Under the pieces are notes generated by a model. The model saw only the letters and a list, made by a program, of their open reading frames with translations. It did not search any database and had not been told where the DNA came from. Positions 1-64,000 of a stretch of DNA of 64,000 nucleotides are shown here, piece by piece. The stretch comes from an uncultured Eubacteriales bacterium (lineage in GTDB: Bacteria > Bacillota > Clostridia > Oscillospirales > UBA644): contig CAKSFN010000009.1 in NCBI GenBank assembly GCA_934454405.1, forward strand, positions 30,323 to 94,322. Reading direction: 5' to 3'. Every line of letters begins with the position of its first letter. Within the stretch, counting starts at the first letter, position 1. Position numbers and translations under genes: made by a program.

Positions 1-490
1 CTTCGGGGAAGATCTTAAAGCCGTTGCCGGAGCGCGCAGTGTAGGGTGCAAACGAATAAACCTGACATTCCTTGCCCGTCAGTTTCGCTTTACGTGCGTT
101 CATCGGGTCAAAGCATACCTGAACACAGTCCATTGCGTTGATAACATTCGCGGCAACGGGAAATGCAAAGGATTGCGTTGAGTCCTTGATTTCCCAAAGG
201 AAATAAAAACCGCCGCCGTTTCCTTCTGTCCAAACGACTTTAACCGTGCCTGTTGCGCCGTTGGAAGAACTCTGCGCCCAACCGCCGTTTTTCTTCACCG
301 CAGAGGGGGAGAGGTCGATTGTGAGAGCTTTTTTCCAAGCCGCGTCATTCGCGCTGCCGTCTACCTTGGGCGCTGTTGTTGCAAGGGGAATGTTGTACGA
401 AGGAGTCGCCGCTTCGGAAGCGAAGACGAACGTAAACATACTGAATACAACCGCAACAACCATCACAAGGCTGAGTATTGTTTTTTTCAT
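1..490 (-). CDS. Secreted CBM9/DOMON-like carbohydrate-binding protein; only the N-terminal part is present because the gene runs off the left window edge
   Basis: Absent from the ORF track because it has no stop in the window. Reverse-strand ATG at 490-488 follows GAAAGGTGG. The hand translation MKKTILSLVMVVAVVFSMFTFVFASEAATPSYNIPLATTAPKVDGSANDAAWKKALTIDL...VYSFAPYTARSGNGFKIFPE stays open to base 1. It has a signal peptide and is clearly paralogous to the 628-2190 product. Confidence 0.7.
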   Translation of the reverse strand, partial: MKKTILSLVMVVAVVFSMFTFVFASEAATPSYNIPLATTAPKVDGSANDAAWKKALTIDLSPSAVKKNGGWAQSSSNGATGTVKVVWTEGNGGGFYFLWEIKDSTQSFAFPVAANVINAMDCVQVCFDPMNARKAKLTGKECQVYSFAPYTARSGNGFKIFPE

Positions 491-627
491 GTGGTTTACC
501 ACCTTTCTATATTTACAAAATATAATATAGCAAAAAAGTTTGACGATGTAAAGCCTTTTTGCCGATAAATAACAGATTAATTACATATTATTCATTTTTG
601 TGGTATTTTTACCAATTCTTAAAAGCG

Positions 628-2190
628 TTATTTGTTCACTTTGTTTTTTGCCTCGCCGCCGTTCTTTCGGGACGAATGTTTTACAAGTGAGATTGCGATA
701 AACAGGATTATCAGAACGCAGATCGTTCCGCAGACCGCAACGATGCCTATAACGAGATATTCTTTTGTTCCGTATTCCGACGCGGGCGACGCGTGTTTGT
801 CTTCGGGAAGATTCTTTATCGCCTCGTTAAGCTCGTCATACGCCTTTTTGATGCGGTCTTTCTTCGGGTTTTGACCGGAAAGGATCTCCGTTGCCAGCTC
901 CGTTAATCTGTTGACCTCCGCAAGCTGCTCCTCCGAATACTTATTTGACAGATTTTTCGTGCTGTTTATCAATTCCGTCAGCTTTGCCATTTCGTCGGTC
1001 GTGTCCGTCTGCTCCGACGAAGAACCGAGGTCGTAATTCAGTTTAAGCCCCCGTATCGCGGATATCAGTGCTTCTTTTATTTCATCCTCGCTTTTTTTTG
1101 AATTTCCCTTAAGAAAATCCTTTGCCGCCAAAAACGCCTCGCTGTATATTTTCCACGTTTCGGCTGTGTAATCCGCGCTGTTGAGCATTTCGTCTTTTTT
1201 CATCAGCTCCTCAAGCGTCTCAGAAGGGTTCGCGATAACATCGTCGGGCTTTTCCGTGGTGTCCGTGTCGTTATCGGACGTCGTCGCGCCCGAAAAATCC
1301 GCAAGAATAAGCGTGTTATAATTTCGCGGATAGGCGCAGATATTTTCGTTTGTGGTTCTCGTGCCGTTTGAAAAATCCGTTGTCACGTTTACCAGAGTCT
1401 GATACTCCGAGGTGTCTTTGAGCGCGTCCTTTTTATAATCCGATATATATTCCGAATAGTTGAAGTCGTAATCGACAAGCAAAAAGCCTATTCCGATTTT
1501 TGTGCCTATCTTTGCTTCGGGTCTGCCCGTCAGTATCGCCAGCGCTTTCCATGGCAGATATGCCTCTATATCGTAGCCTTTCACTAACCATCTGCGTCCG
1601 CCGTCCTCGTCCTTTTCTGCGTTGAGCTTTGAAGAAACTCGAACCCCGAGAGACTCATTTCTTCCCACCCAGTATATATGCTCGTACCACGTCGCGCCGT
1701 CTTCGGGGTATACCTCAAACCCGTTTCCGGATCTGGATGTATAGGGGTCGAACGTATATATCATTACCGAATCTCTTGCTTTCGCTCTGCGCTGATACAT
1801 CGGGTCGATAACAAGCTGAACCGAATCCATCGCGTTGGGGTACGGCGAATCCTTGCCAAGCGCGAACGACTGCGTCTCGTCCGTGACGCTCCACGATATG
1901 TAAAGTCCGCCGCGGGTTTTGTCGTCGCTCCATAAAACCCTGACGGTCGCCTTCGCGTCGCTTGAGCCGAAAGGATTCATCGCCCAGCCGTTCGACGCTT
2001 TCGCATTAAGCGAATCAAGCTCGATTGTCAGGGCGCCTTCCCATTCTTTTTCGGTTATGTTTCCGTCTATCGTCGGAATCGTTTCCGCCTTCGGGCAATA
2101 GTATATGTTTGATTTCGCCGCGGAAGCCCCTGAAGCAAGCAACGAAAAAACAATTGCCGTACATATTATAAAAGCCGCCGTTTTTCGCAA
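628..2190 (-). CDS. Membrane-anchored surface protein with an N-terminal CBM9/DOMON-like module, helical repeat region and C-terminal TM anchor
   Basis: 520-aa ORF with a TTG start 9 nt after GGAGGAG. Signal peptide MRKTAAFIICTAIVFSLLASGASA. It has the IDG..EWEGALTIELD and PYTSRSGNGFEVYPEDG motifs shared with the upstream paralogue. C-terminal hydrophobic helix YLVIGIVAVCGTICVLIILFIAISLV is followed by a basic tail. Confidence 0.65.
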   Translation of the reverse strand: MRKTAAFIICTAIVFSLLASGASAAKSNIYYCPKAETIPTIDGNITEKEWEGALTIELDSLNAKASNGWAMNPFGSSDAKATVRVLWSDDKTRGGLYISWSVTDETQSFALGKDSPYPNAMDSVQLVIDPMYQRRAKARDSVMIYTFDPYTSRSGNGFEVYPEDGATWYEHIYWVGRNESLGVRVSSKLNAEKDEDGGRRWLVKGYDIEAYLPWKALAILTGRPEAKIGTKIGIGFLLVDYDFNYSEYISDYKKDALKDTSEYQTLVNVTTDFSNGTRTTNENICAYPRNYNTLILADFSGATTSDNDTDTTEKPDDVIANPSETLEELMKKDEMLNSADYTAETWKIYSEAFLAAKDFLKGNSKKSEDEIKEALISAIRGLKLNYDLGSSSEQTDTTDEMAKLTELINSTKNLSNKYSEEQLAEVNRLTELATEILSGQNPKKDRIKKAYDELNEAIKNLPEDKHASPASEYGTKEYLVIGIVAVCGTICVLIILFIAISLVKHSSRKNGGEAKNKVNK

Positions 2191-2237
2191 AACAAAAAAC
2201 TCCTCCGGATTCTCTTTCTTTTCACTTATATTTTAGC

Positions 2238-2280
2238 AGAAAAAGTGTCCGATGTAAATAGGCAATAAGTACATCGGACA
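2238..2280 (-). terminator. Rho-independent terminator downstream of mazF
   Basis: 11-bp inverted repeat tgtccgatgta (2246-2256) / tacatcggaca (2270-2280). On the reverse strand it is followed by a U-tract (plus-strand A-run 2240-2244). Confidence 0.7.
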
Positions 2281-2376
2281 AACAAAACGGTTATATTTTT
2301 TTGAACAATCGGTTACGGTATGGTGCAATTTGCACATACGTCCGATTTGTTTCATTTGGTTCGGAATTATTCCGTT

Positions 2377-2730
2377 TTACTGCGCGTCAAGCCCGAAGCT
2401 CACCGAAAGCGCGTGATCCACCTCGTTCATCGCCGTAGTATCGAGGTGTCCCATTTTTTCGCGAAGTCTTCGCTTGTCAAGCGTTCTGACCTGTTCGAGA
2501 AGTATTACGGAGTCCCGGCTCAGCCCGTAGTCCGCCGCGTCGACCCGAATATGCGTGGGAAGCTCTGTTTTGCCGAGTTTTGAAGTTATCGCCGCCGCGA
2601 TAACCGTCGGGCTGTGCTTGTTCCCGAGATCGTTCTGCACTATCAGAACGGGACGGACGCCCCCCTGTTCCGAGCCGACAACGGGGCTCAGATCCGCATA
2701 ATATATGTCCCCGCGTTTTATTTGCGTCAA
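2377..2730 (-). CDS. mazF: MazF/EndoA (PemK family) mRNA interferase toxin
   Basis: 117 aa. [50 protein letters not shown]...LPTHIRV...[18 protein letters not shown] is nearly collinear with B. subtilis EndoA as recalled. TTG start is preceded by GGGAGAG, and an in-frame TGA lies 9 nt upstream. Confidence 0.9.
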
Positions 2731-2961
2731 GTGTTTTCACTCTCCCTTCGTGTTGTCTGCAACACTATTTTTGCACATAATCCTTCCGTTTAAACATCTT
2801 TATTATCAGAATATGTTTTTCTGCGAAAGACTGTTAACCCGTTCGGATTTTGCCGTGTTCGTCCGCGCCGTGACACGAATGGGAGCTCGGGCATAGTATG
2901 AAACTGAGGACGGCGAAAAAACGGGACGCCGCCCGAAAAAATACATAAGGAGGTAAATGGA

Positions 2962-3090
2962 ATGTTCCGTAATAATTACTATTTTTGGACGCTCATAGTC
3001 GCCGCGCTTATAATTTTCTGCGTCAACTCCGACAACTGCGGCTGCAACGCCTGCAATACCTGCAATTCCTGCAACGATTCCTGCTGCTGA
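2962..3090 (+). CDS. Unannotated 42-aa micro-protein with one TM helix and a Cys-rich (CNx)n tail
   Basis: AAGGAGG at 2947-2953 lies 8 nt before ATG 2962. Hand translation: MFRNNYYFWTLIVAALIIFCVNSDNCGCNACNTCNSCNDSCC, then TGA. It falls below the 60-aa ORF-track cutoff and is followed by hairpin 3104-3138. Confidence 0.6.
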   Translation: MFRNNYYFWTLIVAALIIFCVNSDNCGCNACNTCNSCNDSCC

Positions 3091-3103
3091 AAAACGGAAA
3101 AAA

Positions 3104-3138
3104 GTCGCCCGAAGACCTGTTTAAGGCCTTCGGGCGAC
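3104..3138. terminator. Hairpin between the convergent micro-ORF and tsaD (probably a bidirectional terminator)
   Basis: gtcgcccgaag (3104-3114) pairs with cttcgggcgac (3128-3138), giving an 11-bp GC-rich stem. Confidence 0.6.
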
Positions 3139-3210
3139 GCCCGTTTGATGTGACTGAAGAGATTAAGCCCCGCCGCGCGGGAAAAGCGTTCTCTCTGTGT
3201 CGGAGTATGA

Positions 3211-4233
3211 TTACCGTTTTTCTTCAAACGGGTTTTCTTCTATCGACATATTCGCGAACGCGTTCAGCGTTTCGTCCGCGGTATGCCCCGCAAGAAGCTC
3301 AAAATACCCCTGCGACGCTATCATCGCGGCATTGTCTCCGCAGTAGCGCAGATCGGGCATAAAAAGGCTGACGCCTTTTTCTTCGCATTCTTTTTCAAGC
3401 CGCCTTCTCAACGTTCCGTTTGCCGCGACGCCGCCCGCAAGAACCAGCTTTTTGTTGAAACGCGCCGCCGCCTTTGTCGCATTGTCCGCCAGCACCTCCG
3501 TGACCGCCGCCGAAAACGAAGCCGCCACGTCGTGGACGTTTATTTCCGTCCCCGTCTGCTGCGCGTTGTGAACATAGTTTATAACCGCCGTTTTAATGCC
3601 GCTGAAACTGAAATCAAACTCGTTATCCGCAAAATGCGTGCGCGGAAATCTTATCGCGTTCGGGTTGCCCGTCGCCGCCGCTTTTTCGACTTTCGGACCT
3701 CCCGGATAACCGAGTCCGATAACTCTTGCCACTTTGTCAAAGCTCTCTCCCGCCGCGTCGTCGCGTGTCTTGCCCACGACCGTAAAAGTGGTGCGGTTTC
3801 CCACGTTTACTATATGAGAGTGCCCTCCCGAGACCACCAGCGCGGTGAAAGGTGGAGTTAAAGTGGGGTTTGTCAGATAGTTTGCGGCGATATGTCCCCG
3901 CAAATGATGAACCGGCACGATCGGCTTGCCTGCGGCGAGCGCGAGGCTTTTGCCGAAATTGACGCCGACGAGCAGCGCGCCGATAAGCCCCGGCGCATAG
4001 GTGACGGCTATCGCGTCGATATTTTGTATTCCGCCGACCGGCTCCAGAGCCTTTGCGACGAGCGAGGAGATCGCCTCGACATGGCACCTCGACGCAATTT
4101 CCGGGACGACCCCTCCGTAAAGCGTATGTATGTCTATCTGCGAAACGACCTCGTTTGATATGACCTTCACGCCGTTTTCGACGACCGCCGCCGCCGTTTC
4201 GTCACATGAACTTTCAATCCCCAAGACAAGCAT
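3211..4233 (-). CDS. tsaD: tRNA N6-adenosine threonylcarbamoyltransferase TsaD
   Basis: 340 aa. MLVLGIESSCDETAAAVV..., HHLRGHI and SGGHSH motifs are typical of Kae1/TsaD. Confidence 0.95.
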   Translation of the reverse strand: MLVLGIESSCDETAAAVVENGVKVISNEVVSQIDIHTLYGGVVPEIASRCHVEAISSLVAKALEPVGGIQNIDAIAVTYAPGLIGALLVGVNFGKSLALAAGKPIVPVHHLRGHIAANYLTNPTLTPPFTALVVSGGHSHIVNVGNRTTFTVVGKTRDDAAGESFDKVARVIGLGYPGGPKVEKAAATGNPNAIRFPRTHFADNEFDFSFSGIKTAVINYVHNAQQTGTEINVHDVAASFSAAVTEVLADNATKAAARFNKKLVLAGGVAANGTLRRRLEKECEEKGVSLFMPDLRYCGDNAAMIASQGYFELLAGHTADETLNAFANMSIEENPFEEKR

Positions 4234-4690
4234 TTTTCTGCAACTCCGTTATCATTTCCAAGCCGTCCTCGACAGGCTTTGCGTATAGTTTTTTTCTTGT
4301 TCCGACCGCCCTGAAACCGAGCTTTTCATAAAGTGCGATCGCCGCCACGTTTGACGCCCTGACTTCGAGCGAAACTTTTTCGACGCCCTCGCTTTTTTTC
4401 TCCGCAAGCACCGCTTTGAGAAGCGTTTTTGCGTAGCCATTCCTTTTTTCGGCGGAGGCGACCGAATTTATCTGCAATTCGGGAAAAACTCCGGCCGTTG
4501 CGACATGGCAGACAACTTCACCGCCCCTTTCGCAAACGTAAAGCCCGAAATGCGTCGAGGCAAGTGAGTTTTTTATCATTTTTTCGCTCATCGGCTCCGA
4601 AAAGTTTTCCGCTTCGGTTTTTGCGACCTGTTTTATCGCCGGGTCGCTTTCCTCGGTTATTCTTCGAGTCCGAATCTCTTTTTCAGACAT
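4214..4690 (-). CDS. rimI: Ribosomal-protein-alanine N-acetyltransferase RimI (GNAT)
   Basis: GNAT fold motif (RNGYAKTLLKAVL...GVEKVSLEVRASNVAAIALYEKLGF). It overlaps the tsaD start, which is the usual rimI-tsaD context. Start chosen at MSEKEIR (AAAGGA 8 nt upstream); the ORF-track start at 4711 is possible. Confidence 0.8.
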   Translation of the reverse strand: MSEKEIRTRRITEESDPAIKQVAKTEAENFSEPMSEKMIKNSLASTHFGLYVCERGGEVVCHVATAGVFPELQINSVASAEKRNGYAKTLLKAVLAEKKSEGVEKVSLEVRASNVAAIALYEKLGFRAVGTRKKLYAKPVEDGLEMITELQKNACLGD

Positions 4691-5088
4691 TCGTTTATCC
4701 TTTCGGCGCATTTTTCATAGACTTCGGCGTCTCCGCCGTACGGGTCGGGGACGTCTTTTCCGCTCGGATCGAAAAGTTCCGTTTTCGATTCAAGCTCGGG
4801 GCGGCTCAAAACGAGCAGCTTTAAGTGATCCGCCGTCATCGCGTATATTCTGTCCGCTTCGGAAACCGCTTTAAGCGTCAGCGGCGTTGAAATATGACCT
4901 TCAAGCGTCGCGCCGTATTTCCCGACCGCTTTTTTTGCGTTTTCGCTTGCGGGCGAATGTCCGTCCGCGAACAGCCCCGCGCTGTCAACTTCAAAATCAA
5001 GCCCGTTGTCCTTTATCATTTTTTCCGCAAGTGCCTGCGCCATTGCGCTTCGACAGGTGTTACCCGTGCAAACAAAGAGAATTTTCAT
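4657..5088 (-). CDS. Low-molecular-weight protein tyrosine/arginine phosphatase (YwlE-like)
   Basis: 143 aa with the MKILFVCTGNTCRSAMAQAL CX5R(S) P-loop and DPYGG. Confidence 0.9.
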   Translation of the reverse strand: MKILFVCTGNTCRSAMAQALAEKMIKDNGLDFEVDSAGLFADGHSPASENAKKAVGKYGATLEGHISTPLTLKAVSEADRIYAMTADHLKLLVLSRPELESKTELFDPSGKDVPDPYGGDAEVYEKCAERINECLKKRFGLEE

Positions 5089-5101
5089 TTCACATCTCCG
5101 A

Positions 5102-7636
5102 TTATTTTGATTCGTACCATGTTTTGCCCGCGTTTACGTCAACGAGCAGGGGAACGGAAAGCTTTGCCGCGTGTTCCATTTCGTATTTGAGCAGATCTCT
5201 TATTTCTTTTTCCTTTTCGACGGGCGCTTCGACTATCAGTTCGTCGTGTATCTGCAATATGAGCCTTGCCCCCGTGCCCGATTTTTCGAGCCTGTCGAAA
5301 ACGCGAACCATCGCAAGCTTTATCAGATCTGCGGCGGTGCCCTGAATGGGCGTGTTGCGGCAGACTCTTGAAGCGAACGCCTGCAGCTGCCTGTTTTTGG
5401 CGTTTATGTCGGGAACATACCTGCGCCTTGCGAACATTGTTTCGACATAGCCCTTTTCTTTTGCGCTTTCGATAATTCCGTCCATATATTTTTTAACGCC
5501 GCTGTATGTGCGGAAATAGTTTTCGATATAGTTTTTGGCTTCTCTGAAAGATACTCCTATATCCTGCGAAAGGGAATATTCTCCTATGCCGTAAACTATG
5601 CCGAAATTGACCGCCTTCGCGCGTCTTCTGAGCTCGGGCGTCACCATCGCTTCGGGCAATCCGAAAACCTGCGCCGCCGTCGCCGTGTGTATGTCCCTGT
5701 TTTCGATGAACGCGCGTTTCATATTTTCGTCGTTTGCTATATGCGCAAGCACGCGCAGCTCAATCTGCGAATAGTCGGCGTCGATGAGAATATATCCGTC
5801 CCTTGCCTCGAACGCTTTTCTGAGCTGTCTGCCGAGCTCCGTTCTTACGGGAATGTTCTGCAGGTTCGGTTCTGTCGAACTGATCCTCCCCGTTTGCGTG
5901 ACCGTCTGAGTGAAAACGGTGTGTATTCTGCCGTCCTCGCCGATTTTTTTCAGAAGTCCGTCTATATATGTGGATTTGAGCTTTGAAAGTTTTCTGTATT
6001 CTATAACATTGTCGATTATCGGGTCTTCGCACGCGTCTCTGACCTTTTCGAGAATGTCGTTTGCCGTTGAATATCCCGTTTTCGTCTTTTTGCCCTTCGG
6101 ATAGGGCAGACGCATCTCGTCGAACAGCACCGCCGCAAGCTGCTTTGTTGAATTGATATTGAATTCGTGTCCCGCGTAAAGGTATATCGCCGCCGTACAG
6201 TCCGCTATCTCCGTGTCGAGTTTTTCGCCGAAGTTTTTCAGGAACTCCGTGTTTACCTCAAAACCGTCATGCTCCATGTTTGCAAGTACGGAGCAGAGCG
6301 GAAGTTCAATATCTCTGTAAAGCGCTGTTTGCCCGTTTTGTTCAAGTCTTGCTTCGAGATATCCTTCGACTTCGGGCAGATAGTAGCATTGCTCCGCTGC
6401 GGTGAGCGCGGAAACCGAAGAGCTTTCCTCTATCATTTCCGAAAGCGGATATTCGGAACGCGACGGGTTGAGAATATATCCCGCCAGCATAGTGTCGAAT
6501 TCAAGCGTTGCGGAGTATCCCGCCGCAAGAAGCTTTTTCAGCAGCGGCTTTCCGTCATGCGTGACTATCCGTTTGCCGTTTAACGCTTTAAGTGTTCTTT
6601 CGTTCAGCTCCGTGACGGAGACCCCGCCGTTCGTTTTTACGGCAAGCGTCTGTTCGTCGCAAAGAACAAAGAGCCTTTCTCCCGAGAGGCAGGCCGTGTC
6701 CGAGACCGCCGATACTTCAACCGCCGACGCTCTGATTTCTTTTTTCGCCTCCGCCGCGGCCGCCGCGTTTTCGTCCAGCCCGTAAAGCCTGATTATCCTT
6801 TTCAGGTCGTATTTCCGAAGCAGCGCAAGAAACTCTTCTTCGTTCATTTTCGGCGGCTGTATGTCTTTTTCCGTAATGTCGAGCAGGTCGCTTTTTCTGA
6901 TTATCCGTCCGAGTTCTCTTGACATAAACGCGCTGTCTCTTCCGTTTTCGAGCTTCGTTTTCAGCGCGCCCTTTATATTTTCGATATTGTCGTAAACGCC
7001 ATCAAGCGTTCCGTACTCTTTCAGCAGCGATACAGCCGTTTTTTCTCCTACGCCGGGAACTCCCGGTATATTGTCCGAAGAGTCGCCCATAAGCGCCTTG
7101 AGATCTATCAGGCTGTCTGTGCCAAGCCCGTATTTTTCCCTGATTTCCGCGGGAGTGTATATCTCGTCCTGCGTTCCGCCCTGTTTTGTTGTCGCAAGCT
7201 TGACGGTCACGTTTTCGTCGGCAAGCTGGAACGCGTCGCGGTCGCCGGTTATTATTATGCATTTTTCGCCGTCGTCCGAGCATTCGCGGCTGAGTATTCC
7301 TATAATATCGTCCGCTTCAAGTCCTTCTCGCTCTATTCTGACTATTCCGAGCGCGTCGAGCATCTGCTTGATTATCGGGAACTGCTCTCGAAGCTCCTCC
7401 GGCATGGGTTTGCGTCCCGCCTTGTAGTCTCTGAAAAGCTCGTGTCTGTACGTCGGCGCTTTCAGGTCGAACGCCGCCGCAACGCGGCACTCTCCCTCTT
7501 CTTTCATGTGTCTGTGCAGCGTTGTCAGAAAGCCGTAAAGCGCGTTTGTGTTGACGCCTTCCGAATTGGTCAGCGTTCTTATGCCGTAAAACGCGCGGTT
7601 CATTATGCTGTTGCCGTCGATGACGAGAAGTTTCAT
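5102..7636 (-). CDS. polA: DNA polymerase I
   Basis: 844 aa. It has an N-terminal 5'-3' exonuclease (LLVIDGNSIMNRAFY, GVPGVGEKTA) and family A polymerase motifs (DYSQIELRVLAH, RRRAKAVNFGIVYG, QIHDELIVE). Confidence 0.97.
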   Translation of the reverse strand: MKLLVIDGNSIMNRAFYGIRTLTNSEGVNTNALYGFLTTLHRHMKEEGECRVAAAFDLKAPTYRHELFRDYKAGRKPMPEELREQFPIIKQMLDALGIVRIEREGLEADDIIGILSRECSDDGEKCIIITGDRDAFQLADENVTVKLATTKQGGTQDEIYTPAEIREKYGLGTDSLIDLKALMGDSSDNIPGVPGVGEKTAVSLLKEYGTLDGVYDNIENIKGALKTKLENGRDSAFMSRELGRIIRKSDLLDITEKDIQPPKMNEEEFLALLRKYDLKRIIRLYGLDENAAAAAEAKKEIRASAVEVSAVSDTACLSGERLFVLCDEQTLAVKTNGGVSVTELNERTLKALNGKRIVTHDGKPLLKKLLAAGYSATLEFDTMLAGYILNPSRSEYPLSEMIEESSSVSALTAAEQCYYLPEVEGYLEARLEQNGQTALYRDIELPLCSVLANMEHDGFEVNTEFLKNFGEKLDTEIADCTAAIYLYAGHEFNINSTKQLAAVLFDEMRLPYPKGKKTKTGYSTANDILEKVRDACEDPIIDNVIEYRKLSKLKSTYIDGLLKKIGEDGRIHTVFTQTVTQTGRISSTEPNLQNIPVRTELGRQLRKAFEARDGYILIDADYSQIELRVLAHIANDENMKRAFIENRDIHTATAAQVFGLPEAMVTPELRRRAKAVNFGIVYGIGEYSLSQDIGVSFREAKNYIENYFRTYSGVKKYMDGIIESAKEKGYVETMFARRRYVPDINAKNRQLQAFASRVCRNTPIQGTAADLIKLAMVRVFDRLEKSGTGARLILQIHDELIVEAPVEKEKEIRDLLKYEMEHAAKLSVPLLVDVNAGKTWYESK

Positions 7637-7666
7637 TGTTCTTCCTCTTAAAAATGTTTATTATTT

Positions 7667-7695
7667 ATAGTAACATTATTATTTTGAATTGTCAA
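7667..7695 (-). promoter_or_regulatory. Sigma-A type promoter for polA
   Basis: Reverse strand reads TTGACA (7695-7690), 17 nt spacer, TACTAT (7672-7667), with TGt directly upstream of the -10. Confidence 0.55.
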
Positions 7696-7989
7696 GCAAA
7701 TATTTACAAACAAAACCTTTGTCGCGCGTATTCCGCCGCAAAACCCCGAATAAAAGCCTCCGCCGCGCGGTAATACGCCGTATTCGAAGCTTTTTGCAAC
7801 GAAATACATCCGCTTTTCGGACAATGCAAGCCTTTCCGAGCCGTTCCGACCGCAGTTTCGGGCGAATTGTGGGGAAAGACGGAGCATTTTATCGTAAAAT
7901 GGGGCGCATTCCCACGTTGATTTGTTGAAAATAAACAATATCACGCGTTAATATCACGATATATTTGGCAAGAAACTTTGTTAAACCCC

Positions 7990-8018
7990 TTGCAAAAGTG
8001 TTCGATTTATATTATAAT
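7990..8018 (+). promoter_or_regulatory. Sigma-A promoter of the dcw operon (PmraZ)
   Basis: TTGCAA (7990-7995), 17 nt spacer, TATAAT (8013-8018). Confidence 0.7.
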
Positions 8019-8026
8019 ATTGTCAA

Positions 8027-8043
8027 GTGGAGCGAAGGTGGAG
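8027..8043 (+). promoter_or_regulatory. Putative MraZ operator: two direct GTGGAG boxes
   Basis: GTGGAG at 8027-8032 and 8038-8043 (11-bp phasing), immediately downstream of the -10. This resembles the repeated GTGG-type MraZ boxes reported upstream of mraZ in other bacteria. Confidence 0.45.
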
Positions 8044-8105
8044 AAAAAAGGATTGAAATAACACTGCGTTCCCAAAAATATTTGAGGAAACGGAGGCGGA
8101 ACAAT

Positions 8106-8561
8106 ATGCTTTTAATCGGCAGATTCGGTTTGATAGGCAGCTACAATCATACGATAGATTCCAAAAACAGATTGTTCCTGCCCGCAAAGCAGAGAGATTA
8201 TCTCGGTTCGACCGTTATCCTCACAAGAGGTCTTCGCAACTGTCTTTATATGTATACCGCCGAGGGCTGGGAGAACTTCATTTCCGCCATTGAGAACGAC
8301 AACGACTTTATATCCGACGAGGAAACGCTGTATTTCCTCGGTAACGCGCAGGAGGTAGACGTCGATTCTCAGGGAAGAATAACCGTTCCTCAAACGCTTC
8401 GCTCGTTCTTCGGAATAGGCAAGGACGTTACGATAGTCGGCGCGGGACAAAGACTTGAAATCTGGAAGACCGAGGACTGGGAAGCGTTCAACAACGACAA
8501 GAATATCGAAAACAGGATTCTTGCAAACATCAACGAAAAGAAATCTGCGAAAAATGAGTGA
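8106..8561 (+). CDS. mraZ: Transcriptional regulator MraZ
   Basis: MLLIGRFGLIGSYNHTIDSKNRLFLPAKQRD...GRITVPQTLR shows two SpoVT/AbrB-like halves. ATG 8106 follows GGAGG. The longer ORF-track start at 7965 would run through the promoter. Confidence 0.93.
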   Translation: MLLIGRFGLIGSYNHTIDSKNRLFLPAKQRDYLGSTVILTRGLRNCLYMYTAEGWENFISAIENDNDFISDEETLYFLGNAQEVDVDSQGRITVPQTLRSFFGIGKDVTIVGAGQRLEIWKTEDWEAFNNDKNIENRILANINEKKSAKNE

Positions 8562-9483
8562 TTTTGAACATATCCCGGTATTATTCAATCAGACTATCGA
8601 AGGTCTCGCGGTCAAGTCCGACGGAGTTTATGCGGACGGTACCGCCGGCGGAGGAAATCATTCCCGAGCCGTCGGAGAGCGCTTGTCCGATAAAGGAAGG
8701 CTGATCTGCGTTGATCGAGATACAGAGGCTATCGGAGCGTGCAGAGAAAAACTCGCGGGGTTAAAATGCGGTTTGACCCTCTTGCATGCGGACTTCGCAA
8801 GGTTGCCCGAATATCTGCGGAAAAACGAAATAATGCTTGACGGACTGCTGGTGGATCTCGGCGTTTCGTCGTATCAGCTCGACACCGCGGAAAGGGGATT
8901 CTCATATATGGCTGATGCAGAGCTTGATATGAGAATGAACAGGGACGACGGTTTTACTGCGAAGGAGCTCGTGAATACCTATTCAAAAGAAGATATGGAG
9001 AGAATCTTCTTCGAATACGGCGAGGAGAGATACTCGCGCTCCGTGGCTTCGGCAATTGTCGAATACAGAAAATATAAGCCCGTTGAAACAACTCTTGAAC
9101 TTGTCGATATAATCAAAAGCGCGATGCCGCCGAAAGCGCTTCGCGAAAAGCAGCATCCGGCAAAAAGAGTCTTTCAGGCGATAAGGATAGAAGTCAACGA
9201 CGAGCTGAAACAGATAAGCGACCTGCTGGATAACATAATGCCGCAGATGAAAAGCGGCGGCAGAGTTTGCGTTATAACATTTCACAGTCTTGAAGACAGA
9301 ATAGTGAAAACCGCATTCGCAAGAGCGCAGAACCCCTGCACCTGCCCTCCGGATTTTCCGGTTTGCGTCTGCGGAAAAAAACCGCTCGGACGGGCTTTGA
9401 AGCCGATAGTTCCGACGGAAGAAGAGATAAGAGAAAATCCGAGAGCCCGCTCATCGAGGCTCAGAATATTTATAAAGGAATAG
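8554..9483 (+). CDS. rsmH: 16S rRNA (cytosine1402-N4)-methyltransferase RsmH
   Basis: MSDFEHIPVLFNQTIEGL..., GTAGGGNHS, DLGVSSYQLD and FHSLEDRIVK motifs. It overlaps the mraZ stop by 8 nt. Confidence 0.95.
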   Translation: MSDFEHIPVLFNQTIEGLAVKSDGVYADGTAGGGNHSRAVGERLSDKGRLICVDRDTEAIGACREKLAGLKCGLTLLHADFARLPEYLRKNEIMLDGLLVDLGVSSYQLDTAERGFSYMADAELDMRMNRDDGFTAKELVNTYSKEDMERIFFEYGEERYSRSVASAIVEYRKYKPVETTLELVDIIKSAMPPKALREKQHPAKRVFQAIRIEVNDELKQISDLLDNIMPQMKSGGRVCVITFHSLEDRIVKTAFARAQNPCTCPPDFPVCVCGKKPLGRALKPIVPTEEEIRENPRARSSRLRIFIKE

Positions 9484-9484
9484 G

Positions 9485-9889
9485 GTGGACGCATCAATGA
9501 AGAAGAGAACGGGAAAAGACGCTTCGAAAAAGAGTTTCGGCGCGTTTGAAATACTTTCGTGCATCGCAATAGCCGCATTGATGATAATCAGCGTTAACTG
9601 CTATATTAAAAAATATGAAATCAATTATCGCTCCGAGGTGCTTGAAAGAAAATACGGTGAGGCTTACAACGAGGGCGAAAGACTTAAAGTGGAATATCAG
9701 AAGAGAACGGATTACAACAGCGTTTCGGAGTATGCCGAAACCGTTCTCGGTATGAAAAAAATCAGCGACTATCAGGTTATTTATATGCCCGCGACGGAAA
9801 CCGACGAGATGAGAGTCGTTTCTTCCGGCGAAAGCTTTGCGGAAAAGCTCTCAAAGACGTTTTCCATCGTTCTCGAATATTTGAAATAA
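9485..9889 (+). CDS. ftsL: Cell division protein FtsL-like (bitopic, coiled coil)
   Basis: It sits between rsmH and the PBP and has a single TM segment (FEILSCIAIAALMIISVNCYI). The start could be ATG 9497 rather than GTG 9485. Confidence 0.7.
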   Translation: MDASMKKRTGKDASKKSFGAFEILSCIAIAALMIISVNCYIKKYEINYRSEVLERKYGEAYNEGERLKVEYQKRTDYNSVSEYAETVLGMKKISDYQVIYMPATETDEMRVVSSGESFAEKLSKTFSIVLEYLK

Positions 9890-9946
9890 CGTTCGCATAA
9901 ATAATACGGAGAACGCTTCTCGGGAATAATTGACGGGGAATAAAAA

Positions 9947-12163
9947 ATGTCAAGACCTAAGTCAAACAGTAAAACAAGATATGCGGTTATCAGGGTAATA
10001 GCGATGATTGCCCTGATTTGCCTTATAGGAAGACTTTTTTATATACAGATAATAAAACATTCGAAATACGAGCGTATAGCGGTCTCACAGCAGACACAGG
10101 ATATAGCCATCGAGGCGAAAAGAGGCACGATAACGGACAGAGACGGCAATATCCTTGCCATAAGCGCAACCGCATACAAGGTGGTAATGGCTCCGAAGCT
10201 GATAGACAGCGAGGATCTTCGTGAAAAAATATGCGACGGGTTGTCGTCCGCGCTTTCTTCGGACAGAGACAAGATTTATGAAATGACGCTTAAAAATGTG
10301 CAAAGCGTCGAGGTCGCGCGCCGCATAGAAAAGGACGTCGCGGACAAAGTCAACGATTTTATATCGGAAAACAAAGAATATGCCGCAATAATAACCGTTA
10401 CGGAAGACCCGAAAAGGTATTATCCGAACGGAAACACTCTTTCAACGGTTCTCGGGCTTGTCGGGGTTGACAATCAGGGACTTGAAGGCCTCGAATATCT
10501 TTACGACGATTATCTGACGGGAACTGCCGGCAAACTTGTCGCAACAAAAACTTCGATAGGCACGTCGATGCCGTTTTCCTACGAGAGACAGGTTGACCCG
10601 AAGGACGGCTGCACGGTTGAACTGACCGTGGATCTGAAAATGCAGGCGATGCTTGAATCGAAGATAAACGAAGCGAGGGTAGAGCATAACGTTCAGAACA
10701 GGATCGCGGGCATCATTATGGATGTCAACACGGGCGAAATTCTTGCGATGACGTCAAAGCCCGACTTTGACCCCAACGAAAACTATGTGATAAACGACGA
10801 GCTGACGCTCGAAGCTCTTGCCGCCGAATTTGAGGTCGGAAGCTCCGAGTACTACAAGGCGTATAACGAAAAATTCGCGGAATACAAAAAAAACAAGTGT
10901 CTTGAAGCCTACGAGCCGGGCTCTACCTTCAAGATTTTCACCGCGTCTATGGCACTTGAAGAAAAACTTGTCAGCCTTGAGGAAACTTTCTTCTGCAGCG
11001 GGCATCTCGATATCGGCCCGACCCGCGTAAACTGCCACAAAAGAACGGGCCACGGCGCCGAACATCTTAAAGAAGGTCTTGCAAATTCCTGCAACCCCGT
11101 TTTTATGACGCTCGGAATGCGTCTCGGACAGGAAAAATTCTATGATTATCTGACGGTTTTCGGACTTCGCGACAAAACGGGCGTGGGGCTCCCCGGCGAA
11201 CAGACCGGTTACCATCACTCTCTGAAAACGATGACGACTCTCGACCTTGCGGAATCCGCGTTCGGTCAAACGTTCAAAATAACCCCGATGCAGCTTATCA
11301 GCGGCGTTTGCTCCGTCATCAACGGCGGAAATTATATGCAGCCTTATATAGTGCGCAGCATAACGGATTCCGACGGAAATACGGTCGTTTCCAACAAGCC
11401 CACCGTCGTTCGTCAGACAGTTTCGGACGAAACATCCGAGATTATGCGCAAATATCTTGAATTCACGGCGGATTCTTCCGTGAAATCCCACGTTGACGGG
11501 TACCGCATAGGCGGAAAGACCGGTACGTCGCAGAAACTTGATACGAGAGTGGGGCAGGAGGATAACGATAAGCGTATCGCGTCGTATATCTGCTTCGCGC
11601 CCGCGGACGATCCGCAGATAGCGGTTCTCGTCGTTGTCGACGAGCCTGATTCCGAGGTTCAGTACGGTTCTTACATCGCCGCGCCTCTCGGAACATCAAT
11701 AATCGTTCAGGCGCTCAACCGTCTCGGCATCTATTCGACCGCCGAAAACGCGGATAAAACAACCGTTCCGTATGTCGCAGAAATGACGGTTGAGGAGGCA
11801 ACGAAGAAGATTGTCGCTGACGGCCTGCACGTTAAAACGGAAGGCAAAGGCAGCACGGTCGTTGCGCAGCTTCCCGCGGCAAACACCGTGGTTCCTTCGG
11901 GCAGCACCGTCCTGCTTTACACGGAGGACGGCGAACGCGATACGACGACCGTGGTTCCGAATCTCGAGGGCAAAACCCCCGCGGAATGCAATCAGCTGCT
12001 GACAAACAGCGGATTGAATATTGAGATCGTGGGCGGAAACGAAAACGTAACGCCTCTTACGGGCTCCGGCGTAATTGCGTATTATCAAAGCATATCGCCG
12101 GGCGAGACTGTTGAAAAAATGACGACCGTTCAGGTCAAATTCAAAAAAGCGGCTAAAAGCTGA
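9947..12163 (+). CDS. Class B penicillin-binding protein (PBP2B/FtsI/SpoVD type) with two C-terminal PASTA domains
   Basis: 738 aa with an N-terminal TM, the STFK, SCN and KTGT motifs intact, and two PASTA-like repeats at the C-terminus. Confidence 0.93.
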   Translation: MSRPKSNSKTRYAVIRVIAMIALICLIGRLFYIQIIKHSKYERIAVSQQTQDIAIEAKRGTITDRDGNILAISATAYKVVMAPKLIDSEDLREKICDGLSSALSSDRDKIYEMTLKNVQSVEVARRIEKDVADKVNDFISENKEYAAIITVTEDPKRYYPNGNTLSTVLGLVGVDNQGLEGLEYLYDDYLTGTAGKLVATKTSIGTSMPFSYERQVDPKDGCTVELTVDLKMQAMLESKINEARVEHNVQNRIAGIIMDVNTGEILAMTSKPDFDPNENYVINDELTLEALAAEFEVGSSEYYKAYNEKFAEYKKNKCLEAYEPGSTFKIFTASMALEEKLVSLEETFFCSGHLDIGPTRVNCHKRTGHGAEHLKEGLANSCNPVFMTLGMRLGQEKFYDYLTVFGLRDKTGVGLPGEQTGYHHSLKTMTTLDLAESAFGQTFKITPMQLISGVCSVINGGNYMQPYIVRSITDSDGNTVVSNKPTVVRQTVSDETSEIMRKYLEFTADSSVKSHVDGYRIGGKTGTSQKLDTRVGQEDNDKRIASYICFAPADDPQIAVLVVVDEPDSEVQYGSYIAAPLGTSIIVQALNRLGIYSTAENADKTTVPYVAEMTVEEATKKIVADGLHVKTEGKGSTVVAQLPAANTVVPSGSTVLLYTEDGERDTTTVVPNLEGKTPAECNQLLTNSGLNIEIVGGNENVTPLTGSGVIAYYQSISPGETVEKMTTVQVKFKKAAKS

Positions 12164-12261
12164 TTCCGAAACGCGTTTTCGGAAAAGGCTTTGCCCGAAG
12201 CCGGTTTTTTCGGCGAAAAAAACGGAAAGAGAAAGAAAAATAACTTGAAGGGTTGTTTTTA

Positions 12262-13653
12262 ATGAAACTTTCCGAACTTCTCAAAAACGGTGAATTCAAG
12301 GGACGGTATGATCCCGATACGGAAATCGAAAATGTTTGTTCACGCCTCGACGAGTGTGTTGACGGAAGTCTTTTTGTTGCCGTGTGCGGAAGCAGATTCG
12401 ACGCGACCGAGCATATAAAAGAAGCTTTTGAAAAAGGCGCAAAGGCTGTTGTTACCGAAAAAAACGCCGTCGGAGAAAAGGTTTTGCTCTGTCAAAACGC
12501 TCTGTCCGCGCTGTCTGGCATCTGCGCCGCGGAGAGCGGAGACCCTCAAAAGGAGCTGACTCTTGTCGGCTTGACGGGAACGAACGGAAAAACGAGCGCG
12601 TCGTATATCCTTTCACATATAATGAACGGAGCGGGAGTGAAAACCGAGGTCATCGGTTCGGTGAATTTTGAAAACACGACCCCCGAACCGCATATTTTTT
12701 ACCCCGCGCTGAGAGAAATGAAGGACAGGGGAACACAAGCGGTCATCTGCGAGGCGTCTTCGCAGGGGCTTGCCCAGCGCCGTGTTGACCCGTGCCGTTT
12801 TCGCGTGGGTGAATTTCTCAATTTCGGAAGAGATCATCTCGATTATCACAAAACGCTGGCGGAATATTTCGAAAGCAAAAAAAGGCTGAAAGGCCTGTCC
12901 GATATATTTATAGTGAACGGCGACGACGGTCGCACAGCGTCTCTGATTTCCGACGGCGTAAAAACTTTTTCCGCGCTCGGACTTGCGGATTATTCGGCAA
13001 AAAACATTGTTCTGCAAGAGAGCGGAAGTGAGTTTTTGCTTGAACACAAAGGCGAAGAAATTCCGATACGGACGGGACTTATCGGTATGTTTAACATTTA
13101 TAACGCGCTTGCCGCGCTTGCTGCCGCTTCGGAGCTCGGGATACCTCTCACGGACGCCGCAAAGGCGCTTGAAACTCCCGTTGTTATTCCCGGCAGAATG
13201 GAACGCGTTCCCGTAAAAGCGCCGTTTTCGGTGTATGTGGATTACGCGCACACGCCGCAGGCGCTGACTTCCGCGCTTGTCGCATTGAGAAAAATAACCC
13301 GCGGCAGACTTATTGTCGTTTTCGGCTGCGGAGGGGACAGGGATAAAGAAAAACGCCCGATTATGGGCAGAAACGCCGCGAATTTTGCGGATTGCGTCAT
13401 AGTGACTTCCGACAATCCCCGAACGGAGGACCCGGAGGCGATAATCAACGATATCGTCGCAGGCGCCGACAGAACCCGGTTTTCGGTCGTTTCAGACAGG
13501 CGCGCCGCGATAAACCTCGCTCTTTCGAAGGCGCGTGCGGGCGATACGGTTCTGATCGCCGGAAAAGGACACGAGAAATATCAGATAACAGGTAAAAAAA
13601 GATTGCCGTTCGACGACGTTAAGACTGTTGCCGAATATGAATATGAAAGATGA
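12262..13653 (+). CDS. murE: UDP-MurNAc-L-Ala-D-Glu--2,6-diaminopimelate ligase MurE
   Basis: GLTGTNGKTS P-loop and a DNPR motif (the meso-DAP type signature). ATG 12262 is preferred over the TTG at 12253. Confidence 0.93.
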   Translation: MKLSELLKNGEFKGRYDPDTEIENVCSRLDECVDGSLFVAVCGSRFDATEHIKEAFEKGAKAVVTEKNAVGEKVLLCQNALSALSGICAAESGDPQKELTLVGLTGTNGKTSASYILSHIMNGAGVKTEVIGSVNFENTTPEPHIFYPALREMKDRGTQAVICEASSQGLAQRRVDPCRFRVGEFLNFGRDHLDYHKTLAEYFESKKRLKGLSDIFIVNGDDGRTASLISDGVKTFSALGLADYSAKNIVLQESGSEFLLEHKGEEIPIRTGLIGMFNIYNALAALAAASELGIPLTDAAKALETPVVIPGRMERVPVKAPFSVYVDYAHTPQALTSALVALRKITRGRLIVVFGCGGDRDKEKRPIMGRNAANFADCVIVTSDNPRTEDPEAIINDIVAGADRTRFSVVSDRRAAINLALSKARAGDTVLIAGKGHEKYQITGKKRLPFDDVKTVAEYEYER

Positions 13654-13677
13654 AGAGATAAGAACGGAGAAAGAGTT

Positions 13678-15045
13678 ATGTTGCTTTCAGATGTAGGAAA
13701 AATGCTGAATGTCACTTGCAGAGGGGACTGCGAATTTGACGGTTTTGCGATAGATTCCCGCGCCGTCAAGAGGGGGAATATGTTCGTATGTCTTCCCGGA
13801 GCACGGGTTGACGGTCACGATTTTGCGGCGATGGCTGAAGAAAACGGCGCCGCCTGCTTTCTTTGCGAAAGACCTCTCGACACTTCGCTTCCGTGCTGCA
13901 TCGTTCCCGATTCTCTCAAAGGACTTCAGGATCTCGGAAGGGCATACCGTCTTGCTCTCGGCGTAAAGGTCGTGGCGGTCACGGGCAGCGTGGGAAAGAC
14001 CACGACAAAAGAATATATTTCTTCCGTTTTGAGCCGCAGATACGGAACGCACAAGACAGAGGGCAACAAAAACAGCGAAACGGGAGTTCCGCTGACGCTG
14101 CTTGCCGTTTCTCCCGAGGACGAGGTCGTCGTTACCGAAATGGGAATGTCCGCAAAGGGCGAGATCTCCGTTCTGACGGATATTGCCCGTCCCGACGTCG
14201 CGGTCATCACCAATATCGGCGTTTCTCACATCGAGCATCTCGGCTCTCAGGAAAACATAATGCTTGCGAAGCTCGAAATTCTTGAGGGGCTTTCGAAAAA
14301 CGGAACGCTTATTCTCAATTACGATGACGAATATCTCCGCCACGCATATAACGACCTGTTGCTCGGAAAAATTCCGCAGAAGATAATCCGTTACGGTATA
14401 AACAATCCCGATTGCGATGTTGTCGCCTCCGAGATAGTTATGGAGGACAACAGCCTTCGCTTCTGTGTCAAAACGCCCGAAGGCGATATGACCGTCATAA
14501 TGCCCTGCGAGGGAGTGCATAATGTTTATAATTCGCTTGCCGCCGTTTCCGTTGGACTCTGTATGGGCGTTTCGCTTGAAGATATCCGCGAGGGACTTGC
14601 CTCGTTCAAGGGCATTCCTCTCCGCCAGCAGACATACGTGCGCGACGGGCTGAACATAATCGAAGACTGCTACAACGCCAGCCCTTCTTCCATGAAGGCG
14701 GGGCTTGACGTTCTTCGCCGCAAAAACGGCAGAAAAATCGCGGTTCTCGGCGATATGCTCGAGCTCGGTATTTTCTCCGATGAAATGCACGAAAAAGTCG
14801 GCGCGATGCTCGGCGGAATAGACGCTCTTATCGCGTTCGGACATTTCAACGACAGTTACATTGCAGGTGCAAAAAACGCGGGCGTTGCGCCCGAAAACTG
14901 CTATTCGTGCGAAAATAACGAAGAAGCGGCTGTCATACTTTCAAAGATTGCAAAAGACGGCGATTATATCCTTATAAAGGCGAGCCGCGGTATGAGCGGT
15001 GAAAAAATCGCCGAAAAACTTTTTGAGATAAAGGAACAAAAATGA
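13678..15045 (+). CDS. murF: UDP-MurNAc-tripeptide--D-alanyl-D-alanine ligase MurF
   Basis: 455 aa with AVTGSVGKTTTKE, a Mur ligase central and C-terminal domain pattern, and dcw position. Confidence 0.93.
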   Translation: MLLSDVGKMLNVTCRGDCEFDGFAIDSRAVKRGNMFVCLPGARVDGHDFAAMAEENGAACFLCERPLDTSLPCCIVPDSLKGLQDLGRAYRLALGVKVVAVTGSVGKTTTKEYISSVLSRRYGTHKTEGNKNSETGVPLTLLAVSPEDEVVVTEMGMSAKGEISVLTDIARPDVAVITNIGVSHIEHLGSQENIMLAKLEILEGLSKNGTLILNYDDEYLRHAYNDLLLGKIPQKIIRYGINNPDCDVVASEIVMEDNSLRFCVKTPEGDMTVIMPCEGVHNVYNSLAAVSVGLCMGVSLEDIREGLASFKGIPLRQQTYVRDGLNIIEDCYNASPSSMKAGLDVLRRKNGRKIAVLGDMLELGIFSDEMHEKVGAMLGGIDALIAFGHFNDSYIAGAKNAGVAPENCYSCENNEEAAVILSKIAKDGDYILIKASRGMSGEKIAEKLFEIKEQK

Positions 15046-16040
15046 CTTTTTCTCTGTCGGCATCATCTCTTACGGCAATTTCCGTTTCATTCGTTTTCTG
15101 CGTTTTGATTTGCTTTCTGCTTCTGCGTCCCGCGGAGCGGGTTATGTCGCGCCGCAAGATTTCCGTTGTCGAATATCCTTCGTGGCGCAAACGCGCAAAC
15201 GATATTCCTCCCGTCGGCGGAGTGGCAGTCATCGCTTCGGCGTCGCTCGGCTTCCTGCTCGCTGCGGTTACGGGAGGCGGCATCGTTTCGGAATACGTCT
15301 TTTTGCTCGTCGTCGCGGTCCTGTTTGCCTCGATAGGGTTCACGGACGATATGCTGACGCTCACTCAAAACAGAAGATTTTCGTTGCCGCGCTTCGTCGG
15401 CTCCGCTCTCAGGGCGGTTTTGGCGGTCGGTTTCGCCTTCTACTCATATAACCGCAACGGCGGCTATGTTTCATTTTTCGTTTTTTCCGACGGTGCGGAT
15501 TTAGGCGTCTTCTATGTTCCGATCGCCGCTCTCGTCATTCTGTTTTTTACATTTTCCGCGCGGATCACAAACGGCTCGGACGGTTTAAACGCCGTGACCT
15601 GCATCCCCGTTTTTGCCTATCTTTCGCTTCTTGCGGTCGGACGTCAGGGAAGCGGCGACGCAAACGGAGCCTTTGTTTCCTTTTCGCTCCTCGGCGCCGT
15701 TCTCGGTTTTCTGATTTTCGGAAAAAGCCCCGCCCGTATTTTTGAAGGGCGCTCGGGAACGTCGTTCTGCGGCGCCTGCGCCGTTTTGCTCTGTTTTTTG
15801 ATGAAATGCCCGTCGATAATTTTTGTCGTCGGCTTTATATGGCTCGTTCAGGGCTTAAGTTTTTTTCTTTCCCGCGCGGTGTACTTCATCACCCGCGGCA
15901 GACACAGGCTTTTGCCCGTCGCTCCGCTCGATTCTTTCCTGCGCAGCGCGGGAATTTCTGAAAAAACCGTTATTTTCACATATTTTGCGATAGGCGTCAT
16001 TTTTGCCGCGGTCGCGTATATTCTGACCGGAGGTCTTTGA
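15042..16040 (+). CDS. mraY: MraY-family (PNPT) polytopic membrane protein in the mraY slot, with atypical or degenerate catalytic motifs
   Basis: 332 aa. ATGA overlap with murF and TGATG overlap with ftsW. It is collinear with MraY (ANDIPPVGG, GFTDDM, NGSDGLNA), but EGRSGT replaces GDxGS and PLDSFLR replaces PLHHHxE. See findings. Confidence 0.7.
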   Translation: MTFSLSASSLTAISVSFVFCVLICFLLLRPAERVMSRRKISVVEYPSWRKRANDIPPVGGVAVIASASLGFLLAAVTGGGIVSEYVFLLVVAVLFASIGFTDDMLTLTQNRRFSLPRFVGSALRAVLAVGFAFYSYNRNGGYVSFFVFSDGADLGVFYVPIAALVILFFTFSARITNGSDGLNAVTCIPVFAYLSLLAVGRQGSGDANGAFVSFSLLGAVLGFLIFGKSPARIFEGRSGTSFCGACAVLLCFLMKCPSIIFVVGFIWLVQGLSFFLSRAVYFITRGRHRLLPVAPLDSFLRSAGISEKTVIFTYFAIGVIFAAVAYILTGGL

Positions 16041-17242
16041 TGAAAGACAAAGCGCAGCAGAAAAAAAATCCGTTGCTCCGAAAAAAAGGATTGCCCATGT
16101 TCGACATTCCTTTCCTTGTCGGAGTTTTCGCGCTGCTTTTTACGGGGCTTGCCATGCTTTTTTCCGCGGGATACGCGGACGCGCTGAACCGTTACGCAGA
16201 CAGCTACCATTATATCAAAAGTCAGTTGTTCGCCGTTATGTTAGGCCTTATAACAATGCTTGTCGCTTCTTTTATCTCTTATAAATTCTACCGACGGTTC
16301 GCATGGCTTTTTTACGGCGTCTGCGTTGTGCTTCTCATCGCCGTTTTGATATTCGGAAAAGGAGAGCAGAAGCGCTGGCTCAACATCGGCTTTCAGTTCC
16401 AGCCCTCCGAACTTGCCAAGGTCGCCGTCGTGATGGCGCTTGCCGACTATATCGCGCGCAACCGCGACAATATGAAGCAGTTTGTGAAAGGCATAATCGT
16501 TCCCTGCATAATCTGGGGCGTTCCGTGTCTTCTCGTCGCTGTTGAAACGCACCTTTCGGGCGCGATACTTATCGCCGCGATAGGTATAATTATGATGATT
16601 GCCGGAGGCTGCCGCCTTGTCTTTCTTGCCGCCCCTGCCGCAGGCGCGGGCGTTCTGGGAACCGTGCTTGCTTTCAGCATTCCTTATATGAAGGCAAGAA
16701 TAGACACATGGCTCAACCCCGAAACGGACTTGCTCGGCGACGGCTGGCAGGTCTATCAGTCGCTGACCACCATCGGCTCGGGCGGTCTGTTCGGCTTCGG
16801 TTACGGAAAATCGAGACAAAAATATCTTTATATGTCGGAGCCGCAGAACGACTTCATCTTTTCTATCGTCTGCGAAGAGCTCGGCTGGATAGGTGCCGTG
16901 TTCGTTATCGCTCTGTTCGCATTTTTCATCTGGCGCGGCATTTACATCGCCATGCATGCACCGAACACTTTTTCATCCCTTATCGTTATGGGAATCATCG
17001 GCAAAACCGCCGTTCAGGTCATCTTTAACATCGCGGTCGTTACAGGCTCCGTTCCCGTTACGGGAGTTCCTCTTCCGTTTTTCAGCTTCGGAGGCACGGC
17101 TTTGACCGTTCTGCTGGCGGAGATAGGCCTTGTCTTGTATATTTCACGGTTCGCTACCGTTGAGAAGGGAAGCGAGCCCGCGCAGGAGAACAAAACGAGC
17201 GGCGCGGAAGAAGCGGCGACTGCGGAGGAGGGTAATATATGA
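16040..17242 (+). CDS. ftsW: SEDS family peptidoglycan glycosyltransferase FtsW/SpoVE
   Basis: QPSELAKV, GSGGLFGFGYGKSRQKYLYMSEPQNDFIFSIVCEELG and TGVPLPFFSFGGT motifs, with GGAGG 6 nt upstream of ATG 16040. Confidence 0.92.
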   Translation: MKDKAQQKKNPLLRKKGLPMFDIPFLVGVFALLFTGLAMLFSAGYADALNRYADSYHYIKSQLFAVMLGLITMLVASFISYKFYRRFAWLFYGVCVVLLIAVLIFGKGEQKRWLNIGFQFQPSELAKVAVVMALADYIARNRDNMKQFVKGIIVPCIIWGVPCLLVAVETHLSGAILIAAIGIIMMIAGGCRLVFLAAPAAGAGVLGTVLAFSIPYMKARIDTWLNPETDLLGDGWQVYQSLTTIGSGGLFGFGYGKSRQKYLYMSEPQNDFIFSIVCEELGWIGAVFVIALFAFFIWRGIYIAMHAPNTFSSLIVMGIIGKTAVQVIFNIAVVTGSVPVTGVPLPFFSFGGTALTVLLAEIGLVLYISRFATVEKGSEPAQENKTSGAEEAATAEEGNI

Positions 17243-18351
17243 ATTATCTTATTGCCTGCGGAGGCACTTCCGGACATATAAATCCCGCGATAGCGATAGC
17301 GGATGAGCTTCGCCGCCGCGACCCGGACGCAAAATTTATTTTTATCGGAATGAAGCGCAATCTCGAGTCTGAGCTTGTTCCGAGAGCCGGATATGAAATA
17401 AGGTTTATCGAAACCTCCGGTCTCAGCCGCGAGAAAAGCTTTGCCGGCGTGAGACACAACATTCGGATGGTAAAAAAATTTCTCGCTTCAAAAAGAGCGG
17501 TAAAAAAGATAATCGACGGGTTTCATCCGAACGTCGCGATAGGAACGGGCGGATACGTTTCCGCTCCGGCGATACGCGCCGCCTGCGAAAAACATATTCC
17601 CACGGTCATTCACGAGCAGAACGCCTTTGCAGGCGTGGCAACGAAGATGCTCGCGGGCAGAGTTGACAGAATACTGCTGAGTTTCAAGCTTGCAAAGCCG
17701 ATACAGGGCGTTGAAGAAAAAACGCGTCTTGTCGGAAATCCCGTCAGACGGGCGTTTTTGGAGCTTGACAGAAAAACCGCGCGCGCGGAGCTCGGGATTT
17801 CCGAAAACGAAATGGTAGTCCTTTCATGCGGCGGAAGCCTCGGCGCAACAACGCTGAACGAGGCGTTTGTCGGCTTCGCAAAAAAGGTTGCCGCCGACGG
17901 CACAATGAGCCTTTATCACGGCGCGTCACGGGATTATCAGGCGGTCTGTGACGCGTTGAAGGACGTTGAAAACAGAGAAAAAATACACGTTTTTGAGTAT
18001 ATATACAATATGCCGGAGCTTATGGCTGCGGCGGATCTTATCGTTTCCCGTTCCGGCGCAACATCTCTGACCGAAATCTCGGCGCTCGGACGCGCAAGCA
18101 TTCTCGTGCCGTCTCCGAACGTGACCGAAAACCACCAGTATTTCAACGCAAAAACTTTCAGCGACGCAGGCGCGGCTGTTCTGCTTGAGGAAAAGGATCT
18201 TTCGCCCGAAAGCCTTTACGAAGCCGTAAACGGTGTGCTTTTCGATTCGGATAAACTGAATGCCATGGAACGCGCCGCAAAATCGCTGTTCAACGAAAGT
18301 TCCGTTTCCGATATTGCGGACGAGATTTTTGCCGTCGCGAAAAAGAAATAA
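17239..18351 (+). CDS. murG: Undecaprenyldiphospho-muramoylpentapeptide beta-N-acetylglucosaminyltransferase MurG
   Basis: ACGGTSGHINPAIAIA, HEQNAF, GGSLGA and SRSGATSLTE motifs. ATGA overlap with ftsW. Confidence 0.95.
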   Translation: MNYLIACGGTSGHINPAIAIADELRRRDPDAKFIFIGMKRNLESELVPRAGYEIRFIETSGLSREKSFAGVRHNIRMVKKFLASKRAVKKIIDGFHPNVAIGTGGYVSAPAIRAACEKHIPTVIHEQNAFAGVATKMLAGRVDRILLSFKLAKPIQGVEEKTRLVGNPVRRAFLELDRKTARAELGISENEMVVLSCGGSLGATTLNEAFVGFAKKVAADGTMSLYHGASRDYQAVCDALKDVENREKIHVFEYIYNMPELMAAADLIVSRSGATSLTEISALGRASILVPSPNVTENHQYFNAKTFSDAGAAVLLEEKDLSPESLYEAVNGVLFDSDKLNAMERAAKSLFNESSVSDIADEIFAVAKKK

Positions 18352-18463
18352 CGCGCCTTCTCCGAATTGACGACCGATGGCGGACAACCTGTTTTTTCCG
18401 CACCGTCTCTGCGTTTTCGCATATTATGTTAATGTCGAAAACTATGAGAGGAAAGAAAAAACG

Positions 18464-19726
18464 ATGTCAAGACTTGTAATAAACGGGGGAAAACCTCTTT
18501 GCGGCGTGGTTCGCGTTCAGGGCGCGAAAAACAGCGTTCTTCCGATATTGGCTGCTTCGCTTCTCGCCGAAAACCCCTGTGTGATCTCGAACTGTCCGCA
18601 TATCAGCGATGCCGACACCGCCGTTGAAATCCTCAACGCTCTCGGAGTTCGCGCGGAAAGGTATTCGGACAGAATTGAAACGGACGCGTCAAACGCCTTC
18701 AAATGCGTTATCCCCGACAGCCTTATGCGAAAAATGCGGTCCTCGATCGTGTTTCTCGGCGCGATAGTCTCAAAATGCGGCAGAGCGCGCGTCAGTTTTC
18801 CCGGCGGCTGCGATATCGGCTGCCGTCCGATAGATCTTCACATATCTTCGCTTGAAAAAATGAACATATCCGTCGTCGGCAAAAGCGGTTATCTCGAATG
18901 CAGAACGGACGGAATAAAAGGCGCGGAAATAAATCTTTCTTTTCCGAGTGTCGGCGCAACGGAGAACATTATGCTCGCCGCCTGCCGCGCGGACGGAAAA
19001 ACCGTTATCGAAAACGCCGCGAGAGAGCCCGAGATAGTTGACCTTCAAAACTTTATCAACGCCATGGGCGGAAGGGTCAGCGGCGCGGGAACATCGAGAA
19101 TAGAAGTGCTCGGCGTCAGACGTCTGCACGGCGCGACATATCGGATCATTCCGGACAGAATCGTGGCTTCAACCTATCTCTGCGCCGTTGCCGCAAGCCG
19201 CGGCTGCGCGTTGTTGAAGGACGTCAGACCGGACGATTTTTCGTCCGTGACGGCGCTTCTGCGCGATGCCGGCTGTAAAATCTCCGTTTACGGGGACAGC
19301 GTTTCCGTCGATTGCGAAAAGACGGAGAGAATACGGGGCGTTGATTCCGTTCGGACGATGCCGTATCCCGGTTTTCCGACGGACGCGGGTTCTCCTTTCG
19401 TTGCCCTGATGTCACTTGCGAAGGGCTCTACGGTTTTTGTCGAAACCGTTTTCGAAAACAGATTCAAATATGTCGGAGAACTGCTCCGTATGGGCGCGGA
19501 TATAAAAACCGAAGGCAGGGTAGCCGTTATCGACGGCGCGGAGAAACTGTTCGGAACAAGCGTCGAGGCTCACGACCTTCGCGGCGGAGCCGCGCTTTGC
19601 GTCGCCGCCGTTGCTGCGGAGGGCACCACCGTGATAAATCACGCGGAATACATACTTCGCGGTTACGAACATATAGAAAAAGATCTTCGCGATCTCGGCG
19701 CGGACATCGAATTTTTTGAGGACTGA
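18464..19726 (+). CDS. murA: UDP-N-acetylglucosamine 1-carboxyvinyltransferase MurA
   Basis: MSRLVINGGKPLCGVVRVQGAKNSVLPILAASLL, with the catalytic Cys context PGGCDIGCRPIDLH. The ORF-track N-terminal extension (18377) lacks an RBS. Confidence 0.93.
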   Translation: MSRLVINGGKPLCGVVRVQGAKNSVLPILAASLLAENPCVISNCPHISDADTAVEILNALGVRAERYSDRIETDASNAFKCVIPDSLMRKMRSSIVFLGAIVSKCGRARVSFPGGCDIGCRPIDLHISSLEKMNISVVGKSGYLECRTDGIKGAEINLSFPSVGATENIMLAACRADGKTVIENAAREPEIVDLQNFINAMGGRVSGAGTSRIEVLGVRRLHGATYRIIPDRIVASTYLCAVAASRGCALLKDVRPDDFSSVTALLRDAGCKISVYGDSVSVDCEKTERIRGVDSVRTMPYPGFPTDAGSPFVALMSLAKGSTVFVETVFENRFKYVGELLRMGADIKTEGRVAVIDGAEKLFGTSVEAHDLRGGAALCVAAVAAEGTTVINHAEYILRGYEHIEKDLRDLGADIEFFED

Positions 19727-19749
19727 AAATAAAAGAAAGGGGAGTTTCG

Positions 19750-20658
19750 ATGAAAGAGCAAAAACGCTTCGAAGACGAGGCTTCGGAAGAAGAGCTTTCC
19801 TCGGCGCAAATCAGAAGCCGCCGAAAAGCGGCGCGAAAAAAACGCATACTTCGCAACAGGCTGATCTTTGTCGGAATTCTTCTTTTGATTGCCGGAGTGA
19901 TTGTTTTTCGCGTTTGCGTCGTCGCAAAAACAATAAACGTGACGAACGAAACCCCTTATTCCGACGAGCAGCTTTTGGCGGCGATGGACGAGGGAAAGGG
20001 AACTTTTCTGTTCTCCTTCAATGCGGAAAGTATCGCCGCGAAGCTTAAAACGGTCTATCCGTATGTCGGCTCCGTTGAAGTTAAAAAGCATTTTCCGACA
20101 ACAGTAGATATCTCCTTCCGCGTTGCCGAAAGGGCGTTTGCGTTTGAAAAGGACGGAAATTTTGTTTATACGGACGCGGGGCTTCGCGTTCTTGAAATCA
20201 CGAAAACGCCCGACAGCTCCGTTTTGACCGTGACAGGCGCGGATATCGGAAAATATGAAAAAGGAAAAACGCTGGACACGGAAGTTTTTATTTACGGCGA
20301 TTTTATCTCGGATTTGAAAAACCGGGCAGATAAAAACGGTCTGGGTGTCGTGACAAAGATAGATTTGACCAAGAAATACAGGATAGCGTTTCTGCTGAAC
20401 GGCAAAACGACCGTTATTCTCGGCGATTTTTCCGATTTGGACAAGAAGTTCGACACCCTTAAATATATCGTCGGGGAAAACGATCCCTCCGTTATCGCAA
20501 CGATAAACGTCAAAAATTACAAACGCGGAAAATACTCCCTCGGCTCGGAAATATTTTCGGCCGAAGCCGTTGTCGAGCCGTCTTCGGCCGCAACCGAATC
20601 GACGGAACAGCCTTCCGTCCCCGACGGTACATCATACAATTCGGACGTCGAACCGTAA
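19750..20658 (+). CDS. ftsQ: Cell division protein FtsQ/DivIB
   Basis: Basic N-terminus, single TM (LIFVGILLLIAGVIVF), then POTRA-like and FtsQ-type beta domains. It lies directly upstream of ftsZ. Confidence 0.85.
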   Translation: MKEQKRFEDEASEEELSSAQIRSRRKAARKKRILRNRLIFVGILLLIAGVIVFRVCVVAKTINVTNETPYSDEQLLAAMDEGKGTFLFSFNAESIAAKLKTVYPYVGSVEVKKHFPTTVDISFRVAERAFAFEKDGNFVYTDAGLRVLEITKTPDSSVLTVTGADIGKYEKGKTLDTEVFIYGDFISDLKNRADKNGLGVVTKIDLTKKYRIAFLLNGKTTVILGDFSDLDKKFDTLKYIVGENDPSVIATINVKNYKRGKYSLGSEIFSAEAVVEPSSAATESTEQPSVPDGTSYNSDVEP

Positions 20659-20774
20659 TTTCGGAAATAAAGTAAGTTTTTCCCCGAAAATAGTCAGTCG
20701 CTTCGCTTCTTGTGACAAAAAACGAAATTTTTTTAGATTTTATGTCGCGCAAAGCAGAAAATCGATGAAAAGTG

Positions 20775-20803
20775 TTGACTATCTCGGTCAAATATGCTAT
20801 ATT
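20775..20803 (+). promoter_or_regulatory. Sigma-A promoter immediately upstream of ftsZ
   Basis: TTGACT (20775-20780), 17 nt spacer, TATATT (20798-20803), with TGc extended -10. Confidence 0.65.
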
Positions 20804-20844
20804 ATATTCGTATATAACCGTACATAATGAAAGGATGTAGACAA

Positions 20845-21996
20845 ATGGCATTCAAAAGTTTGGAAGATAAAACGCTGGTCAATATCAAGGTTATCGGAGT
20901 CGGCGGCGGCGGAAACAACGCCGTTGACGGAATGATTCAGTCCGAAGTCAGAGACGTTGAATTCATTGATATCAACACCGATTGCCAACAGCTTGAAAAG
21001 CGTTCTCTCGCTCCCGTCAAGATTCCCATAGGCGAAAAGATTACCCGCGGTTTCGGCGCAGGCGCAGATCCCGAGGTCGGCAGAAAAGCCGCCGAGGAAA
21101 GCCGTGACGCCATCGCGTCCGCCATCAAAGGCGCGGATATGATTTTCCTGACTGCCGGCATGGGCGGCGGAACCGGTACGGGTGCTTCTCCTCTCGTTGC
21201 GCAGATCGCAAAGGAATCCGGTATCCTGACGGTTGCCATAGTAACGAGACCGTTCAATTTTGAAGGAAAAACCAAGATAGAAAAAGCGGAAAAAGGTATT
21301 GAAGACCTTCTCAAACAGGTTGACACTCTTGTTGTTATCCCGAACGAGAACCTCAAGCTTGTTTCCGAAAGCAGAGTTACGATGCTCAACGCGTTCAAGA
21401 TTGCGGACAATGTTCTTAAAGAAGGCGTTGAGTCCATCACCACGCTTATTCAGAGCCAGGGTATAATCAACCTTGACTTCAACGATATCACCGCGATCCT
21501 TAAAGATGCGGGCAAGGCTCACTGGTGCGTTCAGTCCGCAAAAGGCAAGGATAAGGCTGAAACCGTTGCAAATGCGGTTATTCAGTCCCCGCTGCTTGAA
21601 TCTTCCATCAAGGGCGCGAGAGGCGTTATCCTTTACTTTAATGCCGACACCGAAGTTACGATGGAAGACATCGAGCTTGCAGCGCAGATAATCAGAGAAA
21701 ACGCCGCTCCCGACGCGAACATTATCTGGGGCGTTAACCTTGACGATACGCTTGAGGACGAGCTTCAGGTGACCGTTATCGCAACTCGTTTTGAGGATGA
21801 GGACAAGTCTTTCGGAACACAGCCCGTAACGAACGCCGCTTATATCGCGCCTTCCAGAGTGGCTCCCGAAATTCCCGCTCCGGCGGCTCCGGTAAACGCC
21901 GCACCCGTCGCTCCCGCGGCTCCCGTTGCTCCCGTTTCGACGGACGACGATGACGAGTTTCTTAAACTGCTCAACGATATAACCAAGGGCAACTGA
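20845..21996 (+). CDS. ftsZ: Cell division GTPase FtsZ
   Basis: IKVIGVGGGGNNAV, GMGGGTGTGASP and NLDFNDI motifs, with a Pro/Ala-rich linker and a C-terminal DDDDEFLKLL peptide. ATG 20845 (AAAGGA upstream) is preferred over 20827. Confidence 0.97.
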   Translation: MAFKSLEDKTLVNIKVIGVGGGGNNAVDGMIQSEVRDVEFIDINTDCQQLEKRSLAPVKIPIGEKITRGFGAGADPEVGRKAAEESRDAIASAIKGADMIFLTAGMGGGTGTGASPLVAQIAKESGILTVAIVTRPFNFEGKTKIEKAEKGIEDLLKQVDTLVVIPNENLKLVSESRVTMLNAFKIADNVLKEGVESITTLIQSQGIINLDFNDITAILKDAGKAHWCVQSAKGKDKAETVANAVIQSPLLESSIKGARGVILYFNADTEVTMEDIELAAQIIRENAAPDANIIWGVNLDDTLEDELQVTVIATRFEDEDKSFGTQPVTNAAYIAPSRVAPEIPAPAAPVNAAPVAPAAPVAPVSTDDDDEFLKLLNDITKGN

Positions 21997-22051
21997 CACA
22001 AAGGACTTTGACCGGGTCCGAATAATTCAGCGTTTGAAATTTAATATACGG

Positions 22052-22077
22052 CAGGGCAGACCTATTTGTCTGCCCTG
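22052..22077 (+). terminator. Terminator after ftsZ
   Basis: cagggcagac (22052-22061) pairs with gtctgccctg (22068-22077), followed by a short T-rich tail. Confidence 0.6.
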
Positions 22078-22091
22078 TTCTTAAAGAGGAA

Positions 22092-22739
22092 ATGGATAAA
22101 GAATATATTTTGTTCGATCTCGACGGAACTCTGACCGACCCGAAAGTCGGTATCACGTCCGCCGTTGCTTACGCGCTTGAACACTGCGGTTACACCGCCC
22201 CCGAAAATCTTGACGAGCTTTGCCCGTTCATCGGACCCCCGCTTCACGAATCTTTTATGAAGTATTACGGGGTTGACGAGGACGAGGCGGAAAAGCTTGT
22301 CGATTCTTACAGGAAGTATTACCGTCCGAAGGGCATTTTTGAATGTACGGTTTACGACGATATTCCCGATCTTCTGACTTCGTTGAAGGAGAACGGAAAA
22401 AAAGTTCTGCTCGCAACTTCAAAACCCGAAGATATGGCAGAGGATATTCTCGACCACTTCGGGCTGATTGACTACTTTGACGGCATTTACGGCGCAACGC
22501 ACGACAGAAGCCGCACGGATAAGGCCTGCGTTATAGCCTATGCCATTGAAGAGTTCGGCTTGACCGATCGCAGCAAGGCCGTAATGGTCGGCGATCGCGA
22601 GTACGACATCGTCGGCGCAAAAGAAAACGGGCTTTCCGCAATAGGCGTCGGATACGGATATCGGCAGAATCCGCACGAATTTGAAAAAGCGGACGCCGTT
22701 GCCGATACGGTCGCCGAGCTGAAAGCGATACTGTTATGA
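22092..22739 (+). CDS. HAD-IA family phosphatase (phosphoglycolate phosphatase/PpaX-like)
   Basis: LFDLDGTLTD motif I, LATSK motif II and MVGDREYDIVGA motif III/IV. Confidence 0.85.
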   Translation: MDKEYILFDLDGTLTDPKVGITSAVAYALEHCGYTAPENLDELCPFIGPPLHESFMKYYGVDEDEAEKLVDSYRKYYRPKGIFECTVYDDIPDLLTSLKENGKKVLLATSKPEDMAEDILDHFGLIDYFDGIYGATHDRSRTDKACVIAYAIEEFGLTDRSKAVMVGDREYDIVGAKENGLSAIGVGYGYRQNPHEFEKADAVADTVAELKAILL

Positions 22740-23014
22740 TTGCGTATATAATTGCGGGCGCAGCGCTCATTGCCGCAGGCGTTTTATGGTTGTCGCTTTA
22801 TGTTTTCGCCTCTCGTAAAATAACCGTCGAAACAACGAATTTCGACCCCGCAGACGCTGCGGAAGAAGACATCTCGCGACTTGAAGAGGCTCAGAAAAAA
22901 TTCCGCGCAGTATATATCAAAACGGCTGTCAATATGCTCGTTCCGTGCTTACTCATCGGTGTGGGAATATTCTGCCTTGCCGTTGCCGTTGTCCGCTTTG
23001 CCGGACTGATTTGA
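22736..23014 (+). CDS. Small two-TM membrane protein, unknown function
   Basis: 92 aa with ATGA overlap with the HAD gene and two hydrophobic helices flanking an acidic loop. Confidence 0.55.
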   Translation: MIAYIIAGAALIAAGVLWLSLYVFASRKITVETTNFDPADAAEEDISRLEEAQKKFRAVYIKTAVNMLVPCLLIGVGIFCLAVAVVRFAGLI

Positions 23015-23052
23015 GTCGATACGGTGGTTTATTCTTCAATCAAAACAACAGA

Positions 23053-23079
23053 CAGACCGCAGGTTTTTCCTGCGGTCTG
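23053..23079. terminator. Bidirectional terminator between convergent genes
   Basis: cagaccgcagg (23053-23063) pairs with cctgcggtctg (23069-23079). A T-run follows on the plus strand. Confidence 0.7.
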
Positions 23080-23105
23080 CATATTTTTTGCCTGTTTGAT
23101 TTTCA

Positions 23106-23960
23106 TTACCGTCTCGGGATTTTTGCAACATCCTCGTCGCCCTCGCCGAGCAGGTAAAAGTTTCCGAGATTGGGAAGCCTTTCTCTGCAATCGCATTGCC
23201 AAACGACCTTTTTGTCGGGAGTGACTTCAAAAACGGGAACGCCCTCTCCGTTATGCCCGTGTCCGAGCCAGTTTGTGCAGACGATATTTCCGTTTTTGCG
23301 GAGTTGTATTCCGAGCAGCCAGCAAATGTTGATTTCGGGAATGTCTTTGTTCGTCAGCGTCCAAACTTCGTTTCCGTCGGCGTCAAGTTCAAAAAGTCCC
23401 TCCATACACGAATATACAGTGTTTCCGTTCGGGCGGACAACCGCTCCGAAAGTGTCGGGACGGGTATCAAACTCTTTGACCGTTTTTCCCGTTTCGTCAA
23501 GAAAAACTATCTTCTTCGAGCCGGGAGACACTATCATATATGTTCCGTTTTCGAGTTTTCTTGCCGCGCGCATCGTTTCGTGTGGGTCGTCGCCTTTATA
23601 GTCGAACGGAACGGTTTTTATGATATTTCCTTTATCGTCTGTCTCAACGATTCTTTTCTGCCTCAATTCGCCGACGAGAACTCCGCCGTTTTCAAGCGGC
23701 TGACAGGTGAACACTTCATGCTCGGTTGTGTATTGAAACAGCGTTTTTCCGCTTCTGTCGATAATTCTCGCTCCGCTTCCGTTTTTGCCGTAATGGCAGA
23801 AGAGTATTCTGTCACCGGAAAGATGCCAAAGGTCAAATACGGTCAGTGCGGTGTCGATTTTCCAAACAACTTCTCCGCTTTCGTTCACTTCGACAAGTTC
23901 TTCCGTCTCGGTGTCCGTCGCCAGAAAAGAATATCTGTTTTCGCCTTTTACAGTCGTCAT
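23106..23960 (-). CDS. Cytoplasmic beta-propeller-like protein (possible lactonase/SMP30-like or PQQ-like fold); function unknown
   Basis: 284 aa with no signal peptide. It has repeated about 45-aa blade-like segments (G.VVW, NG..LV, DG..VW). It lies 12 nt downstream of the Fe-ADH gene, so it is in the same operon. Confidence 0.5.
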   Translation of the reverse strand: MTTVKGENRYSFLATDTETEELVEVNESGEVVWKIDTALTVFDLWHLSGDRILFCHYGKNGSGARIIDRSGKTLFQYTTEHEVFTCQPLENGGVLVGELRQKRIVETDDKGNIIKTVPFDYKGDDPHETMRAARKLENGTYMIVSPGSKKIVFLDETGKTVKEFDTRPDTFGAVVRPNGNTVYSCMEGLFELDADGNEVWTLTNKDIPEINICWLLGIQLRKNGNIVCTNWLGHGHNGEGVPVFEVTPDKKVVWQCDCRERLPNLGNFYLLGEGDEDVAKIPRR

Positions 23961-23972
23961 ACAAAGCGTCCT

Positions 23973-25187
23973 TTATTCAAAATCGTAAGCCATGTTGAGT
24001 ATGGTCATCAGTCCGTCTCTGCCTATCTTCGGTATGGACGGAAGATTGCCGTCCGCGTCGCAGCCGTGTGCGATAACTTCGTCGGCTATCTTGTCAAGAT
24101 CTTCTTTCGGAACGTTTACGGATTTGAGATTGACGGGAACGCCGACTTCTTTGACAAACGCAACGAATTTGTCTATGCACTCGTCAGCAACGTCGATATC
24201 TTTTCTTCCTTCTCTGTCAAGTCTGAAAATTCTGTATCCGAGTTCAGCAAATCTTGCCGCTCTTTCATCATTCAGGTGCGCGGTATAGCGGAAGAACGCG
24301 GGCATGATAACCGCAAGCGTTACGCCGTGGTCAATGTCGTAAAGCGCAGAGAGAACGTGTCCTATCTGATGGCAGGGCGTGGGTGCTGCAAGTCCCGCTT
24401 GCAGATAGCCGTTCCAAGTCAGAGTGGAAGCCCATTGAAGCGACGCTCTTGCCTGAATGTCGTCGGGGTCTTTGAAGATCTTTCTGATAAGATCCATAAC
24501 CGCCATGAGAAGTCCTTCGTGGCATCTGTCCTGAACAGGGGAGTTCTGGTCGCCGTTCAGATACGCTTCAAGAACGTGGGACATCGCGTCAACCGCGCCC
24601 GCAGCCATCGGGAACTTGGGAAGAGTTGCCGTTACGCAGGGATCCATTACGCAGATCTTCGGATAAAGAACGGGCGCCCAGATATACGCCTTTTCGTGCG
24701 TTCTGTCATTCGTTGCAACCGCCACATTGTTCGTCTCGGAAGACGTCGCGGATTTTGTCGGAATCATAATTGTGGGAAGCGTGTCCGTCGGGGGAACCGC
24801 AACCGCCTTATCGTGACGGGAAACAAACATTTTCCACGGGTCGCCATCGTATTTAACGCCTGCGGCTATCGCTTTCGCGGAGTCCATAACGCTGCCGCCG
24901 CCGAGTGCCACAACAACCTCAATGCCTTCTTTTCTGCACACACCGATCGCTTCTTCGATGTCGGAAAGACGCGGGTTCGGTTTTACCTTGAAAAATTCGG
25001 TAACGGTAACGCCCGCATCTTTGAAGCTCTTGTCGAGTTTTGCGAGCAATTCGTTGAAAAAGTCGTGAACGTCGTATGTAACAAGCATAGCCTTTGTTCC
25101 GTACTCTTTCGTGTATTTTCCTATATTCTCGGCTTCTCCGGGGCCGAAGATGATGCGGACGGGATTGTAAAGTTCAAAGTTAAGCAT
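23973..25187 (-). CDS. Iron-containing (group III) alcohol dehydrogenase
   Basis: MLNFELYNPVRIIFGPGE..., ALGGGSVMDSAKAIA, and His-rich metal site region HQIGHVLSALYDIDHG. AGAGGG lies 7 nt before ATG 25187. Confidence 0.88.
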   Translation of the reverse strand: MLNFELYNPVRIIFGPGEAENIGKYTKEYGTKAMLVTYDVHDFFNELLAKLDKSFKDAGVTVTEFFKVKPNPRLSDIEEAIGVCRKEGIEVVVALGGGSVMDSAKAIAAGVKYDGDPWKMFVSRHDKAVAVPPTDTLPTIMIPTKSATSSETNNVAVATNDRTHEKAYIWAPVLYPKICVMDPCVTATLPKFPMAAGAVDAMSHVLEAYLNGDQNSPVQDRCHEGLLMAVMDLIRKIFKDPDDIQARASLQWASTLTWNGYLQAGLAAPTPCHQIGHVLSALYDIDHGVTLAVIMPAFFRYTAHLNDERAARFAELGYRIFRLDREGRKDIDVADECIDKFVAFVKEVGVPVNLKSVNVPKEDLDKIADEVIAHGCDADGNLPSIPKIGRDGLMTILNMAYDFE

Positions 25188-25224
25188 AAAACTGCCCTCT
25201 TTCATTGTTTTTTATTATATTGTT

Positions 25225-25253
25225 ATCTTATCATTTATTATATGTTTTGTCAA
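25225..25253 (-). promoter_or_regulatory. Candidate promoter for the Fe-ADH/propeller operon
   Basis: Reverse strand reads TTGACA (25253-25248), 17 nt spacer, TAAGAT (25230-25225). Its -35 forms a 9-bp inverted repeat with the opposing promoter's -35. Confidence 0.4.
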
Positions 25254-25272
25254 GAGATATTCGCTTTTTTTC

Positions 25273-25301
25273 TTGACAAACGGGTTATTATATTGTATAA
25301 T
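25273..25301 (+). promoter_or_regulatory. Consensus sigma-A promoter for the ALDH-transketolase-ADH operon
   Basis: TTGACA (25273-25278), 17 nt spacer, TATAAT (25296-25301). Confidence 0.75.
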
Positions 25302-25429
25302 GTAAAGTAGAAAAAAATGTCGCGCGCAGACCGTTTGCGCCGACCGAAGGGCAATTCCCGAATACCGTCGAAAATGCGGATTTCGGGCGTTGTTTTAAGA
25401 AAAATACAATAACAGAGAGGTGTCCGATT

Positions 25430-26863
25430 ATGCAGATGATAATCAACGGCGAGTACAGAGATTCGCGCTCCGGCAAAACTTTTGACAACATCAACCCATA
25501 TACCGGCGAGCTTGTTTGCAAAGTCGCGAGCGGAACCGCGGAGGATTTTGAGGAAGCCGCAAAGATTGCGAAAGCGTCTCAACCCGCTTGGGCGGCAACC
25601 CCGTTTTACGAAAGAGCGGCGATAATCAAAAGATTTGTCGCTTACGTCCGTGAAGACCTTGAAAAGATTGCAAAAGTCGTGACCGCAGAGGGCGGAAAAA
25701 CGATAACCGACGCAAGAGGCGAACTTGAGTGCCTTTGCATGGTTTTTGAGTCGTTTCTTGAAGCCGCGCGTCATCTTTACGGCAATTCCGTACCGCTTAA
25801 CGCGGAGCCGAGAACTCAGGGCGACATTATTTTTACCGTCAGGGAGCCTATCGGCGTATTCGCCACGATCACCCCGTTCAATTTTCCCATAGAACTTTAT
25901 GCTCATAAGGTCGCGCCCGTTATCATAACAGGCAACGCCGTTATAATCAAACCCGCGTCCGACACCCCGATGGCGGCTATGATGCTCACAGAACTTCTTC
26001 TCAGAGCAGGCGTTCCCGCAGGCGTTTGCCATTTCATCACGGGCAGCGGCAGAGAAGTGGGCGCTTGGCTTGCACAGACGACCAACATTGACGGCGTAAG
26101 CTTCACCGGTTCGACGCCCGTCGGCAGAGAACTTATGAAGGGCGGCGCACATAATCTTCAGCACGTCTTCCTTGAACTCGGCGGCAACGACCCCTATGTC
26201 GTTTTCGATTCCGCGGATATGGAAGTCGCGGTCAGAGAGGCTGTCGGCGGCAGGGTTTATAATGCCGGACAAACTTGCTGTGCGAATAAGAGATTTATTA
26301 TTCAAAATACCGTCAAGGCTGAATTTACCGAAAAACTTATCGCGGCGCTGAAAGATGTTAAGATAGGCGACCCCGCAGATCCGGCGACCGCTATGGGCTG
26401 TCTTGTTTCCGAAAAGGCGGCAAAGGGTATAGAGGAAGAAATAAACAAGGTTATCGCAGACGGCGGCAAGCTTCTTTACGGCGGCAAGCGCAACGGCGCG
26501 TTCATCGAACCGACCGTTATTGAGGTTTCGAGAGATTCCGAAGTCGCAAAAGACCTCGAAATCTTCGGACCCGTGTTCCCGATAATCGGCTTCGACACAT
26601 TTGACGAGGCGGTTGAGATAGCAAATCAGACTTCGTTCGGACTTGCTTCCGGCGTTATCACGCAGGACATCAACCTTGCGATGAAGTTCGCGAACAAGGT
26701 TCAGGCGGGAACGTGCGTTATCAACTCTTCGGGCAACTACCGCTCCGTTCATCAGCCGTTCGGCGGATACAAGCAGACCGGTATAGGCAGAGAGGGCACG
26801 AGCCATACTCTTTATGAAGTAACGCAGGAAAAATCCATCGTTATCAAGAATTGCCTGAAATAA
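25430..26863 (+). CDS. NAD(P)+-dependent aldehyde dehydrogenase
   Basis: 477 aa with FLELGGNDP (catalytic Glu), GQTCCANKR (catalytic Cys) and the FTGST cofactor motif. Confidence 0.92.
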   Translation: MQMIINGEYRDSRSGKTFDNINPYTGELVCKVASGTAEDFEEAAKIAKASQPAWAATPFYERAAIIKRFVAYVREDLEKIAKVVTAEGGKTITDARGELECLCMVFESFLEAARHLYGNSVPLNAEPRTQGDIIFTVREPIGVFATITPFNFPIELYAHKVAPVIITGNAVIIKPASDTPMAAMMLTELLLRAGVPAGVCHFITGSGREVGAWLAQTTNIDGVSFTGSTPVGRELMKGGAHNLQHVFLELGGNDPYVVFDSADMEVAVREAVGGRVYNAGQTCCANKRFIIQNTVKAEFTEKLIAALKDVKIGDPADPATAMGCLVSEKAAKGIEEEINKVIADGGKLLYGGKRNGAFIEPTVIEVSRDSEVAKDLEIFGPVFPIIGFDTFDEAVEIANQTSFGLASGVITQDINLAMKFANKVQAGTCVINSSGNYRSVHQPFGGYKQTGIGREGTSHTLYEVTQEKSIVIKNCLK

Positions 26864-26915
26864 GACAACGCTTTAAGGTGTAAAAAAATAAATAATATAT
26901 TTGAGGTGAAATGCT

Positions 26916-27770
26916 TTGTTAAGCGCAGAAAAAATCCTTGAGTTAAAACTCAAAGCCAACGAGATAAGAAAAGAGACCGTGAAAACGATCGCTTCTATCG
27001 GCGTAGGGCATATCGGCGGCTCTCTTTCCATTGCCGACGTTATGGCTGTTCTTTACTTTGACGAGATGAAAGTTGACCCCAAGAACCCGAAATGGGACGG
27101 CAGAGACTGGCTCGTTGTTTCCAAAGGACACTCCGGTCCCGCAATTTACAGCACACTTGCTATCAAAGGTTTTTTTGACAGAGAAATGCTGTACACTCTC
27201 AACAAGCCCAACACGAATCTTCCGTCGCACTGCGATATGAGAAAAACTCCCGGTATCGACATGACGACAGGTTCTCTCGGTCAGGGCGCTTCCGCAGCCG
27301 CGGGTATCGCGCTCGGCAATAAAATGGACGGCAAAGACGGCACCTATACCTATCTTATCCTCGGCGACGGCGAGTCCCAGGAAGGTCAGGTTTGGGAAAT
27401 GGCTATGTTTGCCGCTCACAGAAAACTCGGCAACCTTATCGGCTTTACCGACTACAACAAATTGCAGATAGACGGCGCGACCGACGATGTTTGCTCTCTC
27501 GGCGACATCGTTGCGAAATACAAGGCTTTCGGCTGGGACTGCGTAATGGTAAACGGTCATGACGTTGCCGCCATTCACGACGCTATCGAAGCCGCAAAGA
27601 CCGTAAAGGACAAACCCTCTATGATAATCCTTGACACGATAAAGGGCAAGGGTATCTCCGCGCTTGAAGGCAAAGCAAGCTGCCATAACGCAAACATAAA
27701 CGCGGAGCAATGCGCCGAATACGTTGCGGAACTTGACGCGGAAGCAGAAGCAATTAAGGAGGGCAAATAA
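26916..27770 (+). CDS. Transketolase, N-terminal (TPP-binding) subunit
   Basis: 284 aa with HIGGSLSIADV, SKGHSGPAIY and LGDGESQEGQVWE. TTG start lies 6 nt after GAGGTGA. Confidence 0.9.
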   Translation: MLSAEKILELKLKANEIRKETVKTIASIGVGHIGGSLSIADVMAVLYFDEMKVDPKNPKWDGRDWLVVSKGHSGPAIYSTLAIKGFFDREMLYTLNKPNTNLPSHCDMRKTPGIDMTTGSLGQGASAAAGIALGNKMDGKDGTYTYLILGDGESQEGQVWEMAMFAAHRKLGNLIGFTDYNKLQIDGATDDVCSLGDIVAKYKAFGWDCVMVNGHDVAAIHDAIEAAKTVKDKPSMIILDTIKGKGISALEGKASCHNANINAEQCAEYVAELDAEAEAIKEGK

Positions 27771-27771
27771 G

Positions 27772-28740
27772 ATGGGATTCAAAGTCAGAAATGAAGTCGT
27801 TGCGGAAAAGACCGCAATGAGAGACGCTTTCTGCCAGACCCTTATCGAACTGGCAAAGAAAGATGATAGGATCTGCCTTCTTGACGCAGACCTTATGGGT
27901 GCAATGGGAACAAAACCCTTTGCAAAGGAACTTCCCGAAAGAACCGTTGACTGCGGTATTCAGGAAGCAAATATGATAGGTGTTGCGGCAGGTCTTTCCG
28001 CAGAGGGAAAAATCCCGTTCGCTCACACGTTCGGTATCTTCGCAACAAGAAGAGCCTGCGACCAGATATTCGTATCCTGCGCTTATGCGGGACGTACCGT
28101 TAAAATAATCGGCTCCGATCCCGGCGTTACCGCAGCTCTCAACGGCGGTACTCACATGCCGTTTGAAGACCTCGGAATAATGAGAGGTATGCCCGAAGTA
28201 ACCGTTATCGAGCCGACCGACGTAACCATGCTCAAAGATCTTCTTCCGAAGATAGCAGCCAAGCCCGGCGTTGACTATCTGCGTCTTGTAAGAAAATCCT
28301 GCGAGGCTATATACGAAGAGGGTTCTACCTTTGAAATAGGCAAAGCGAATGTTCTGCGCGAGGGTAACGATGTCGCAATTATCGCAATGGGTTACTGTGT
28401 GGGACAGGCGCTTATCGCAGCAAAAGAGCTTGAAGAAAAGGGTATCAAAGCGACAGTTATAGATATGTTCACTTTGAAGCCGCTTGACAGACAGGCTGTT
28501 ATCGACGCCGCAAAGAAGACCGGCACTGTCGTTACCGTTGAAAACCACTATGTCAACAACGGTCTCGGTTCCGCCGTTGCGGAAGTTCTCTGCGAAGAAT
28601 GCCCGACGCCGCTTATCAGACTCGGTTCTCAGGATAAGTTCGGTGAGGTCGGCAGCCGTGACTTCCTTGCCGCAAAGTTCGGTATAAATGCCGAGGCTAT
28701 TGTCAAGGCTGCTGAAAAAGCGGTTGCAAACAAGAAATAA
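27772..28740 (+). CDS. Transketolase, C-terminal (pyrimidine-binding) subunit
   Basis: MGFKVRNEVVAEKTAMRDAF..., GIQEANMIGVAAGLS, and a C-terminal transketolase domain. It starts 2 nt after the upstream stop. Confidence 0.9.
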   Translation: MGFKVRNEVVAEKTAMRDAFCQTLIELAKKDDRICLLDADLMGAMGTKPFAKELPERTVDCGIQEANMIGVAAGLSAEGKIPFAHTFGIFATRRACDQIFVSCAYAGRTVKIIGSDPGVTAALNGGTHMPFEDLGIMRGMPEVTVIEPTDVTMLKDLLPKIAAKPGVDYLRLVRKSCEAIYEEGSTFEIGKANVLREGNDVAIIAMGYCVGQALIAAKELEEKGIKATVIDMFTLKPLDRQAVIDAAKKTGTVVTVENHYVNNGLGSAVAEVLCEECPTPLIRLGSQDKFGEVGSRDFLAAKFGINAEAIVKAAEKAVANKK

Positions 28741-28809
28741 ATCTGCATTTTATTATAACGATACAGCGTGTGCCGAGTCACACGCTGTATCAACGAAGAG
28801 GTAATCTGT

Positions 28810-29925
28810 ATGAAATCTTTCAGAATAGTTCCCGAAATCAAGATGTGCGATACGTTCGATGAGTTTATCGCGAATTTCGGGCTTAACGAAAGAGACCTTA
28901 TTTTGACGGACGGTTTTCTTCGCGATAATTTCGTTACCCCGAAAAATCTGCCGTGTCACGTTGTCGCGCAGGATGATTTCGGCGGAGGCGAGCCGTCTTC
29001 AACAAAAGTGAACGCCATATTGAAAGAGGTTTCGAAGTTTGATTATGACCGCGTTATCGCGATAGGCGGCGGCACGGCGATAGATATTTCGAAAATACTT
29101 TCGCTTGACGGCGTTGACGACCTGCTTGCCGTTTTTAAGGGCGAAAAACCCGCTGTCAGAAAAAGAAAACTCGTTATTATTCCCACCACTTGCGGCACGG
29201 GAAGCGAAGTGACGAATATTTCGATAGTTGCTTTTGAGGAATTGAACACGAAGTTCGGACTTGCAAAAGACGAACTTTATGCGGACACGGCGGTGCTTTG
29301 CCCCGAATTCCTGAAAGGGCTTCCGTATAAAGTATTTATTTTCAGTTCCGTTGACGCGCTTATACATGCGATAGAAAGTTATCTTTCTCCGAAAGCAAGC
29401 GATATTTCGCGTTTCTTCTCCGTTGAGGCGATAAAACGTATTCTCGGCGGTTATGTTGAAATGCGTGAGAAGGGCGCGGAACACAGAAAAGAAATCATGG
29501 ATTCGTTTGTCCTTGGCAGTACCTATGCGGGTGTTGCATTCGGAAACGCGGGGTGCGGACTTGTTCATGCAATGTCTTATCCGCTCAGCGGAGAGTATCA
29601 TATCGCGCACGGCGAGGCAAACCACAAAATGCTTATGAGCGTGCTTCATTATTACGATAATGCGCTCCCGAACGGCGATATAAAGAGCCTTTATTCGCTG
29701 TTTGCCGAAATCCTCGGCTGCGACGAAAAAGATGCGCTCAATGAATTTGAAACGCTTTTCAATTCGCTGATAGAAAGAAAACCGCTGTCCGCTTACGGCG
29801 CAGACGAAGCAAAACTCAAAGAGTTTGCCGCACAGGTCGTCAAAACTCAACAGAGACTGCTTGCGAATGCGTATGTTCCGACAAGTGAAGAACAAATGGC
29901 AGAGATTTACAGACCCGTTCTGTAA
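28810..29925 (+). CDS. Iron-containing alcohol dehydrogenase of the 4-hydroxybutyrate dehydrogenase type
   Basis: It is collinear with Clostridium kluyveri 4HbD as recalled (IAIGGGTAIDISKILSL, IIPTTCGTGSEVTN, PEFLKGLPYKVF, HAMSYPLSGEYHIAHGEAN). GAAGAGG precedes ATG 28810. Confidence 0.8.
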   Translation: MKSFRIVPEIKMCDTFDEFIANFGLNERDLILTDGFLRDNFVTPKNLPCHVVAQDDFGGGEPSSTKVNAILKEVSKFDYDRVIAIGGGTAIDISKILSLDGVDDLLAVFKGEKPAVRKRKLVIIPTTCGTGSEVTNISIVAFEELNTKFGLAKDELYADTAVLCPEFLKGLPYKVFIFSSVDALIHAIESYLSPKASDISRFFSVEAIKRILGGYVEMREKGAEHRKEIMDSFVLGSTYAGVAFGNAGCGLVHAMSYPLSGEYHIAHGEANHKMLMSVLHYYDNALPNGDIKSLYSLFAEILGCDEKDALNEFETLFNSLIERKPLSAYGADEAKLKEFAAQVVKTQQRLLANAYVPTSEEQMAEIYRPVL

Positions 29926-29955
29926 ACGTATTTATATAAGAAAGAGATGAACGGT

Positions 29956-30987
29956 ATGAAAGCCATAAGAAAACTTAAAGAGGGCGCGGGCTTTGTCGAA
30001 ATGTGCGATATTCCCGAGCCGAAATGCGGAAAAACCGATGTCAAAATAAAGGTTGAAGCAGTCGGAATCTGCGGAACCGACATTAAAATAGAACACGGCA
30101 CAACATGGTCGAATCCTCCCGTAACGCTCGGTCACGAACTCAGCGGCGTTGTTGCGGAAGTCGGCGAAGATGTAAAAAGCGTCAAAGTCGGCGACAGAGT
30201 TGTTACCGAAACCGGCAACATTGTTTGCGGACATTGCTACTATTGCAATACCGGTAACTTCCTTATGTGTAAGGACAGACTTTCGATAGGCTACGGCTGT
30301 GACGGCGGTATGGCGCAGTATTGCGTTGTCCGTGAGGCTATTATACATAAGCTTCCCGATTCCATTCCGTTTGATGCAGGTTCTCTTTGCGAGCCCGCCG
30401 CAGTTTCCGTTCACGCCGTTTACGACGCTGTTCCCGTTATCCCGACCGATGTTGTCGTTGTAGAGGGCTGCGGTGCGATAGGTCTTCTTGTTGCTCAGCT
30501 TGTAAAGGGCTTCGGTGCGACCGTTATCATAACGGGACTTACAAATGACGCTCTTCGCCTTGAAACTGCCAAGAAACTCGGTATCGACTATGCCGTTGAT
30601 ATTCAAAAAGAGGATGTTGCTGCGCTTGTTGACAAACTTACAGGTGGTATGGGAGCGGATATCGTTTACGAATGCTCCGGCGCAAAGGCAAGTATCCGTC
30701 TCGGTATGTCGCTTTTGAAGAGAATGGGTGCGCTTGTTCAGATAGGTCTGACAGCAAAAGATGTTGAGATTGAATACTCACTTCTTACGGCGCGTCAAAT
30801 CAAACTTGTCGGCACATTCGGTCATAAATGGCAGAGTTGGGATACTGCGCTCAAACTTATGCAGCAGGGCAAACTCAACTGTGACGCTCTTATAACCCAT
30901 CGTTTCAAAATGGATGATTGGAAAGAAGCGTTCGGAGTTGCCGACCGTGCAGAGGGTATCAAGGTCGTAATTTTCCCGAATAAGTAA
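29956..30987 (+). CDS. Zinc-dependent medium-chain alcohol/polyol dehydrogenase (sorbitol/threonine DH-like)
   Basis: GICGTDIKIEHG, GHELSGVV, structural-Zn Cys cluster CGHCYYCNTGNFLMC and Rossmann motif VEGCGAIGL. The start could be 29947. Confidence 0.9.
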   Translation: MKAIRKLKEGAGFVEMCDIPEPKCGKTDVKIKVEAVGICGTDIKIEHGTTWSNPPVTLGHELSGVVAEVGEDVKSVKVGDRVVTETGNIVCGHCYYCNTGNFLMCKDRLSIGYGCDGGMAQYCVVREAIIHKLPDSIPFDAGSLCEPAAVSVHAVYDAVPVIPTDVVVVEGCGAIGLLVAQLVKGFGATVIITGLTNDALRLETAKKLGIDYAVDIQKEDVAALVDKLTGGMGADIVYECSGAKASIRLGMSLLKRMGALVQIGLTAKDVEIEYSLLTARQIKLVGTFGHKWQSWDTALKLMQQGKLNCDALITHRFKMDDWKEAFGVADRAEGIKVVIFPNK

Positions 30988-31030
30988 TTAAAAAGGGTAG
31001 GCTGCGTATTTTTCAGCTTATATATAAGAA

Positions 31031-31064
31031 AATCCCCCGTCGCTCAAAACGAGCGGCGGGGATT
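31031..31064. terminator. Hairpin terminator between the convergent Zn-ADH and GNAT genes
   Basis: aatcccccgtcgctc / gagcggcggggatt gives a stem of about 13 bp with one bulge. The U-tract is on the reverse-strand side. Confidence 0.6.
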
Positions 31065-31090
31065 TGCGCTTATTTGTAAGAAATCTCTGT

Positions 31091-32113
31091 TCAGAATTTC
31101 AGTTCAAAAATTCCGCCGTCGAAAAATATCGGTTCTCCGTTTTCGTCCTTATAAAACGACACTTTTTCCGTGCCGACATTTTTGAAGCCGAGCGCGGACA
31201 ACAGGTGAACGGACGGCGTGTTGTTTATTGCCGTTCCAGCAAAAAACGTTCGTACACCGTGTTCTTTGAACTGCTTGATTAAGGCAGAGAGGCTTTCTTT
31301 TGCGTACCCATTGCCGTGATACGCGGAGTTGAAAGCGTATCCTATTTCATATCCGTTTTCACGAGCGTTGAACGCCGCATAACCGATAACTTTTTCACCG
31401 AGAAGTATTGAAAAAAACTGATGTTCGACGTTGTTGTTTGCCTGCGCCCACCGCGCTATTCTTTGTTTGACATCTTCTTCGTTCGTTGAGTGCGGTACAT
31501 CGTATTGTGCGTACGGAGATTTTGAAAAGTCAATCCATATTTCGCGAATGTCGCGCCAATCGTCTGCGGCGGTTTTTCTTATCGTAAGGCGATTCGTTTT
31601 TACCCGAATATCAATGTTGCGAAGACTTTCGAGCATCTCAAATCTTTCTTTTGATATTTTGTAATATCGGAAAATGCCCTCTTCTTTTATGAATTCAAAT
31701 CCGACTTTTTCAAGAACGTGTTGGCTTCGTTTGTTTTTCAAAACAGCATCTGCGAAGACTGTTTCAAGTCCGAGGTCTCCGAACGCATATTGTAACATAA
31801 GTCTTTCCGCAAGAGTTCCGTAACCTTTGTTTTTACAGCGGTCGTTTTGCAGGTGAACAGACAATTCTCCGCGCTTTTCTGCTGTATTTATATGCTTAAT
31901 GCATATTTCTCCGATAGGGCGTCCTGCTTCTGTGATGATGAATGCTTTGCGTGTGGTATCCGCAGATATCCTTTCAAAGTATGCATTCACTTTTTCTTCA
32001 TCATAACGGTATTCGGAAAACTTTGACATATCCATATAAATATCGGAATCGCTCTCAAAGTCTTTGAAATACTCTCTTATCAAATCTTGTGTGATTTTTT
32101 TTAATTCAATCAT
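31091..32113 (-). CDS. Tandem-GNAT N-acetyltransferase (two RimJ/RimL-like acetyltransferase domains)
   Basis: 340 aa with two GNAT cores (NKGYGTLAERLMLQYAF...LEKVGF and GNGYAKESLSALIKQF...LLSALGF). Confidence 0.8.
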   Translation of the reverse strand: MIELKKITQDLIREYFKDFESDSDIYMDMSKFSEYRYDEEKVNAYFERISADTTRKAFIITEAGRPIGEICIKHINTAEKRGELSVHLQNDRCKNKGYGTLAERLMLQYAFGDLGLETVFADAVLKNKRSQHVLEKVGFEFIKEEGIFRYYKISKERFEMLESLRNIDIRVKTNRLTIRKTAADDWRDIREIWIDFSKSPYAQYDVPHSTNEEDVKQRIARWAQANNNVEHQFFSILLGEKVIGYAAFNARENGYEIGYAFNSAYHGNGYAKESLSALIKQFKEHGVRTFFAGTAINNTPSVHLLSALGFKNVGTEKVSFYKDENGEPIFFDGGIFELKF

Positions 32114-32552
32114 TTTTCAGTGTCCTGAACATTTTTATATGTTCAATTCCCGCTTCTTCGTAGACATTGCCTTCTGTGACAAATCCCATGATTTCATAAA
32201 ATTTACGGGCGTGCGCCTGCGCGCTTATTTCCACCGTGTCGGCGTCAAAGACGTCTTTTGCGGCTTGCAGCGCGGCTTTTACCACCGCCGCCCCGAGTCC
32301 TTGTCTGCGTTTTGCCGCAACGATGCGTCCGAAAGAAACTTCATCGTGCAAAACGCCTTTCGGCAACATTCGCAGACACGCTTCCGTGCCGTTTTCGTCG
32401 GTCAGAAAAATGTGATATGCAACCTTATCAAATCCGTCAAGGTCGGGTTCGGAACATCTCTGTTCAAACGTGAAAACACGTTCTCGGAGTTGAAGTATGC
32501 CGTAAAGTTCTTCGGGGGTGAGTTCGTTAAAATGTTTGACCGTTGCTTTCAT
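32106..32552 (-). CDS. elaA: GNAT acetyltransferase, ElaA family
   Basis: 148 aa. ELTPEELYGILQLRERVFTFEQRC...GRIVAAKRRQGLGAAV...AQAHARKFYEIMGF is collinear with E. coli ElaA as recalled. Confidence 0.8.
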   Translation of the reverse strand: MKATVKHFNELTPEELYGILQLRERVFTFEQRCSEPDLDGFDKVAYHIFLTDENGTEACLRMLPKGVLHDEVSFGRIVAAKRRQGLGAAVVKAALQAAKDVFDADTVEISAQAHARKFYEIMGFVTEGNVYEEAGIEHIKMFRTLKND

Positions 32553-34312
32553 CTTTGTTCTTTCGGTTTTTCCTTTGCGGTTACAACCGCAGTTGTGTAG
32601 TTTACGTATATAACTTTTCCGGGGCGCGCGCCGCTCGGCTTTTTAACGTTTTTGACTTCCGTATAATCGACTTCGACCTTTGCGCCCGCATCTGCGGAAC
32701 TGAATGTCGCAGCAAGCACGGCTGCTTCTTCAAGCGTTGAATCGGGCGGCGTCTTTCCGTCCGTCACCACAACTACATGGCTTCCCGCATAGTTTTTGAT
32801 ATGGAACCAAATATCGTGCTTGTCTGCAATTTTCAGCGTCAAAGCGTCGTTTTGGAGATTGTTTTTGCCTACAAGAATTGTGAAGCCGTCGGTGGACTTG
32901 TATTCGGAAGGTTTGCAGGTCTCGGTTTTTTTCTGCTTTTGAAATTTTTGCTTTCCTCGCTGTTTTGCATAGCCCTGTTCTGACAACTCTCTGCGTATTT
33001 GTCCGAGTTCCGCAACGGAATCGGCATTTTCCACCGAACTGCGGACGGATTCGAGGTATTCTATCTCCGAAAGCGCTTCGGGAATCTGTTCCGCAAGCAT
33101 TTTTTTTGCCGTTTGCGCCTTTTTGTAAAGTTTATAATACTTCTGCGCGTTTGCGGTGGGAGAAAGCCTCGGGTCGAGCTCCACGGTGCATTCAGTCGGC
33201 TCTTCCGCATAATAATCCACAAGACGCGCCGTTTTTTCTCCGCCTTTAAGCAGATACATATTCGAGGTTATAATATCGCCGTAACGCTTGAATATGTCGG
33301 CTTTTTCACATTCTTTCAGTTCGCCCCGCTGCGCTTCGACCTTGCGGCTCAAACGGGAAATGACGGTTGCTATAAGCCTTGTCATATCCGAGGACGAACG
33401 CTTGATATGCTCCGCCGCCGCTTTGACGGAAAAATATCTTTCCACGGCTTCGGACGCGCTTATTTCGCATATCTTTTTTGCCGCCGAACCGTACTGCTCT
33501 ATGTCAAAACAATAGTATTCAAGCGGCTTGTCGGAGTAAAGAAAAACGGGAGAAAAACGCTCGCTTTTAATATTATCGCGTAATTCGGTCAAAAATCCGA
33601 CGAGTTTTTCAAACTCCCCGTCCGAAAGAGACGCGATGTCCGTGTCCGTCGCGCCCTTGCACCTGAACGCCGCTTCGCGTCCGAGCAGGGGAGCGACACC
33701 GAGAAATTTTTCGCATATACGCTTGTCTATGCGCCCCGCACGTTCCCTTTCAAGCGTGCTTTTGATGTCTGCCGAAAGCAGATCTTCTTTGTCCTGTGAC
33801 GGCGGAAGCGTATAAGTCAGCCCCGGGAGAATCTGTCTTTTCTCCGATGACGAAAAATCCACCTGATGAACCGCATCGTAAATTTTGCCGTTCTCGTCCG
33901 TGAAAACTATATTGCTGCAACGCCCCATGATTTCTATCGTGAGACGGTTGGTCACGGTTTCGTAAAGCTCCGTGCTGCATTCAAAATCAAGATGAAGCAC
34001 TCTTTCAAGCCCCGGCTGTGACGCTCCGATAAACTTCGCGCCCGTCATCCTTTTGCGCAGAAGCATACAGAAATTCGGCGCGACAGGAGGATTCTCTTTT
34101 TTCGTCTGCGTCAGGTGTATTCGCGCCTGCGAGGGGTTGGAGGAGATCAAAAGCGTTCTGTTGACGTTGCATTTGTTTGTCTTGTCAAACGCTCTGAATC
34201 TTATATTTATTTCGTCGCGCTCGGGCTGGGTTATCTTATCAACCTTGCCGCCCTCAAGTTTTTCGTTCAATTCCGCGCAAATGCTGCGGAGCATTATTCC
34301 GTCAAAAGCCAT
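32549..34312 (-). CDS. rqcH: Ribosome quality control protein RqcH (NFACT/FbpA family)
   Basis: 587 aa with an MAFDGIMLRSICAELNEKLEGGKVDKITQPERDEI NFACT-N domain, a coiled-coil middle and a C-terminal NFACT-R (WFHIKNYAGSHVVV). Confidence 0.9.
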   Translation of the reverse strand: MAFDGIMLRSICAELNEKLEGGKVDKITQPERDEINIRFRAFDKTNKCNVNRTLLISSNPSQARIHLTQTKKENPPVAPNFCMLLRKRMTGAKFIGASQPGLERVLHLDFECSTELYETVTNRLTIEIMGRCSNIVFTDENGKIYDAVHQVDFSSSEKRQILPGLTYTLPPSQDKEDLLSADIKSTLERERAGRIDKRICEKFLGVAPLLGREAAFRCKGATDTDIASLSDGEFEKLVGFLTELRDNIKSERFSPVFLYSDKPLEYYCFDIEQYGSAAKKICEISASEAVERYFSVKAAAEHIKRSSSDMTRLIATVISRLSRKVEAQRGELKECEKADIFKRYGDIITSNMYLLKGGEKTARLVDYYAEEPTECTVELDPRLSPTANAQKYYKLYKKAQTAKKMLAEQIPEALSEIEYLESVRSSVENADSVAELGQIRRELSEQGYAKQRGKQKFQKQKKTETCKPSEYKSTDGFTILVGKNNLQNDALTLKIADKHDIWFHIKNYAGSHVVVVTDGKTPPDSTLEEAAVLAATFSSADAGAKVEVDYTEVKNVKKPSGARPGKVIYVNYTTAVVTAKEKPKEQR

Positions 34313-34313
34313 A

Positions 34314-35078
34314 TTACACCGTTAAAATGCTGTCCCCGTGAACCGAGGAAACTTCAAATTTTACATCGGGAAGCCTTTCCGAGAGTTTGTCCCGAAGAGC
34401 CTGTACAACGGGATTTTCCGTTGCGAAGTGTCCTGCGTCGATAAGGTTTATTCCGATATTTTTCGCGTCGAGGAACTGATGATATTTCACATCTCCCGTC
34501 ACGAATGTATCCGCGCCCGCTTTGAGCGCGTTTTCAATGTCGTCCGCTCCCGCGCCGCCGATAACAGCAACTTTTTTGACCGCTTTTTCCGCGTCCGCGT
34601 ATCTGACGCAGTTTGCCGTCAGCGCGTGTTTCACTTTAATCGCATAATTGTGTATGTCCGTTGCCCTCGGAAGTGTTCCCATTCTGCCTATCGGAAGTCC
34701 CTCTCCGTCATACAATATTTCAATATCGCCTTCGACGCCGACGAGCCGTATAAGCAGGTCGTTGACGCCGCCGTTTGCGCAGTCAAGGTTTGTGTGAGCG
34801 CAAATCGCACAAAGCCCGTTTTTCATCAGTCCGTAAACGGGGTTTTCGGGGTGAATGCTTTTCAGGGGTCTGAAAATAACGGGGTGATGGGAAATTATCA
34901 TCTGTGCGCCTATCGCTTTCGCTTCGTTTATGACTTCGGGCGTGATGTCAAGGCTGACAAGAGCAAAGTTTATATCGGCATTTTCGTCGCCGACAAGAAA
35001 TCCGGGATTATCGTATGATGCGTGAACTTCAAACGGCGCGATCTCATCTATCGCCTTGTATATTTCTCTTGCTTTCAT
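34314..35078 (-). CDS. Nif3-like dinuclear metal centre protein (YqfO family)
   Basis: ISHHPVIFRPLK and the HTNLD motif. ATGA overlap with trmK, which is the same yqfN-yqfO synteny as B. subtilis. Confidence 0.88.
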   Translation of the reverse strand: MKAREIYKAIDEIAPFEVHASYDNPGFLVGDENADINFALVSLDITPEVINEAKAIGAQMIISHHPVIFRPLKSIHPENPVYGLMKNGLCAICAHTNLDCANGGVNDLLIRLVGVEGDIEILYDGEGLPIGRMGTLPRATDIHNYAIKVKHALTANCVRYADAEKAVKKVAVIGGAGADDIENALKAGADTFVTGDVKYHQFLDAKNIGINLIDAGHFATENPVVQALRDKLSERLPDVKFEVSSVHGDSILTV

Positions 35079-35755
35079 ATCTCTTTTTCCAACCTCTCGC
35101 ATATTTTTCTTTGTTCCGCTATGGACTCTTCGTCTTTGTTCTCTGCTTTTTCAAGTCCGTTCAACCTCTTTTTGACCGCTTGCAGAACCTTTTCTTTGTA
35201 TTTTACCGCATCCGAATCCTTCTTTGCAAGCAGGGGAGCGGAAATATATATTTCAACGGCTTCCGTCGGCTGTATTTGCTCCGACTTTACCGCTCTGATA
35301 ACGCTGTAAATACGCTTGTCTTCGCTTACCGCAACTTCATCTTCGATAAAAAAATTGTTGTTGTAAAGGAACTTTCTCAATTCCTCCGCTTTTGACATCG
35401 GTTGCAGTATCACGGTTTGCCCGACGGGCAGGGGTTTTTCCTGCAATATCTGCGCGATTGTTTCGCCGCCCATTCCCGCAATCGTTATGACGTCGCAGCT
35501 TTCGTTTATGCTTTTCAGACCGTCGCTCAAAACGGTCGCTATCCTGTCAGTTTTTCCGAGGTGCTTTTCTATGTATTCTTCCGCCCTGCTCAAAGGACCT
35601 TTTGCGATGTCGGCGGCGATACATTTTTTGCATTTGTTTTCCGATATAAGAAATATTGGCAGATATGCGTGATCCGTGCCTATGTCGGCAACCGTTCCAC
35701 GGTTTTCTATCATATCCGCAATGCATTGAAGTCTCGGTGTCAATGTCGGTTTCAT
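35075..35755 (-). CDS. trmK: tRNA (adenine22-N1)-methyltransferase TrmK
   Basis: LTPRLQCIADMIENRGTVADIGTDHAYLPIFL...ITIAGMGG is collinear with B. subtilis YqfN. Confidence 0.9.
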   Translation of the reverse strand: MKPTLTPRLQCIADMIENRGTVADIGTDHAYLPIFLISENKCKKCIAADIAKGPLSRAEEYIEKHLGKTDRIATVLSDGLKSINESCDVITIAGMGGETIAQILQEKPLPVGQTVILQPMSKAEELRKFLYNNNFFIEDEVAVSEDKRIYSVIRAVKSEQIQPTEAVEIYISAPLLAKKDSDAVKYKEKVLQAVKKRLNGLEKAENKDEESIAEQRKICERLEKEI

Positions 35756-35786
35756 AACTGTTTTGCCGCAAAAGGCGGCGCTTTCT

Positions 35787-36470
35787 TTATTTTTTCGCCT
35801 TTGAAATTTCGGTCACTGTCGCCGTTTTGTTTTCGACGCGAAAGCTTATCTCATATTCCGCGAAAGAGAACCCGTAAATTCTTGCAGCGTCATCCTGATA
35901 TGACGGACGCGGGTCTTCCGCAAGGATTTCTTTTATAACCGAAAGGATTTCGGGGTCAATGTCTTTTTTCGCGGCTTCGGGTATTTGTACGGCAAGTTCG
36001 TGATCTTTCTCTCTGTCGGAAAAGCCTCCGACGGCATTTTCAACCATATCCGCGTGCGGTATATACGGTTTTATATCATAGACAGGCGTTCCGTCCTTCA
36101 TATCAACGCCTCCGACGGTCAAGATAGTTCCGAGCTTTTCATCTTTTTCGATTTTTTCAAGTTTTACGCAGGAAAGTCCGATAGGATTCGGTCTGAACGG
36201 TGAACGCGTCGCAAAAACGCCGACACGGACATTTCCGCCGAGCCTCGGAGGACGCACCGTAGGACTGATTTTTTCCCTCTCGTTTTCCGAAAAACCCCAA
36301 ATCAGCCAAAGATGTGAAAACTCTTCTATTCCGCGTATGAAATCGGGGTCTCGGAACTCTTTTTCGAAGATTATCCGCCCTTTTAATCCGGGCACTCTTC
36401 CGCTTTGCCGGGGAATGCCGAATTTTTCGGGAAAATCGGTTTTTATATATGCGATGGGCTTTAATTCCAT
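35787..36470 (-). CDS. trmO: tRNA (t6A37-N6)-methyltransferase TrmO (TsaA/YaeB)
   Basis: IAYIKTDFPEKFGIPRQSG...FSHLWLIW...RPPRLGGN..VGVFATRSPFRPNPIG shows the YaeB signature. Confidence 0.9.
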   Translation of the reverse strand: MELKPIAYIKTDFPEKFGIPRQSGRVPGLKGRIIFEKEFRDPDFIRGIEEFSHLWLIWGFSENEREKISPTVRPPRLGGNVRVGVFATRSPFRPNPIGLSCVKLEKIEKDEKLGTILTVGGVDMKDGTPVYDIKPYIPHADMVENAVGGFSDREKDHELAVQIPEAAKKDIDPEILSVIKEILAEDPRPSYQDDAARIYGFSFAEYEISFRVENKTATVTEISKAKK

Positions 36471-36496
36471 AACAAAGCAACTTTCATATTAAAATA

Positions 36497-36530
36497 ACGG
36501 CGGACAGACGCTTTCTGCCCGCCGTTTTTT
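36497..36530. terminator. Hairpin terminator downstream of the DUF1858 gene
   Basis: acggcggacag (36497-36507) pairs with ctgcccgccgt (36515-36525) with one mismatch. T-runs lie on both sides. Confidence 0.6.
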
Positions 36531-36533
36531 CTT

Positions 36534-36725
36534 TTAGCCTATAACTTTATTGAGCGCTTCAACAAGCTCGTCAACGTCGATGCCGTGAACTTCGCTTGCG
36601 CACTCAATGCTTTCGCCTCTTGCGGAGGGACAGCCGAGACAATGCATGCCGAAAGCCATAAACGTCTGCGCGGTTTCGGGATGAGCGTCAAGAACTTCGC
36701 CTATAAGCATATCCTTGTCTATCAT
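36534..36725 (-). CDS. DUF1858 / hybrid-cluster-protein-associated redox disulfide domain protein
   Basis: 63 aa. MIDKDMLIGEVLDAHPETAQTFMAFGMHCLGCPSARGESIE is typical of this small family. Confidence 0.8.
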   Translation of the reverse strand: MIDKDMLIGEVLDAHPETAQTFMAFGMHCLGCPSARGESIECASEVHGIDVDELVEALNKVIG

Positions 36726-36793
36726 TATTTTTCCTCCTCTCGCGGGAGACCTTTCGGAAAGAGCCTTTCCTTTCGGTCGTCCGTGATTGTTTT

Positions 36794-38161
36794 TTAATGA
36801 AGTTTCGGAAGACTTGCCGCCGCAACGGATTGTCCGACACGTCTGGACGATTCGTCGGGAATGTGAAGCTTCAACGTCTTCGCAAGGTCGGCAAAATCCG
36901 TGTCAAGCACTTCGTTCGCCTTGTCAAGGATGATGTTTCCGCCCTCGCCCGAGGTAACTCTTCCGAGTATAAGAACGTGTTTAATGTCGTAGAACAACGA
37001 ATAGTATGCTATCGCATAGCCGAAATATACGCCGATGGTCTCGTAAATCTGCGCCGCTCTCTTGTCGCCCTCCGCATGAAGCTTCTGAACAACTTTGAGT
37101 TTTTCGGCAGGGGACAGCGTCGGGTCAAGTTCAATACCCGCCGCGGGAGCAAGTTTGATGACAGCGTCCTGCGAGAAGTATTTAACGCCGCAGCCGTAAT
37201 CGCCCGACCACTCGTCAACCATAGCGTCTTCGCAATAGTCCGCGGGAACGAACGCAAGTTCGTTGAGCCAGCCCGTAATGTTGCCGTTGAGGTCAACGTA
37301 TCCGCCCGCTTCGCTTGTGCCCATCGCTATACCGAGAACGCCGTTGTCGTCAAGGTTCATCGCGCCTGCAAGAGCGGTAACGTCGCCGTCGTTTGCAACA
37401 ACTACGGGAACGTCGCCTATTTCTTTTGCAACGTCGATGTACATATTCTTGACTTTCTTATCAAAGTCCTCTTTCGGAACTTTGAGGAACAGGGAAGCGA
37501 CCATTATGCGGTTGTCAACATAAACGCCCGCCGAGCTTACGCCTATTGCGTCAACTCTCGGCATGTGCGACGCCGCTGTTTTCATCGCGTCAAGAATGCC
37601 CTGATAGTGATAGTCCGGGTCGGAGTTCGTCTTCGGGAACCAAACGACTTCCTCCGAATAAACGGGTTCGCCGTCTATGACCGCGCTGACCTTTCTGTCC
37701 GAACCGCCCGCATCGAAACCGATACGGCAGCCGTCAAGATGTCTGCCTACGGGCTCGGAATTTTCGTGCGTTTCGGGAACTTTGTCAAAATCAACGACTT
37801 CAACGCAGAACGGACGCTCGTAAACCGTGCTCATAAAGTCAACGTCAAACGCGCGCAGACCGTTCTTCGTATACGCCTCTTTAATCTTTTCTCCGACAAT
37901 CTTCGAGCCGCCGATAATTATCTTCCAACCGCCTCTGACCCAAAGCAGGGACTTGGTCAGTCTTTCGATAAACTTGAAGTTCTCGTCGTCGTGACCCGTT
38001 CCGTCTTTGAAAATCTTTGTCTTAAAGGTCGAAATATGACCGTTATCTCTCTCCACGCTTATCGCTATGTCCTGCGCGCCTTCTTTTTCCGCTGACGCAA
38101 GAAAATCGCGAACAACGAGAGCCATGGGCTGAAACTGCTTGTCTAAAACTGCCTTTACCAT
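36794..38161 (-). CDS. ROK-like/ASKHA sugar kinase homologue with an N-terminal extension of about 130 aa
   Basis: 455 aa with GFDAGGSDRKVSAV (phosphate-1), VVANDGDVTALAG and GIAMGTSEAGGYV. The ROK zinc motif CxCGxxGCxE was not seen. Confidence 0.6.
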   Translation of the reverse strand: MVKAVLDKQFQPMALVVRDFLASAEKEGAQDIAISVERDNGHISTFKTKIFKDGTGHDDENFKFIERLTKSLLWVRGGWKIIIGGSKIVGEKIKEAYTKNGLRAFDVDFMSTVYERPFCVEVVDFDKVPETHENSEPVGRHLDGCRIGFDAGGSDRKVSAVIDGEPVYSEEVVWFPKTNSDPDYHYQGILDAMKTAASHMPRVDAIGVSSAGVYVDNRIMVASLFLKVPKEDFDKKVKNMYIDVAKEIGDVPVVVANDGDVTALAGAMNLDDNGVLGIAMGTSEAGGYVDLNGNITGWLNELAFVPADYCEDAMVDEWSGDYGCGVKYFSQDAVIKLAPAAGIELDPTLSPAEKLKVVQKLHAEGDKRAAQIYETIGVYFGYAIAYYSLFYDIKHVLILGRVTSGEGGNIILDKANEVLDTDFADLAKTLKLHIPDESSRRVGQSVAAASLPKLH

Positions 38162-38186
38162 TTGAATTATACTCTCTTTTCTGAAA

Positions 38187-39227
38187 TTACTTCGTGACGG
38201 TTACTTTTTTAAGTCCTCTCGGAGCGTCGGGATTTCTGCCCTTGACGTTTGTCAGATTCGATGCAAAAAGCTGCGCAAACGTCGCAAAACCGAACGCCGC
38301 TATCATATCGTTGCCTTTTGAATCGGGGATTTTGAAACTTACGGTTCCTTCCGCGAGAAGCTCGTCGTCGTCGGAAACCATAAGCAGATCCGCTCCAGCA
38401 CCGTGAAGTTTTTCAATCATCTTTTTAGCGTCTTCCTTAACGGGACCGCCGGGCATATACATAAATACGGGCATACCGTCGTCAACCATGGCGAACGGAC
38501 CGTGGTGGAAGTCGGAGATGGGATATCCCTTTGCGCGGACATAGTTCGTTTCCTGGATTTTCAAAGTGCCTTCAAGGGCGAGGGGATAGTTAATACCTCT
38601 CGAAAGAATGAAGCACTCGTTCATAAATCTGTATCTCTTTGTGAGCTCTGCAATCTCGTCGTTTTTCGCAAGCACCTGTTCAACGTATTCGGGAACGGTT
38701 TGAAGCACTTTCAGCCCCTCTTCATCGCCCGCCCACATGCAGGCGAGATTCGCAAGTATGTAAAGCTGAGTGCCGAATGTTTTTGTTGCGGCAACGCTCT
38801 TTTCTTCGCCCGCGTCGCAGTAAAGGTGATAATCAGCCGCGTTCGCAAGTAACGAGCCGAGCGTGTTTGTTACGGTCAGGGTAACGGCTCCGCTTGCCTT
38901 TGCCTGCTTGATAACTTCGTTTACGTCCGCTGCCGCGCCCGACTGCGAAATACCGATTACGAGCATGCCCTTGTAATTGATTTTGCCGCCGTAAAGGGTA
39001 GCGGTGGAGCAGGCCGAAAGACCCACGGGGATACCCGCTTTGGATTCAAGCAGATACTTGAAATAAATACCCGCGTGATCGGAAGTTCCTCTTGCGGCGA
39101 TGATAACATTGTTGACGTTCGATGCTTTCAGCTGCGCAACGAGTTTTTCGAGCGTCTCCTTATTATAATCGTAGCATTCTCTGAGCGCGCGCGGCTGCTC
39201 AAAGATCTCTTTTTGCATCAGTGTCAT
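38187..39227 (-). CDS. SIS-domain sugar-phosphate isomerase/deaminase (AgaS/FrlB/GlmS C-terminal type)
   Basis: MTLMQKEIFEQPRAL..., two SIS domains (ARGTSDHAG; ISQSGAAADV). AAGGAG precedes ATG 39227; the ORF-track N-terminal extension is basic junk. Confidence 0.85.
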   Translation of the reverse strand: MTLMQKEIFEQPRALRECYDYNKETLEKLVAQLKASNVNNVIIAARGTSDHAGIYFKYLLESKAGIPVGLSACSTATLYGGKINYKGMLVIGISQSGAAADVNEVIKQAKASGAVTLTVTNTLGSLLANAADYHLYCDAGEEKSVAATKTFGTQLYILANLACMWAGDEEGLKVLQTVPEYVEQVLAKNDEIAELTKRYRFMNECFILSRGINYPLALEGTLKIQETNYVRAKGYPISDFHHGPFAMVDDGMPVFMYMPGGPVKEDAKKMIEKLHGAGADLLMVSDDDELLAEGTVSFKIPDSKGNDMIAAFGFATFAQLFASNLTNVKGRNPDAPRGLKKVTVTK

Positions 39228-39258
39228 GAAAAATGCACTCCTTATATTAAATAAAGTA

Positions 39259-39609
39259 TTATTCTTCGCTTTTTTTATCCGCTCCGCCGCCGCGTACCGT
39301 CTGCGCGTTTTTCGGGCAGAACGGGTCGATGGCTTTGCCGAATATCGCTTTTGCCGAATACGGATTTCTGTTCGTTTTCGGTTTATCCTGTTCATTTCCC
39401 GCTCTTGCCGAAAATGAAATGAAAAACGTCCAAAAAATTATTCCGAACAGCCATATTCCGACAGCTCCGACAGCCCACCACACGGACAGTTTTATCCAAA
39501 AATGGAGAACGAGAAGTATCGCGGCCGGAAGCAGCCATGTCAGGTTAAGGATAAGATTCAGGAGCACGGCAAGGAAAAAACCCTGCCTCGCGTCTTTTGT
39601 TTTCATCAA
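39259..39609 (-). CDS. Small integral membrane protein, unknown function
   Basis: 116 aa with three predicted hydrophobic helices then a basic tail, lying between the PBP1A and SIS genes. Confidence 0.5.
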   Translation of the reverse strand: MMKTKDARQGFFLAVLLNLILNLTWLLPAAILLVLHFWIKLSVWWAVGAVGIWLFGIIFWTFFISFSARAGNEQDKPKTNRNPYSAKAIFGKAIDPFCPKNAQTVRGGGADKKSEE

Positions 39610-39637
39610 AAACCCCCTTCTTTTTCAGTCATCGGAT

Positions 39638-42022
39638 TTATCCCTCCGGATCGGGAGACGGAGGTTCCGGTTCGTGCGAGGTCTCCGTCGGCGGTTCGGT
39701 TGGATTCTGCTCGGTGCTCGGCGGCTGCGTCGGTGCTTCGGGATCTTCATTCGGATCCGTTGTCGGTTCTGCCCCTCCGTGTCCCGTGCATATTCTTGAG
39801 GGCTGCGTTCCTTCTTTATAGAAAGTAAACGCCGTGCATCCCGCGCAATACGCGCCGGGGAGCATGCCCGTAACAGTGCAGTAAGACTCCCATACAAGAC
39901 CTGCGGGCTGCTCGAACTTGCCCGAGGTTATGCCCTTCGCCTGATGGATTTTCGTCATCACCGCGCCCCATATCTCGGTCTGCATGGCTCGTCTTGAAGA
40001 AACGGGATGATTGTAATCGTATCCCCACCAGATACCCGCAAGATAATACGGCGTATATCCGATAAACCAGCGGTCGTTGTAGTAGGACGTCGTTCCGGTT
40101 TTGCCGGCGGTCTCAACTCCGTAAACCTTTGCTGATTTTCCGAAATATGTTTCCGCAACGACGTTTTGAAGCGTGTAAGTCATCAGATAAGCCGTCTGCT
40201 CGGAATAAACCGATTTTTTGGAAACGTCTTTTTGCAGAACGGTCTTGCCGCTGTACGATTCCACTCTCGTATAGGAGCGGGAATCCGTAAAGTTCCCTTT
40301 GTTCGCATAAACGGAGAACGCCCTTGTCATTTCAAGCACCGTGACGCCCTTGCTGAGCGCGCCGAGCGAGAGAGGCGCAAGACCGCTTTTATCGTTATCC
40401 TGAAGCCCCGAAAGTTTAAGCGTGTCTTTCGCAAAATTCAAAACGGTGGAAAACGTGCCGTCGCTGTCCTGCTGAAGCTTCAAAACGCGTACCGCAGGAG
40501 GGTTGTATGAGTTCGTGAGCGCCTTGTAGATGCTCATATCTCCGTGATATCTGCCGTCCGCGTTTGCGGGCCAGTCCTTGCCGCCGTATTTCATAACGGG
40601 CGAGTCTTCGATAATGGTTCCGAGCGTTACGAGGTTTTCTTCAAACGCTCTGCCGTAAACCGTAAGAGGCTTCAGAGCAGAACCCGGCTGACGCACCGCC
40701 TGCGTGGCTCGGTTGTAGCTGAGTTTGCCTGTTTTTTCGCCTCTGCCGCCGATAAGAGCGACAATATCTCCGTTCGTCGGGTTCATAATAACCATCGCAA
40801 CTTCGGGATATTCGTATTCGTCTTTTTCTTTATTGTAGTACCGTTCGTTTCCGAGATTGTCGGGGTTTGAGATATAATCCTCGAGAATATCCTGAACGTC
40901 GGTCTGGATAGTCGAAAAAATCTTCAAACCGCCGGTATAAATCTTACTGACGGCTTCGCTTCTCGAATAATTGTTCTTCGACATCAGATCCGAAACGACT
41001 TCTTCAAAGATTGTATCCGTCGCGTAAGACCAGCTTTCTCTGTCCTTGTCGTCGGTTTTCAGCGATCTGTCACGCAGGACGAGCTTTGCGGTTTTGTATT
41101 CGTTATATTCGCGCTCCGTTATCATATCCTGCTCGAACATATAATGAAGCGTCAGATTTCTTCTTTCAAGATTGTTTTCGGGCTTCGTGTACGGGTCGTA
41201 ATAGCTCGGCGCGTTCGTAATGCTTATCAGCGACGCGGCTTCGACAACGGAAAGATCCGAGGCGTCCTTGCCGAAATAATACTGCGACGCGGTCTGAACG
41301 CCGTATTGATTGTTTCCGAAATAAACCGTATTCAGATAAAATTCGAGAATTTGCTCTTTTGAATAATTGCGTTCAAGATACATCGCACGAAGCATTTCCT
41401 TGATCTTTCGCGTCGGGGAGTTCTCGTTGTCGCCCGTAACGTTCTTTATCAGCTGCTGCGTTATCGTCGAGCCTCCGTCAAGTCCCGCCGTGCTCGTATG
41501 CGTCAGTTTCGCCGCGGAATATCCGATAACCGCTTTTGTCGTTCGTATAGGGTCAACGCCCATGTGCACATAAAAACGCTTGTCTTCTATTGCAACGATC
41601 GCGTTCTTTATGTTTTTGCAGATCTCGTCCGAGCCGACCCATGTTCTGTGTTCGGATGAATACAGCTTTTGATATTCGACATATTCGCCGTTTTCATCCA
41701 GCGCGTATATAACCGAGGACTGGTTTATATCCCTGTCCTCGAATTTTTCGAGAAGGCCCGGCTCCGTGTAGGCATATATAAAAGTGACGGCGATACCGAA
41801 AACAATGATGCCGACGACCGCACAGATAAGCCCCACGTGAGCGAAAAAACTCAGAAAGCCCAAAAGGATACGCACGGGAAGAGGCTTCTTCTTCGCATAT
41901 TTGTCGGGGTTTTTCTTGTACATCGGCATTCCGTATTTTTGCTCCATACGCGCGATGTCTTTTGAAGTCACGCGTTTTTTTCTTTTCGGTCTGCTCCTGT
42001 CTAATCTGTCTCTTTCGGACAT
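39638..42022 (-). CDS. Class A penicillin-binding protein (bifunctional glycosyltransferase/transpeptidase, PBP1A type)
   Basis: 794 aa with an N-terminal TM, GT51 motifs (EDKRFYVHMGVD, GGSTITQQL, RKIKE), transpeptidase motifs SALK and KTGT, and a Pro/Glu/Thr-rich C-terminal tail. GGAGG RBS. Confidence 0.93.
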   Translation of the reverse strand: MSERDRLDRSRPKRKKRVTSKDIARMEQKYGMPMYKKNPDKYAKKKPLPVRILLGFLSFFAHVGLICAVVGIIVFGIAVTFIYAYTEPGLLEKFEDRDINQSSVIYALDENGEYVEYQKLYSSEHRTWVGSDEICKNIKNAIVAIEDKRFYVHMGVDPIRTTKAVIGYSAAKLTHTSTAGLDGGSTITQQLIKNVTGDNENSPTRKIKEMLRAMYLERNYSKEQILEFYLNTVYFGNNQYGVQTASQYYFGKDASDLSVVEAASLISITNAPSYYDPYTKPENNLERRNLTLHYMFEQDMITEREYNEYKTAKLVLRDRSLKTDDKDRESWSYATDTIFEEVVSDLMSKNNYSRSEAVSKIYTGGLKIFSTIQTDVQDILEDYISNPDNLGNERYYNKEKDEYEYPEVAMVIMNPTNGDIVALIGGRGEKTGKLSYNRATQAVRQPGSALKPLTVYGRAFEENLVTLGTIIEDSPVMKYGGKDWPANADGRYHGDMSIYKALTNSYNPPAVRVLKLQQDSDGTFSTVLNFAKDTLKLSGLQDNDKSGLAPLSLGALSKGVTVLEMTRAFSVYANKGNFTDSRSYTRVESYSGKTVLQKDVSKKSVYSEQTAYLMTYTLQNVVAETYFGKSAKVYGVETAGKTGTTSYYNDRWFIGYTPYYLAGIWWGYDYNHPVSSRRAMQTEIWGAVMTKIHQAKGITSGKFEQPAGLVWESYCTVTGMLPGAYCAGCTAFTFYKEGTQPSRICTGHGGAEPTTDPNEDPEAPTQPPSTEQNPTEPPTETSHEPEPPSPDPEG

Positions 42023-42069
42023 TTACATTCCTCCGTTATCAACGTGGTTGAATATTTCCGTTCTTTCCT

Positions 42070-42098
42070 ATTATATCACAGACTTCCGTTTTTTTCAA
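42070..42098 (-). promoter_or_regulatory. Sigma-A promoter for the PBP1A gene
   Basis: Reverse strand reads TTGAAA (42098-42093), 17 nt spacer, TATAAT (42075-42070). Confidence 0.65.
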
Positions 42099-42359
42099 GT
42101 ATTATGTATAATAAATAATATGAATAATCCGTTACAAGCGCATTATGATTTGATTAAACACCGATCCGGTCGGACGTTTTTGCGCGACGATCCTGTAAAA
42201 AAGCCGTCAATACATTGTTTCGGACGCGTTTTGAGGCATTGAAATCCAAACAAATTGTAAAAAAATAAAATCAAAAGTGAGCAAATCGGAGCAAATCGAA
42301 GAAAAACGGCGAAAATAAGAGTATTGGCTCGGAGAATTAAATTAAATCGAGATCGGGTA

Positions 42360-42388
42360 TTGACAAGGCGAGGGTTTTGTGGTAGAAT
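42360..42388 (+). promoter_or_regulatory. Sigma-A promoter for rplM-rpsI
   Basis: TTGACA (42360-42365), 17 nt spacer, TAGAAT (42383-42388), with TGg extended -10. It leaves a leader of about 70 nt. Confidence 0.7.
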
Positions 42389-42458
42389 ATTTGAGCGTGG
42401 TGAAGATCCGCGTTAATATGTTGTGTTTTTTAATTTATCTTATACGGAGGAAACTCAA

Positions 42459-42890
42459 ATGGCTACATTTATGGCTAACGCGTCCAACATCGAGCGCAAG
42501 TGGTATGTTATCGACGCCGCGAACAAGCCGATGGGCAGAACCGCAACCGTTGCGGCAACCCTTCTCAGAGGCAAGCACAAGGCGACGTATACGCCGCACG
42601 CCGATTGCGGAGATTTTGTTATCGTTATCAACGCCGACAAGGCGGTTCTGACCGGTAACAAGCTTGAAAAGAAATATTACAGACATCACACGGGTTGGGT
42701 GGGACACCTCAAAGAGGTTAAATACTCCACTCTTATGAGCAAAAACCCCGAGTTCGCATACGAGCTTGCCGTTAAGGGTATGCTTCCGAACAATGTTCTC
42801 GGAAGAAACGCTCTCAGAAGACTTCGCATCTACAAGGGCGATGCTCATCCGCACACCGCTCAGCAGCCTGAAGTTTGGAACATCGACTAA
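42459..42890 (+). CDS. rplM: 50S ribosomal protein L13
   Basis: [29 protein letters not shown]...HTGWVG. GGAGG precedes ATG 42459. Confidence 0.97.
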
Positions 42891-42904
42891 GGAGGAACGG
42901 AAGA

Positions 42905-43306
42905 ATGTACGAATCTAAAAAGCCCTATTTTTACGGAACAGGCAGAAGAAAGAAGTCCGTTGCTCGCGTAAGAGTTTACGAGGGAACCGGCAAAATAACC
43001 ATTAACGGCAGAGATATCGACGATTATTTCGGCCTTGAAACTCTTAAACTCATCGTTCGTCAGCCGATGATGCTCACCGATACTCTCGGCAAGTACGACA
43101 TCGTTGCCACCGTTGTCGGCGGCGGCGTTTCCGGCCAGGCGGGCGCGATAAGACACGGTCTTTCCAGAGCCCTTATCAAGCTTGACGCCGATATGCGTCC
43201 GACCTTGAAGAAGGCTGGACTTCTTACAAGAGACCCGAGAATGAAGGAAAGAAAGAAGTACGGACTCAAAGCCGCAAGAAAAGCTCCGCAGTTCTCAAAG
43301 AGATAA
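42905..43306 (+). CDS. rpsI: 30S ribosomal protein S9
   Basis: [17 protein letters not shown]...[34 protein letters not shown]. Confidence 0.97.
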
Positions 43307-43395
43307 GTTTACGGTGTTTTGTCCGAAAATTCTTTCGGAAAAGCTGCTTTCATATATTTGCGTATGTGTGATAAATCACGGAAGGAGTTTGAATT

Positions 43396-43587
43396 ATGGC
43401 GCTTAAAGATGATTGGAAAGAAACCGGCAAAGATCTCGGCCATGCTTTCAAAAACCTCGGCAAAACCATCATTCGTTCCGCTTCAAAGGGCATAGATGCC
43501 GCCGAAAAGTGGGCTGCGGAGGATGATAAAGAACATACCGAAGAAAAGAAAGAGTCGAATACTGACGAGACCGGGAACAACGGTTGA
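43396..43587 (+). CDS. Small hydrophilic protein, unknown function
   Basis: 63 aa, lysine- and acid-rich. GAAGGAG lies 8 nt before the ATG and a strong terminator follows. Confidence 0.55.
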   Translation: MALKDDWKETGKDLGHAFKNLGKTIIRSASKGIDAAEKWAAEDDKEHTEEKKESNTDETGNNG

Positions 43588-43606
43588 GTGAAAAAACAGA
43601 AAAATT

Positions 43607-43640
43607 CCCCGAAAACCGAGGTTTTCGGGGATATTTTTTT
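43607..43640 (+). terminator. Rho-independent terminator
   Basis: ccccgaaaac (43607-43616) pairs with gttttcgggg (43621-43630), then a T7 run. Confidence 0.8.
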
Positions 43641-43685
43641 GCTGCGCTCCGTGTTCGGAAAGCGCTTTTATTTTTGCGGAGACTT

Positions 43686-44969
43686 TTATCTTATCTTTCT
43701 TCCTTCAAGATAGAATCTTTTGTCCTGCGCGTGCCCCATTGAAAATGTTTTTCGGGGAAGGGCGCCGTCGAGAACAACTGTTCTGAAAAGCTCGTCTTTT
43801 GTCATCGTCGGAACCAAAAATCCGATATTTTCGGGGTTTTTGCAGAGCCTTTCAACTTCTTCGTCGCCGTGAATATAATCAATCGTTCCTGCTTCTTTTT
43901 TCAGATAATCGTCAAGAAAAGCCTGAAGTGAACCGACCGCAAGGTTCGATTTTTCGTCCGTGACGGAAACGTACTGTTTGTTACCGTTTGAAAGCATTAC
44001 GAAAACTTGTCTGCCCTCAATGTCTTTCGGCGGCTGCGGCGTTATTGATATATCATTGAAAAAGCCTGCCAGAGCAACGGTTATTTTCGTTGCGTCCGCT
44101 CCGAAAACAACTCTGTGAATGGGCTCGAATTTGAGCGATTCGTCGTGCAGATTCACAACCTCGACAAGCGCGTAGCGCGCGGGGTGGCTTTCCGCTTCCT
44201 CGGGCGTGAGATTGCTTTTTATTTCGTTCCAGCACGTTTTTGCCGTTGCGAGCGAATGATTTCCGTCGCCGACGGCGAATACGAGCGGCTTTCTGCTTTT
44301 GAAACCGTATTTTTTATTGAAAACGGATTTGCTTCCGAGCCTGTCAAGCGCTTTCATCGCGTTTTGCGCGGCGTCGGTTCGAACTATCCGACCTTTGACG
44401 TGACCGCTCCGATGCATCAGGTCAAAATCATAAAGAAGCGCAAAGTCGGCGCTTTTTGCCGCGAGCGGTTCGATAACTGTTTTTTCGGGATCGTCGATGA
44501 GCAGCATAACGTGAGGAAATTCCAGCGGCGCGTTTTTTCGTATTTCCACTCTCGGCGGGATACGTTCAAGAACGGTTCCTTCCGTCGCCCGAACAAGCGT
44601 TTTCGCGCCTTTTTCAAAAGAATAATCTTCAAGATCCAGCTTTCCGATAAGTCCTTTTCTTACCGCCCCGTTTGAAAGGGTTCTTTCAAGGTAAATAAAG
44701 CTGTTGACAACGGTTTTGAATTTTCCCGTTTCAAGGTTTTCTTTCATTGTCGCGTTTACGGCTTCCGTTCTTTTTTCCTTTCCTCTTTTCGAAAGATATA
44801 TCTCCGGCAGCGTCATGGAAAGTGTCGAGGGCGCGCTTCCGACAAGTTTTTTCGTTCTTTTCCAGTAGTTTTCATCTGATGTGTACTGGTCGCAGGCGAC
44901 GACCGCCCATTTCATATATTCAAGACCGTCTGCGGGCAAAAGTATATCCGCGGGTGTAAATGTTTTCAT
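43686..44969 (-). CDS. DUF1015 family protein
   Basis: 427 aa. The N-terminus F.PADILLP... and the overall pattern (ACDQYTS, FAVGDGNHS) match DUF1015 as recalled. GGAGG RBS. Confidence 0.7.
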   Translation of the reverse strand: MKTFTPADILLPADGLEYMKWAVVACDQYTSDENYWKRTKKLVGSAPSTLSMTLPEIYLSKRGKEKRTEAVNATMKENLETGKFKTVVNSFIYLERTLSNGAVRKGLIGKLDLEDYSFEKGAKTLVRATEGTVLERIPPRVEIRKNAPLEFPHVMLLIDDPEKTVIEPLAAKSADFALLYDFDLMHRSGHVKGRIVRTDAAQNAMKALDRLGSKSVFNKKYGFKSRKPLVFAVGDGNHSLATAKTCWNEIKSNLTPEEAESHPARYALVEVVNLHDESLKFEPIHRVVFGADATKITVALAGFFNDISITPQPPKDIEGRQVFVMLSNGNKQYVSVTDEKSNLAVGSLQAFLDDYLKKEAGTIDYIHGDEEVERLCKNPENIGFLVPTMTKDELFRTVVLDGALPRKTFSMGHAQDKRFYLEGRKIR

Positions 44970-45179
44970 CTGTCAGATACCTCCGTTTTTTCATCTTCCG
45001 AAATGCGTTGCCGCTTTTAATCATTTTAGCATATTGCAACGCGCTTTTCAAGACGTATGAGAAAAAAAATTGCGAAAAAACCGCTTTTCAAGGTCGTTCG
45101 GAGACCGCTGCCGCCGTTAATCCGCATCGCCGCGTTCGTATTATATCTTCACTTCCGGAAGTTTAATACATTTTCGGGC

Positions 45180-45208
45180 TTGCAATTTATATATATTTAT
45201 GGTATAAT
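45180..45208 (+). promoter_or_regulatory. Sigma-A promoter for the mtnN operon
   Basis: TTGCAA (45180-45185), 17 nt spacer, TATAAT (45203-45208), with TGg extended -10. Confidence 0.7.
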
Positions 45209-45236
45209 AGCAAAAGCATTTATGGGGGAAACGGAA

Positions 45237-45935
45237 ATGAGAATTGCAATTATAAGCGCAATGAGTTCTGAAATCGAAGCTGTTATAGATATTCTTGATA
45301 AAACCGAAAAGAAAAAGATCGGCGGCTCGGATATATATTCGGGCAAATATAAGGAAAATGAAATTATCTGCGCTGTCAGCTACGAGGGCAAGGTCAACGC
45401 CGCGGTGTGCGCGCAATCGGTCATTCTTCTTTATAAACCGGACGCGGTTATCAACCTCGGCGTCGGCGGCGGCATAGACCCGTCTCTGAAGCCGGGCGAC
45501 GTCGTTGTTGCGACATCCGTCGTTCAGCATGACTTCAATTGCGAAAAACGCGGTTACGCAAAAGGGCAGGTGTGCAACTTTGAAACTCCGTTGATGAAAT
45601 GCGACGACGGGATCCGCGAAAAGCTTTTCGACTGCGCAAAAGAAATCGACGGGATAACCGTTACGCAGGGTATAGTGGCAACAGGCGATCAGTTCGTCAG
45701 CTCAACCGCGACGGCGCGGCGAATCCGCAAAGAATTCGGCGCTTCCGTCGTTGAAATGGAAAGCGCCGCGATAGGGCAGACGTGTCTGCTCAACGGTATT
45801 CCTTTCGGCGTCGTTCGAGCCGTTTCGGACAACGGGGACGACTCCGCCTTCGGCAGCTTCGGCGATTTTCTTGAATTTGCCGTTGCAAATTCTGTTAAGC
45901 TGATAAAACGGTTTCTTGAAAAAGGAGGCGTTTGA
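45237..45935 (+). CDS. mtnN: 5'-methylthioadenosine/S-adenosylhomocysteine nucleosidase
   Basis: MRIAIISAMSSEIEAV..., VGGGIDPSLKPGDVVV, VEMESAAIGQ and RAVSD motifs. The ORF-track N-terminal extension runs through the promoter. Confidence 0.92.
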   Translation: MRIAIISAMSSEIEAVIDILDKTEKKKIGGSDIYSGKYKENEIICAVSYEGKVNAAVCAQSVILLYKPDAVINLGVGGGIDPSLKPGDVVVATSVVQHDFNCEKRGYAKGQVCNFETPLMKCDDGIREKLFDCAKEIDGITVTQGIVATGDQFVSSTATARRIRKEFGASVVEMESAAIGQTCLLNGIPFGVVRAVSDNGDDSAFGSFGDFLEFAVANSVKLIKRFLEKGGV

Positions 45936-45936
45936 T

Positions 45937-47511
45937 ATGGAAAAACCGGCAAAAAGAGAGGGCTTTCTTTTAGGTGCTCTGATGCTCTCCTTCTCGGGCT
46001 TGCTCGTCAAGATCTCGGGACTTGTCTTTCGCGTCGGAATAACCGGGCTTGTAGACCAGAACGACGCCGCGATGAGCCATTTCAGCGCGGCATATTCCGT
46101 TTATACCTTTCTGCTGTCTCTTGCGACTTCGGGCATCCCGATCGCCATTTCCGCAATGGTCTCAAAATCGCTTGCGCTCGGCAAATACAAGGATGTAAAA
46201 CAGCTTATCAAATATGTAACGGTCATTTTTGTCGCGTTCGGCGGCGCCGTTACGGCTCTCGGTATGATTTTCGCGGGGCCGATAGCGAGATTTATAAACA
46301 ACGACGATTCTTATTATTGTATGCTTTTGATAATGCCGTCGGTATTCTTCATCAGCGTCGTTTCCGTTTACAGAGGCTTTTTTCAGGGCTATAATAATAT
46401 GAAGCCCACCTCGGTGTCGAATTTTGTCGACGCGATGATAAAGCTCATCGCGGGCGTCGGTATCGCGGCATACCTGCAGAAAAACGGTTATCAACCTCAC
46501 ATAATAGTCGCGGGCGCCATCGCGGGCGTTTCTCTCGGCGCGCTCGGCTCGTGTCTTTATATGTTTCTGCGTTATGTTTTCAGAAACAAGGATTACAGGA
46601 TAACCGTCGCGCAGTTTATGGCTGACGAAGGCACTCCCCCGAAAAGCCTGATGAAAGAGTTTATGATGATAGCTCTTCCCGTCGCGCTTTCGTCGATAAC
46701 CGTTCAGCTGATGGGGCTTATTGACACGACCGTTATTATCAACCGACTGAAAAGCTTTATGGACGAGGAACTCGCTCAGGCGGCATACGGCGCGTATTCG
46801 ACCAAGGCAACCGCGATATTCAATCTTCCTTCTTTCTTCATAATAACGATAGGCGTCAGCCTTGTACCGTCCATTTCCGCGGCGTTTGCAAAGAAGGATT
46901 CCGTCCTTGTGAAAAGAACCGGCAACCTCGCCTTGAAATATTCGTCGATAATCGCTTTCGCGTGCGCGCTCGGTTTAAGCGCCGTTTCGCAGCCGACAAT
47001 GCAGCTCATCTTTTCGGGATCCACTCCGCTTGCGGGCGAGCTGCTTGCCATCCTTTCGCTGTCGCTTGTCGCCGTCGGCTTCACAAACGTCACCACTTAT
47101 ATGCTGCAGGCGATAGGCAAGGCGTACCAGACAGTTGTTTCGACCGTCATCGGTGTTATACTTAAAAGCATATTGACTTTTCTTCTCCTCGAACCTCTCG
47201 GTATTTACGGCGCTCCGGTCGCCACGAACATCGCATATCCGGTTATGTTTATAATCAACCTGATCTATATTAAGAGGTATCTCGGCTTTGTTCCGAATTT
47301 TATTGATATCCTGCTCAAACCGTTTATCGCGGGAATTGCCTGCTGGGGAGCTGCATGGGGCGCGCTGAAACTGTTTGATATGTGGGGAATATCCCAAAAA
47401 ATCGCGCTTTTTCCTGCGATTGCGGCGGGTGCGATTGTGTATGTTGCACTATTATTTATTTTAAAATTGGTCACAATCAACGAAATCAAGCAAGTTATGA
47501 AGAAAAAATAG
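45937..47511 (+). CDS. MOP-superfamily flippase (YabM/SpoVB/MurJ-like polysaccharide or lipid II flippase)
   Basis: About 524 aa with about 14 hydrophobic helices. GGAGG RBS. Its position is equivalent to B. subtilis yabM, upstream of yabO-yabP-yabQ-divIC-yabR. Confidence 0.75.
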   Translation: MEKPAKREGFLLGALMLSFSGLLVKISGLVFRVGITGLVDQNDAAMSHFSAAYSVYTFLLSLATSGIPIAISAMVSKSLALGKYKDVKQLIKYVTVIFVAFGGAVTALGMIFAGPIARFINNDDSYYCMLLIMPSVFFISVVSVYRGFFQGYNNMKPTSVSNFVDAMIKLIAGVGIAAYLQKNGYQPHIIVAGAIAGVSLGALGSCLYMFLRYVFRNKDYRITVAQFMADEGTPPKSLMKEFMMIALPVALSSITVQLMGLIDTTVIINRLKSFMDEELAQAAYGAYSTKATAIFNLPSFFIITIGVSLVPSISAAFAKKDSVLVKRTGNLALKYSSIIAFACALGLSAVSQPTMQLIFSGSTPLAGELLAILSLSLVAVGFTNVTTYMLQAIGKAYQTVVSTVIGVILKSILTFLLLEPLGIYGAPVATNIAYPVMFIINLIYIKRYLGFVPNFIDILLKPFIAGIACWGAAWGALKLFDMWGISQKIALFPAIAAGAIVYVALLFILKLVTINEIKQVMKKK

Positions 47512-47610
47512 AAAAAGCCTTGAAAAATGCGGAGATTTAGTGTAAAATATTAAGCATAAAGGGAATTTTTGAAACAAAAAATTTTTAATATATCAAAGGA
47601 GATTTTTGTT

Positions 47611-47886
47611 ATGAACAAGAATGGATTGATCGCTGCCGTTGCCGAAAAGTGCGGTATCGCAAAGAAAGAAGCTGCCGAGGTCGTTGAAGCTACCCTCGAC
47701 ATCATCACCGAGTCTCTTAAAAAGGGCGAAAAGGTTCAGATAGTGGGCTTCGGATGCTTCGAAGTTCGTGAAAGAGCCGAGAGAGAGGGAAGAAATCCCC
47801 AGAATCCCGAAACGACCATCAAGATCCCCGCTTGCAAGGTTCCCGTTTTCAAGGCAGGCAAGGTTCTTAAAGACAGCGTAAAGTAA
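47611..47886 (+). CDS. hup: DNA-binding protein HU
   Basis: MNKNGLIAAVAEKCGIAKKEAAEVVEA...GFGCFEVRERAEREGRNPQNPETTIKIPACKVPVFKAGK. Confidence 0.97.
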   Translation: MNKNGLIAAVAEKCGIAKKEAAEVVEATLDIITESLKKGEKVQIVGFGCFEVRERAEREGRNPQNPETTIKIPACKVPVFKAGKVLKDSVK

Positions 47887-47909
47887 TCAATTATTAACGT
47901 ATGATAATT

Positions 47910-47954
47910 CCTATGCACCCACCGCATTGGGTGCATAGGAAACTGTCTTTTTTC
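47910..47954 (+). terminator. Rho-independent terminator after hup
   Basis: cctatgcaccc (47910-47920) pairs with gggtgcatagg (47929-47939), followed by a T-run. Confidence 0.8.
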
Positions 47955-47963
47955 GGTATACCT

Positions 47964-48218
47964 ATGAGATTGGATAAATTTTTGAAGGTCTCGCGCCTTA
48001 TAAAGCGGCGCACCGTCGCCAAGGAGGCTTCCGACGGCGCGCGCGTCAAGGTCAACGGCAAGACCGCGAAACCCTCGTGCGACGTCAAGGAGGGAGACCT
48101 GATAGAAATAACCTTCGGCAACAGAACCGTCGGCGTCGAGGTCGTTTCCGTGGCGGAACACGCTTTGAAGTCCGACGCCGCATCTATGTATCGCGTTGTC
48201 AAAGAAAATAACGAATAA
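47964..48218 (+). CDS. rqcP: S4-domain RNA-binding protein YabO/RqcP (Hsp15-like RQC factor)
   Basis: MRLDKFLKVSRLIKRRTVAKEASDGARVKVNGKTAKPSCDVKEGDLIE shows the S4 motif, and synteny with yabP/yabQ supports the call. Confidence 0.85.
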   Translation: MRLDKFLKVSRLIKRRTVAKEASDGARVKVNGKTAKPSCDVKEGDLIEITFGNRTVGVEVVSVAEHALKSDAASMYRVVKENNE

Positions 48219-48259
48219 TATTTCCGTCCGCGTCATACTCTTTATCGAGGTGAATGCGT

Positions 48260-48529
48260 ATGACGGAAGAACATATTGCAAGCTCCGTTGTTCTTGAAAA
48301 CAGGGAAAAACTGACGGTAAGCGGCGTTACCGAAATAACGGCGTTTAATGAGGACAGGATAGAGCTTGACACCTGTCTGGGTCATCTTTGCGTCAGGGGC
48401 AAAGGAATGACCGTTACCGACCTTTCTTCCGAGACGGGAGAGGTCAGCGCGACCGGCTCTTTTTTGAGCGTCGTTTATACGGGCAGGGCGAAAGGCAAAA
48501 AATCTTTTCGCGAAAAGGTCTTCGGCTGA
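48260..48529 (+). CDS. yabP: Sporulation protein YabP
   Basis: VVLENREKLTVSGVTEITAFNEDRIELDT..G.L.V.G..M.V is the YabP family pattern. GAGGTGA lies 6 nt before ATG 48260. Confidence 0.85.
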   Translation: MTEEHIASSVVLENREKLTVSGVTEITAFNEDRIELDTCLGHLCVRGKGMTVTDLSSETGEVSATGSFLSVVYTGRAKGKKSFREKVFG

Positions 48530-48843
48530 TGGGATTTGACAATTCTTTTCAGTTGCTGCTGTTTTTGTATTCCTTGATTTTCGGAATCGCTCTCGGCGCT
48601 GTTTACACGGGACTGTCCGCTTTTCGTCTGTTTAAGCCTCCCTCTGCGCCGGCGCTGTTTTTTGCCGATTTTTTATATTTTTTGTTTTCCGCCGTTGCGT
48701 TTTTTGTGTTTGTGTTTGTTTTTTGCGACGGACAGATTCGGATTTTTGTTCTGTTGACTGTTTTTATCGGCTGGCTCGCCGAATATCTGACGGTGGGAAG
48801 CCTTGTGAAAAGACTTATAAAAAAGAAAAAGAAGAAAACATAA
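48529..48843 (+). CDS. yabQ: Spore cortex biosynthesis protein YabQ
   Basis: About 104 aa membrane protein (MGFDNSFQLLLFLYSLIFGIALGAVY...). The ATG overlaps the yabP stop (TGATG), matching conserved yabP-yabQ coupling. Confidence 0.8.
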   Translation: MGFDNSFQLLLFLYSLIFGIALGAVYTGLSAFRLFKPPSAPALFFADFLYFLFSAVAFFVFVFVFCDGQIRIFVLLTVFIGWLAEYLTVGSLVKRLIKKKKKKT

Positions 48844-48869
48844 TTTTTCCCGATAAGAGGTAAAAAGAG

Positions 48870-49205
48870 ATGTTGAGTTTTAACGAAGAACCCGTAAAAA
48901 TCGAAGAAGATAAGCGTAAGGCGAAAAAGTCGAGATCGAATGTTTTCGTCAGGCTGGTTCTCGCCGCCGTCGTTATCGGTCTTTCCGCCCTGGTTATTTC
49001 GATGCTTGCCGAAATTGCCGTTGATAATAAGGCGTGTGAGGAAAAAGACGCGGCTATCAGAGAGCAGAATATGAAAAACGCGGAGCTGGCGGAGATTCTC
49101 GACCCGACAAACGCAGCGGATTTCAATCGCGACATCGCGGAAAAGGAACTTGATTATGCCGACGGCGGAGAAAAGGTTTACGTTGCTCCCGATTCGGGAA
49201 AATAG
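48870..49205 (+). CDS. divIC: Septum formation initiator DivIC/FtsB family
   Basis: 111 aa with a single TM (VFVRLVLAAVVIGLSALVISML) followed by a coiled coil. It lies after yabQ as in Bacillus. Confidence 0.8.
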   Translation: MLSFNEEPVKIEEDKRKAKKSRSNVFVRLVLAAVVIGLSALVISMLAEIAVDNKACEEKDAAIREQNMKNAELAEILDPTNAADFNRDIAEKELDYADGGEKVYVAPDSGK

Positions 49206-49254
49206 ATTAAGGAAGTGACGGAAAACCCGTCGGAATTCGGAGGAATTATCTTAT

Positions 49255-49668
49255 ATGGCAGTTGCGGTCGGTGATGTTGCGATCGGAAAAGTGACGAAAA
49301 TTATGCCCTTCGGCGCGTTTGTCAGGCTTGAAAACGGTGAAAGCGGACTTGTTCATATTTCCGAAGTTTCATCGGGATTTGTCAAGGATATAAACGAAGC
49401 GCTCACCGTCGGACAGGAGGTTCGCGTAAAGATTATCGGTATAGATGAAAAGAACCGTATCAATCTTTCGATAAAAAAGGCTGACGAATCGCAGAAAGAG
49501 GCTTCTCCTCGTCCGAGAACGTCCGCGCCCGCGCCGGCATTTTTCCGTGAGAAAAAAGCGCCGGAGCCGCAGTCCTTTGACGATATGATTTCAAGATTTA
49601 TGAAGGAGTCCGGCGATAAACTGAGCGATTTCAAGGATACAAAACGCACCCGCCCGAGAAGAAAATAG
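49255..49668 (+). CDS. yabR: S1 RNA-binding domain protein YabR
   Basis: VGDVAIGKVTKIMPFGAFVRLENGESGLVHISEVS is an S1 domain, followed by a basic C-terminal tail. Confidence 0.88.
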   Translation: MAVAVGDVAIGKVTKIMPFGAFVRLENGESGLVHISEVSSGFVKDINEALTVGQEVRVKIIGIDEKNRINLSIKKADESQKEASPRPRTSAPAPAFFREKKAPEPQSFDDMISRFMKESGDKLSDFKDTKRTRPRRK

Positions 49669-49732
49669 AGCGGAGACTATCAGCTTGCAGTCATTTATTC
49701 AAAAGTTGATTTGATATTTCGGATAAATTCAG

Positions 49733-49765
49733 GCGCACCGTTTTTATACGGTGTGCTATTTTTTT
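49733..49765 (+). terminator. Rho-independent terminator after yabR
   Basis: gcgcaccg (49733-49740) pairs with cggtgtgc (49749-49756), including one G-U pair, then a T7 run. Confidence 0.7.
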
Positions 49766-49816
49766 GCTCTTTTGCATAAGTATGTTTCAGAGAAAAATGT
49801 TTTCGGAGGTATATTT

Positions 49817-50605
49817 ATGGCGCAGGAAAAGGATGAGTTTAAGAAACTGTCTGAAAAATACGAAAGCGAATTGATGAATTACTATCGCAAGCACGTTCCG
49901 ACCGTTATTTCATATTCGGGTAATACGAGGAGCGTTGACCCTTCGGAATTTGAGAAAGACAGGATATCCGAACACCGCATCGGAACGAAAACAGACATTT
50001 CCGTGTTGTCGGAAAATGAAGCGGCGGGCGAACGGCAAGAAGAGATAGTGCATCTTGAAGAAGAGAATATCCCGCCCGAAAATTCTCCTGCCGACGAACC
50101 GACGCTTCCCATGAGCCCTTTGCCGGATATTGAGGACATTCCGCCGTCGGAAAACGGAAGCGGAGACAATATGCGTTCAAGAGGTTCGTCTTCAACTCAA
50201 ACGGAGCGCGACAACAGACCGCCGCAGGAGCAGGGAACAGGCACGGGCTTTATCAAGGTCGCCGTTTCAACTGCGCAGCAGGCGGTTCCTCTGCCCGGCT
50301 GTAAGGTCGCGATTTCAAGCGGAGAAACGCAGATTGATTTTTATGCCGAATATGAAACCGACCTTTCGGGCAATACGCCCGTTGTTTCCGTTCCCGCGCC
50401 GAGCCGCGACCTTTCGCAGTCTCCCGGAGGGAACGTCAGACCTTATTACAGATATAATATAGACGTGGAATTTCCCGGTTACGATGAGGTCAATGTCACG
50501 GAGGTTCCCGTATTTGAGGGGATTCTCTCAATTCAGCCGGTTTCAATGGTTCCTATGTCGGGCGGAGGCAAAAACACGACCGATACCCCGGGATTTCCGT
50601 TGTAA
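49817..50605 (+). CDS. Protein resembling the N-terminal pre/pro region of SleC-type cortex hydrolases (acidic/Pro-rich linker plus carboxypeptidase-regulatory-like beta domain)
   Basis: 262 aa. GGAGG precedes ATG 49817. The C-terminal domain GFIKVAVSTAQQAVPLPGCKVAIS...VRPYYRYNIDVEFPGYDEVNVTEVPVFEG resembles the N-terminal domain of clostridial SleC as recalled. Confidence 0.5.
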   Translation: MAQEKDEFKKLSEKYESELMNYYRKHVPTVISYSGNTRSVDPSEFEKDRISEHRIGTKTDISVLSENEAAGERQEEIVHLEEENIPPENSPADEPTLPMSPLPDIEDIPPSENGSGDNMRSRGSSSTQTERDNRPPQEQGTGTGFIKVAVSTAQQAVPLPGCKVAISSGETQIDFYAEYETDLSGNTPVVSVPAPSRDLSQSPGGNVRPYYRYNIDVEFPGYDEVNVTEVPVFEGILSIQPVSMVPMSGGGKNTTDTPGFPL

Positions 50606-50619
50606 AGGAGGCGACAGAT

Positions 50620-51972
50620 ATGGCATCTTTGACACCTTATGTTCCCCAGACGGTCGTTGTTCATCTCGGTTCGCCGTCTTCAAACGCTCAAAACGTGACC
50701 GTTGATTTTATCGACTATATAAAAAACGTTGCTTCCAGCGAGCTTTATCCCACGTGGCCGGAAACCGCTTTGCGCGCGAACATTTACGCTATCGTGACGT
50801 TTACGCTGAACCGTATATATACCGAATGGTATCGGAGTCAGGGTTATAATTTTGATATAACAAGCAATACGCAATACGATCAGGCTTTTTTTAAGGACAG
50901 GGAAATTTTCGGAAACATCAGCGATATTGCAGACGAGATTTTTAATGACTATATTCGCAAGCAGGGCAACATAGATCCTCTTTTTTCGCAGTATTGCAAC
51001 GGAACGACTGTTACCTGCCGAGGACTTTCTCAGTGGGGCACCGTGACGCTTGCCAACAAGGGATATACGCCTTATGAAATGCTTCAATACTATTACGGGG
51101 ACGATATTGAGATTGTCCGAAACGCTCCCGTCAAGGTTAATATCCCGTCCTACCCCGGTTCACCGTTACGTCTCGGAGATCTCGGCAACGACGTTTATGC
51201 CGTTCAAGTCCGATTGAACCGAATTGCCGTTAATTATCCCGCAATTCCGCGAATCCCCAACCCGGACGGCATATTCGGTCCCGAAACCGAACAGGCGGTG
51301 CTTGCGTTTCAGCGTATTTTTTCGATAGAAACCGTCGGATATGTCGGAAAAGCCACATGGTACAGAATCGCTTACACCGCGGCGGCGGTCAAACGTCTTG
51401 CGGATATAGATTCCGAGGGCGTGACGCTGAACGACGTTCTCACGCCGTTTTCGGACACTTTGCGCGAAGGGGACAGAGGCCTTGAAGTAAAGGTTTTGCA
51501 GTATTATCTTTCGACGATAGGTCTTTATAACGATTATATCCCGAATATAAGCATAGACGGCTATTTCGGTGCCGCAACGAAAAATGCGGTGCTTGCGTTT
51601 CAGCGTTATTCAGGCTTGACCGAGGACGGAATAGTCGGCAGGGCAACAAGAAACGCTTTGCGCGACGCCTATAACGATATAATCGCCGCCGCGCCGCCGA
51701 CGTTCCAAAGCGGAGAAGCAGCGCTTTTTCCCGGCACTTTCTTGAGAGAAGGCTTTGAGGGACCGTATGTTCGTCTTTTGCAGGAATACCTCGTCAGGAT
51801 CGCGCAGTTTGATAAAGGCGTTCCCGCCACGGAAGTAACGGGTTATTTCGGCATAAAGACAAAGCACGCCGTTTCCGCTTTTCAAAGCGAATACGGATTT
51901 GTCCCCGACGGACTTGTCGGCCCCGTTCTATGGAACGCGATAGCGGACGCTTATCTTGAAACTTTTGCGTGA
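50620..51972 (+). CDS. SleC-like spore cortex-lytic/peptidoglycan hydrolase core with three C-terminal PG_binding_1 repeats
   Basis: 450 aa. AAGGAGG lies 8 nt before the ATG. The N-terminal domain FIDYIKNVASSELYPTWPETALRANIYAIVTFTLNRIYTEWYRSQGYNFDITS matches the SleC core as recalled. There are three repeats of LR.GD.G..V..LQ..L...DG.FG..T..AV..FQ. Confidence 0.6.
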   Translation: MASLTPYVPQTVVVHLGSPSSNAQNVTVDFIDYIKNVASSELYPTWPETALRANIYAIVTFTLNRIYTEWYRSQGYNFDITSNTQYDQAFFKDREIFGNISDIADEIFNDYIRKQGNIDPLFSQYCNGTTVTCRGLSQWGTVTLANKGYTPYEMLQYYYGDDIEIVRNAPVKVNIPSYPGSPLRLGDLGNDVYAVQVRLNRIAVNYPAIPRIPNPDGIFGPETEQAVLAFQRIFSIETVGYVGKATWYRIAYTAAAVKRLADIDSEGVTLNDVLTPFSDTLREGDRGLEVKVLQYYLSTIGLYNDYIPNISIDGYFGAATKNAVLAFQRYSGLTEDGIVGRATRNALRDAYNDIIAAAPPTFQSGEAALFPGTFLREGFEGPYVRLLQEYLVRIAQFDKGVPATEVTGYFGIKTKHAVSAFQSEYGFVPDGLVGPVLWNAIADAYLETFA

Positions 51973-52185
51973 TTTTATCGCAGCGCCTGCGCTTTTTTCG
52001 TTTATCCGCGTGTAATTTTATGGTTTACGGAAATATCGTCTTGTGCGTTACGGTCGCGTGCGCGTTCGGTTCTGCTCTTTTCGTTTCTTGTTCGGGCACG
52101 GTAGAAGAGGTCTGTCGGATATTTCTTGCGGCGACGGCGGATCAGTCATAAAACCGCCTGTTTGTTTTTTATCTTTCTTTCATTG

Positions 52186-52222
52186 AACGGTTCTCCTCTG
52201 TTTCGGAAGAGAACCGTTTTTC
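52186..52222 (+). terminator. Rho-independent terminator (copy A of the terminator-promoter module)
   Basis: aacggttctc (52186-52195) pairs with gagaaccgtt (52209-52218), then a T-run. Confidence 0.7.
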
Positions 52223-52292
52223 TTGCTCCGGGGTATTGAAAAAAATGAGGAAATGGTATATAATAGTTTTAATATCAATATATGAAAGATTT
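52199..52292. repeat. Direct repeat copy A (terminator loop, promoter, and the tatgaaagattt junction)
   Basis: Core 52230-52280 matches 53231-53281 at a constant offset of 1001 bp (about 45 of 51 identical by hand alignment). The 12-mer tatgaaagattt (52281-52292) recurs at 53309-53320. Confidence 0.8.
52236..52264 (+). promoter_or_regulatory. Sigma-A promoter (repeat copy A) reading into the pth leader
   Basis: TTGAAA (52236-52241), 17 nt spacer, TATAAT (52259-52264), with TGg extended -10. Confidence 0.7.
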
Positions 52293-52508
52293 ATTCTTAT
52301 CAATAGCGGCAACAAAAATTCGATTCAAAAATCGGATTGCGGCGAAGCGTATGTGCTTTTGTTAAACAACTTAAAAACCGCTGTTATGATTGATAAAAGT
52401 GAGAAGTTACAGTTCAAATTCGCTAAAAAACAGGAGAGTTTTTATATAAAATATTATGACATGGACTTGTGCCGAGTAATTTAGACGTTTTATAACCGGA
52501 GACGTGAT

Positions 52509-53093
52509 ATGAAAAATGTTGAATGGATTATTGTCGGATTAGGAAATCCGGAAGAAAGGCATTTAAATAATCGACATAATATAGGCTTTATTTGTGTGGA
52601 TCGGTTGGCTTCAAAACATTCCATAGCAATAAATGAATCTAAATTTGATTCTCTGATAGGGTACGGCAAAATAGGTGATGCTTCATGTATGCTTGTTAAA
52701 CCGCAAACATACATGAATAAAAGCGGGGAGGCTGTTGCGCAAATAATAAAAGCACTCGGACTCCATCTCACCGATTTAATTGTTATTGCCGATGACATTT
52801 CGCTTTCAATCGGAAGTTTAAGAATACGGTTGAGCGGCAGGTCAGGAGGACACAAAGGTTTAAACAGTATCATCGAATCGCTCGGAAGCATAGATTTTGC
52901 CAGAGTGAAAATCGGTGCAGGTATTCCACCGGAAGGTGTTGCTTTGGAAAAATGGGTTGTTTCGGACTTTGAAGATAAAATGGCACCGCTGCTTTTTGAA
53001 GTTATCGAAAATGCTTGTAAGGCTATTGAACTTATGGTTGACAGAAAATGTGATGTTGCAATGTCTCGCTATAATCATATCAACAAAGAATGA
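52509..53093 (+). CDS. pth: Peptidyl-tRNA hydrolase
   Basis: 194 aa with GLGNPE, NRHNIGF (catalytic His), KPQTYMNKSG, IADDISL and GGHKGL motifs. GGAGA RBS. It is markedly AT-rich compared with its neighbours. Confidence 0.9.
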   Translation: MKNVEWIIVGLGNPEERHLNNRHNIGFICVDRLASKHSIAINESKFDSLIGYGKIGDASCMLVKPQTYMNKSGEAVAQIIKALGLHLTDLIVIADDISLSIGSLRIRLSGRSGGHKGLNSIIESLGSIDFARVKIGAGIPPEGVALEKWVVSDFEDKMAPLLFEVIENACKAIELMVDRKCDVAMSRYNHINKE

Positions 53094-53192
53094 TAGAAAT
53101 GAACGGAATGGCTTTGATAATAATATACTGTTTAAATCATAGGAGTTTTAGGCAACTTACCGTTTAGCGTATTTCGACAAAACAGAGAATAT

Positions 53193-53222
53193 CCTCCGCT
53201 GTTTCGGCGGAGGGTCGTTTTT
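53193..53222 (+). terminator. Rho-independent terminator after pth (copy B module)
   Basis: cctccgc (53193-53199) pairs with gcggagg (53207-53213), then gtcgTTTTTT. Confidence 0.65.
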
Positions 53223-53320
53223 TCTTGTGCGGGGTATTGAAAAAAATGAAAAAATGGTATATAATAAATATAATATCAATAAAATGCTGTCTGACAAAGG
53301 AGTTTGAATATGAAAGATTT
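53200..53320. repeat. Direct repeat copy B (terminator loop, promoter, and start of the DUF308 gene)
   Basis: See copy A. Copy B carries an extra 27 nt (53282-53308, including the AAAGGAG RBS) between the promoter and tatgaaagattt. Confidence 0.8.
53237..53265 (+). promoter_or_regulatory. Sigma-A promoter (repeat copy B) for the DUF308-nfo-srtB genes
   Basis: TTGAAA (53237-53242), 17 nt spacer, TATAAT (53260-53265). Confidence 0.7.
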
Positions 53321-53903
53321 TTTCAGATCTCTGAATAAGCCCATTCTTATCGCGTCGCTTGCTTTTGTTGTTTTCGGCGTTTTGTTCACGGTCAACCCGA
53401 ATATAATCAAGGAAGTTGCAATCAGCTACGTTATCGCGGGCGCGCTTTTTATGTATGCGCTTATTTCTGTGATAATTTATATCAAAACGCCTGTGGGCAA
53501 CGGCTTCGGACTTGTTTTCGGACTTGTTGCGCTGTGTGCGGGAGTTATAATCTGTTTCAGAGCGGCTGAGTTTGTGCGCATTATCCGCATGGTTATCGGC
53601 TTCGGCATCGCGGTTTTCGGAATTATACGTTTTCAGCAGGGAGTTGATCTTCTCCGCCTGAAAAAACGCTCCGGCTGGTTTGAACTGACGGTTTCCGTCC
53701 TCCTTATCGCCGCGGGAATAATCGTTGCCGTCGTTCCCGAACTCTTTAAGAACGCCGTATTCATACTTTCGGGTATACTTCTAATCGTTGTCGGAGTGAC
53801 GAATATCGTCAGCGAGGTCAGAACAAAAAAAGCGATGAAAAAACTGCTTGACACCGAAGGCAAGATAATCGTTCACGGCGAAGTGGAAAAAGACGGAGAA
53901 TAA
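53310..53903 (+). CDS. DUF308 (HdeD-like) membrane protein
   Basis: About 197 aa with six hydrophobic helices and the repeated G..L...G....F pattern typical of HdeD/DUF308. AAAGGAG precedes ATG 53310. Confidence 0.75.
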
Positions 53904-53904
53904 T

Positions 53905-54744
53905 ATGACCGATTTTTATATAGGCTGTCATCTTTCGAGTTCGGGCGGGTTTTCCTCTATGGCAAAGACCGCTCATTCGATAAACGCAAACACGTTTCAG
54001 TTCTTTACCCGCAATCCGCGCGGCGGAAAGGCAAAAGACATTTCGGACGGGGACGTTGCTGAATTTCATCGGCTTTGCGCGGAATATTCGATAGGGAAGA
54101 TAGTTGCGCATTCGCCGTATACACTCAACCCCTGTTCCGCAGATGAAAAAATACGAGAGTTTGCCCGTATTACCTTTGCGGACGATTTGATGCGAATGGA
54201 AAAAGTTCCGGGCAATTATTATAACTTTCATCCGGGCAGCCACGTCGGACAAGGCGTGGATGTTGGTATAAAACTTATCTGCGACCTTTTGAACGAAGTG
54301 CTTTTCCCCGAACAGAAAACCACGGTTCTGCTTGAAACGATGGCGGGCAAGGGCAGTGAGATAGGAGGCAGATTCGAGGAATTGAAACGCATCACAGACG
54401 GCGTTAAACATCCCGAATTGCTCGGTGTTTGCCTTGATACCTGCCATGTTTACGACGGCGGATATGATATAGTCAACGACCTTGACGGCGTGCTTGAAGA
54501 GTTTGACCGAACGGTGGGGCTTGACCGCCTGAAAGCCGTGCATCTGAATGACTCCAAATTCGGTTTTGAAAGCCATAAGGACAGGCACGAAAAGATAGGG
54601 CTCGGTCATATAGGCGAAAAAGCGTTTAAAAGAATAATAAATCACCCTGCGCTCCGAAATCTGACATTTTGTCTCGAAACGCCGAACGAGCTTGACGGCT
54701 ACGAAAAAGAGATAGCGCTCCTGCGCTCGCTTCGCAAAGACTGA
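53905..54744 (+). CDS. nfo: Deoxyribonuclease IV (endonuclease IV)
   Basis: [11 protein letters not shown]..., [34 protein letters not shown] and HLNDSK motifs. Confidence 0.95.
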
Positions 54745-54759
54745 TACGGAGGACTTAAT

Positions 54760-55554
54760 ATGAAAGATAAAACTGCAAAAAAAAGCGGAAAAGGATTGCG
54801 GATAATCTGCATTCTGATTATGATAGTCCTTCTCGGCGTTATCGGTTATTGCGTGTATAATATTATAACGATTCAAAATGAATATAACGAGAGCAAGAAC
54901 GCGTTTCAGGCCGTTGCCGATCTTGTAGTTAAGAAGATCAAGGTTCCCTCTTCGGACGACAAAGAAGCCGAAGTGACGGTTGAGATCGATTTTGAAGAAC
55001 TCAACAGACAAAACAAGGATATTTTCGCATGGATATTCTGCGACGGCACTCCTCTTAATTATCCCGTGGTCAAGGGCAAAAACAATGACCAGTATCTGCG
55101 TCACCTGATAGACGGCAGATACAACAACAGCGGCACGCTTTTTCTTGACTCCTCAAATTCAAAGGATCTTTCGGACGCGCACTCTTTCATCTTCGGACAT
55201 AATATGAAAAACGGAACGATGTTTGCGTGCCTGCTAAACTATTCAAAGAACGGATATTATGAGGAACATCCGTACATATATCTGTTCACGAAAGATGTGA
55301 ATTATCGGCTCGAAGTCTTTTCCGCTTATAAAACAACGGATTCCGACACGGAAAGCTACAAAAAGGATATCAAACGGAACGACGATATGACGGCATATTT
55401 CAACGGATTGAAAGGACGCTCCGATTTTTCGTGCGATATCGAGTATGCCCGCGGCGACAAGATTCTGACTCTTTCCACCTGCGAATACAGCCGCGCCTCC
55501 GGCAGATACGTTGTGCATTGTCTGATTAAGCCTGTTGAAAATGAGAATAAATAA
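54760..55554 (+). CDS. srtB: Class B sortase
   Basis: N-terminal TM, YPVVKGKNNDQYLRH, HSFIFGHNM (catalytic His), LTLSTCEYS (catalytic Cys) and an Arg near the C-terminus. Confidence 0.88.
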   Translation: MKDKTAKKSGKGLRIICILIMIVLLGVIGYCVYNIITIQNEYNESKNAFQAVADLVVKKIKVPSSDDKEAEVTVEIDFEELNRQNKDIFAWIFCDGTPLNYPVVKGKNNDQYLRHLIDGRYNNSGTLFLDSSNSKDLSDAHSFIFGHNMKNGTMFACLLNYSKNGYYEEHPYIYLFTKDVNYRLEVFSAYKTTDSDTESYKKDIKRNDDMTAYFNGLKGRSDFSCDIEYARGDKILTLSTCEYSRASGRYVVHCLIKPVENENK

Positions 55555-55743
55555 CGAAGCAAAAGGGATGTAAAAAAAGCCCAGACCGCAAAAAAGGCTG
55601 AAAAATACAAAAAAAGCAATGGCTTAAAAGATAAACAAAACGACTCAAAACAGCAATTTTTGTGTTTTTCCATAAAATAAGGTTTTAATACGCCTTTTTT
55701 GCTACGGGCGAATCTCACCTCTCGATGTATAAACATACACCAA

Positions 55744-56062
55744 GGCTGATGATGTCCGGACTCTTATCGCCCGACACAGGCTATTTTCGGTTATTTTCTC
55801 TCTTTTCGTTTTGGCGGGCGTCAGCCCGCCTGCGTCTCAAAAAGAAAAAATTCCTCGAAAATTTTTCTGTGTCGGGTGCGTGCAGTTTTTACGGTGCGGA
55901 TTTTTGTCATAACGACAAAGAAGCCGCCGTGAATACTGTCGTATTTGCAAGGCTTTTGCGAAAGTCAGGGCGAAAATCCGCCCGTTAAAACCGATGAGAG
56001 TTCGAAGATCATCAGCCATGGGTTTGATTCACCCATTCTGAACCTTTTTTCCTATCCCCAAC
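55744..56062 (+). ncRNA. Candidate structured RNA (independent sRNA or long structured srtB 3'UTR); not matched to any family I can recognise
   Basis: The region is non-coding and lies between convergent genes. Nested complementary segments: 55746-55755/56010-56019 (10 bp), 55770-55781/55869-55880 (12 bp with a plus-strand-only G-U), 55785-55792/55857-55864, GC hairpin 55815-55832, and hairpin 55893-55932. It ends at a plus-sense intrinsic terminator. Confidence 0.3.
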
Positions 56063-56107
56063 GGGGCTGTAAAAAAACTTGCGTTTTTTTACAGCCCCGT
56101 GTTTTTT
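56063..56107 (+). terminator. Strong intrinsic terminator, canonical in the plus orientation and also abutting the spoIIP stop
   Basis: ggggctgtaaaaaaa (56063-56077) pairs with tttttttacagcccc (56084-56098), followed by gtgTTTTTT (to 56107). Confidence 0.8.
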
Positions 56108-57191
56108 ACTGTTCACCGTCGAAATATGTTATCATAACATCTGCAAAATATTCGGCGGCGCGCTCCGCCTCCTCCTTTGCGTTGGCGTCCGAGCCGACTT
56201 CAAGCAGCATTGAGCCGTCCGTCAGATGTTGGTTGAATCTGCTGTTGCTGACTATCATCGGTCTCATCAGCGTCGGATAGAGTCTGTTCGCCGTGTCCTG
56301 CAAATGGATCGCCAGACAAAAATTGTTTTGCCAGGTCGGAAACTGATACGTCGCATTCCCCGCGCCGACAAGAAACATCAGCTGCGCGCAAGTCTCTCCG
56401 TTCAGCGTTGTGACTGTTTTATACCTTGTCCCGTCGCTTGCAAGCAGACAGTCCCTGTGTACGTCCAAAACCACTTTTATCGACGGATATTTTTGCTTGC
56501 AGGCGGTTATATCCGCATAAGAACTCGAATAAGAATGATTGTAGTCGAGGTCGTGTATCGTCGTTGAATGAATCACCGAATATCCCGCCGCCGACAGCCT
56601 CCGTTCGATGATATTGCCTATGCTTATCATATTTTTTTCGGGATCCTGCGTTCTGAATGTTTCGCTTTTGTCGTAACTTTCCCCGCTTCCTTCGTGATAA
56701 CATTCCGTCGTGTGGGTATGAACAATCAGTATCTGCGGCTCATCGCTTCCTTTTTTCGGGACGGCAGGCGGTTTTTCGGACAAAAGGGAAGAGATGTCAA
56801 AGTTTATTTTATGCTCGTTTATAACATAAATCCCCTTCGCGTTGTCCATATAGTCCGCTCCCTTTGAAAACCGCGCGACTATCGGATACGCGCCTTTTTT
56901 TTCATCTTCCTCCGTAACATAGCCGCCCTCGAGCCACGGGACATTCTCATCAGTTTGCTCCGAGCGAAACCTGTCGATCCTGTTCGCGTTTTCATCAGTC
57001 CCTTCGTATGCTTTATAATCTCTCGAAATATCTGCGGAAAACTCCCTGAACTTCATCTCCGTTTCCGCAACGATATCCATTCCCGATGTTGCAAGCAATA
57101 ACGCGGACAGCGCGGAAAAGCAGACCGCTGTTGCCGCAATATTGATTTTCGGATTTCTCATAACGCTGAAAAACTTCCGCACTTTTAACAC
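56106..57191 (-). CDS. spoIIP: Stage II sporulation protein P (SpoIIP)
   Basis: N-terminal TM, ILIVHTHTTECY, and a C-terminal amidase-like region (LDVHRD, LFLVGAGN). It lies downstream of gpr as in Bacillus. The start may be internal (GTG 57182 or ATG further in). Confidence 0.88.
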   Translation of the reverse strand: MLKVRKFFSVMRNPKINIAATAVCFSALSALLLATSGMDIVAETEMKFREFSADISRDYKAYEGTDENANRIDRFRSEQTDENVPWLEGGYVTEEDEKKGAYPIVARFSKGADYMDNAKGIYVINEHKINFDISSLLSEKPPAVPKKGSDEPQILIVHTHTTECYHEGSGESYDKSETFRTQDPEKNMISIGNIIERRLSAAGYSVIHSTTIHDLDYNHSYSSSYADITACKQKYPSIKVVLDVHRDCLLASDGTRYKTVTTLNGETCAQLMFLVGAGNATYQFPTWQNNFCLAIHLQDTANRLYPTLMRPMIVSNSRFNQHLTDGSMLLEVGSDANAKEEAERAAEYFADVMITYFDGEQ

Positions 57192-57213
57192 CTCAGAAAA
57201 GTATATGCGCGTT

Positions 57214-58035
57214 TCAGCTGTTTAAGAACACCGAAAGAGTTTCTTTTTCCGCCTTCGGGTGAAAAACCCTGTTCAAAAAGCCCGATATCACGTCAGAACA
57301 GCGTTCAACGGCAAGGTCAATGTCTTTCGGGGTAACTATAAGCCCGCCGTTTTTTTCGTCAGACAGGTCAATCACTGTCGGAACGCCTATCGAAAATACG
57401 GGAATACCGAGCGTTTGCCTGTCAAGTGCGTTGCGGTGATTTCCTACCCCCGATCCCGGACGAATTCCCGTATTGCTCAACTGTATGTTTTTGCACAGCC
57501 GTGATTTTTCCCGCGCGGCAAGCGCGTCGATTACCACGACCGCATCGGGGTGAATCGCGCTGACGACGGATTTTACAAGTTCCGCCGTCTCTATGCCCGT
57601 CTTGCCCAACACATTCGGCGTTATTTGGCAGACCTCTCCGAGACCGAGTGTATCAAACCCGGCATGACCTTTCAGATGACGTGTGACCACGAGTTTTTCC
57701 GCTGTTTTCGGACCTATCGCGTCTGCTGTAAGCGAGGGATTGCCGAGCCCTACCACAAGTGTCGATTTTCTGTTTCCGAATATCTCTTCAAATTCTTCTT
57801 TTGCAGCGTTTACGGTGCTTTCCACGCTTGCGTCGTCGTAGTCGTCTTTGCTGAAAGATATTGTAATATACCGACCTTTTTCTTTTCCCGTTTTTTCTTC
57901 CGCGCTGTCCGATAAAATGTCCGTGACGCTGACTTTTACACCGTTCTTTTCATATTCGTTTTGCCGTATTTCGTTTGTTTGAGCAGAATCGTATTCTTTT
58001 GTGAGTTCCGCCGCCATATCCGTGCGTATCTGCAT
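57214..58035 (-). CDS. gpr: Germination protease GPR
   Basis: MQIRTDMAAELTKE..., VVGLGNPSLTADAIGPK and IDALAARE motifs. GAGGTG lies 6 nt before ATG 58035. Confidence 0.92.
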   Translation of the reverse strand: MQIRTDMAAELTKEYDSAQTNEIRQNEYEKNGVKVSVTDILSDSAEEKTGKEKGRYITISFSKDDYDDASVESTVNAAKEEFEEIFGNRKSTLVVGLGNPSLTADAIGPKTAEKLVVTRHLKGHAGFDTLGLGEVCQITPNVLGKTGIETAELVKSVVSAIHPDAVVVIDALAAREKSRLCKNIQLSNTGIRPGSGVGNHRNALDRQTLGIPVFSIGVPTVIDLSDEKNGGLIVTPKDIDLAVERCSDVISGFLNRVFHPKAEKETLSVFLNS

Positions 58036-58053
58036 TGAAATCACCTCATAGCA

Positions 58054-58083
58054 AGTATTGGCAATTTTTTGTGATGTTTATAC
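58054..58083 (-). promoter_or_regulatory. Possible forespore (sigma-F/G type) promoter of gpr
   Basis: Reverse strand reads GTATA (58083-58079), 18 nt spacer, CAATACT (58060-58054). This loosely matches the GnATA-N17/18-CAtnnTA consensus, and gpr is sigma-F/G dependent in Bacillus. Confidence 0.3.
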
Positions 58084-58168
58084 CAAAACGGTTGCTTTTT
58101 TTTGTATGATGTGTTATTATTAAAATAATATTATATTGTTTATTACGGGAAACGAGGGGAGAAGAAGT

Positions 58169-59185
58169 ATGAAAAACTTTTTCAACAAGTATTTTATCAA
58201 CCCCATGGCGGCGATGGCGCAGGGACTTTTTGCATCGCTCCTGATAGGAACGATAATCAATACTTTGGGAACGCTTACCGGTTGGAGCATTCTTAACGAC
58301 ATCGGCGGCTTTGCGTCCGCTATGGCAGGTCCTGCGATGGCCGTGGCGATAGCGTATTCTCTTAAATGTCAGCCCCTTGTTATATTTTCAATGGCAGCGG
58401 TCGGCTATGCGGCGAATGTCAAAGGCGGCGCGGGCGGACCTCTTGCCGTTTTCGTTATCGCTCTTATCGCCTCCGTTATCGCAAACCTTCTTGCAGGAAA
58501 AACAAAGGTCGATATTATTCTTACTCCTGCAGTCACGGTTCTTGTCGGCGGACTGCTTGCCATATTCATCGCGCCCCCGATAGGCAGTTTTGCGAATGAA
58601 TTCGGCAAGCTTATAATGTGGGCAACAACACAGCACCCGTTTGTTATGGGTATCATCGTTTCCGTTATCGTCGGAATACTTCTGACGCTGCCTGTCAGCA
58701 GCGCGGCAATATGCGCTTCGATCGGTCTTACGGGACTTGCCGGCGGTGCTGCTGTTGCGGGCTGCTGCGCGCAGATGGTCGGCTTTGCGTGCGCAAGCTT
58801 CCGCGAAAACAAGATAGGAGGTCTTGTCGCTCAGGGTCTCGGAACAAGTATGCTTCAGATCGGAAACATAATGAAAAATCCCCGTATCTGGATAGCCCCG
58901 ACGCTTGCATCCGCAATAACCGGTCCCATTTCCACAATGGTCTTCAAAATGGAAATGAACGGCCCCGCGGTTTCGTCCGGTATGGGCACCTGCGGTCTGG
59001 TGGGACCCATCGGCGTGTGGCAGGGCTGGATTTCCACGGGACATTCCGCAACATGGTTCGACTGGCTCGGACTGCTGCTTGTTTGCATTGTTCTTCCCGC
59101 CGTTCTGACGGTTTCGATAGATCTGGTTATGCGTAAGCTCGGCTGGGTGAAAAACGGCGACCAAAAGCTTGTAATTGAAAAATAG
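58169..59185 (+). CDS. PTS_EIIC_2 family polytopic membrane protein (putative sugar permease component)
   Basis: About 338 aa with many Gly/Ala-rich helices. The N-terminus MKNFFNKYFINPMAAMAQGLFASLLIGTII resembles the PF13303-type EIIC as recalled. No EIIA/EIIB genes are nearby. Confidence 0.55.
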   Translation: MKNFFNKYFINPMAAMAQGLFASLLIGTIINTLGTLTGWSILNDIGGFASAMAGPAMAVAIAYSLKCQPLVIFSMAAVGYAANVKGGAGGPLAVFVIALIASVIANLLAGKTKVDIILTPAVTVLVGGLLAIFIAPPIGSFANEFGKLIMWATTQHPFVMGIIVSVIVGILLTLPVSSAAICASIGLTGLAGGAAVAGCCAQMVGFACASFRENKIGGLVAQGLGTSMLQIGNIMKNPRIWIAPTLASAITGPISTMVFKMEMNGPAVSSGMGTCGLVGPIGVWQGWISTGHSATWFDWLGLLLVCIVLPAVLTVSIDLVMRKLGWVKNGDQKLVIEK

Positions 59186-59215
59186 TGAAAAAAAACGGAA
59201 ATTTTGTTTTTGGTA

Positions 59216-59244
59216 TTGCATTTTAATCAATGTTCTGATATAAT
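59216..59244 (+). promoter_or_regulatory. Sigma-A promoter for rpsT
   Basis: TTGCAT (59216-59221), 17 nt spacer, TATAAT (59239-59244). Confidence 0.7.
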
Positions 59245-59283
59245 AAATCAGTACGATAGTGTTTTTTTCGGGAGGTGACATTT

Positions 59284-59529
59284 ATGCCTAACATTAAATC
59301 CGCAAAGAAGAGAGTTAAGGTTACCAGCTCTAAGAATATGCAGAACAAGGTTTTCAAGTCTGCAATGAGAACGAATCTTAAAAAACTTAAAGTCGGCATT
59401 GAGGCAAAGGACGCGGCTTCTCTCAACGAAGCATACAAGATTCTTGACAAAGCGGCGGCAAAGGGTATTATGCACAAAAATACCGCTGCCAACAAAAAAG
59501 CAAAGCTTGCCGCTCAGTTCAACGCGTAA
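59284..59529 (+). CDS. rpsT: 30S ribosomal protein S20
   Basis: MPNIKSAKKRVKVTSSKNMQNKVFKSAMRT...GIMHKNTAANKK. GGGAGG RBS. Confidence 0.96.
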   Translation: MPNIKSAKKRVKVTSSKNMQNKVFKSAMRTNLKKLKVGIEAKDAASLNEAYKILDKAAAKGIMHKNTAANKKAKLAAQFNA

Positions 59530-59547
59530 TCAAGTCGAAAAGGTTAT

Positions 59548-59583
59548 CTGTCTCATGCTTTATCGCGTGAGACAGTCTTTTTT
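59548..59583 (+). terminator. Rho-independent terminator after rpsT
   Basis: ctgtctca (59548-59555) pairs with tgagacag (59568-59575), then a T-run. Confidence 0.75.
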
Positions 59584-59670
59584 GCGAAAAAAAACGGTAA
59601 TTCGGGAAATGATAACGGAAATACGGTTTTACCGGTCTCTCAAATAATACAATTATGAGGAAAAAATATT

Positions 59671-60267
59671 ATGGCAAACACAAATAAAAGCGGAAAAATT
59701 TTTACCAAGAATCTGACGATGGTCGCTATCCTGACCGCAATCACGGTCGTGTTGCAGATTGTTTCGCTTGTTTCAAGACCGTTCCTTCCTTTTTCAATTA
59801 CGCTTTCGCTTTTTTCGATAGTTATAGGCGCGGCGCTGTGCGGTCCCGTAACAAGTTCTTGGCTCGGCTTTGTATTCGGCGTTACCGTGCTTCTTTCCGG
59901 CGATGCGGCGGCGTTTCTGACCGTTAATATTCCGGGAACTATCATAACCGTTCTTGCAAAAGGAACGCTTGCGGGACTTGCGGCGGGTCTCATATATAAA
60001 CTTGCTTCAAAAGTCAACGGTTATTTCGGCGTTTTCTGTTCTGCCGTTGTTGCTCCTATTGTAAACACCGGTGTGTTTTTGCTCGGTTGCAAACTGTTCT
60101 TTATGGATACTATCACATCTTGGGCAGAAGCGGCAGGCAGTCCAAATGTAGGTTCTTATATAATTTTGTCGTTTGTAGGTATCAATTTCCTGATTGAACT
60201 CGGTGTCAATATGGTTTGCAGCCCCATTATACTTCGTCTTATAAATATTCGTAAAAAGGAAGGCTGA
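59671..60267 (+). CDS. ECF transporter S component (probably pantothenate-specific PanT, judged from context)
   Basis: 198 aa with six hydrophobic helices typical of ECF substrate-capture subunits. It lies immediately upstream of the pantothenate kinase gene. Confidence 0.65.
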   Translation: MANTNKSGKIFTKNLTMVAILTAITVVLQIVSLVSRPFLPFSITLSLFSIVIGAALCGPVTSSWLGFVFGVTVLLSGDAAAFLTVNIPGTIITVLAKGTLAGLAAGLIYKLASKVNGYFGVFCSAVVAPIVNTGVFLLGCKLFFMDTITSWAEAAGSPNVGSYIILSFVGINFLIELGVNMVCSPIILRLINIRKKEG

Positions 60268-60272
60268 TTCTG

Positions 60273-61085
60273 ATGAACGTAATCGGTATAGACGTCGGCG
60301 GAAGCACAACAAAAATAGTTTGTGTCAGCAACGGAAAAATGCTTGATCCGATGCAGGTCAAAGCGACCGACCCTCTGACCTCGGTTTACGGGGCTTTCGG
60401 GAAATATTTGAGCGAAAAGGGCTTGACGCTTGAAGATATTGATATGATAAAGGTTACCGGTGTCGGCTCAACGTATATTCGCGAGGGACTTTACGGAATC
60501 CCGACCGAAAAAGTCAACGAGTTCACGTCCATCGGTCTCGGCGGACTTGCCATGTCGGGGCTTGACCACGCAATAATCGTCAGTATGGGCACGGGTACGG
60601 CGTTTGTCGAAGCCGGAAACGGCGTTAACCGCCACATGGGCGGTACGGGCGTCGGCGGAGGAACCTTGCTCGGTCTCGGCTCCAAGCTTCTCGACGTTCG
60701 CAATTATGAAAGCATTGTTGAAATGGCGCTGAAAGGAAACTTGGACAAGGTTGACCTTTATGTCGGAGAGCTCTCAAAATCGGAAGAGGGATATATGCCC
60801 TCAAAAGTAACCGCCGCCAATTTCGGAAAGGTTACGGACTTCTCCACGAAAGAGGATATAGCGGCCGGGCTTGTAAATATGGTTTTTCAGACCGTTGGTA
60901 TGATGAGCGTTTTTGCGGCGCAGACCGTCGGGCTTAAAGATATCGTCCTTATCGGTAATCTTTCTAAATTCCCCAATATACGAGAGCTTTGCAAGCAGGT
61001 CGAAGATCTTCACGACGTTCGTTTTCACGTTCCCGAGTTTTCGGAGTACGCGACGGCTTTCGGTGCGGCGTTGAGCAACCGCTGA
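60273..61085 (+). CDS. coaW: Type II pantothenate kinase (CoaW)
   Basis: MNVIGIDVGGSTTKIV..., SMGTGTAF and GGTGVGGGTLLGL are ASKHA motifs. The 270-aa length is typical of CoaW. Confidence 0.85.
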   Translation: MNVIGIDVGGSTTKIVCVSNGKMLDPMQVKATDPLTSVYGAFGKYLSEKGLTLEDIDMIKVTGVGSTYIREGLYGIPTEKVNEFTSIGLGGLAMSGLDHAIIVSMGTGTAFVEAGNGVNRHMGGTGVGGGTLLGLGSKLLDVRNYESIVEMALKGNLDKVDLYVGELSKSEEGYMPSKVTAANFGKVTDFSTKEDIAAGLVNMVFQTVGMMSVFAAQTVGLKDIVLIGNLSKFPNIRELCKQVEDLHDVRFHVPEFSEYATAFGAALSNR

Positions 61086-61110
61086 TCTCTTTTTTATAAA
61101 ATAAAAAATA

Positions 61111-61137
61111 CGGCGCAGTCGTTTTTCGACTGCGCCG
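61111..61137. terminator. Bidirectional terminator between the convergent coaW and fsa/tal genes
   Basis: cggcgcagtcg (61111-61121) pairs with cgactgcgccg (61127-61137), with A/T runs on both sides. Confidence 0.8.
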
Positions 61138-61153
61138 CGATATTTTTCTTAAA

Positions 61154-61852
61154 TTATTGTTTTCCCTCGTATTCGTTGACGAAATCGAGAATTTTCTTGT
61201 CCCCGTAAACACTCTTCCAGTCGCAGTTGAAATCGTCTATCGCGTACTGGGTGAGCGGGTGATAGATAAGATGGTCGAAAAGTTCGGGGTTAATGGTAAC
61301 AGCGTCGCCGCCGACCATCGCAATTTTATGAACCTGTTCGATGGTTTTGAAGCTTGCCGCCAACACCTTTGTCGTAACGTGGTTGATTCTGAACATTTCC
61401 TCAATCTCTTCAACAACGTGAATACCGTCACTGAGAAGGTTATCAAGTCTGTTGACGTAGGGAGCAACGAATTTTGCGCCCGCGCTCGCCGCAAGCATTG
61501 CCTGCTGCTGTGTGAAAATTGCGGTAACGGTAACGTTTATGCCTCTTTTCGTAAGAGCCATGGTCGCTTTGAGTCCTTCGAGACCTATGGGAACTTTTAC
61601 ATAAAAATTATCTCCGGCAATATCTCTGAGCGCCTCCGCTTCCGCGATTATATCGCCGCACTTCTCCTGCGTGGTCTGAACGTGGAGCATTTTGTCGGGA
61701 CCGATAATGGATCTGATTTCCTTGATAAGTTCGACAAAATCTCTTTTTTCCTTGGAAATGATAGTCGGGTTTGTCGTAACGCCCGCAATGGGGAAGAATT
61801 CATTGCATCTTCTGATTTGGTCAACGTTGGCGGTATCAATAATGTACAGCAT
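61154..61852 (-). CDS. Transaldolase-family protein (fructose-6-phosphate aldolase/TalC type)
   Basis: MLYIIDTANVDQIRRCNEFFPIAGVTTNPTII and VKVP (Schiff-base Lys context), about 232 aa. The start at M8 fits family N-termini. Confidence 0.88.
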   Translation of the reverse strand: MLYIIDTANVDQIRRCNEFFPIAGVTTNPTIISKEKRDFVELIKEIRSIIGPDKMLHVQTTQEKCGDIIAEAEALRDIAGDNFYVKVPIGLEGLKATMALTKRGINVTVTAIFTQQQAMLAASAGAKFVAPYVNRLDNLLSDGIHVVEEIEEMFRINHVTTKVLAASFKTIEQVHKIAMVGGDAVTINPELFDHLIYHPLTQYAIDDFNCDWKSVYGDKKILDFVNEYEGKQ

Positions 61853-62000
61853 ACAAAAGTCCACTTCTTTCATATTATTTATGCCTTTATTTTATCACAT
61901 TGTTTATTTTTTGTCAATACCGACACAGTAAAATATGTACGAATTATATGTGACAGCATTGTGCATATTTACTATATATTTTCGTGATGTTCACCAAAAT

Positions 62001-62029
62001 GAATAAAAAAAACTCGGCAGGGGAAAACT
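62001..62029 (+). promoter_or_regulatory. Possible sigma-F type forespore promoter
   Basis: GAATA (62001-62005), 15 nt spacer, GGGAAAACT (62021-62029). This fits the GnATA-N15-GGnnAnAnT pattern recalled for sigma-F and lies about 30 nt upstream of the M23 gene ATG. Confidence 0.35.
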
Positions 62030-62059
62030 TTTCACGAATAAAACAATGCGGAGGGCATC

Positions 62060-62707
62060 ATGTCTGATTTTTACAGAAGCAGAAGCGGAGCTTTTTTATC
62101 TTTCATGCGCCGCAAGGGTATTTATATTGCGATGATCTTATTGCTCGCAGGGGTTGTTTCGGTCGCATATTTCAGGATAGCGGACAAGGAAACGCCGGAG
62201 GATGTAAATTTGGCTCGGGAAAATGCGGCGATCCCGAAGATTACGCTTCCGCCGAGCCCGACGGAGCCGAAAACCTCCGACGCGGGGGAAAACATTCCCA
62301 AAAATCCCGTTTTCAAGGCTCCGATAGAGTGCGCCGTTTCACAGCCTTTTTCGGGAACGGTTCCCGTTTTTTCCGAAACGATGAACGATTGGCGGCTTCA
62401 TCAGGGCGTTGATTACAGAACCGAAACTCCCGCAAACGTGACGGCGGCGGCAGACGGTATAGTTGAAGACGTTTACAGCGACGGCATAATGGGAAAAAGC
62501 GTCGTTCTGGAACATTCGGACGGAACGAGAACCGTTTATCAGTCCCTTGAAGATACCGCGGTTATTCGGGGACAGACCGTTCTCTGCGGTGATTTGCTGG
62601 GACGGACGGGAGCGTCCGCCGCGGCGGAAGCCGATATGGGGATTCATCTTCATTTCGCCGTTATTCGAGACGGCGCGTATATAGACCCCGAAGAAATATT
62701 GAAATAG
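62060..62707 (+). CDS. Membrane-anchored M23/LytM peptidase, SpoIIQ-like
   Basis: 215 aa with an N-terminal TM (GIYIAMILLLAGVVSVAYF), HQGVDY (HxxxD) and GIHLHFAV (HxH). The architecture matches clostridial SpoIIQ. Confidence 0.6.
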   Translation: MSDFYRSRSGAFLSFMRRKGIYIAMILLLAGVVSVAYFRIADKETPEDVNLARENAAIPKITLPPSPTEPKTSDAGENIPKNPVFKAPIECAVSQPFSGTVPVFSETMNDWRLHQGVDYRTETPANVTAAADGIVEDVYSDGIMGKSVVLEHSDGTRTVYQSLEDTAVIRGQTVLCGDLLGRTGASAAAEADMGIHLHFAVIRDGAYIDPEEILK

Positions 62708-62735
62708 CGGAAGACGCAAAACACGCGTTTTGACC

Positions 62736-62764
62736 TTGACTTTCCTCCGAATGTATGCTAAAAT
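62736..62764 (+). promoter_or_regulatory. Sigma-A promoter for the DUF1836-NUDIX genes
   Basis: TTGACT (62736-62741), 17 nt spacer, TAAAAT (62759-62764), with TGc extended -10. Confidence 0.65.
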
Positions 62765-62809
62765 ATTTATCAAGAGAAAAATATTAAAACAAACATTCGG
62801 AGGAAAAAA

Positions 62810-63361
62810 ATGCTTCAATATTTTCCCGGAACGGTAACTGAAAAAAACGGACGTTCTGCAAAAGAACTTTTTGAAGACGTTTTTGACGGCTCGGACGGCA
62901 TTATGCTGATGACGGTTCGGAACATAACGGGACTTGATACGCCGACGCTGCAAAACTGGGTTCATCGCGGCTGGGTCAAACGCCCCGTACATAAAAAATA
63001 TTCGGTTGATCATCTGGCGCGCATTCTGATTATCAACGCCCTGCGCTCCGTGACAAGCATGGAAAACATTTCAAAGGTTCTGAACACGGTTTGCGGCAGC
63101 GTTGACGGCTCGCGTGAGGGGATAGTTTCGGACGCCCGTTTTTATGAGTATTTTGTGGACGCTTCCGAACGCGTTGAATACGGCGAGCTCGAACCGGGCA
63201 GCGACATCGACAAAACCGTTTCCGAGACCATCGCCGACTATAACGCTCCGACGCGGGAGGCAAAAGAACTTCTTCATCGCTGTATAAGAATTTTTGTTTT
63301 GTTCATCGCCTCCGAGCTTCTTCGCGGAAGAGCAGATTCCGCGATAGCGGAGCTTGAATGA
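62810..63361 (+). CDS. DUF1836 domain protein
   Basis: 183 aa. TPTLQNWVHRGWVKRPVHKKYSVDHLARILIINALRSV matches the DUF1836 pattern as recalled. Confidence 0.7.
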   Translation: MLQYFPGTVTEKNGRSAKELFEDVFDGSDGIMLMTVRNITGLDTPTLQNWVHRGWVKRPVHKKYSVDHLARILIINALRSVTSMENISKVLNTVCGSVDGSREGIVSDARFYEYFVDASERVEYGELEPGSDIDKTVSETIADYNAPTREAKELLHRCIRIFVLFIASELLRGRADSAIAELE

Positions 63362-63375
63362 GGGGAGAATGCAAA

Positions 63376-63924
63376 ATGGAAGATATTAAAGTTTTGTCAA
63401 GCGAAAAAAAGTATTCGGGAAAAATCGTCGGCGTCCGCGTTGACACAATAGAGGAAAACGGTCGGGCGTGCCTGCGCGAAGTGGTGGAACATTGCGAGGC
63501 GGCGTGCGTTATGCCGGTGGACGACGACGGATACACGTATCTTGTCCGTCAGTACCGCCACGGGATAGGCAGGTATTCGGAGGAGTTTCCTGCGGGGAAA
63601 GTCGATCCCGGCGAAACGGGTGAGGAATGCGCGGTTCGCGAATGCGAAGAGGAAATAGGCGCGGTGTGCGAAGATCTTTGTTATCTTATGCCCATGCCCG
63701 TCAGCCCCGCGTACTGCGAGGAGATTATACATTTATATTTTGCAAAAGTCAAAATCGAAGGAATGCAGCATCTGGATGACGGCGAGTTTCTTACCGTCGA
63801 GCGCGTTTCGGTGGACGAAGTTATTCGCCGCATAGACGAAGGTCGGATAACGGACGCGAAAACCGTTGTTTTGGCTCTTGCATATCTCCATAAAAACAAT
63901 AAACAGCAAAATGCGGAGGGTTGA
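63376..63924 (+). CDS. NUDIX hydrolase (ADP-ribose pyrophosphatase-like)
   Basis: Nudix box GKVDPGETGEECAVRECEEEIG. GGGGAG precedes ATG 63376. Confidence 0.88.
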   Translation: MEDIKVLSSEKKYSGKIVGVRVDTIEENGRACLREVVEHCEAACVMPVDDDGYTYLVRQYRHGIGRYSEEFPAGKVDPGETGEECAVRECEEEIGAVCEDLCYLMPMPVSPAYCEEIIHLYFAKVKIEGMQHLDDGEFLTVERVSVDEVIRRIDEGRITDAKTVVLALAYLHKNNKQQNAEG

Positions 63925-63937
63925 CCTCCGCTTTTTT
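63913..63937. terminator. Bidirectional terminator overlapping the NUDIX stop
   Basis: gcggagg (63913-63919) pairs with cctccgc (63925-63931), then a T6 run. Confidence 0.65.
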
Positions 63938-63940
63938 GCG

Positions 63941-64000
63941 CTATTTTTTCAATTCCGTCAACGGTTTGAATTCATACCCCTCATTTTTCCAGCCCCGTAT
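63941..64000 (-). CDS. C-terminal 19 codons of an unidentified reverse-strand gene entering from the right edge
   Basis: Only one reverse frame is open to the window edge (...IRGWKNEGYEFKPLTELKK, then TAG at 63943-63941). The terminator lies directly downstream. Confidence 0.35.
   Translation of the reverse strand: MRGWKNEGYEFKPLTELKK

Follow-up and report, generated by a model that had tools for sequence, protein, structure and literature searches.

Described MraY enzymes and related systems

To our knowledge, MraY is regarded as universal, essential, and single-copy in wall-building bacteria, and every characterised PNPT enzyme needs the Mg2+-binding Asp. MraY is a major antibiotic target, and lipid I is the substrate consumed by MurG. 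WecA, TagO, WbpL, and eukaryotic GPT/DPAGT1 share a PF00953-type fold with the protein described here; unlike that protein, they depend on a Mg2+-binding Asp. In MraY (A. aeolicus numbering), the essential residues D117, D118, and D265 form the DDD motif, with D265 as the Mg2+ ligand, and both a uracil pocket (K70, G194, L195, D196, F262) and a uridine-adjacent pocket (T75, N190, D193, G264) have been defined (PMC6606608). The HHH motif of loop E has the form PxHHHxExxG (PMC5039524). Substitutions of D265 and H324 abolish the activity of characterised MraYs (PMC6606608, PMC4790310).

In Clostridia that form endospores, cell-wall genes of the dcw cluster may no longer serve their canonical vegetative function, as described for SpoVD and SpoVE of C. 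difficile (PMC10693644). The DCW1 cluster, which is found in most Clostridia, is listed without murD (Garcia et al. 2021, PMC8136486). Within the literature that we searched, no pseudo-MraY has been described.

Locus and gene order

In the 64-kb stretch of DNA that we analysed (the window), a gene at 15042..16040 (+ strand) encodes a MraY-like protein of 332 aa; based on the ORF call, PF00953, TIGR00445, AF2, and Foldseek, this protein has the full MraY fold, in which the catalytic and substrate sites are degenerate. The gene lies within a dcw cluster (7965..21996, +) with the order mraZ-rsmH-ftsL?-pbp(SpoVD-like)-murE-murF-X-ftsW-murG-murA-ftsQ-ftsZ, where X is the MraY-like gene and the putative ftsL is an ORF of ~134 aa without a Pfam match that is named by position alone. 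This location beside murF and ftsW is the one expected of MraY, and both the location and the gene order of the cluster recur at four other loci (L001, L002, L003, and L018). The upstream neighbour, murF (13678..15045, +), is canonical (TIGR01143 score of 395.5, above 288.6), and its stop codon overlaps the start of the MraY-like gene in an ATGA (15042..15045, +), with AAGGAA upstream at 15031-15036. At the other end, a TGATG overlap (16038..16042, +) joins the stop codon of the MraY-like gene to the ATG of an ftsW/spoVE-type SEDS gene (16040..17242, +), with GGAGG at 16029-16033 and with murD absent between the two genes; murG (17239..18351, +), also canonical, follows (279.7, above 250.25; dN/dS 0.04-0.11). 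The MraY-like gene is co-transcribed with murF and ftsW, and it is probably translationally coupled to both.

These observations agree with a preliminary description of the locus, which had placed the ORF in the mraY slot and noted both overlaps. That description had also held that the divergence does not reflect general decay, given that MurE, MurF, FtsW, MurG, MurA, and both PBPs keep their signature motifs. Consistent with this claim, MurE, MurF, MurG, MurA, RsmH, and FtsZ of the window score above their NCBIfam cutoffs, and FtsW, which is slightly under its equivalog cutoff (320 bits vs 337.5), matches PF01098 with 294 bits. The two PBPs are a class B PBP inside the dcw cluster (9947-12163) and a class A PBP (39638-42022, - strand). 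An Rfam search of the window returned zero matches and zero rRNA.

Family assignment and predicted structure

A Pfam profile search aligned the MraY-like protein to PF00953 with 61.9 bits (gathering score 27) and to no other Pfam family; among NCBIfam models, it matched mraY-type models alone, below cutoff. Against the mraY model TIGR00445, the protein scored 105.7 bits, which is under the equivalog cutoff of 192.05. Scores within the variant family were 105.7, 105, 91.3, and 85.3 bits, compared to 240-251 bits for canonical MraYs of Clostridia (P0164, 240 bits; P0162, 251 bits). The WecA model TIGR02380 gave zero match for the variant and weak matches for canonical P0162 and P0164; lacking both a model match and the Asp equivalent to D265, the protein is not a WecA/TagO-type PNPT. 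The sequence clearly derives from MraY, as the only models to match it were those for MraY and its archaeal counterpart. A defence or phage origin was considered and rejected, based on zero matches in PADLOC or PHROGs.

[quoted passage not shown] Using Foldseek with this model, we found that the best 24 matches were MraY only, with TM scores of 0.76-0.86 and a maximum of 0.86 for 9b70_A; DPAGT1 structures were the next matches (TM 0.64-0.73). The variant is the same as described MraYs (TIGR00445, PF00953; 4J72, 5JNQ, 9B70) in fold, topology, length, and murF/ftsW slot, whereas it differs from them in its sub-cutoff score, in weakly conserved loops C and D, in the residues described below, and in new RQGxGD and AY(I/V)L..G motifs.

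Catalytic and substrate-site residues

We assigned residues by phmmer alignment to the solved MraYs 5jnq, 9zno, and 4j72 and by MAFFT alignment with 13 canonical MraYs; sequence, profile, and multiple alignments concur on these assignments. The variant retains D117, D118, G194, D196, F262, and G264. Replaced positions are K70 (A52 in the variant), T75 (P57), K121 (T106), N190 (R174), D193 (N177), L195 (S179), N255 (G227), D265 (R237), H324 (D297), H325 (S298), H326 (F299), and E328 (R301), and about 12-13 of 18 functional MraY positions are replaced in total.

The retained DD pair is D102-D103 (15345..15350, +), which corresponds to D117/D118 in all alignments, as the preliminary description had stated; the third member of the DDD motif is absent, with R237 at the position of D265. 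Shortly downstream of the DD pair, a family-specific conserved cytoplasmic motif, TLTQNRRF (residues 106-113; 15357..15380, +), stands in place of the K121...K133 stretch. Loop C reads RITNGSD (residues 174-180; 15561..15581, +), in which N190 is replaced by R, D193 by N, and L195 by S, whereas G194 and D196 are kept. The hand alignment in the preliminary description had correctly read the first Asn of this loop (N190) as Arg; however, its register was off by one, as the Asp that becomes Asn is D193 and the last Asp (D196) is retained. In loop D, which reads GKSPARIFEGR (residues 227-237; 15720..15752, +), N255 is replaced by G and the Mg2+ ligand D265 by R237, with F262 and G264 kept; the replacement of the Mg-binding Asp by Arg held in both the phmmer and the MAFFT alignment, and profile alignment did not restore an Asp. 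In place of PxHHHxExxG, loop E reads P-L-D-S-F-L-R-S-A-G, and its segment PLDSFLR (residues 295-301; 15924..15944, +) has D-S-F instead of HHH and R instead of E328, confirming the reported loss of the His triad and the Glu. Neither nucleoside pocket is complete: the uracil pocket has K70 changed to A and L195 to S, and the uridine-adjacent pocket has T75 changed to P, N190 to R, and D193 to N, with G264 kept.

Conservation and divergence of the variant family

The variant is intact and in the same slot in five lineages, with 79-32% identity, which answers in the affirmative the question of whether it is conserved in related genomes. Intact copies occupy the mraY slot at L001, L002, L003, L018, L019-21, and L023, and the substitution pattern recurs at about ten further loci (L001-L004; L018-L023 without L022). 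Because these loci come from independent assemblies, the substitutions are not attributable to chance or sequencing error. Metagenomic 90% clusters of the variant contain as many as 249 and 165 sequences. The reading frame, at 328-333 codons, is unbroken in all lineages, even at 32% identity, and the start/stop overlaps with neighbour genes are preserved. The dN/dS of 0.10-0.17 indicates purifying selection, albeit as a rough value with saturated dS (>1). The variant family is monophyletic, with a mean distance to canonical MraYs of 2.24 vs 1.24 among canonical MraYs, and the clade that carries it is a small group of spore-forming human-gut Clostridia.

Comparison within the family was based on a small sample of seven sequences that span three deep branches. 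Position 265 is R, H, K, R, K, H, or N across the seven members, i.e., basic in six and N in P0016. Position 324 is acidic in 7/7, position 328 is Arg in 6/7, and the DD pair is kept in 6/7, with K-D in its place in P0014. Position 325 is S, T, V, A, or N, and position 326 is F, C, Y, or H. In P0014, D117 is replaced by K, G194 by N, and D196 by S; in P0016, D196 is replaced by E and F262 by D. The replacements at 324, 265, and 328 are thus patterned, a feature that runs counter to a pseudoenzyme and that may reflect a working remodelled site.

The variant is the fastest-evolving gene of its operon, with 32% identity where FtsW has 69% and MurF has 75%. Its divergence is 1.5-2.6 times that of FtsW, compared to 0.98 for a canonical control pair. 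The notion that MraY is normally the slowest gene was rejected, as controls show that canonical MraY evolves at about the rate of FtsW and faster than the Mur ligases; for this reason, we state the rate as a 1.5-2.6-fold excess over FtsW.

As judged from sequence identity, the variant family is less constrained in cytoplasmic loops C and D, and more constrained in the outer loop, TM10, and the C-terminus, than canonical MraYs are. Identity in loop C falls from 88% among canonical MraYs to 47% in the variant family, and identity in loop D falls from 58% to 17%, while cytoplasmic loops B and E are still ~50% conserved, which also weighs against a pseudoenzyme. Conversely, identity rises from 3% to 78% in the outer TM6-7 loop, from 29% to 52% in TM10, and from 9% to 62% in the C-terminal tail. 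The extracytoplasmic TM6-TM7 loop contains RQGSGD (residues 201-206; 15642..15659, +); the motif RQ[GS]xGD is present in 7/7 family members, with R, Q, G205, and D206 invariant, and is without counterpart in canonical MraY. At the outer end of TM10, the C-terminal AYILTGGL (residues 325-332; 16014..16037, +) is conserved in the family and variable in canonical MraY.

murD and the search for a second mraY

No murD, second MraY-family ORF, or third Mur-ligase ORF was found in the 64-kb window, in agreement with the earlier report that murD is missing, and none of the three was found in the 10 kb past either end of the window (84 kb covered in all). The preliminary description had treated the absent murD as a linked anomaly; this part does not stand. 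At L005 (GCA_045649405.1), in a Clostridia genome, a canonical MraY (240 bits, TIGR00445) is immediately followed by ftsW-murG-murA-ftsQ-ftsZ without murD. Based on this arrangement and on the DCW1 cluster of Garcia et al. 2021, a murD located elsewhere is ordinary for Clostridia, and its absence therefore gives no ground to expect a relocated mraY-murD pair. That a second canonical mraY was not found within 84 kb is, for its part, an observation that weighs against a pseudoenzyme.

Several candidates were rejected. P0162 (L008) was considered as the relocated mraY-murD pair: it is a canonical MraY (251 bits), it and the variant have the GDANG word in common, and murD (325 bits) comes immediately after it. 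However, its relatives (L009, L011-13) have a compact dcw cluster and belong to another lineage, with GC of 0.54-0.58 vs 0.48 and with identities to the window of 53% for FtsZ, 38% for MurE, and 29% for MraZ. P0011, the best canonical word-match, comes from a distant organism (38% MurF identity, GC 0.54) in which the murE-murF-mraY cluster is of the ordinary kind. The apparent MraY-like/CoaBC fusions P0009 and P0010 are end-of-contig assembly chimeras. A metagenome scan by FtsW alignment for intermediate lineages or canonical-plus-variant tandems identified just close same-variant relatives or unrelated loci.

Possible functions of the MraY-like protein

We consider it probable, with some room for doubt, that in this small group of spore-forming gut Clostridia the positional descendant of the dcw mraY encodes a non-catalytic MraY-fold membrane protein (pseudo-MraY). 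Essential catalytic residues are lost from a protein with the homology and fold of an enzyme family, and the intact frames, the dN/dS, and the new invariant motifs point to purifying selection rather than to a pseudogene. The preliminary description had proposed a pseudoenzyme or scaffold on the one hand and a highly unusual translocase on the other; we favour the former, because of purifying selection, accelerated divergence, varying catalytic positions, and constraint on the outer face, and regard the latter as less favoured.

A pseudo-MraY would be incapable of lipid I synthesis by the known mechanism, and it may be kept as a subunit with a structural or regulatory role in the membrane machinery for peptidoglycan synthesis and division. 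It could, for instance, be a platform on which MurF, MurG, FtsW, or the class B PBP docks, or it could pair with an active MraY as the inactive member. Putative working surfaces are the RQGxGD loop on the outer side, TM10 together with the AY(I/V)L..G of the C-terminus, and the remodelled basic cytoplasmic loops, and the remodelled site, in which 265 is basic, 324 is acidic, and D117/D118 are mostly kept, may bind C55-P or lipid I/II without turnover. Given that strong constraint acts on MurE, MurF, MurG, MurA, FtsW, and the PBPs, all of them canonical, the pathway is in use and needs lipid I. Because MurG consumes lipid I, it must be made; its source would be another, active MraY encoded at a different site in the genome.

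An unlikely alternative, which nonetheless merits consideration, is a different activity on a polyprenyl-phosphate- or nucleotide-linked substrate, whether as another transferase, in lipid carrier handling or flipping, or as a C55-P/lipid II sensor. The retained MraY fold and lipid groove, the patterned site remodelling with charge inversion at 265, 324, and 328, and the new invariant motifs, one of them on the outer face, would all fit such a role. Yet the variant lacks the Asp on which all characterised PNPT enzymes depend, it matches no model of another family (Pfam, NCBIfam, PADLOC, PHROGs), and its remodelled residues are not the same in all three deep branches.

We find it rather improbable that the protein is the sole MraY and retains phospho-MurNAc-pentapeptide translocase activity through a remodelled site that may not need Mg2+, in which a basic residue at 265 would replace the metal charge, D117/D118 would act on C55-P, and the acidic residue at 324 would replace His. 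The protein occupies the exact ancestral mraY slot, coupled to murF and ftsW and with none other within 84 kb; it is under purifying selection, and it has the DD pair in 6/7 members, G194, D196, and F262 in most, a basic 265 in 6/7, and an acidic 324 in 7/7. Against this, characterised MraYs become inactive on substitution of D265 or H324 (PMC6606608, PMC4790310), K70, T75, K121, N190, and N255 are all lost, and key positions vary, with N at 265 in P0016 and with P0014 lacking D117, G194, and D196. Moreover, an essential lone enzyme is unlikely to evolve fastest in its operon (32% vs 69% for FtsW and 75% for MurF), and loops C and D, the most conserved in real MraYs, are the least conserved in the variant. 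A related scenario, to which we give slightly less weight still, is that these organisms have no canonical MraY: either the remodelled protein would make lipid I metal-independently, with the basic 265 standing in for Mg2+, or a non-homologous enzyme would make lipid I while the MraY fold serves as an essential non-catalytic divisome subunit via its new extracytoplasmic motif.

It is very improbable that the protein is a decoy that shields the real MraY from phage lysis proteins (phiX174 E) or uridyl-nucleoside antibiotics. The protein has the shape of MraY, presumably without the activity, and phage protein E and nucleoside antibiotics do target MraY (PMC5039524, PMC6606608). However, conservation does not extend to the uridine and uridine-adjacent pockets in which the antibiotics bind, where K70, T75, N190, and D193 have been replaced (muraymycin binding is abolished by D193N; PMC6606608); PADLOC and PHROGs are without match, and the gene is located in a core dcw operon rather than a defence island. 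A gene without function, either an incipient pseudogene in decay or an artefact of annotation or assembly, as the lost catalytic residues and accelerated divergence might suggest, is effectively refuted by the 328-333-codon frame that is intact in every lineage to 32% identity, the dN/dS of 0.10-0.17 (dS saturated), the confident fold prediction, the new invariant motifs, the hundreds of independent metagenomic copies, and the preserved neighbour overlaps.

If the protein is indeed a pseudo-MraY, it would be the first described, conserved and selected in the ancestral dcw slot, and the MraY fold would have a structural or regulatory role in peptidoglycan synthesis or division that is separable from catalysis. 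The question raised is where variant-bearing organisms make lipid I, and if a second mraY is absent, the assumed mechanistic requirements of the PNPT family would be overturned. Annotation based on synteny or Pfam will mislabel the variant as mraY in Clostridia that are abundant in the human gut, Hadza and UHGG MAGs among them.

Like described pseudoenzymes, the variant has lost catalytic residues but is kept by selection, presumably because it serves as a structural subunit; unlike them, it sits at the locus where the enzyme itself was originally encoded and not at that of a duplicate. SpoVD and SpoVE of C. difficile offer a precedent for a role shift of dcw genes, although those enzymes stay catalytically active, whereas in the variant the catalytic apparatus itself is lost. 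The PBP and SEDS proteins of the window score about equally against SpoVD/SpoVE and FtsI/FtsW models, and the window also contains SpoIID and SpoIIP sporulation genes.

An MraY homolog lacking catalytic residues

The MraY-like gene (15042-16040, +) encodes a 332-aa protein that passes Pfam PF00953 (61.9 bits) and scores 105.7 bits on the TIGR00445 mraY equivalog model, under the cutoff of 192; canonical Clostridia MraYs score 240-251 bits on this model. The AlphaFold2 model is confident (pLDDT 85.2, pTM 0.86), and the top Foldseek matches in the PDB are all MraY (TM up to 0.86), with human GPT ranking next. We assigned residues (A. aeolicus numbering) with HMMER, against solved MraY structures from C. 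bolteae, Hydrogenivirga, and A. aeolicus, and with MAFFT, against 13 canonical MraYs; the two methods agree at every key position. D117, D118, G194, D196, F262, and G264 are kept; the replaced residues are K70 (to A), T75 (P), K121 (T), N190 (R), D193 (N), L195 (S), N255 (G), D265 (R), H324 (D), H325 (S), H326 (F), and E328 (R).

In MraY, D117, D118, and D265 form the essential DDD motif, with Mg2+ coordinated by D265; the uracil pocket is built from K70, G194, L195, D196, and F262, and the uridine-adjacent pocket from T75, N190, D193, and G264 (PMC6606608). The loop E motif PxHHHxExxG is specific to MraY, and the catalytic role of H324 is backed by mutational studies (PMC5039524, PMC4790310). 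The preliminary description had reported a protein at the mraY position without the catalytic Asp and His triad, and both alignments (D265 to R, HHH to DSF) and the predicted fold bear this out. Its reading of loop C was correct in the gain of an Asn but not in register, as D193 becomes Asn and D196 is kept; this was the only slip of note. Because the neighboring enzymes score above curated cutoffs, its statement that the substitutions do not reflect general decay also holds.

Genomic context and distribution

The host cluster is a typical clostridial dcw cluster. Upstream lie mraZ (within 7965-8561), rsmH (8455-9483), a ~134-aa ORF with no Pfam match that is named ftsL by position only (9485-9889), a SpoVD/FtsI-type class B PBP gene (9947-12163), murE (12253-13653), and the adjoining murF (13678-15045); downstream lie the adjoining ftsW/spoVE-type SEDS gene (16040-17242), murG (17239-18351), murA (18377-19726), ftsQ (19750-20658), and ftsZ (20827-21996). 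The murF stop and the MraY-like start overlap as ATGA, and the MraY-like stop and the ftsW ATG overlap as TGATG, with GGAGG 7 nt 5' of this ATG. These overlaps with both neighbors embed the gene in the operon, and its translation is probably coupled to that of murF and ftsW.

For the class B PBP, the top-scoring model is SpoVD (565 bits, under the 688 cutoff), and the SEDS protein gets nearly equal scores from the FtsW (320 bits) and SpoVE (317 bits) models, each under its cutoff; by analogy with C. difficile (PMC10693644), the cluster may be partly sporulation-specialized. No ftsA lies in the 170-nt gap between ftsQ and ftsZ (20658-20827), and ftsQ is also followed directly by ftsZ in L001-L003, three other loci with the MraY-like gene, and in L005, a locus with a canonical MraY.

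The same substitutions recur in full-length relatives with 79, 69, 69, and 69% identity. A profile search run exhaustively over 1.84 billion representatives identified only two deeper members, P0014 (48% identical) and P0016 (32%), below which lies a continuum of canonical MraYs. The gene occupies the slot between murF and ftsW in every context recovered (L001, L002, L003, L018, L019-21, and L023), and the wider synteny is also unchanged wherever longer flanks were recovered. At 90% clustering, membership reaches 249 and 165 sequences, and the contigs are as long as 669 kb. The family is monophyletic, with a mean Kimura distance to canonical MraYs of 2.24, versus 1.24 among canonical MraYs in a bacteria-wide sample. 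The MraY-like protein thus represents a conserved family rather than an accident, limited to a small clade yet abundant in human-gut metagenomes.

Two 396-aa database entries (P0009 and P0010) fuse the N-terminal ~107 aa of a UMGS964-type MraY-like protein with C-terminal portions of two distinct CoaBC enzymes at an identical junction (GFADDMLT|TT). In L007:1-2215 (ENA ERZ827437 NODE_414), the 1.3 kb of dcw origin (84% identity to window 14018-15358) lies at the extreme end of a 62 kb contig. We rejected these entries as real fusions; they appear to be assembly chimeras that arose via a short shared coding k-mer.

Rate and pattern of evolution

Approximate dN/dS values, for which dS is saturated, indicate purifying selection on the MraY-like gene (0.10-0.17; murF, 0.06-0.08; ftsW, 0.05-0.09; murG, 0.04-0.11). 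Protein identities to the window for MurF, the MraY-like protein, FtsW, and MurG are 92, 79, 92, and 92% in L001; 86, 69, 87, and 81% in L002; 78, 50, 66, and 81% in L018; and 75, 32, 69, and 70% in L003, against which the MraY-like gene is the fastest-evolving of the cluster. Its divergence is 1.5-2.6-fold that of FtsW. We state the rate relative to FtsW because canonical MraY and FtsW diverge equally in a control pair (ratio 0.98) and, in another canonical lineage, Mur ligases are somewhat more conserved than MraY.

At similar overall divergence (MraY-like family, 42%; canonical MraYs, 37%), the regional pattern of constraint is inverted. Regional identities for canonical MraYs versus the MraY-like family are 88% versus 47% in cytoplasmic loop C and 58% versus 17% in cytoplasmic loop D, but 3% versus 78% in the outer TM6-TM7 loop (RQ[GS]xGD), 29% versus 52% in TM10, and 9% versus 62% in the C-terminal tail. 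The catalytic positions also vary among family members: the residues are R, H, K, R, K, H, or N at 265, S, T, V, A, or N at 325, and F, C, Y, or H at 326. In addition, P0014 has lost D117 (to K), G194 (to N), and D196 (to S), and P0016 carries D196 to E and F262 to D.

Within the cluster, only ftsQ and the MraY-like gene evolve faster than murE (MurE identity 79, 68, and 53% to L001, L002, and L003; MurF 92, 86, and 75%). MurE still exceeds its equivalog cutoff (450 vs 373 bits), and its speed may reflect changed stem-peptide chemistry or relaxation linked to that of the neighboring gene.

Possible function

The best-supported reading of these sequences is a pseudoenzyme derived from MraY; pseudoenzymes as such are already known, and our full-text literature searches turned up no account of an MraY homolog without catalytic activity. 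Within the membrane machinery for peptidoglycan synthesis and division, the protein is probably a subunit that has the MraY fold but is not catalytic. The known mechanism requires D265-Mg2+ and residues of loops E and C, and their loss, with replacements that are not fixed, favors a non-catalytic role. Selection has kept the fold, reading frame, and operon position, and new invariant motifs have appeared, one on the outer face. MraY is dimeric (PMC5039524, PMC4790310), and an MraY-MurG interaction has been reported (PMC5039524). The protein could serve as a docking platform for MurF, MurG, FtsW, or a PBP, or alternatively, itself inactive, could pair with an active MraY; its remodeled site might still bind lipid phosphate. 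As MurG and its companion enzymes are canonical and under tight constraint, the organism must produce lipid I, and we infer that an active MraY is encoded elsewhere in the genome.

That the protein has gained a new activity toward a lipid-linked substrate appears unlikely. Slightly less likely still is a remodeled, possibly metal-independent sole translocase; in its favor, residue 324 is acidic in all seven members sampled, residue 265 is basic in six of them, and no second copy was found in the window or in the 10 kb on either side, but the lost residues are those on which the known mechanism depends. A decoy is improbable, and a decaying gene, given the selection on fold and frame, is the least credible.

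Absence of murD

The preliminary description had also linked a missing murD to the unusual MraY. The absence stands, as murD was found neither in the slot before ftsW nor in the 64-kb window or the 10 kb on either side; the link does not. In Garcia et al. 2021 (PMC8136486), the DCW1 cluster of most Clostridia is given without murD, and L005, with its fully canonical MraY, has mraY-ftsW-murG-murA-ftsQ-ftsZ without murD. The lack is thus normal for the class and unrelated to the degenerate MraY; in locus L006, murD is present at that position.

In a large GC-rich gut Clostridia lineage (L009, L011, L012, and L013, also L008 and L010; GC 54-58%), represented by 786 MraY clusters below 1e-90, the dcw cluster is unusually compact, ordered tig-clpP-clpX-lon-engB ... 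mraZ-orf200-murE-like ligase-mraY-murD-ftsQ-ftsA-ftsZ. It does not contain rsmH, PBP, murF, ftsW, or murG, which must be elsewhere.

Organism and remainder of the window

The organism is a spore-forming member of Clostridia; the window also encodes a class A PBP, a MurJ/SpoVB-like protein, a SpoIID-like protein, and SpoIIP. Its relatives are human-gut MAGs labeled "uncultured Clostridiales" (UMGS964, MGYG-HGUT-01271), and the same species was found in Hadza gut assemblies. A search of 1-64000 against Rfam yielded no family at gathering score, which means that tRNAs, rRNAs, riboswitches, and leaders all went undetected. Four very long antisense ORFs of 385-704 aa (23196-25310, +; 25250-26806, -; 13687-14844, -; 20797-21999, -) lie opposite genes for Fe-ADH and a Mal s 1-like protein, aldehyde dehydrogenase, murF, and ftsZ; the two searched against Pfam gave no match, and all four are probably codon-bias shadows that encode nothing.

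Follow-up and report, generated by a model that had tools for sequence, protein, structure and literature searches.

A structured, MITE-like repeat of gut Clostridia with a conserved branched interior, one sub-family of which appears to act as a terminator-replacing 3'-UTR cassette

The window, by which we mean the whole 64-kb stretch of DNA that was analysed, contains a sortase gene and a convergent spoIIP gene separated by a long gap. An earlier sequence-only reading placed the stop of the sortase ORF (plus strand) at 55554 and the stop of the SpoIIP ORF (minus strand) at 56106; both positions are correct, and Pfam recognises a Sortase and a SpoIIP domain in the products. The same reading named the first gene srtB. 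The sortase assignment on the plus strand stands (PF04203), while the class B label comes from the names of 37%-identical homologues alone. The coordinates of the genes and of the features described below are collected in Table 1.

The ORFs that overlap the gap are 60-126 aa long, and in another contig (L001) gene callers place a 79-aa product there, but none of the gap ORFs has a Pfam match above cut-off, no frame is kept in related copies, and the copies of the gap differ among themselves by 1-nt indels. The gap has no recognisable coding ORF, as had been claimed. No promoter-like site was found in it. The search for promoters and terminators left the hairpin at 56061-56100 as the sole strong plus-strand terminator 3' of the sortase gene, and the GC-rich stem with its GTTTTTT tail confirms the strong plus-sense terminator that had been proposed there. 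The host U-tract that serves this hairpin overlaps the spoIIP stop codon (56106-56108). No second copy of the element was found in the 64-kb window by blastn, nhmmer or a pattern search for the terminal repeats; matches at 44655 and 63984 were rejected as chance.

Table 1. Genes, putative mobile unit and structural features at the locus, in window coordinates
Feature	Position	Strand	Basis or remark
Sortase gene	54760-55554	+	ORF of 264 aa; Pfam PF04203 on the identical protein
Leftover host 3' UTR CGAAGCAAAA, 5' of the insertion	55555-55564	+	same in filled and empty alleles
Inserted unit, probably mobile, 534 nt	55565-56098	+	present in the window, L001 and L004; absent from L002, L003 and outgroups L138, L139
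Left terminal inverted repeat GGGATGTAAAAAAA	55565-55578	+	93% complementary to 56084-56097; left boundary of every copy
Left-arm hairpin GCAAAAAAGGC/GCCTTTTTTGC (55588-55598 with 55692-55702)	55588-55702	+	inverted-repeat pairs
Core domain, three-way junction closed by 30-bp helix P1 (55740-55769 with 55992-56021)	55740-56021	+	
Core left branch: P2 (55768-55779 / 55867-55878), U-rich/A-rich internal pairing, P2b cap 55813-55830	55768-55878	+	
Core right branch, P3	55885-55893 / 55983-55991	+	consensus structure mapped onto the window
Core right branch, P4	about 55896-55916 / 55960-55981	+	consensus structure mapped onto the window
Core right branch, P5	55920-55925 / 55951-55956	+	consensus structure mapped onto the window
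Core right branch, P6	55929-55936 / 55941-55948	+	consensus structure mapped onto the window
Segment TTTTTTCCTATCCCC	56045-56059	+	can base-pair with either the left terminal repeat or the terminal hairpin's 5' arm
Terminal hairpin, 18-bp perfect stem, 4-nt loop TTGC, then GTTTTTT	56061-56100	+	terminator scan
Host U-tract GTGTTTTTT of the ancestral terminator, now used by the element's hairpin	56099-56107	+	directly after the host's own hairpin in empty alleles and outgroups
spoIIP gene, convergent with the sortase gene	56106-57191	-	ORF of 361 aa; Pfam PF07454

The gap folds far better than expected from its composition. The minimum free energy of its 553 nt is -221.4 kcal/mol, against -136.4 +/- 6.7 for dinucleotide shuffles (z = -12.8), and the minus strand folds as well (z = -12.6). 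The complementary segments that had been quoted for the gap all exist, but each helix coordinate was 2 nt too high. Corrected, GGCTGATGAT at 55744-55753 pairs with ATCATCAGCC at 56008-56017, as part of a 30-nt pair (55740-55769 / 55992-56021) that is 83% complementary; CGCCCGACACAG at 55768-55779 pairs with CTGTGTCGGGTG at 55867-55878, with the wobble G55769-U55877 inside; ATTTTCGG at 55783-55790 pairs with TCGAAAAT at 55855-55862; the capping hairpin GGCGGGC-GTCA-GCCCGCC lies at 55813-55830; and GCGGATTTT at 55896-55904 pairs with AAAATCCGC at 55973-55981. The right branch of the core as a whole spans 55885-55991.

The core lies between two further structured parts. On its left, the left-arm hairpin contains an inner stem (55600-55613 / 55657-55670); the left arm is A-rich and the interior of the hairpin varies between copies. 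Three copies (L128, L131, L134) have another interior and keep the left-arm stem, shortened by one base pair on both sides. On the right, the 3' arm of the terminal hairpin is at the same time the right terminal inverted repeat (56084-56098), which forms the hairpin with an adjacent internal copy of itself; a hairpin is found at the right end of other copies too. The segment TTTTTTCCTATCCCC can pair in two ways. The minimum free energy structure of the whole unit pairs 56045-56059 with 55565-55585, and this pairing with the left terminal repeat closes the entire unit as a rod. The alternative pairing could conceivably work as a switch, as far as the predicted folds can suggest it.

The history of the gap can be read from other alleles of the same locus, which were found through contigs with an exactly identical sortase protein. 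The filled allele, with a 551-bp gap, is present in the window and in two other contigs (L001, L004). Two contigs (L002, L003) carry an empty allele with a 41-bp gap, in flanks 99.2-99.5% identical to the window. At the empty site the sequence is CGAAGCAAAA-GGGAGAAGC-CGAAAA-GCTTCTCCC-GTGTTTTTT, whose hairpin is a small bidirectional terminator that has a U-run in the plus orientation and UUUUGCUU in the minus orientation. The junctions in the window read CGAAGCAAAA-GGGA/TGTAAAAAAAGCCC ... TTTTTTTACAGC/CCC-GTGTTTTTT, where slashes mark the breaks, so that 527 nt take the place of 17 nt of the host hairpin. No target-site duplication is visible between filled and empty alleles. In two outgroups (L138, L139), whose sortase is 80% identical, the synteny of sortase and spoIIP is conserved along with a homologous 41-bp terminator gap, which reads GGGAGAAACCG-ATTTTTT-CGGATTCTCCC-ATATTTTTT. 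The empty state is ancestral, because these relatives with an 80%-identical sortase keep the 41-bp terminator. In an 84%-identical relative (L136) the spacer at the locus is 235 bp long and unrelated, and a SpoIIP-anchored search of species genomes yielded no confirmed relative.

By this comparison of alleles, the element is shown to be an insertion relative to the ancestral terminator, polymorphic within the species, and the ancestral hairpin (24 nt; 17 nt net) is shown to have been replaced while the host U-tract was kept. At the junctions the GGGA...CCC of the host and the GGGG...CCCC ends of the element fall together, and an equally good reading is that the element was exchanged exactly for the 24-nt hairpin. 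The sequence-only reading had suggested an independent sRNA or a long 3' UTR. The idea of an sRNA or UTR specific to this locus has to be given up: the element is absent here in conspecific strains and in related species, and it is a dispersed, multi-copy repeat.

The unit is also larger than the approximately 350 nt once estimated. It measures 534 nt (55565-56098), terminator hairpin included, and the U-tract belongs to the host. Its left end, GGGG[A/C]TGTAAAAAAAGCCCAGACC, and its right end, GGGGCTGTAAAAAAAC-TTGC-GTTTTTTTACAGCCCC, form a 15-nt terminal inverted repeat, and the family consensus of the left terminal repeat is GGGG[A/C]TGTAAAAAAA. A 34-mer specific to the window-type core retrieved further units of about 530 nt from 12 metagenome loci (L124-L135), and two more came from one MAG, UMGS964 (L094, L106). 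Altogether the unit was seen in 14 other contigs with unrelated flanks, one contig of 82 kb carrying two copies. The 14 other copies align to the window from 55562/55565 to 56098/56107 where contig and copy are complete, and none aligns into the flanking genes of the window. Contig ends cut the copy in L094, L126, L127 and L130, and L106, L125 and L132 diverge before the right end.

Of 8 distinct left contexts, 7 have a co-oriented ORF of 141-657 codons whose stop lies 2-37 nt ahead of the element; of 6 right contexts, 4 have a T-run following within a few bases. In the window the T-run after the element is demonstrably the host's own, and because of this the element can be said to sit where the hairpin of a terminator belongs and to supply the hairpin itself. 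The 534-nt sub-family thus appears, from these contexts, to prefer terminators and to act as a terminator-replacing 3'-UTR cassette. The flank combinations of the metagenome copies are mosaic, which makes the count of independent contexts approximate; recombination between copies or chimeric assembly may be the source, and some of the metagenome contexts are possibly assembly chimeras.

The core of the unit belongs to a larger family. With the gap as BLAST query, positions 55811-55993 (approximately) match a fecal contig and an unannotated spacer between convergent genes of Vescimonas fastidiosa at about 71% identity; about 71% is also the identity between the 280-nt core (55740-56021) and a TA-flanked repeat of approximately 280 bp. 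Copies of this major family were collected from species-representative genomes by an exact conserved 21-mer, which gave at least 115 stretches; a profile search confirms at least 111 loci in at least 48 assemblies, with up to at least 7 per assembly and a single copy in some genomes. The carriers are assemblies of Dysosmobacter, Oscillibacter, Vescimonas, CAG:413 and many other Oscillospiraceae, and the copies often lie at contig ends. They are 273-281 bp long, bounded by TA/CCATCGATTGACAAGGGCAAACA ... TGTCTGCCCTTGTCAATCGATGG/TA, with terminal inverted repeats of 24-28 bp. Both flanks are TA in 42 of 68 copies, the target being weakly palindromic and AT-rich. This TA flank is indistinguishable from an extended inverted repeat, and no duplication longer than TA was found at the major-family copies.

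The major family is intergenic. All four flank orientations occur, which rules out a fixed gene association or riboswitch-like placement, and there is no orientation bias. Hairpins were considered as its targets and rejected, the flanks being no more complementary than mismatched controls. The sole candidate pair of empty and filled sites (L012 and L073) was too diverged for its junction to be read. Copies with internal deletions also occur, the most reduced being a 43-nt remnant and a 52-nt hairpin in which only the two ends are left.

A profile built from 64 major-family copies, without the window, gives a single match in the window at 55768-55993 (E = 5e-42), covering profile positions 28-255 of 287. 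Positions 1-27 and 256-287 are unaligned, and the window core has a different 30-bp closing helix in their place. Because the profile aligns only over positions 28-255, the interior is common to both sub-families and the closing helix and termini are not. The interior of the window copy belongs to the approximately 280-bp structured repeat by this match and by helices P2-P6, all of which can form in it, whereas the TA/CCATCGATTGACAAGG terminal repeats of that family are not seen at the window core.

A consensus structure was derived from 67 full-length copies. It is a three-way junction with a closing helix P1, a left branch of P2 and its cap, and a right branch of P3-P6; the two branches are independent left and right halves, and the left-branch cap P2b (GGCGGGC-GYCA-GCCCGCC) is nearly invariant. 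Cells forming a standard pair amount to 96.4%, against 91.4% in shuffled and 35-42% in slid controls. Both sides have changed in 36 of 71 pairs, compared with 15.5 +/- 2.5 in shuffled alignments (0 of 500 reach the observed number) and 14-19 in slid controls, and the covariation score is 0.186 (0.097 shuffled, 0.03-0.06 slid). These figures come from paralogues fished by an exact motif, and the shuffle control does not correct for relatedness. By helix, double-sided changes affect 6 of 9 pairs in P2, 8 of 12 in P4 and 4 of 5 in P5. Between the window sub-family and the rest there are several double substitutions in P2 and P4, among them A-U to U-A flips.

Changes that preserve pairing outnumber those that break it even on short branches, though the branches are not assignable to the time after insertion. 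Such compensatory changes on short branches could mean that each copy is under selection for a host function. The search for homologues that had been proposed for the gap turned out positive, the copies show compensatory changes, and the claim of a structured non-coding element with conserved, covarying helices holds. Of the pairings suggested earlier, the long-range GCGGATTTT/AAAATCCGC helix is the conserved P4, and the competing local bulged hairpin is not conserved.

The strand is harder to assign. A wobble pair had been used as an argument for the plus strand, but the argument fails once both strands are treated alike: when the structure is derived on the minus strand, the G-U excess is the same (419 vs 72), and for pairs common to both strand predictions the comparison is 58 vs 35. 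Consensus energies are -69.1 kcal/mol on the plus strand and -74.6 on the minus strand, and single-sequence energies are equal. Wobble pairs and folding energy were accordingly set aside as uninformative, both strands being alike. What speaks for the plus strand is solely that the 530-nt sub-family is biased in orientation, an arrangement in which this strand would be co-transcribed with the upstream gene.

The sequence-only reading had matched the gap to none of tmRNA, RNase P, SRP, 6S or the riboswitches known to it, and the Rfam scan which it proposed agrees: at the gathering thresholds of Rfam 15, none of 4227 families matches in the 64-kb window, L007 or L008. Permissive scans of the gap and of a major-family copy returned only chance-level matches (E >= 0.2), those in the gap being to miRNA and snoRNA families. 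There was no match to the element in IMG/VR, and full-text literature searches found no description of the repeat. A GenBank match labelled 'Bacteriophage sp.' suggested a phage origin, which was rejected on finding that its flanks are those of a Vescimonas chromosome. A hammerhead-like CUGAUGA in P1 has no matching stem II or GAAA, is missing from the major family and is negative in Rfam, and was put down to chance. The core is part of a multi-copy repeat family of gut Clostridia that is listed in no RNA catalogue.

A transposase-bearing relative with the same ends was sought in 8-kb windows around the loci listed, at least 111 in number, and in three Vescimonas replicons, and none was found; nor were there pairs of terminal repeats 0.7-3 kb apart. 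Two candidates for an autonomous partner were dismissed, a solo end (L078) as a truncated copy and matches on a Vescimonas plasmid as deletion remnants.

Window positions 55565-56098 are very probably one copy of a non-autonomous, non-coding, MITE-like mobile repeat. The aligned copies and alleles show a discrete repeated unit with inverted-repeat ends, multi-copy dispersal, decay by deletion and a conserved fold. At 534 nt the unit lies below the limit of about 600 bp for MITEs, and like them it is non-coding, has terminal inverted repeats and many dispersed copies, and is present or absent by strain; the target-site duplication of MITEs is not seen at the window insertion. Missing target duplication is atypical for DDE-type MITEs, and classical MITE families conserve their termini rather than their interior. 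What counts against the MITE-like reading is the same set of features: no transposase relative at the loci listed or in the Vescimonas replicons, no target duplication, and conservation of the interior rather than of the termini. The compensatory changes on short branches and the mosaic flanks of the metagenome copies also weigh against it.

That the gap is an AT-rich spacer self-complementary by chance, or a small protein-coding gene, has next to no probability. The overlapping ORFs of 60-126 aa and the 79-aa product annotated in L001 speak for coding, but no frame is kept across the 1-nt indels and no Pfam match exceeds the cut-off, and chance self-complementarity is excluded by the fold (z = -12.8 against shuffles) and by covariation in homologous copies. 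A more substantial rival holds that the copies are structured RNA genes or modules with a cellular function, such as a protein-binding scaffold or a 3'-UTR stabiliser or regulator, riding different mobile vehicles, the fold being the selected product. An interior about 71% identical, with many compensatory pairs across sub-families whose termini are wholly different, is what such a reading would draw on, together with the excess of pairing-preserving over breaking changes even on short branches, the single copy in some genomes, and the strict orientation of the 530-nt sub-family downstream of genes, and so its co-transcription. We nevertheless regard it as quite unlikely, given the absence of the element from this locus in conspecific strains and sister species, a copy number of 1 to at least 7 with many copies internally deleted, the lack of orientation bias relative to genes in the major family, and a gap with no promoter found and both strands folding equally.

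Two further rivals concern the route by which the fold arose or moves. The fold may stem from the untranslated regions (5' leader and 3' end) of the transposase mRNA of an unseen autonomous IS, the copies of approximately 280 bp being internal deletions and selection having acted in the parent. Among the at least 111 loci listed, none has its halves separated by a long insert, the TGCC/GGCA terminal variants fit pairing and not a TA duplication, and the window sub-family has different termini and no duplication; even so, this origin is possible, if on the doubtful side, in view of the 24-28 bp terminal inverted repeats, the TA flanks in 42 of 68 copies at a weakly palindromic AT-rich target resembling IS630/Tc1-mariner insertion, the junction branches that are independent left and right halves, and the series of deletion derivatives. 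A folded single-strand mover that targets terminator hairpins (an RNA intermediate, ssDNA with an HUH-type enzyme, or a group-II-like retroelement) seems very unlikely: the missing target duplication, the exact hairpin-for-hairpin swap with GGGA/CCC microhomology to the GGGG...CCCC ends, the orientation-specific site right after stop codons and the structure kept along the whole unit agree with it, but the Rfam scans brought up neither a group II intron nor a ribozyme signature, the 8-kb windows around copies contain no gene for a reverse transcriptase or HUH enzyme, and the major family is not in hairpin contexts. It is also unlikely, if less so, that the 280-nt core is a functional RNA or ssDNA module carried on at least two unrelated mobile vehicles and that the 530-nt form spreads by hairpin swapping. 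If true, this would amount to a mobile 3'-UTR cassette and a mobilisation route not described for bacterial repeats.

For the MITE-like repeat, we suggest that mobilisation takes place in trans, by an enzyme encoded elsewhere. An IS630/Tc1-mariner-like enzyme would be the obvious candidate for the TA-flanked family, in view of TA on both sides in 42 of 68 copies and of a weakly palindromic, AT-rich target. Against such an enzyme, the TGCC/GGCA terminal variants fit pairing better, and an autonomous element was not seen around the at least 111 loci or in the Vescimonas replicons. The 530-nt unit might use a different route that recognises or exploits hairpins, because it has no duplication, microhomology at the G/C-rich bases of the hairpin and a strict position after stop codons. 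The fold may have been selected in single-stranded form (a transcript or a transposition intermediate), in the untranslated regions of a parental autonomous element, or in a host-level RNA role.

An sRNA and a 3' UTR had both been offered for the gap. The structured non-coding 3' UTR is likely and the dedicated sRNA locus is not. The element is most likely a long structured 3' UTR of the sortase gene because it lies between the sortase stop codon and the only plus-strand terminator; of the marks of an independent trans-acting sRNA, it has the terminator, with no promoter-like site and no syntenic conservation. The sortase mRNA would then carry a highly structured 3' UTR of approximately 540 nt, ending at the hairpin of the element and the U-run of the host. 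Unless the whole unit folds into a single rod in front of the ancestral UUUUGCUU, transcription of spoIIP on the minus strand would meet a hairpin without a U-run and lose its canonical terminator.

We file the family as a structured MITE-like repeat with a conserved branched interior, of which one sub-family appears to act as a terminator-replacing 3'-UTR cassette. Hundreds of short 'hypothetical' ORFs, 'structured intergenic regions' and many contig breaks in MAGs of gut Clostridia probably come from this repeat, and a repeat model would clean up their annotation. The insertion alters the 3' ends of a sortase gene and a sporulation gene strain by strain, and so offers a natural experiment on terminator replacement and 3'-UTR structure. 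The family inverts the usual MITE pattern, with a conserved covarying interior and variable ends. If hairpin targeting without duplication is real, it would suggest that a poorly cultured clade has a mobilisation mechanism not yet characterised.

Several known systems share part of these properties. The Rfam RNAs of Clostridia (raiA, OLE, ROOL, GOLLD, HEARO) are alike in size range, multi-helix architecture and covariation, whereas the element is multi-copy, strain-variable, bounded by inverted repeats and tied to no gene neighbourhood. Class C (IIC) group II introns also insert in an orientation-specific manner at intrinsic terminator stem-loops without target duplication; the element differs in having no Rfam group II match, no GUGYG...AY ends and no intron-encoded protein, in being too small, and in replacing the hairpin instead of inserting after it. 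REP, BIME and REPIN sequences (RAYT, TnpA-REP) are likewise hairpins just after stop codons and between convergent genes, without target duplication, that act on mRNA 3' ends. A REP is approximately 35 nt and a REPIN approximately 100 nt with a GTAG-type head, whereas the element is 534 nt with a 280-nt three-way junction, and the 20-40 nt palindromic unit with a conserved head is not seen in it.

The Correia elements of Neisseria, the pneumococcal RUP and the enterobacterial ERIC are also short, non-coding, multi-copy repeats with terminal inverted repeats, intergenic, strain-polymorphic and prone to internal deletion. They too form stable hairpins if co-transcribed and can supply or alter terminators, and the TA flanks of the approximately 280-bp major family are like those of RUP and Correia elements. 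Unlike all three, the element has no duplication at the window, its target hairpin is partly lost and the source of its transposase was not found; and it conserves a branched, covarying interior rather than its termini, in two sub-families with unrelated ends.

In the closest relative, L136, whose SrtB is 84% identical, a different stretch separates sortase from spoIIP. It has its own hairpins and a called ORF of 36 aa, and bears no relation to the repeat. The sortase/spoIIP spacer is therefore a hot spot for change. A 911-bp segment is absent from L002 and L003, the two strains which also lack the repeat, and the sequences flanking it are 95-99% identical in both. L136 has the segment. Peptidyl-tRNA hydrolase is an essential gene, and it is odd to find it varying between strains at this locus.

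Coordinates of the strain-variable segment, the relative's spacer and the repeat copies and remnants
Feature	Record	Positions	Description
Strain-variable segment	window (L001)	~52283-53193 (L001 2524-3434)	911 bp; includes the gene for peptidyl-tRNA hydrolase and a portion of an ORF of 79 aa
Sortase-spoIIP spacer	L136	3802-4036	235 bp
Internally deleted copy	L013	4073-4267	
Internally deleted copy	L088	3380-3574	
Internally deleted copy	L110	5215-5409	
Repeat copy	L008 (GenBank MT837146)	4861-5199	54-nt insert exactly within the loop of the GGCGGGC/GCCCGCC hairpin
Extreme deletion derivative	L140, V. fastidiosa pMM35_02	6001-6052	52-nt hairpin of the two terminal repeats alone
Extreme deletion derivative	L141, V. 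coprocola pMM50_01	1460-1502	35 nt from the left end fused to the final 8 nt of the right

In several assemblies of this species the contig ends inside the element: L005, L006 and L004 stop 87, 196 and 498 nt past the sortase stop codon, respectively. Such breaks are expected if the genome holds multiple copies, or if a single sample contains both the filled and the empty allele. Among copies of the 530-nt unit elsewhere (L106, L124, L128, L131, L132 and L134), left and right flanks are recombined between contigs. L106 shares its left flank with L124 and its right flank with L132, and L128 and L134 have the same left flank and differing right ends. Either the copies have recombined with one another, or metagenome assembly has produced chimeras by joining contigs across the repeat.

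Among the matches listed, the repeat is confined to Oscillospiraceae apart from a set of "cleanbin" MAGs (L015-L017, L022, L027-L029, L031, L032, L035, L037, L040, L047 and others), which are labelled Bacteroidaceae, Barnesiella, Agathobacter, Pseudobutyrivibrio or Ruminococcus bicirculans and carry 1-7 copies per assembly. These carriers suggest mislabelled or contaminated bins, or else horizontal spread of the repeat. One further carrier, L008, is labelled "Bacteriophage sp."; its flanks are the same as those in the Vescimonas sanitatis chromosome (L061), and the "phage" record is probably bacterial DNA.

The major family also includes deleted copies. Three species-level MAGs (L013, L088 and L110) share one internally deleted copy at orthologous positions, with only a few substitutions separating the versions. 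Its insertion therefore predates the divergence of the three. Deletion is most extreme in two Vescimonas remnants (L140 and L141), both followed by TAGAAA.
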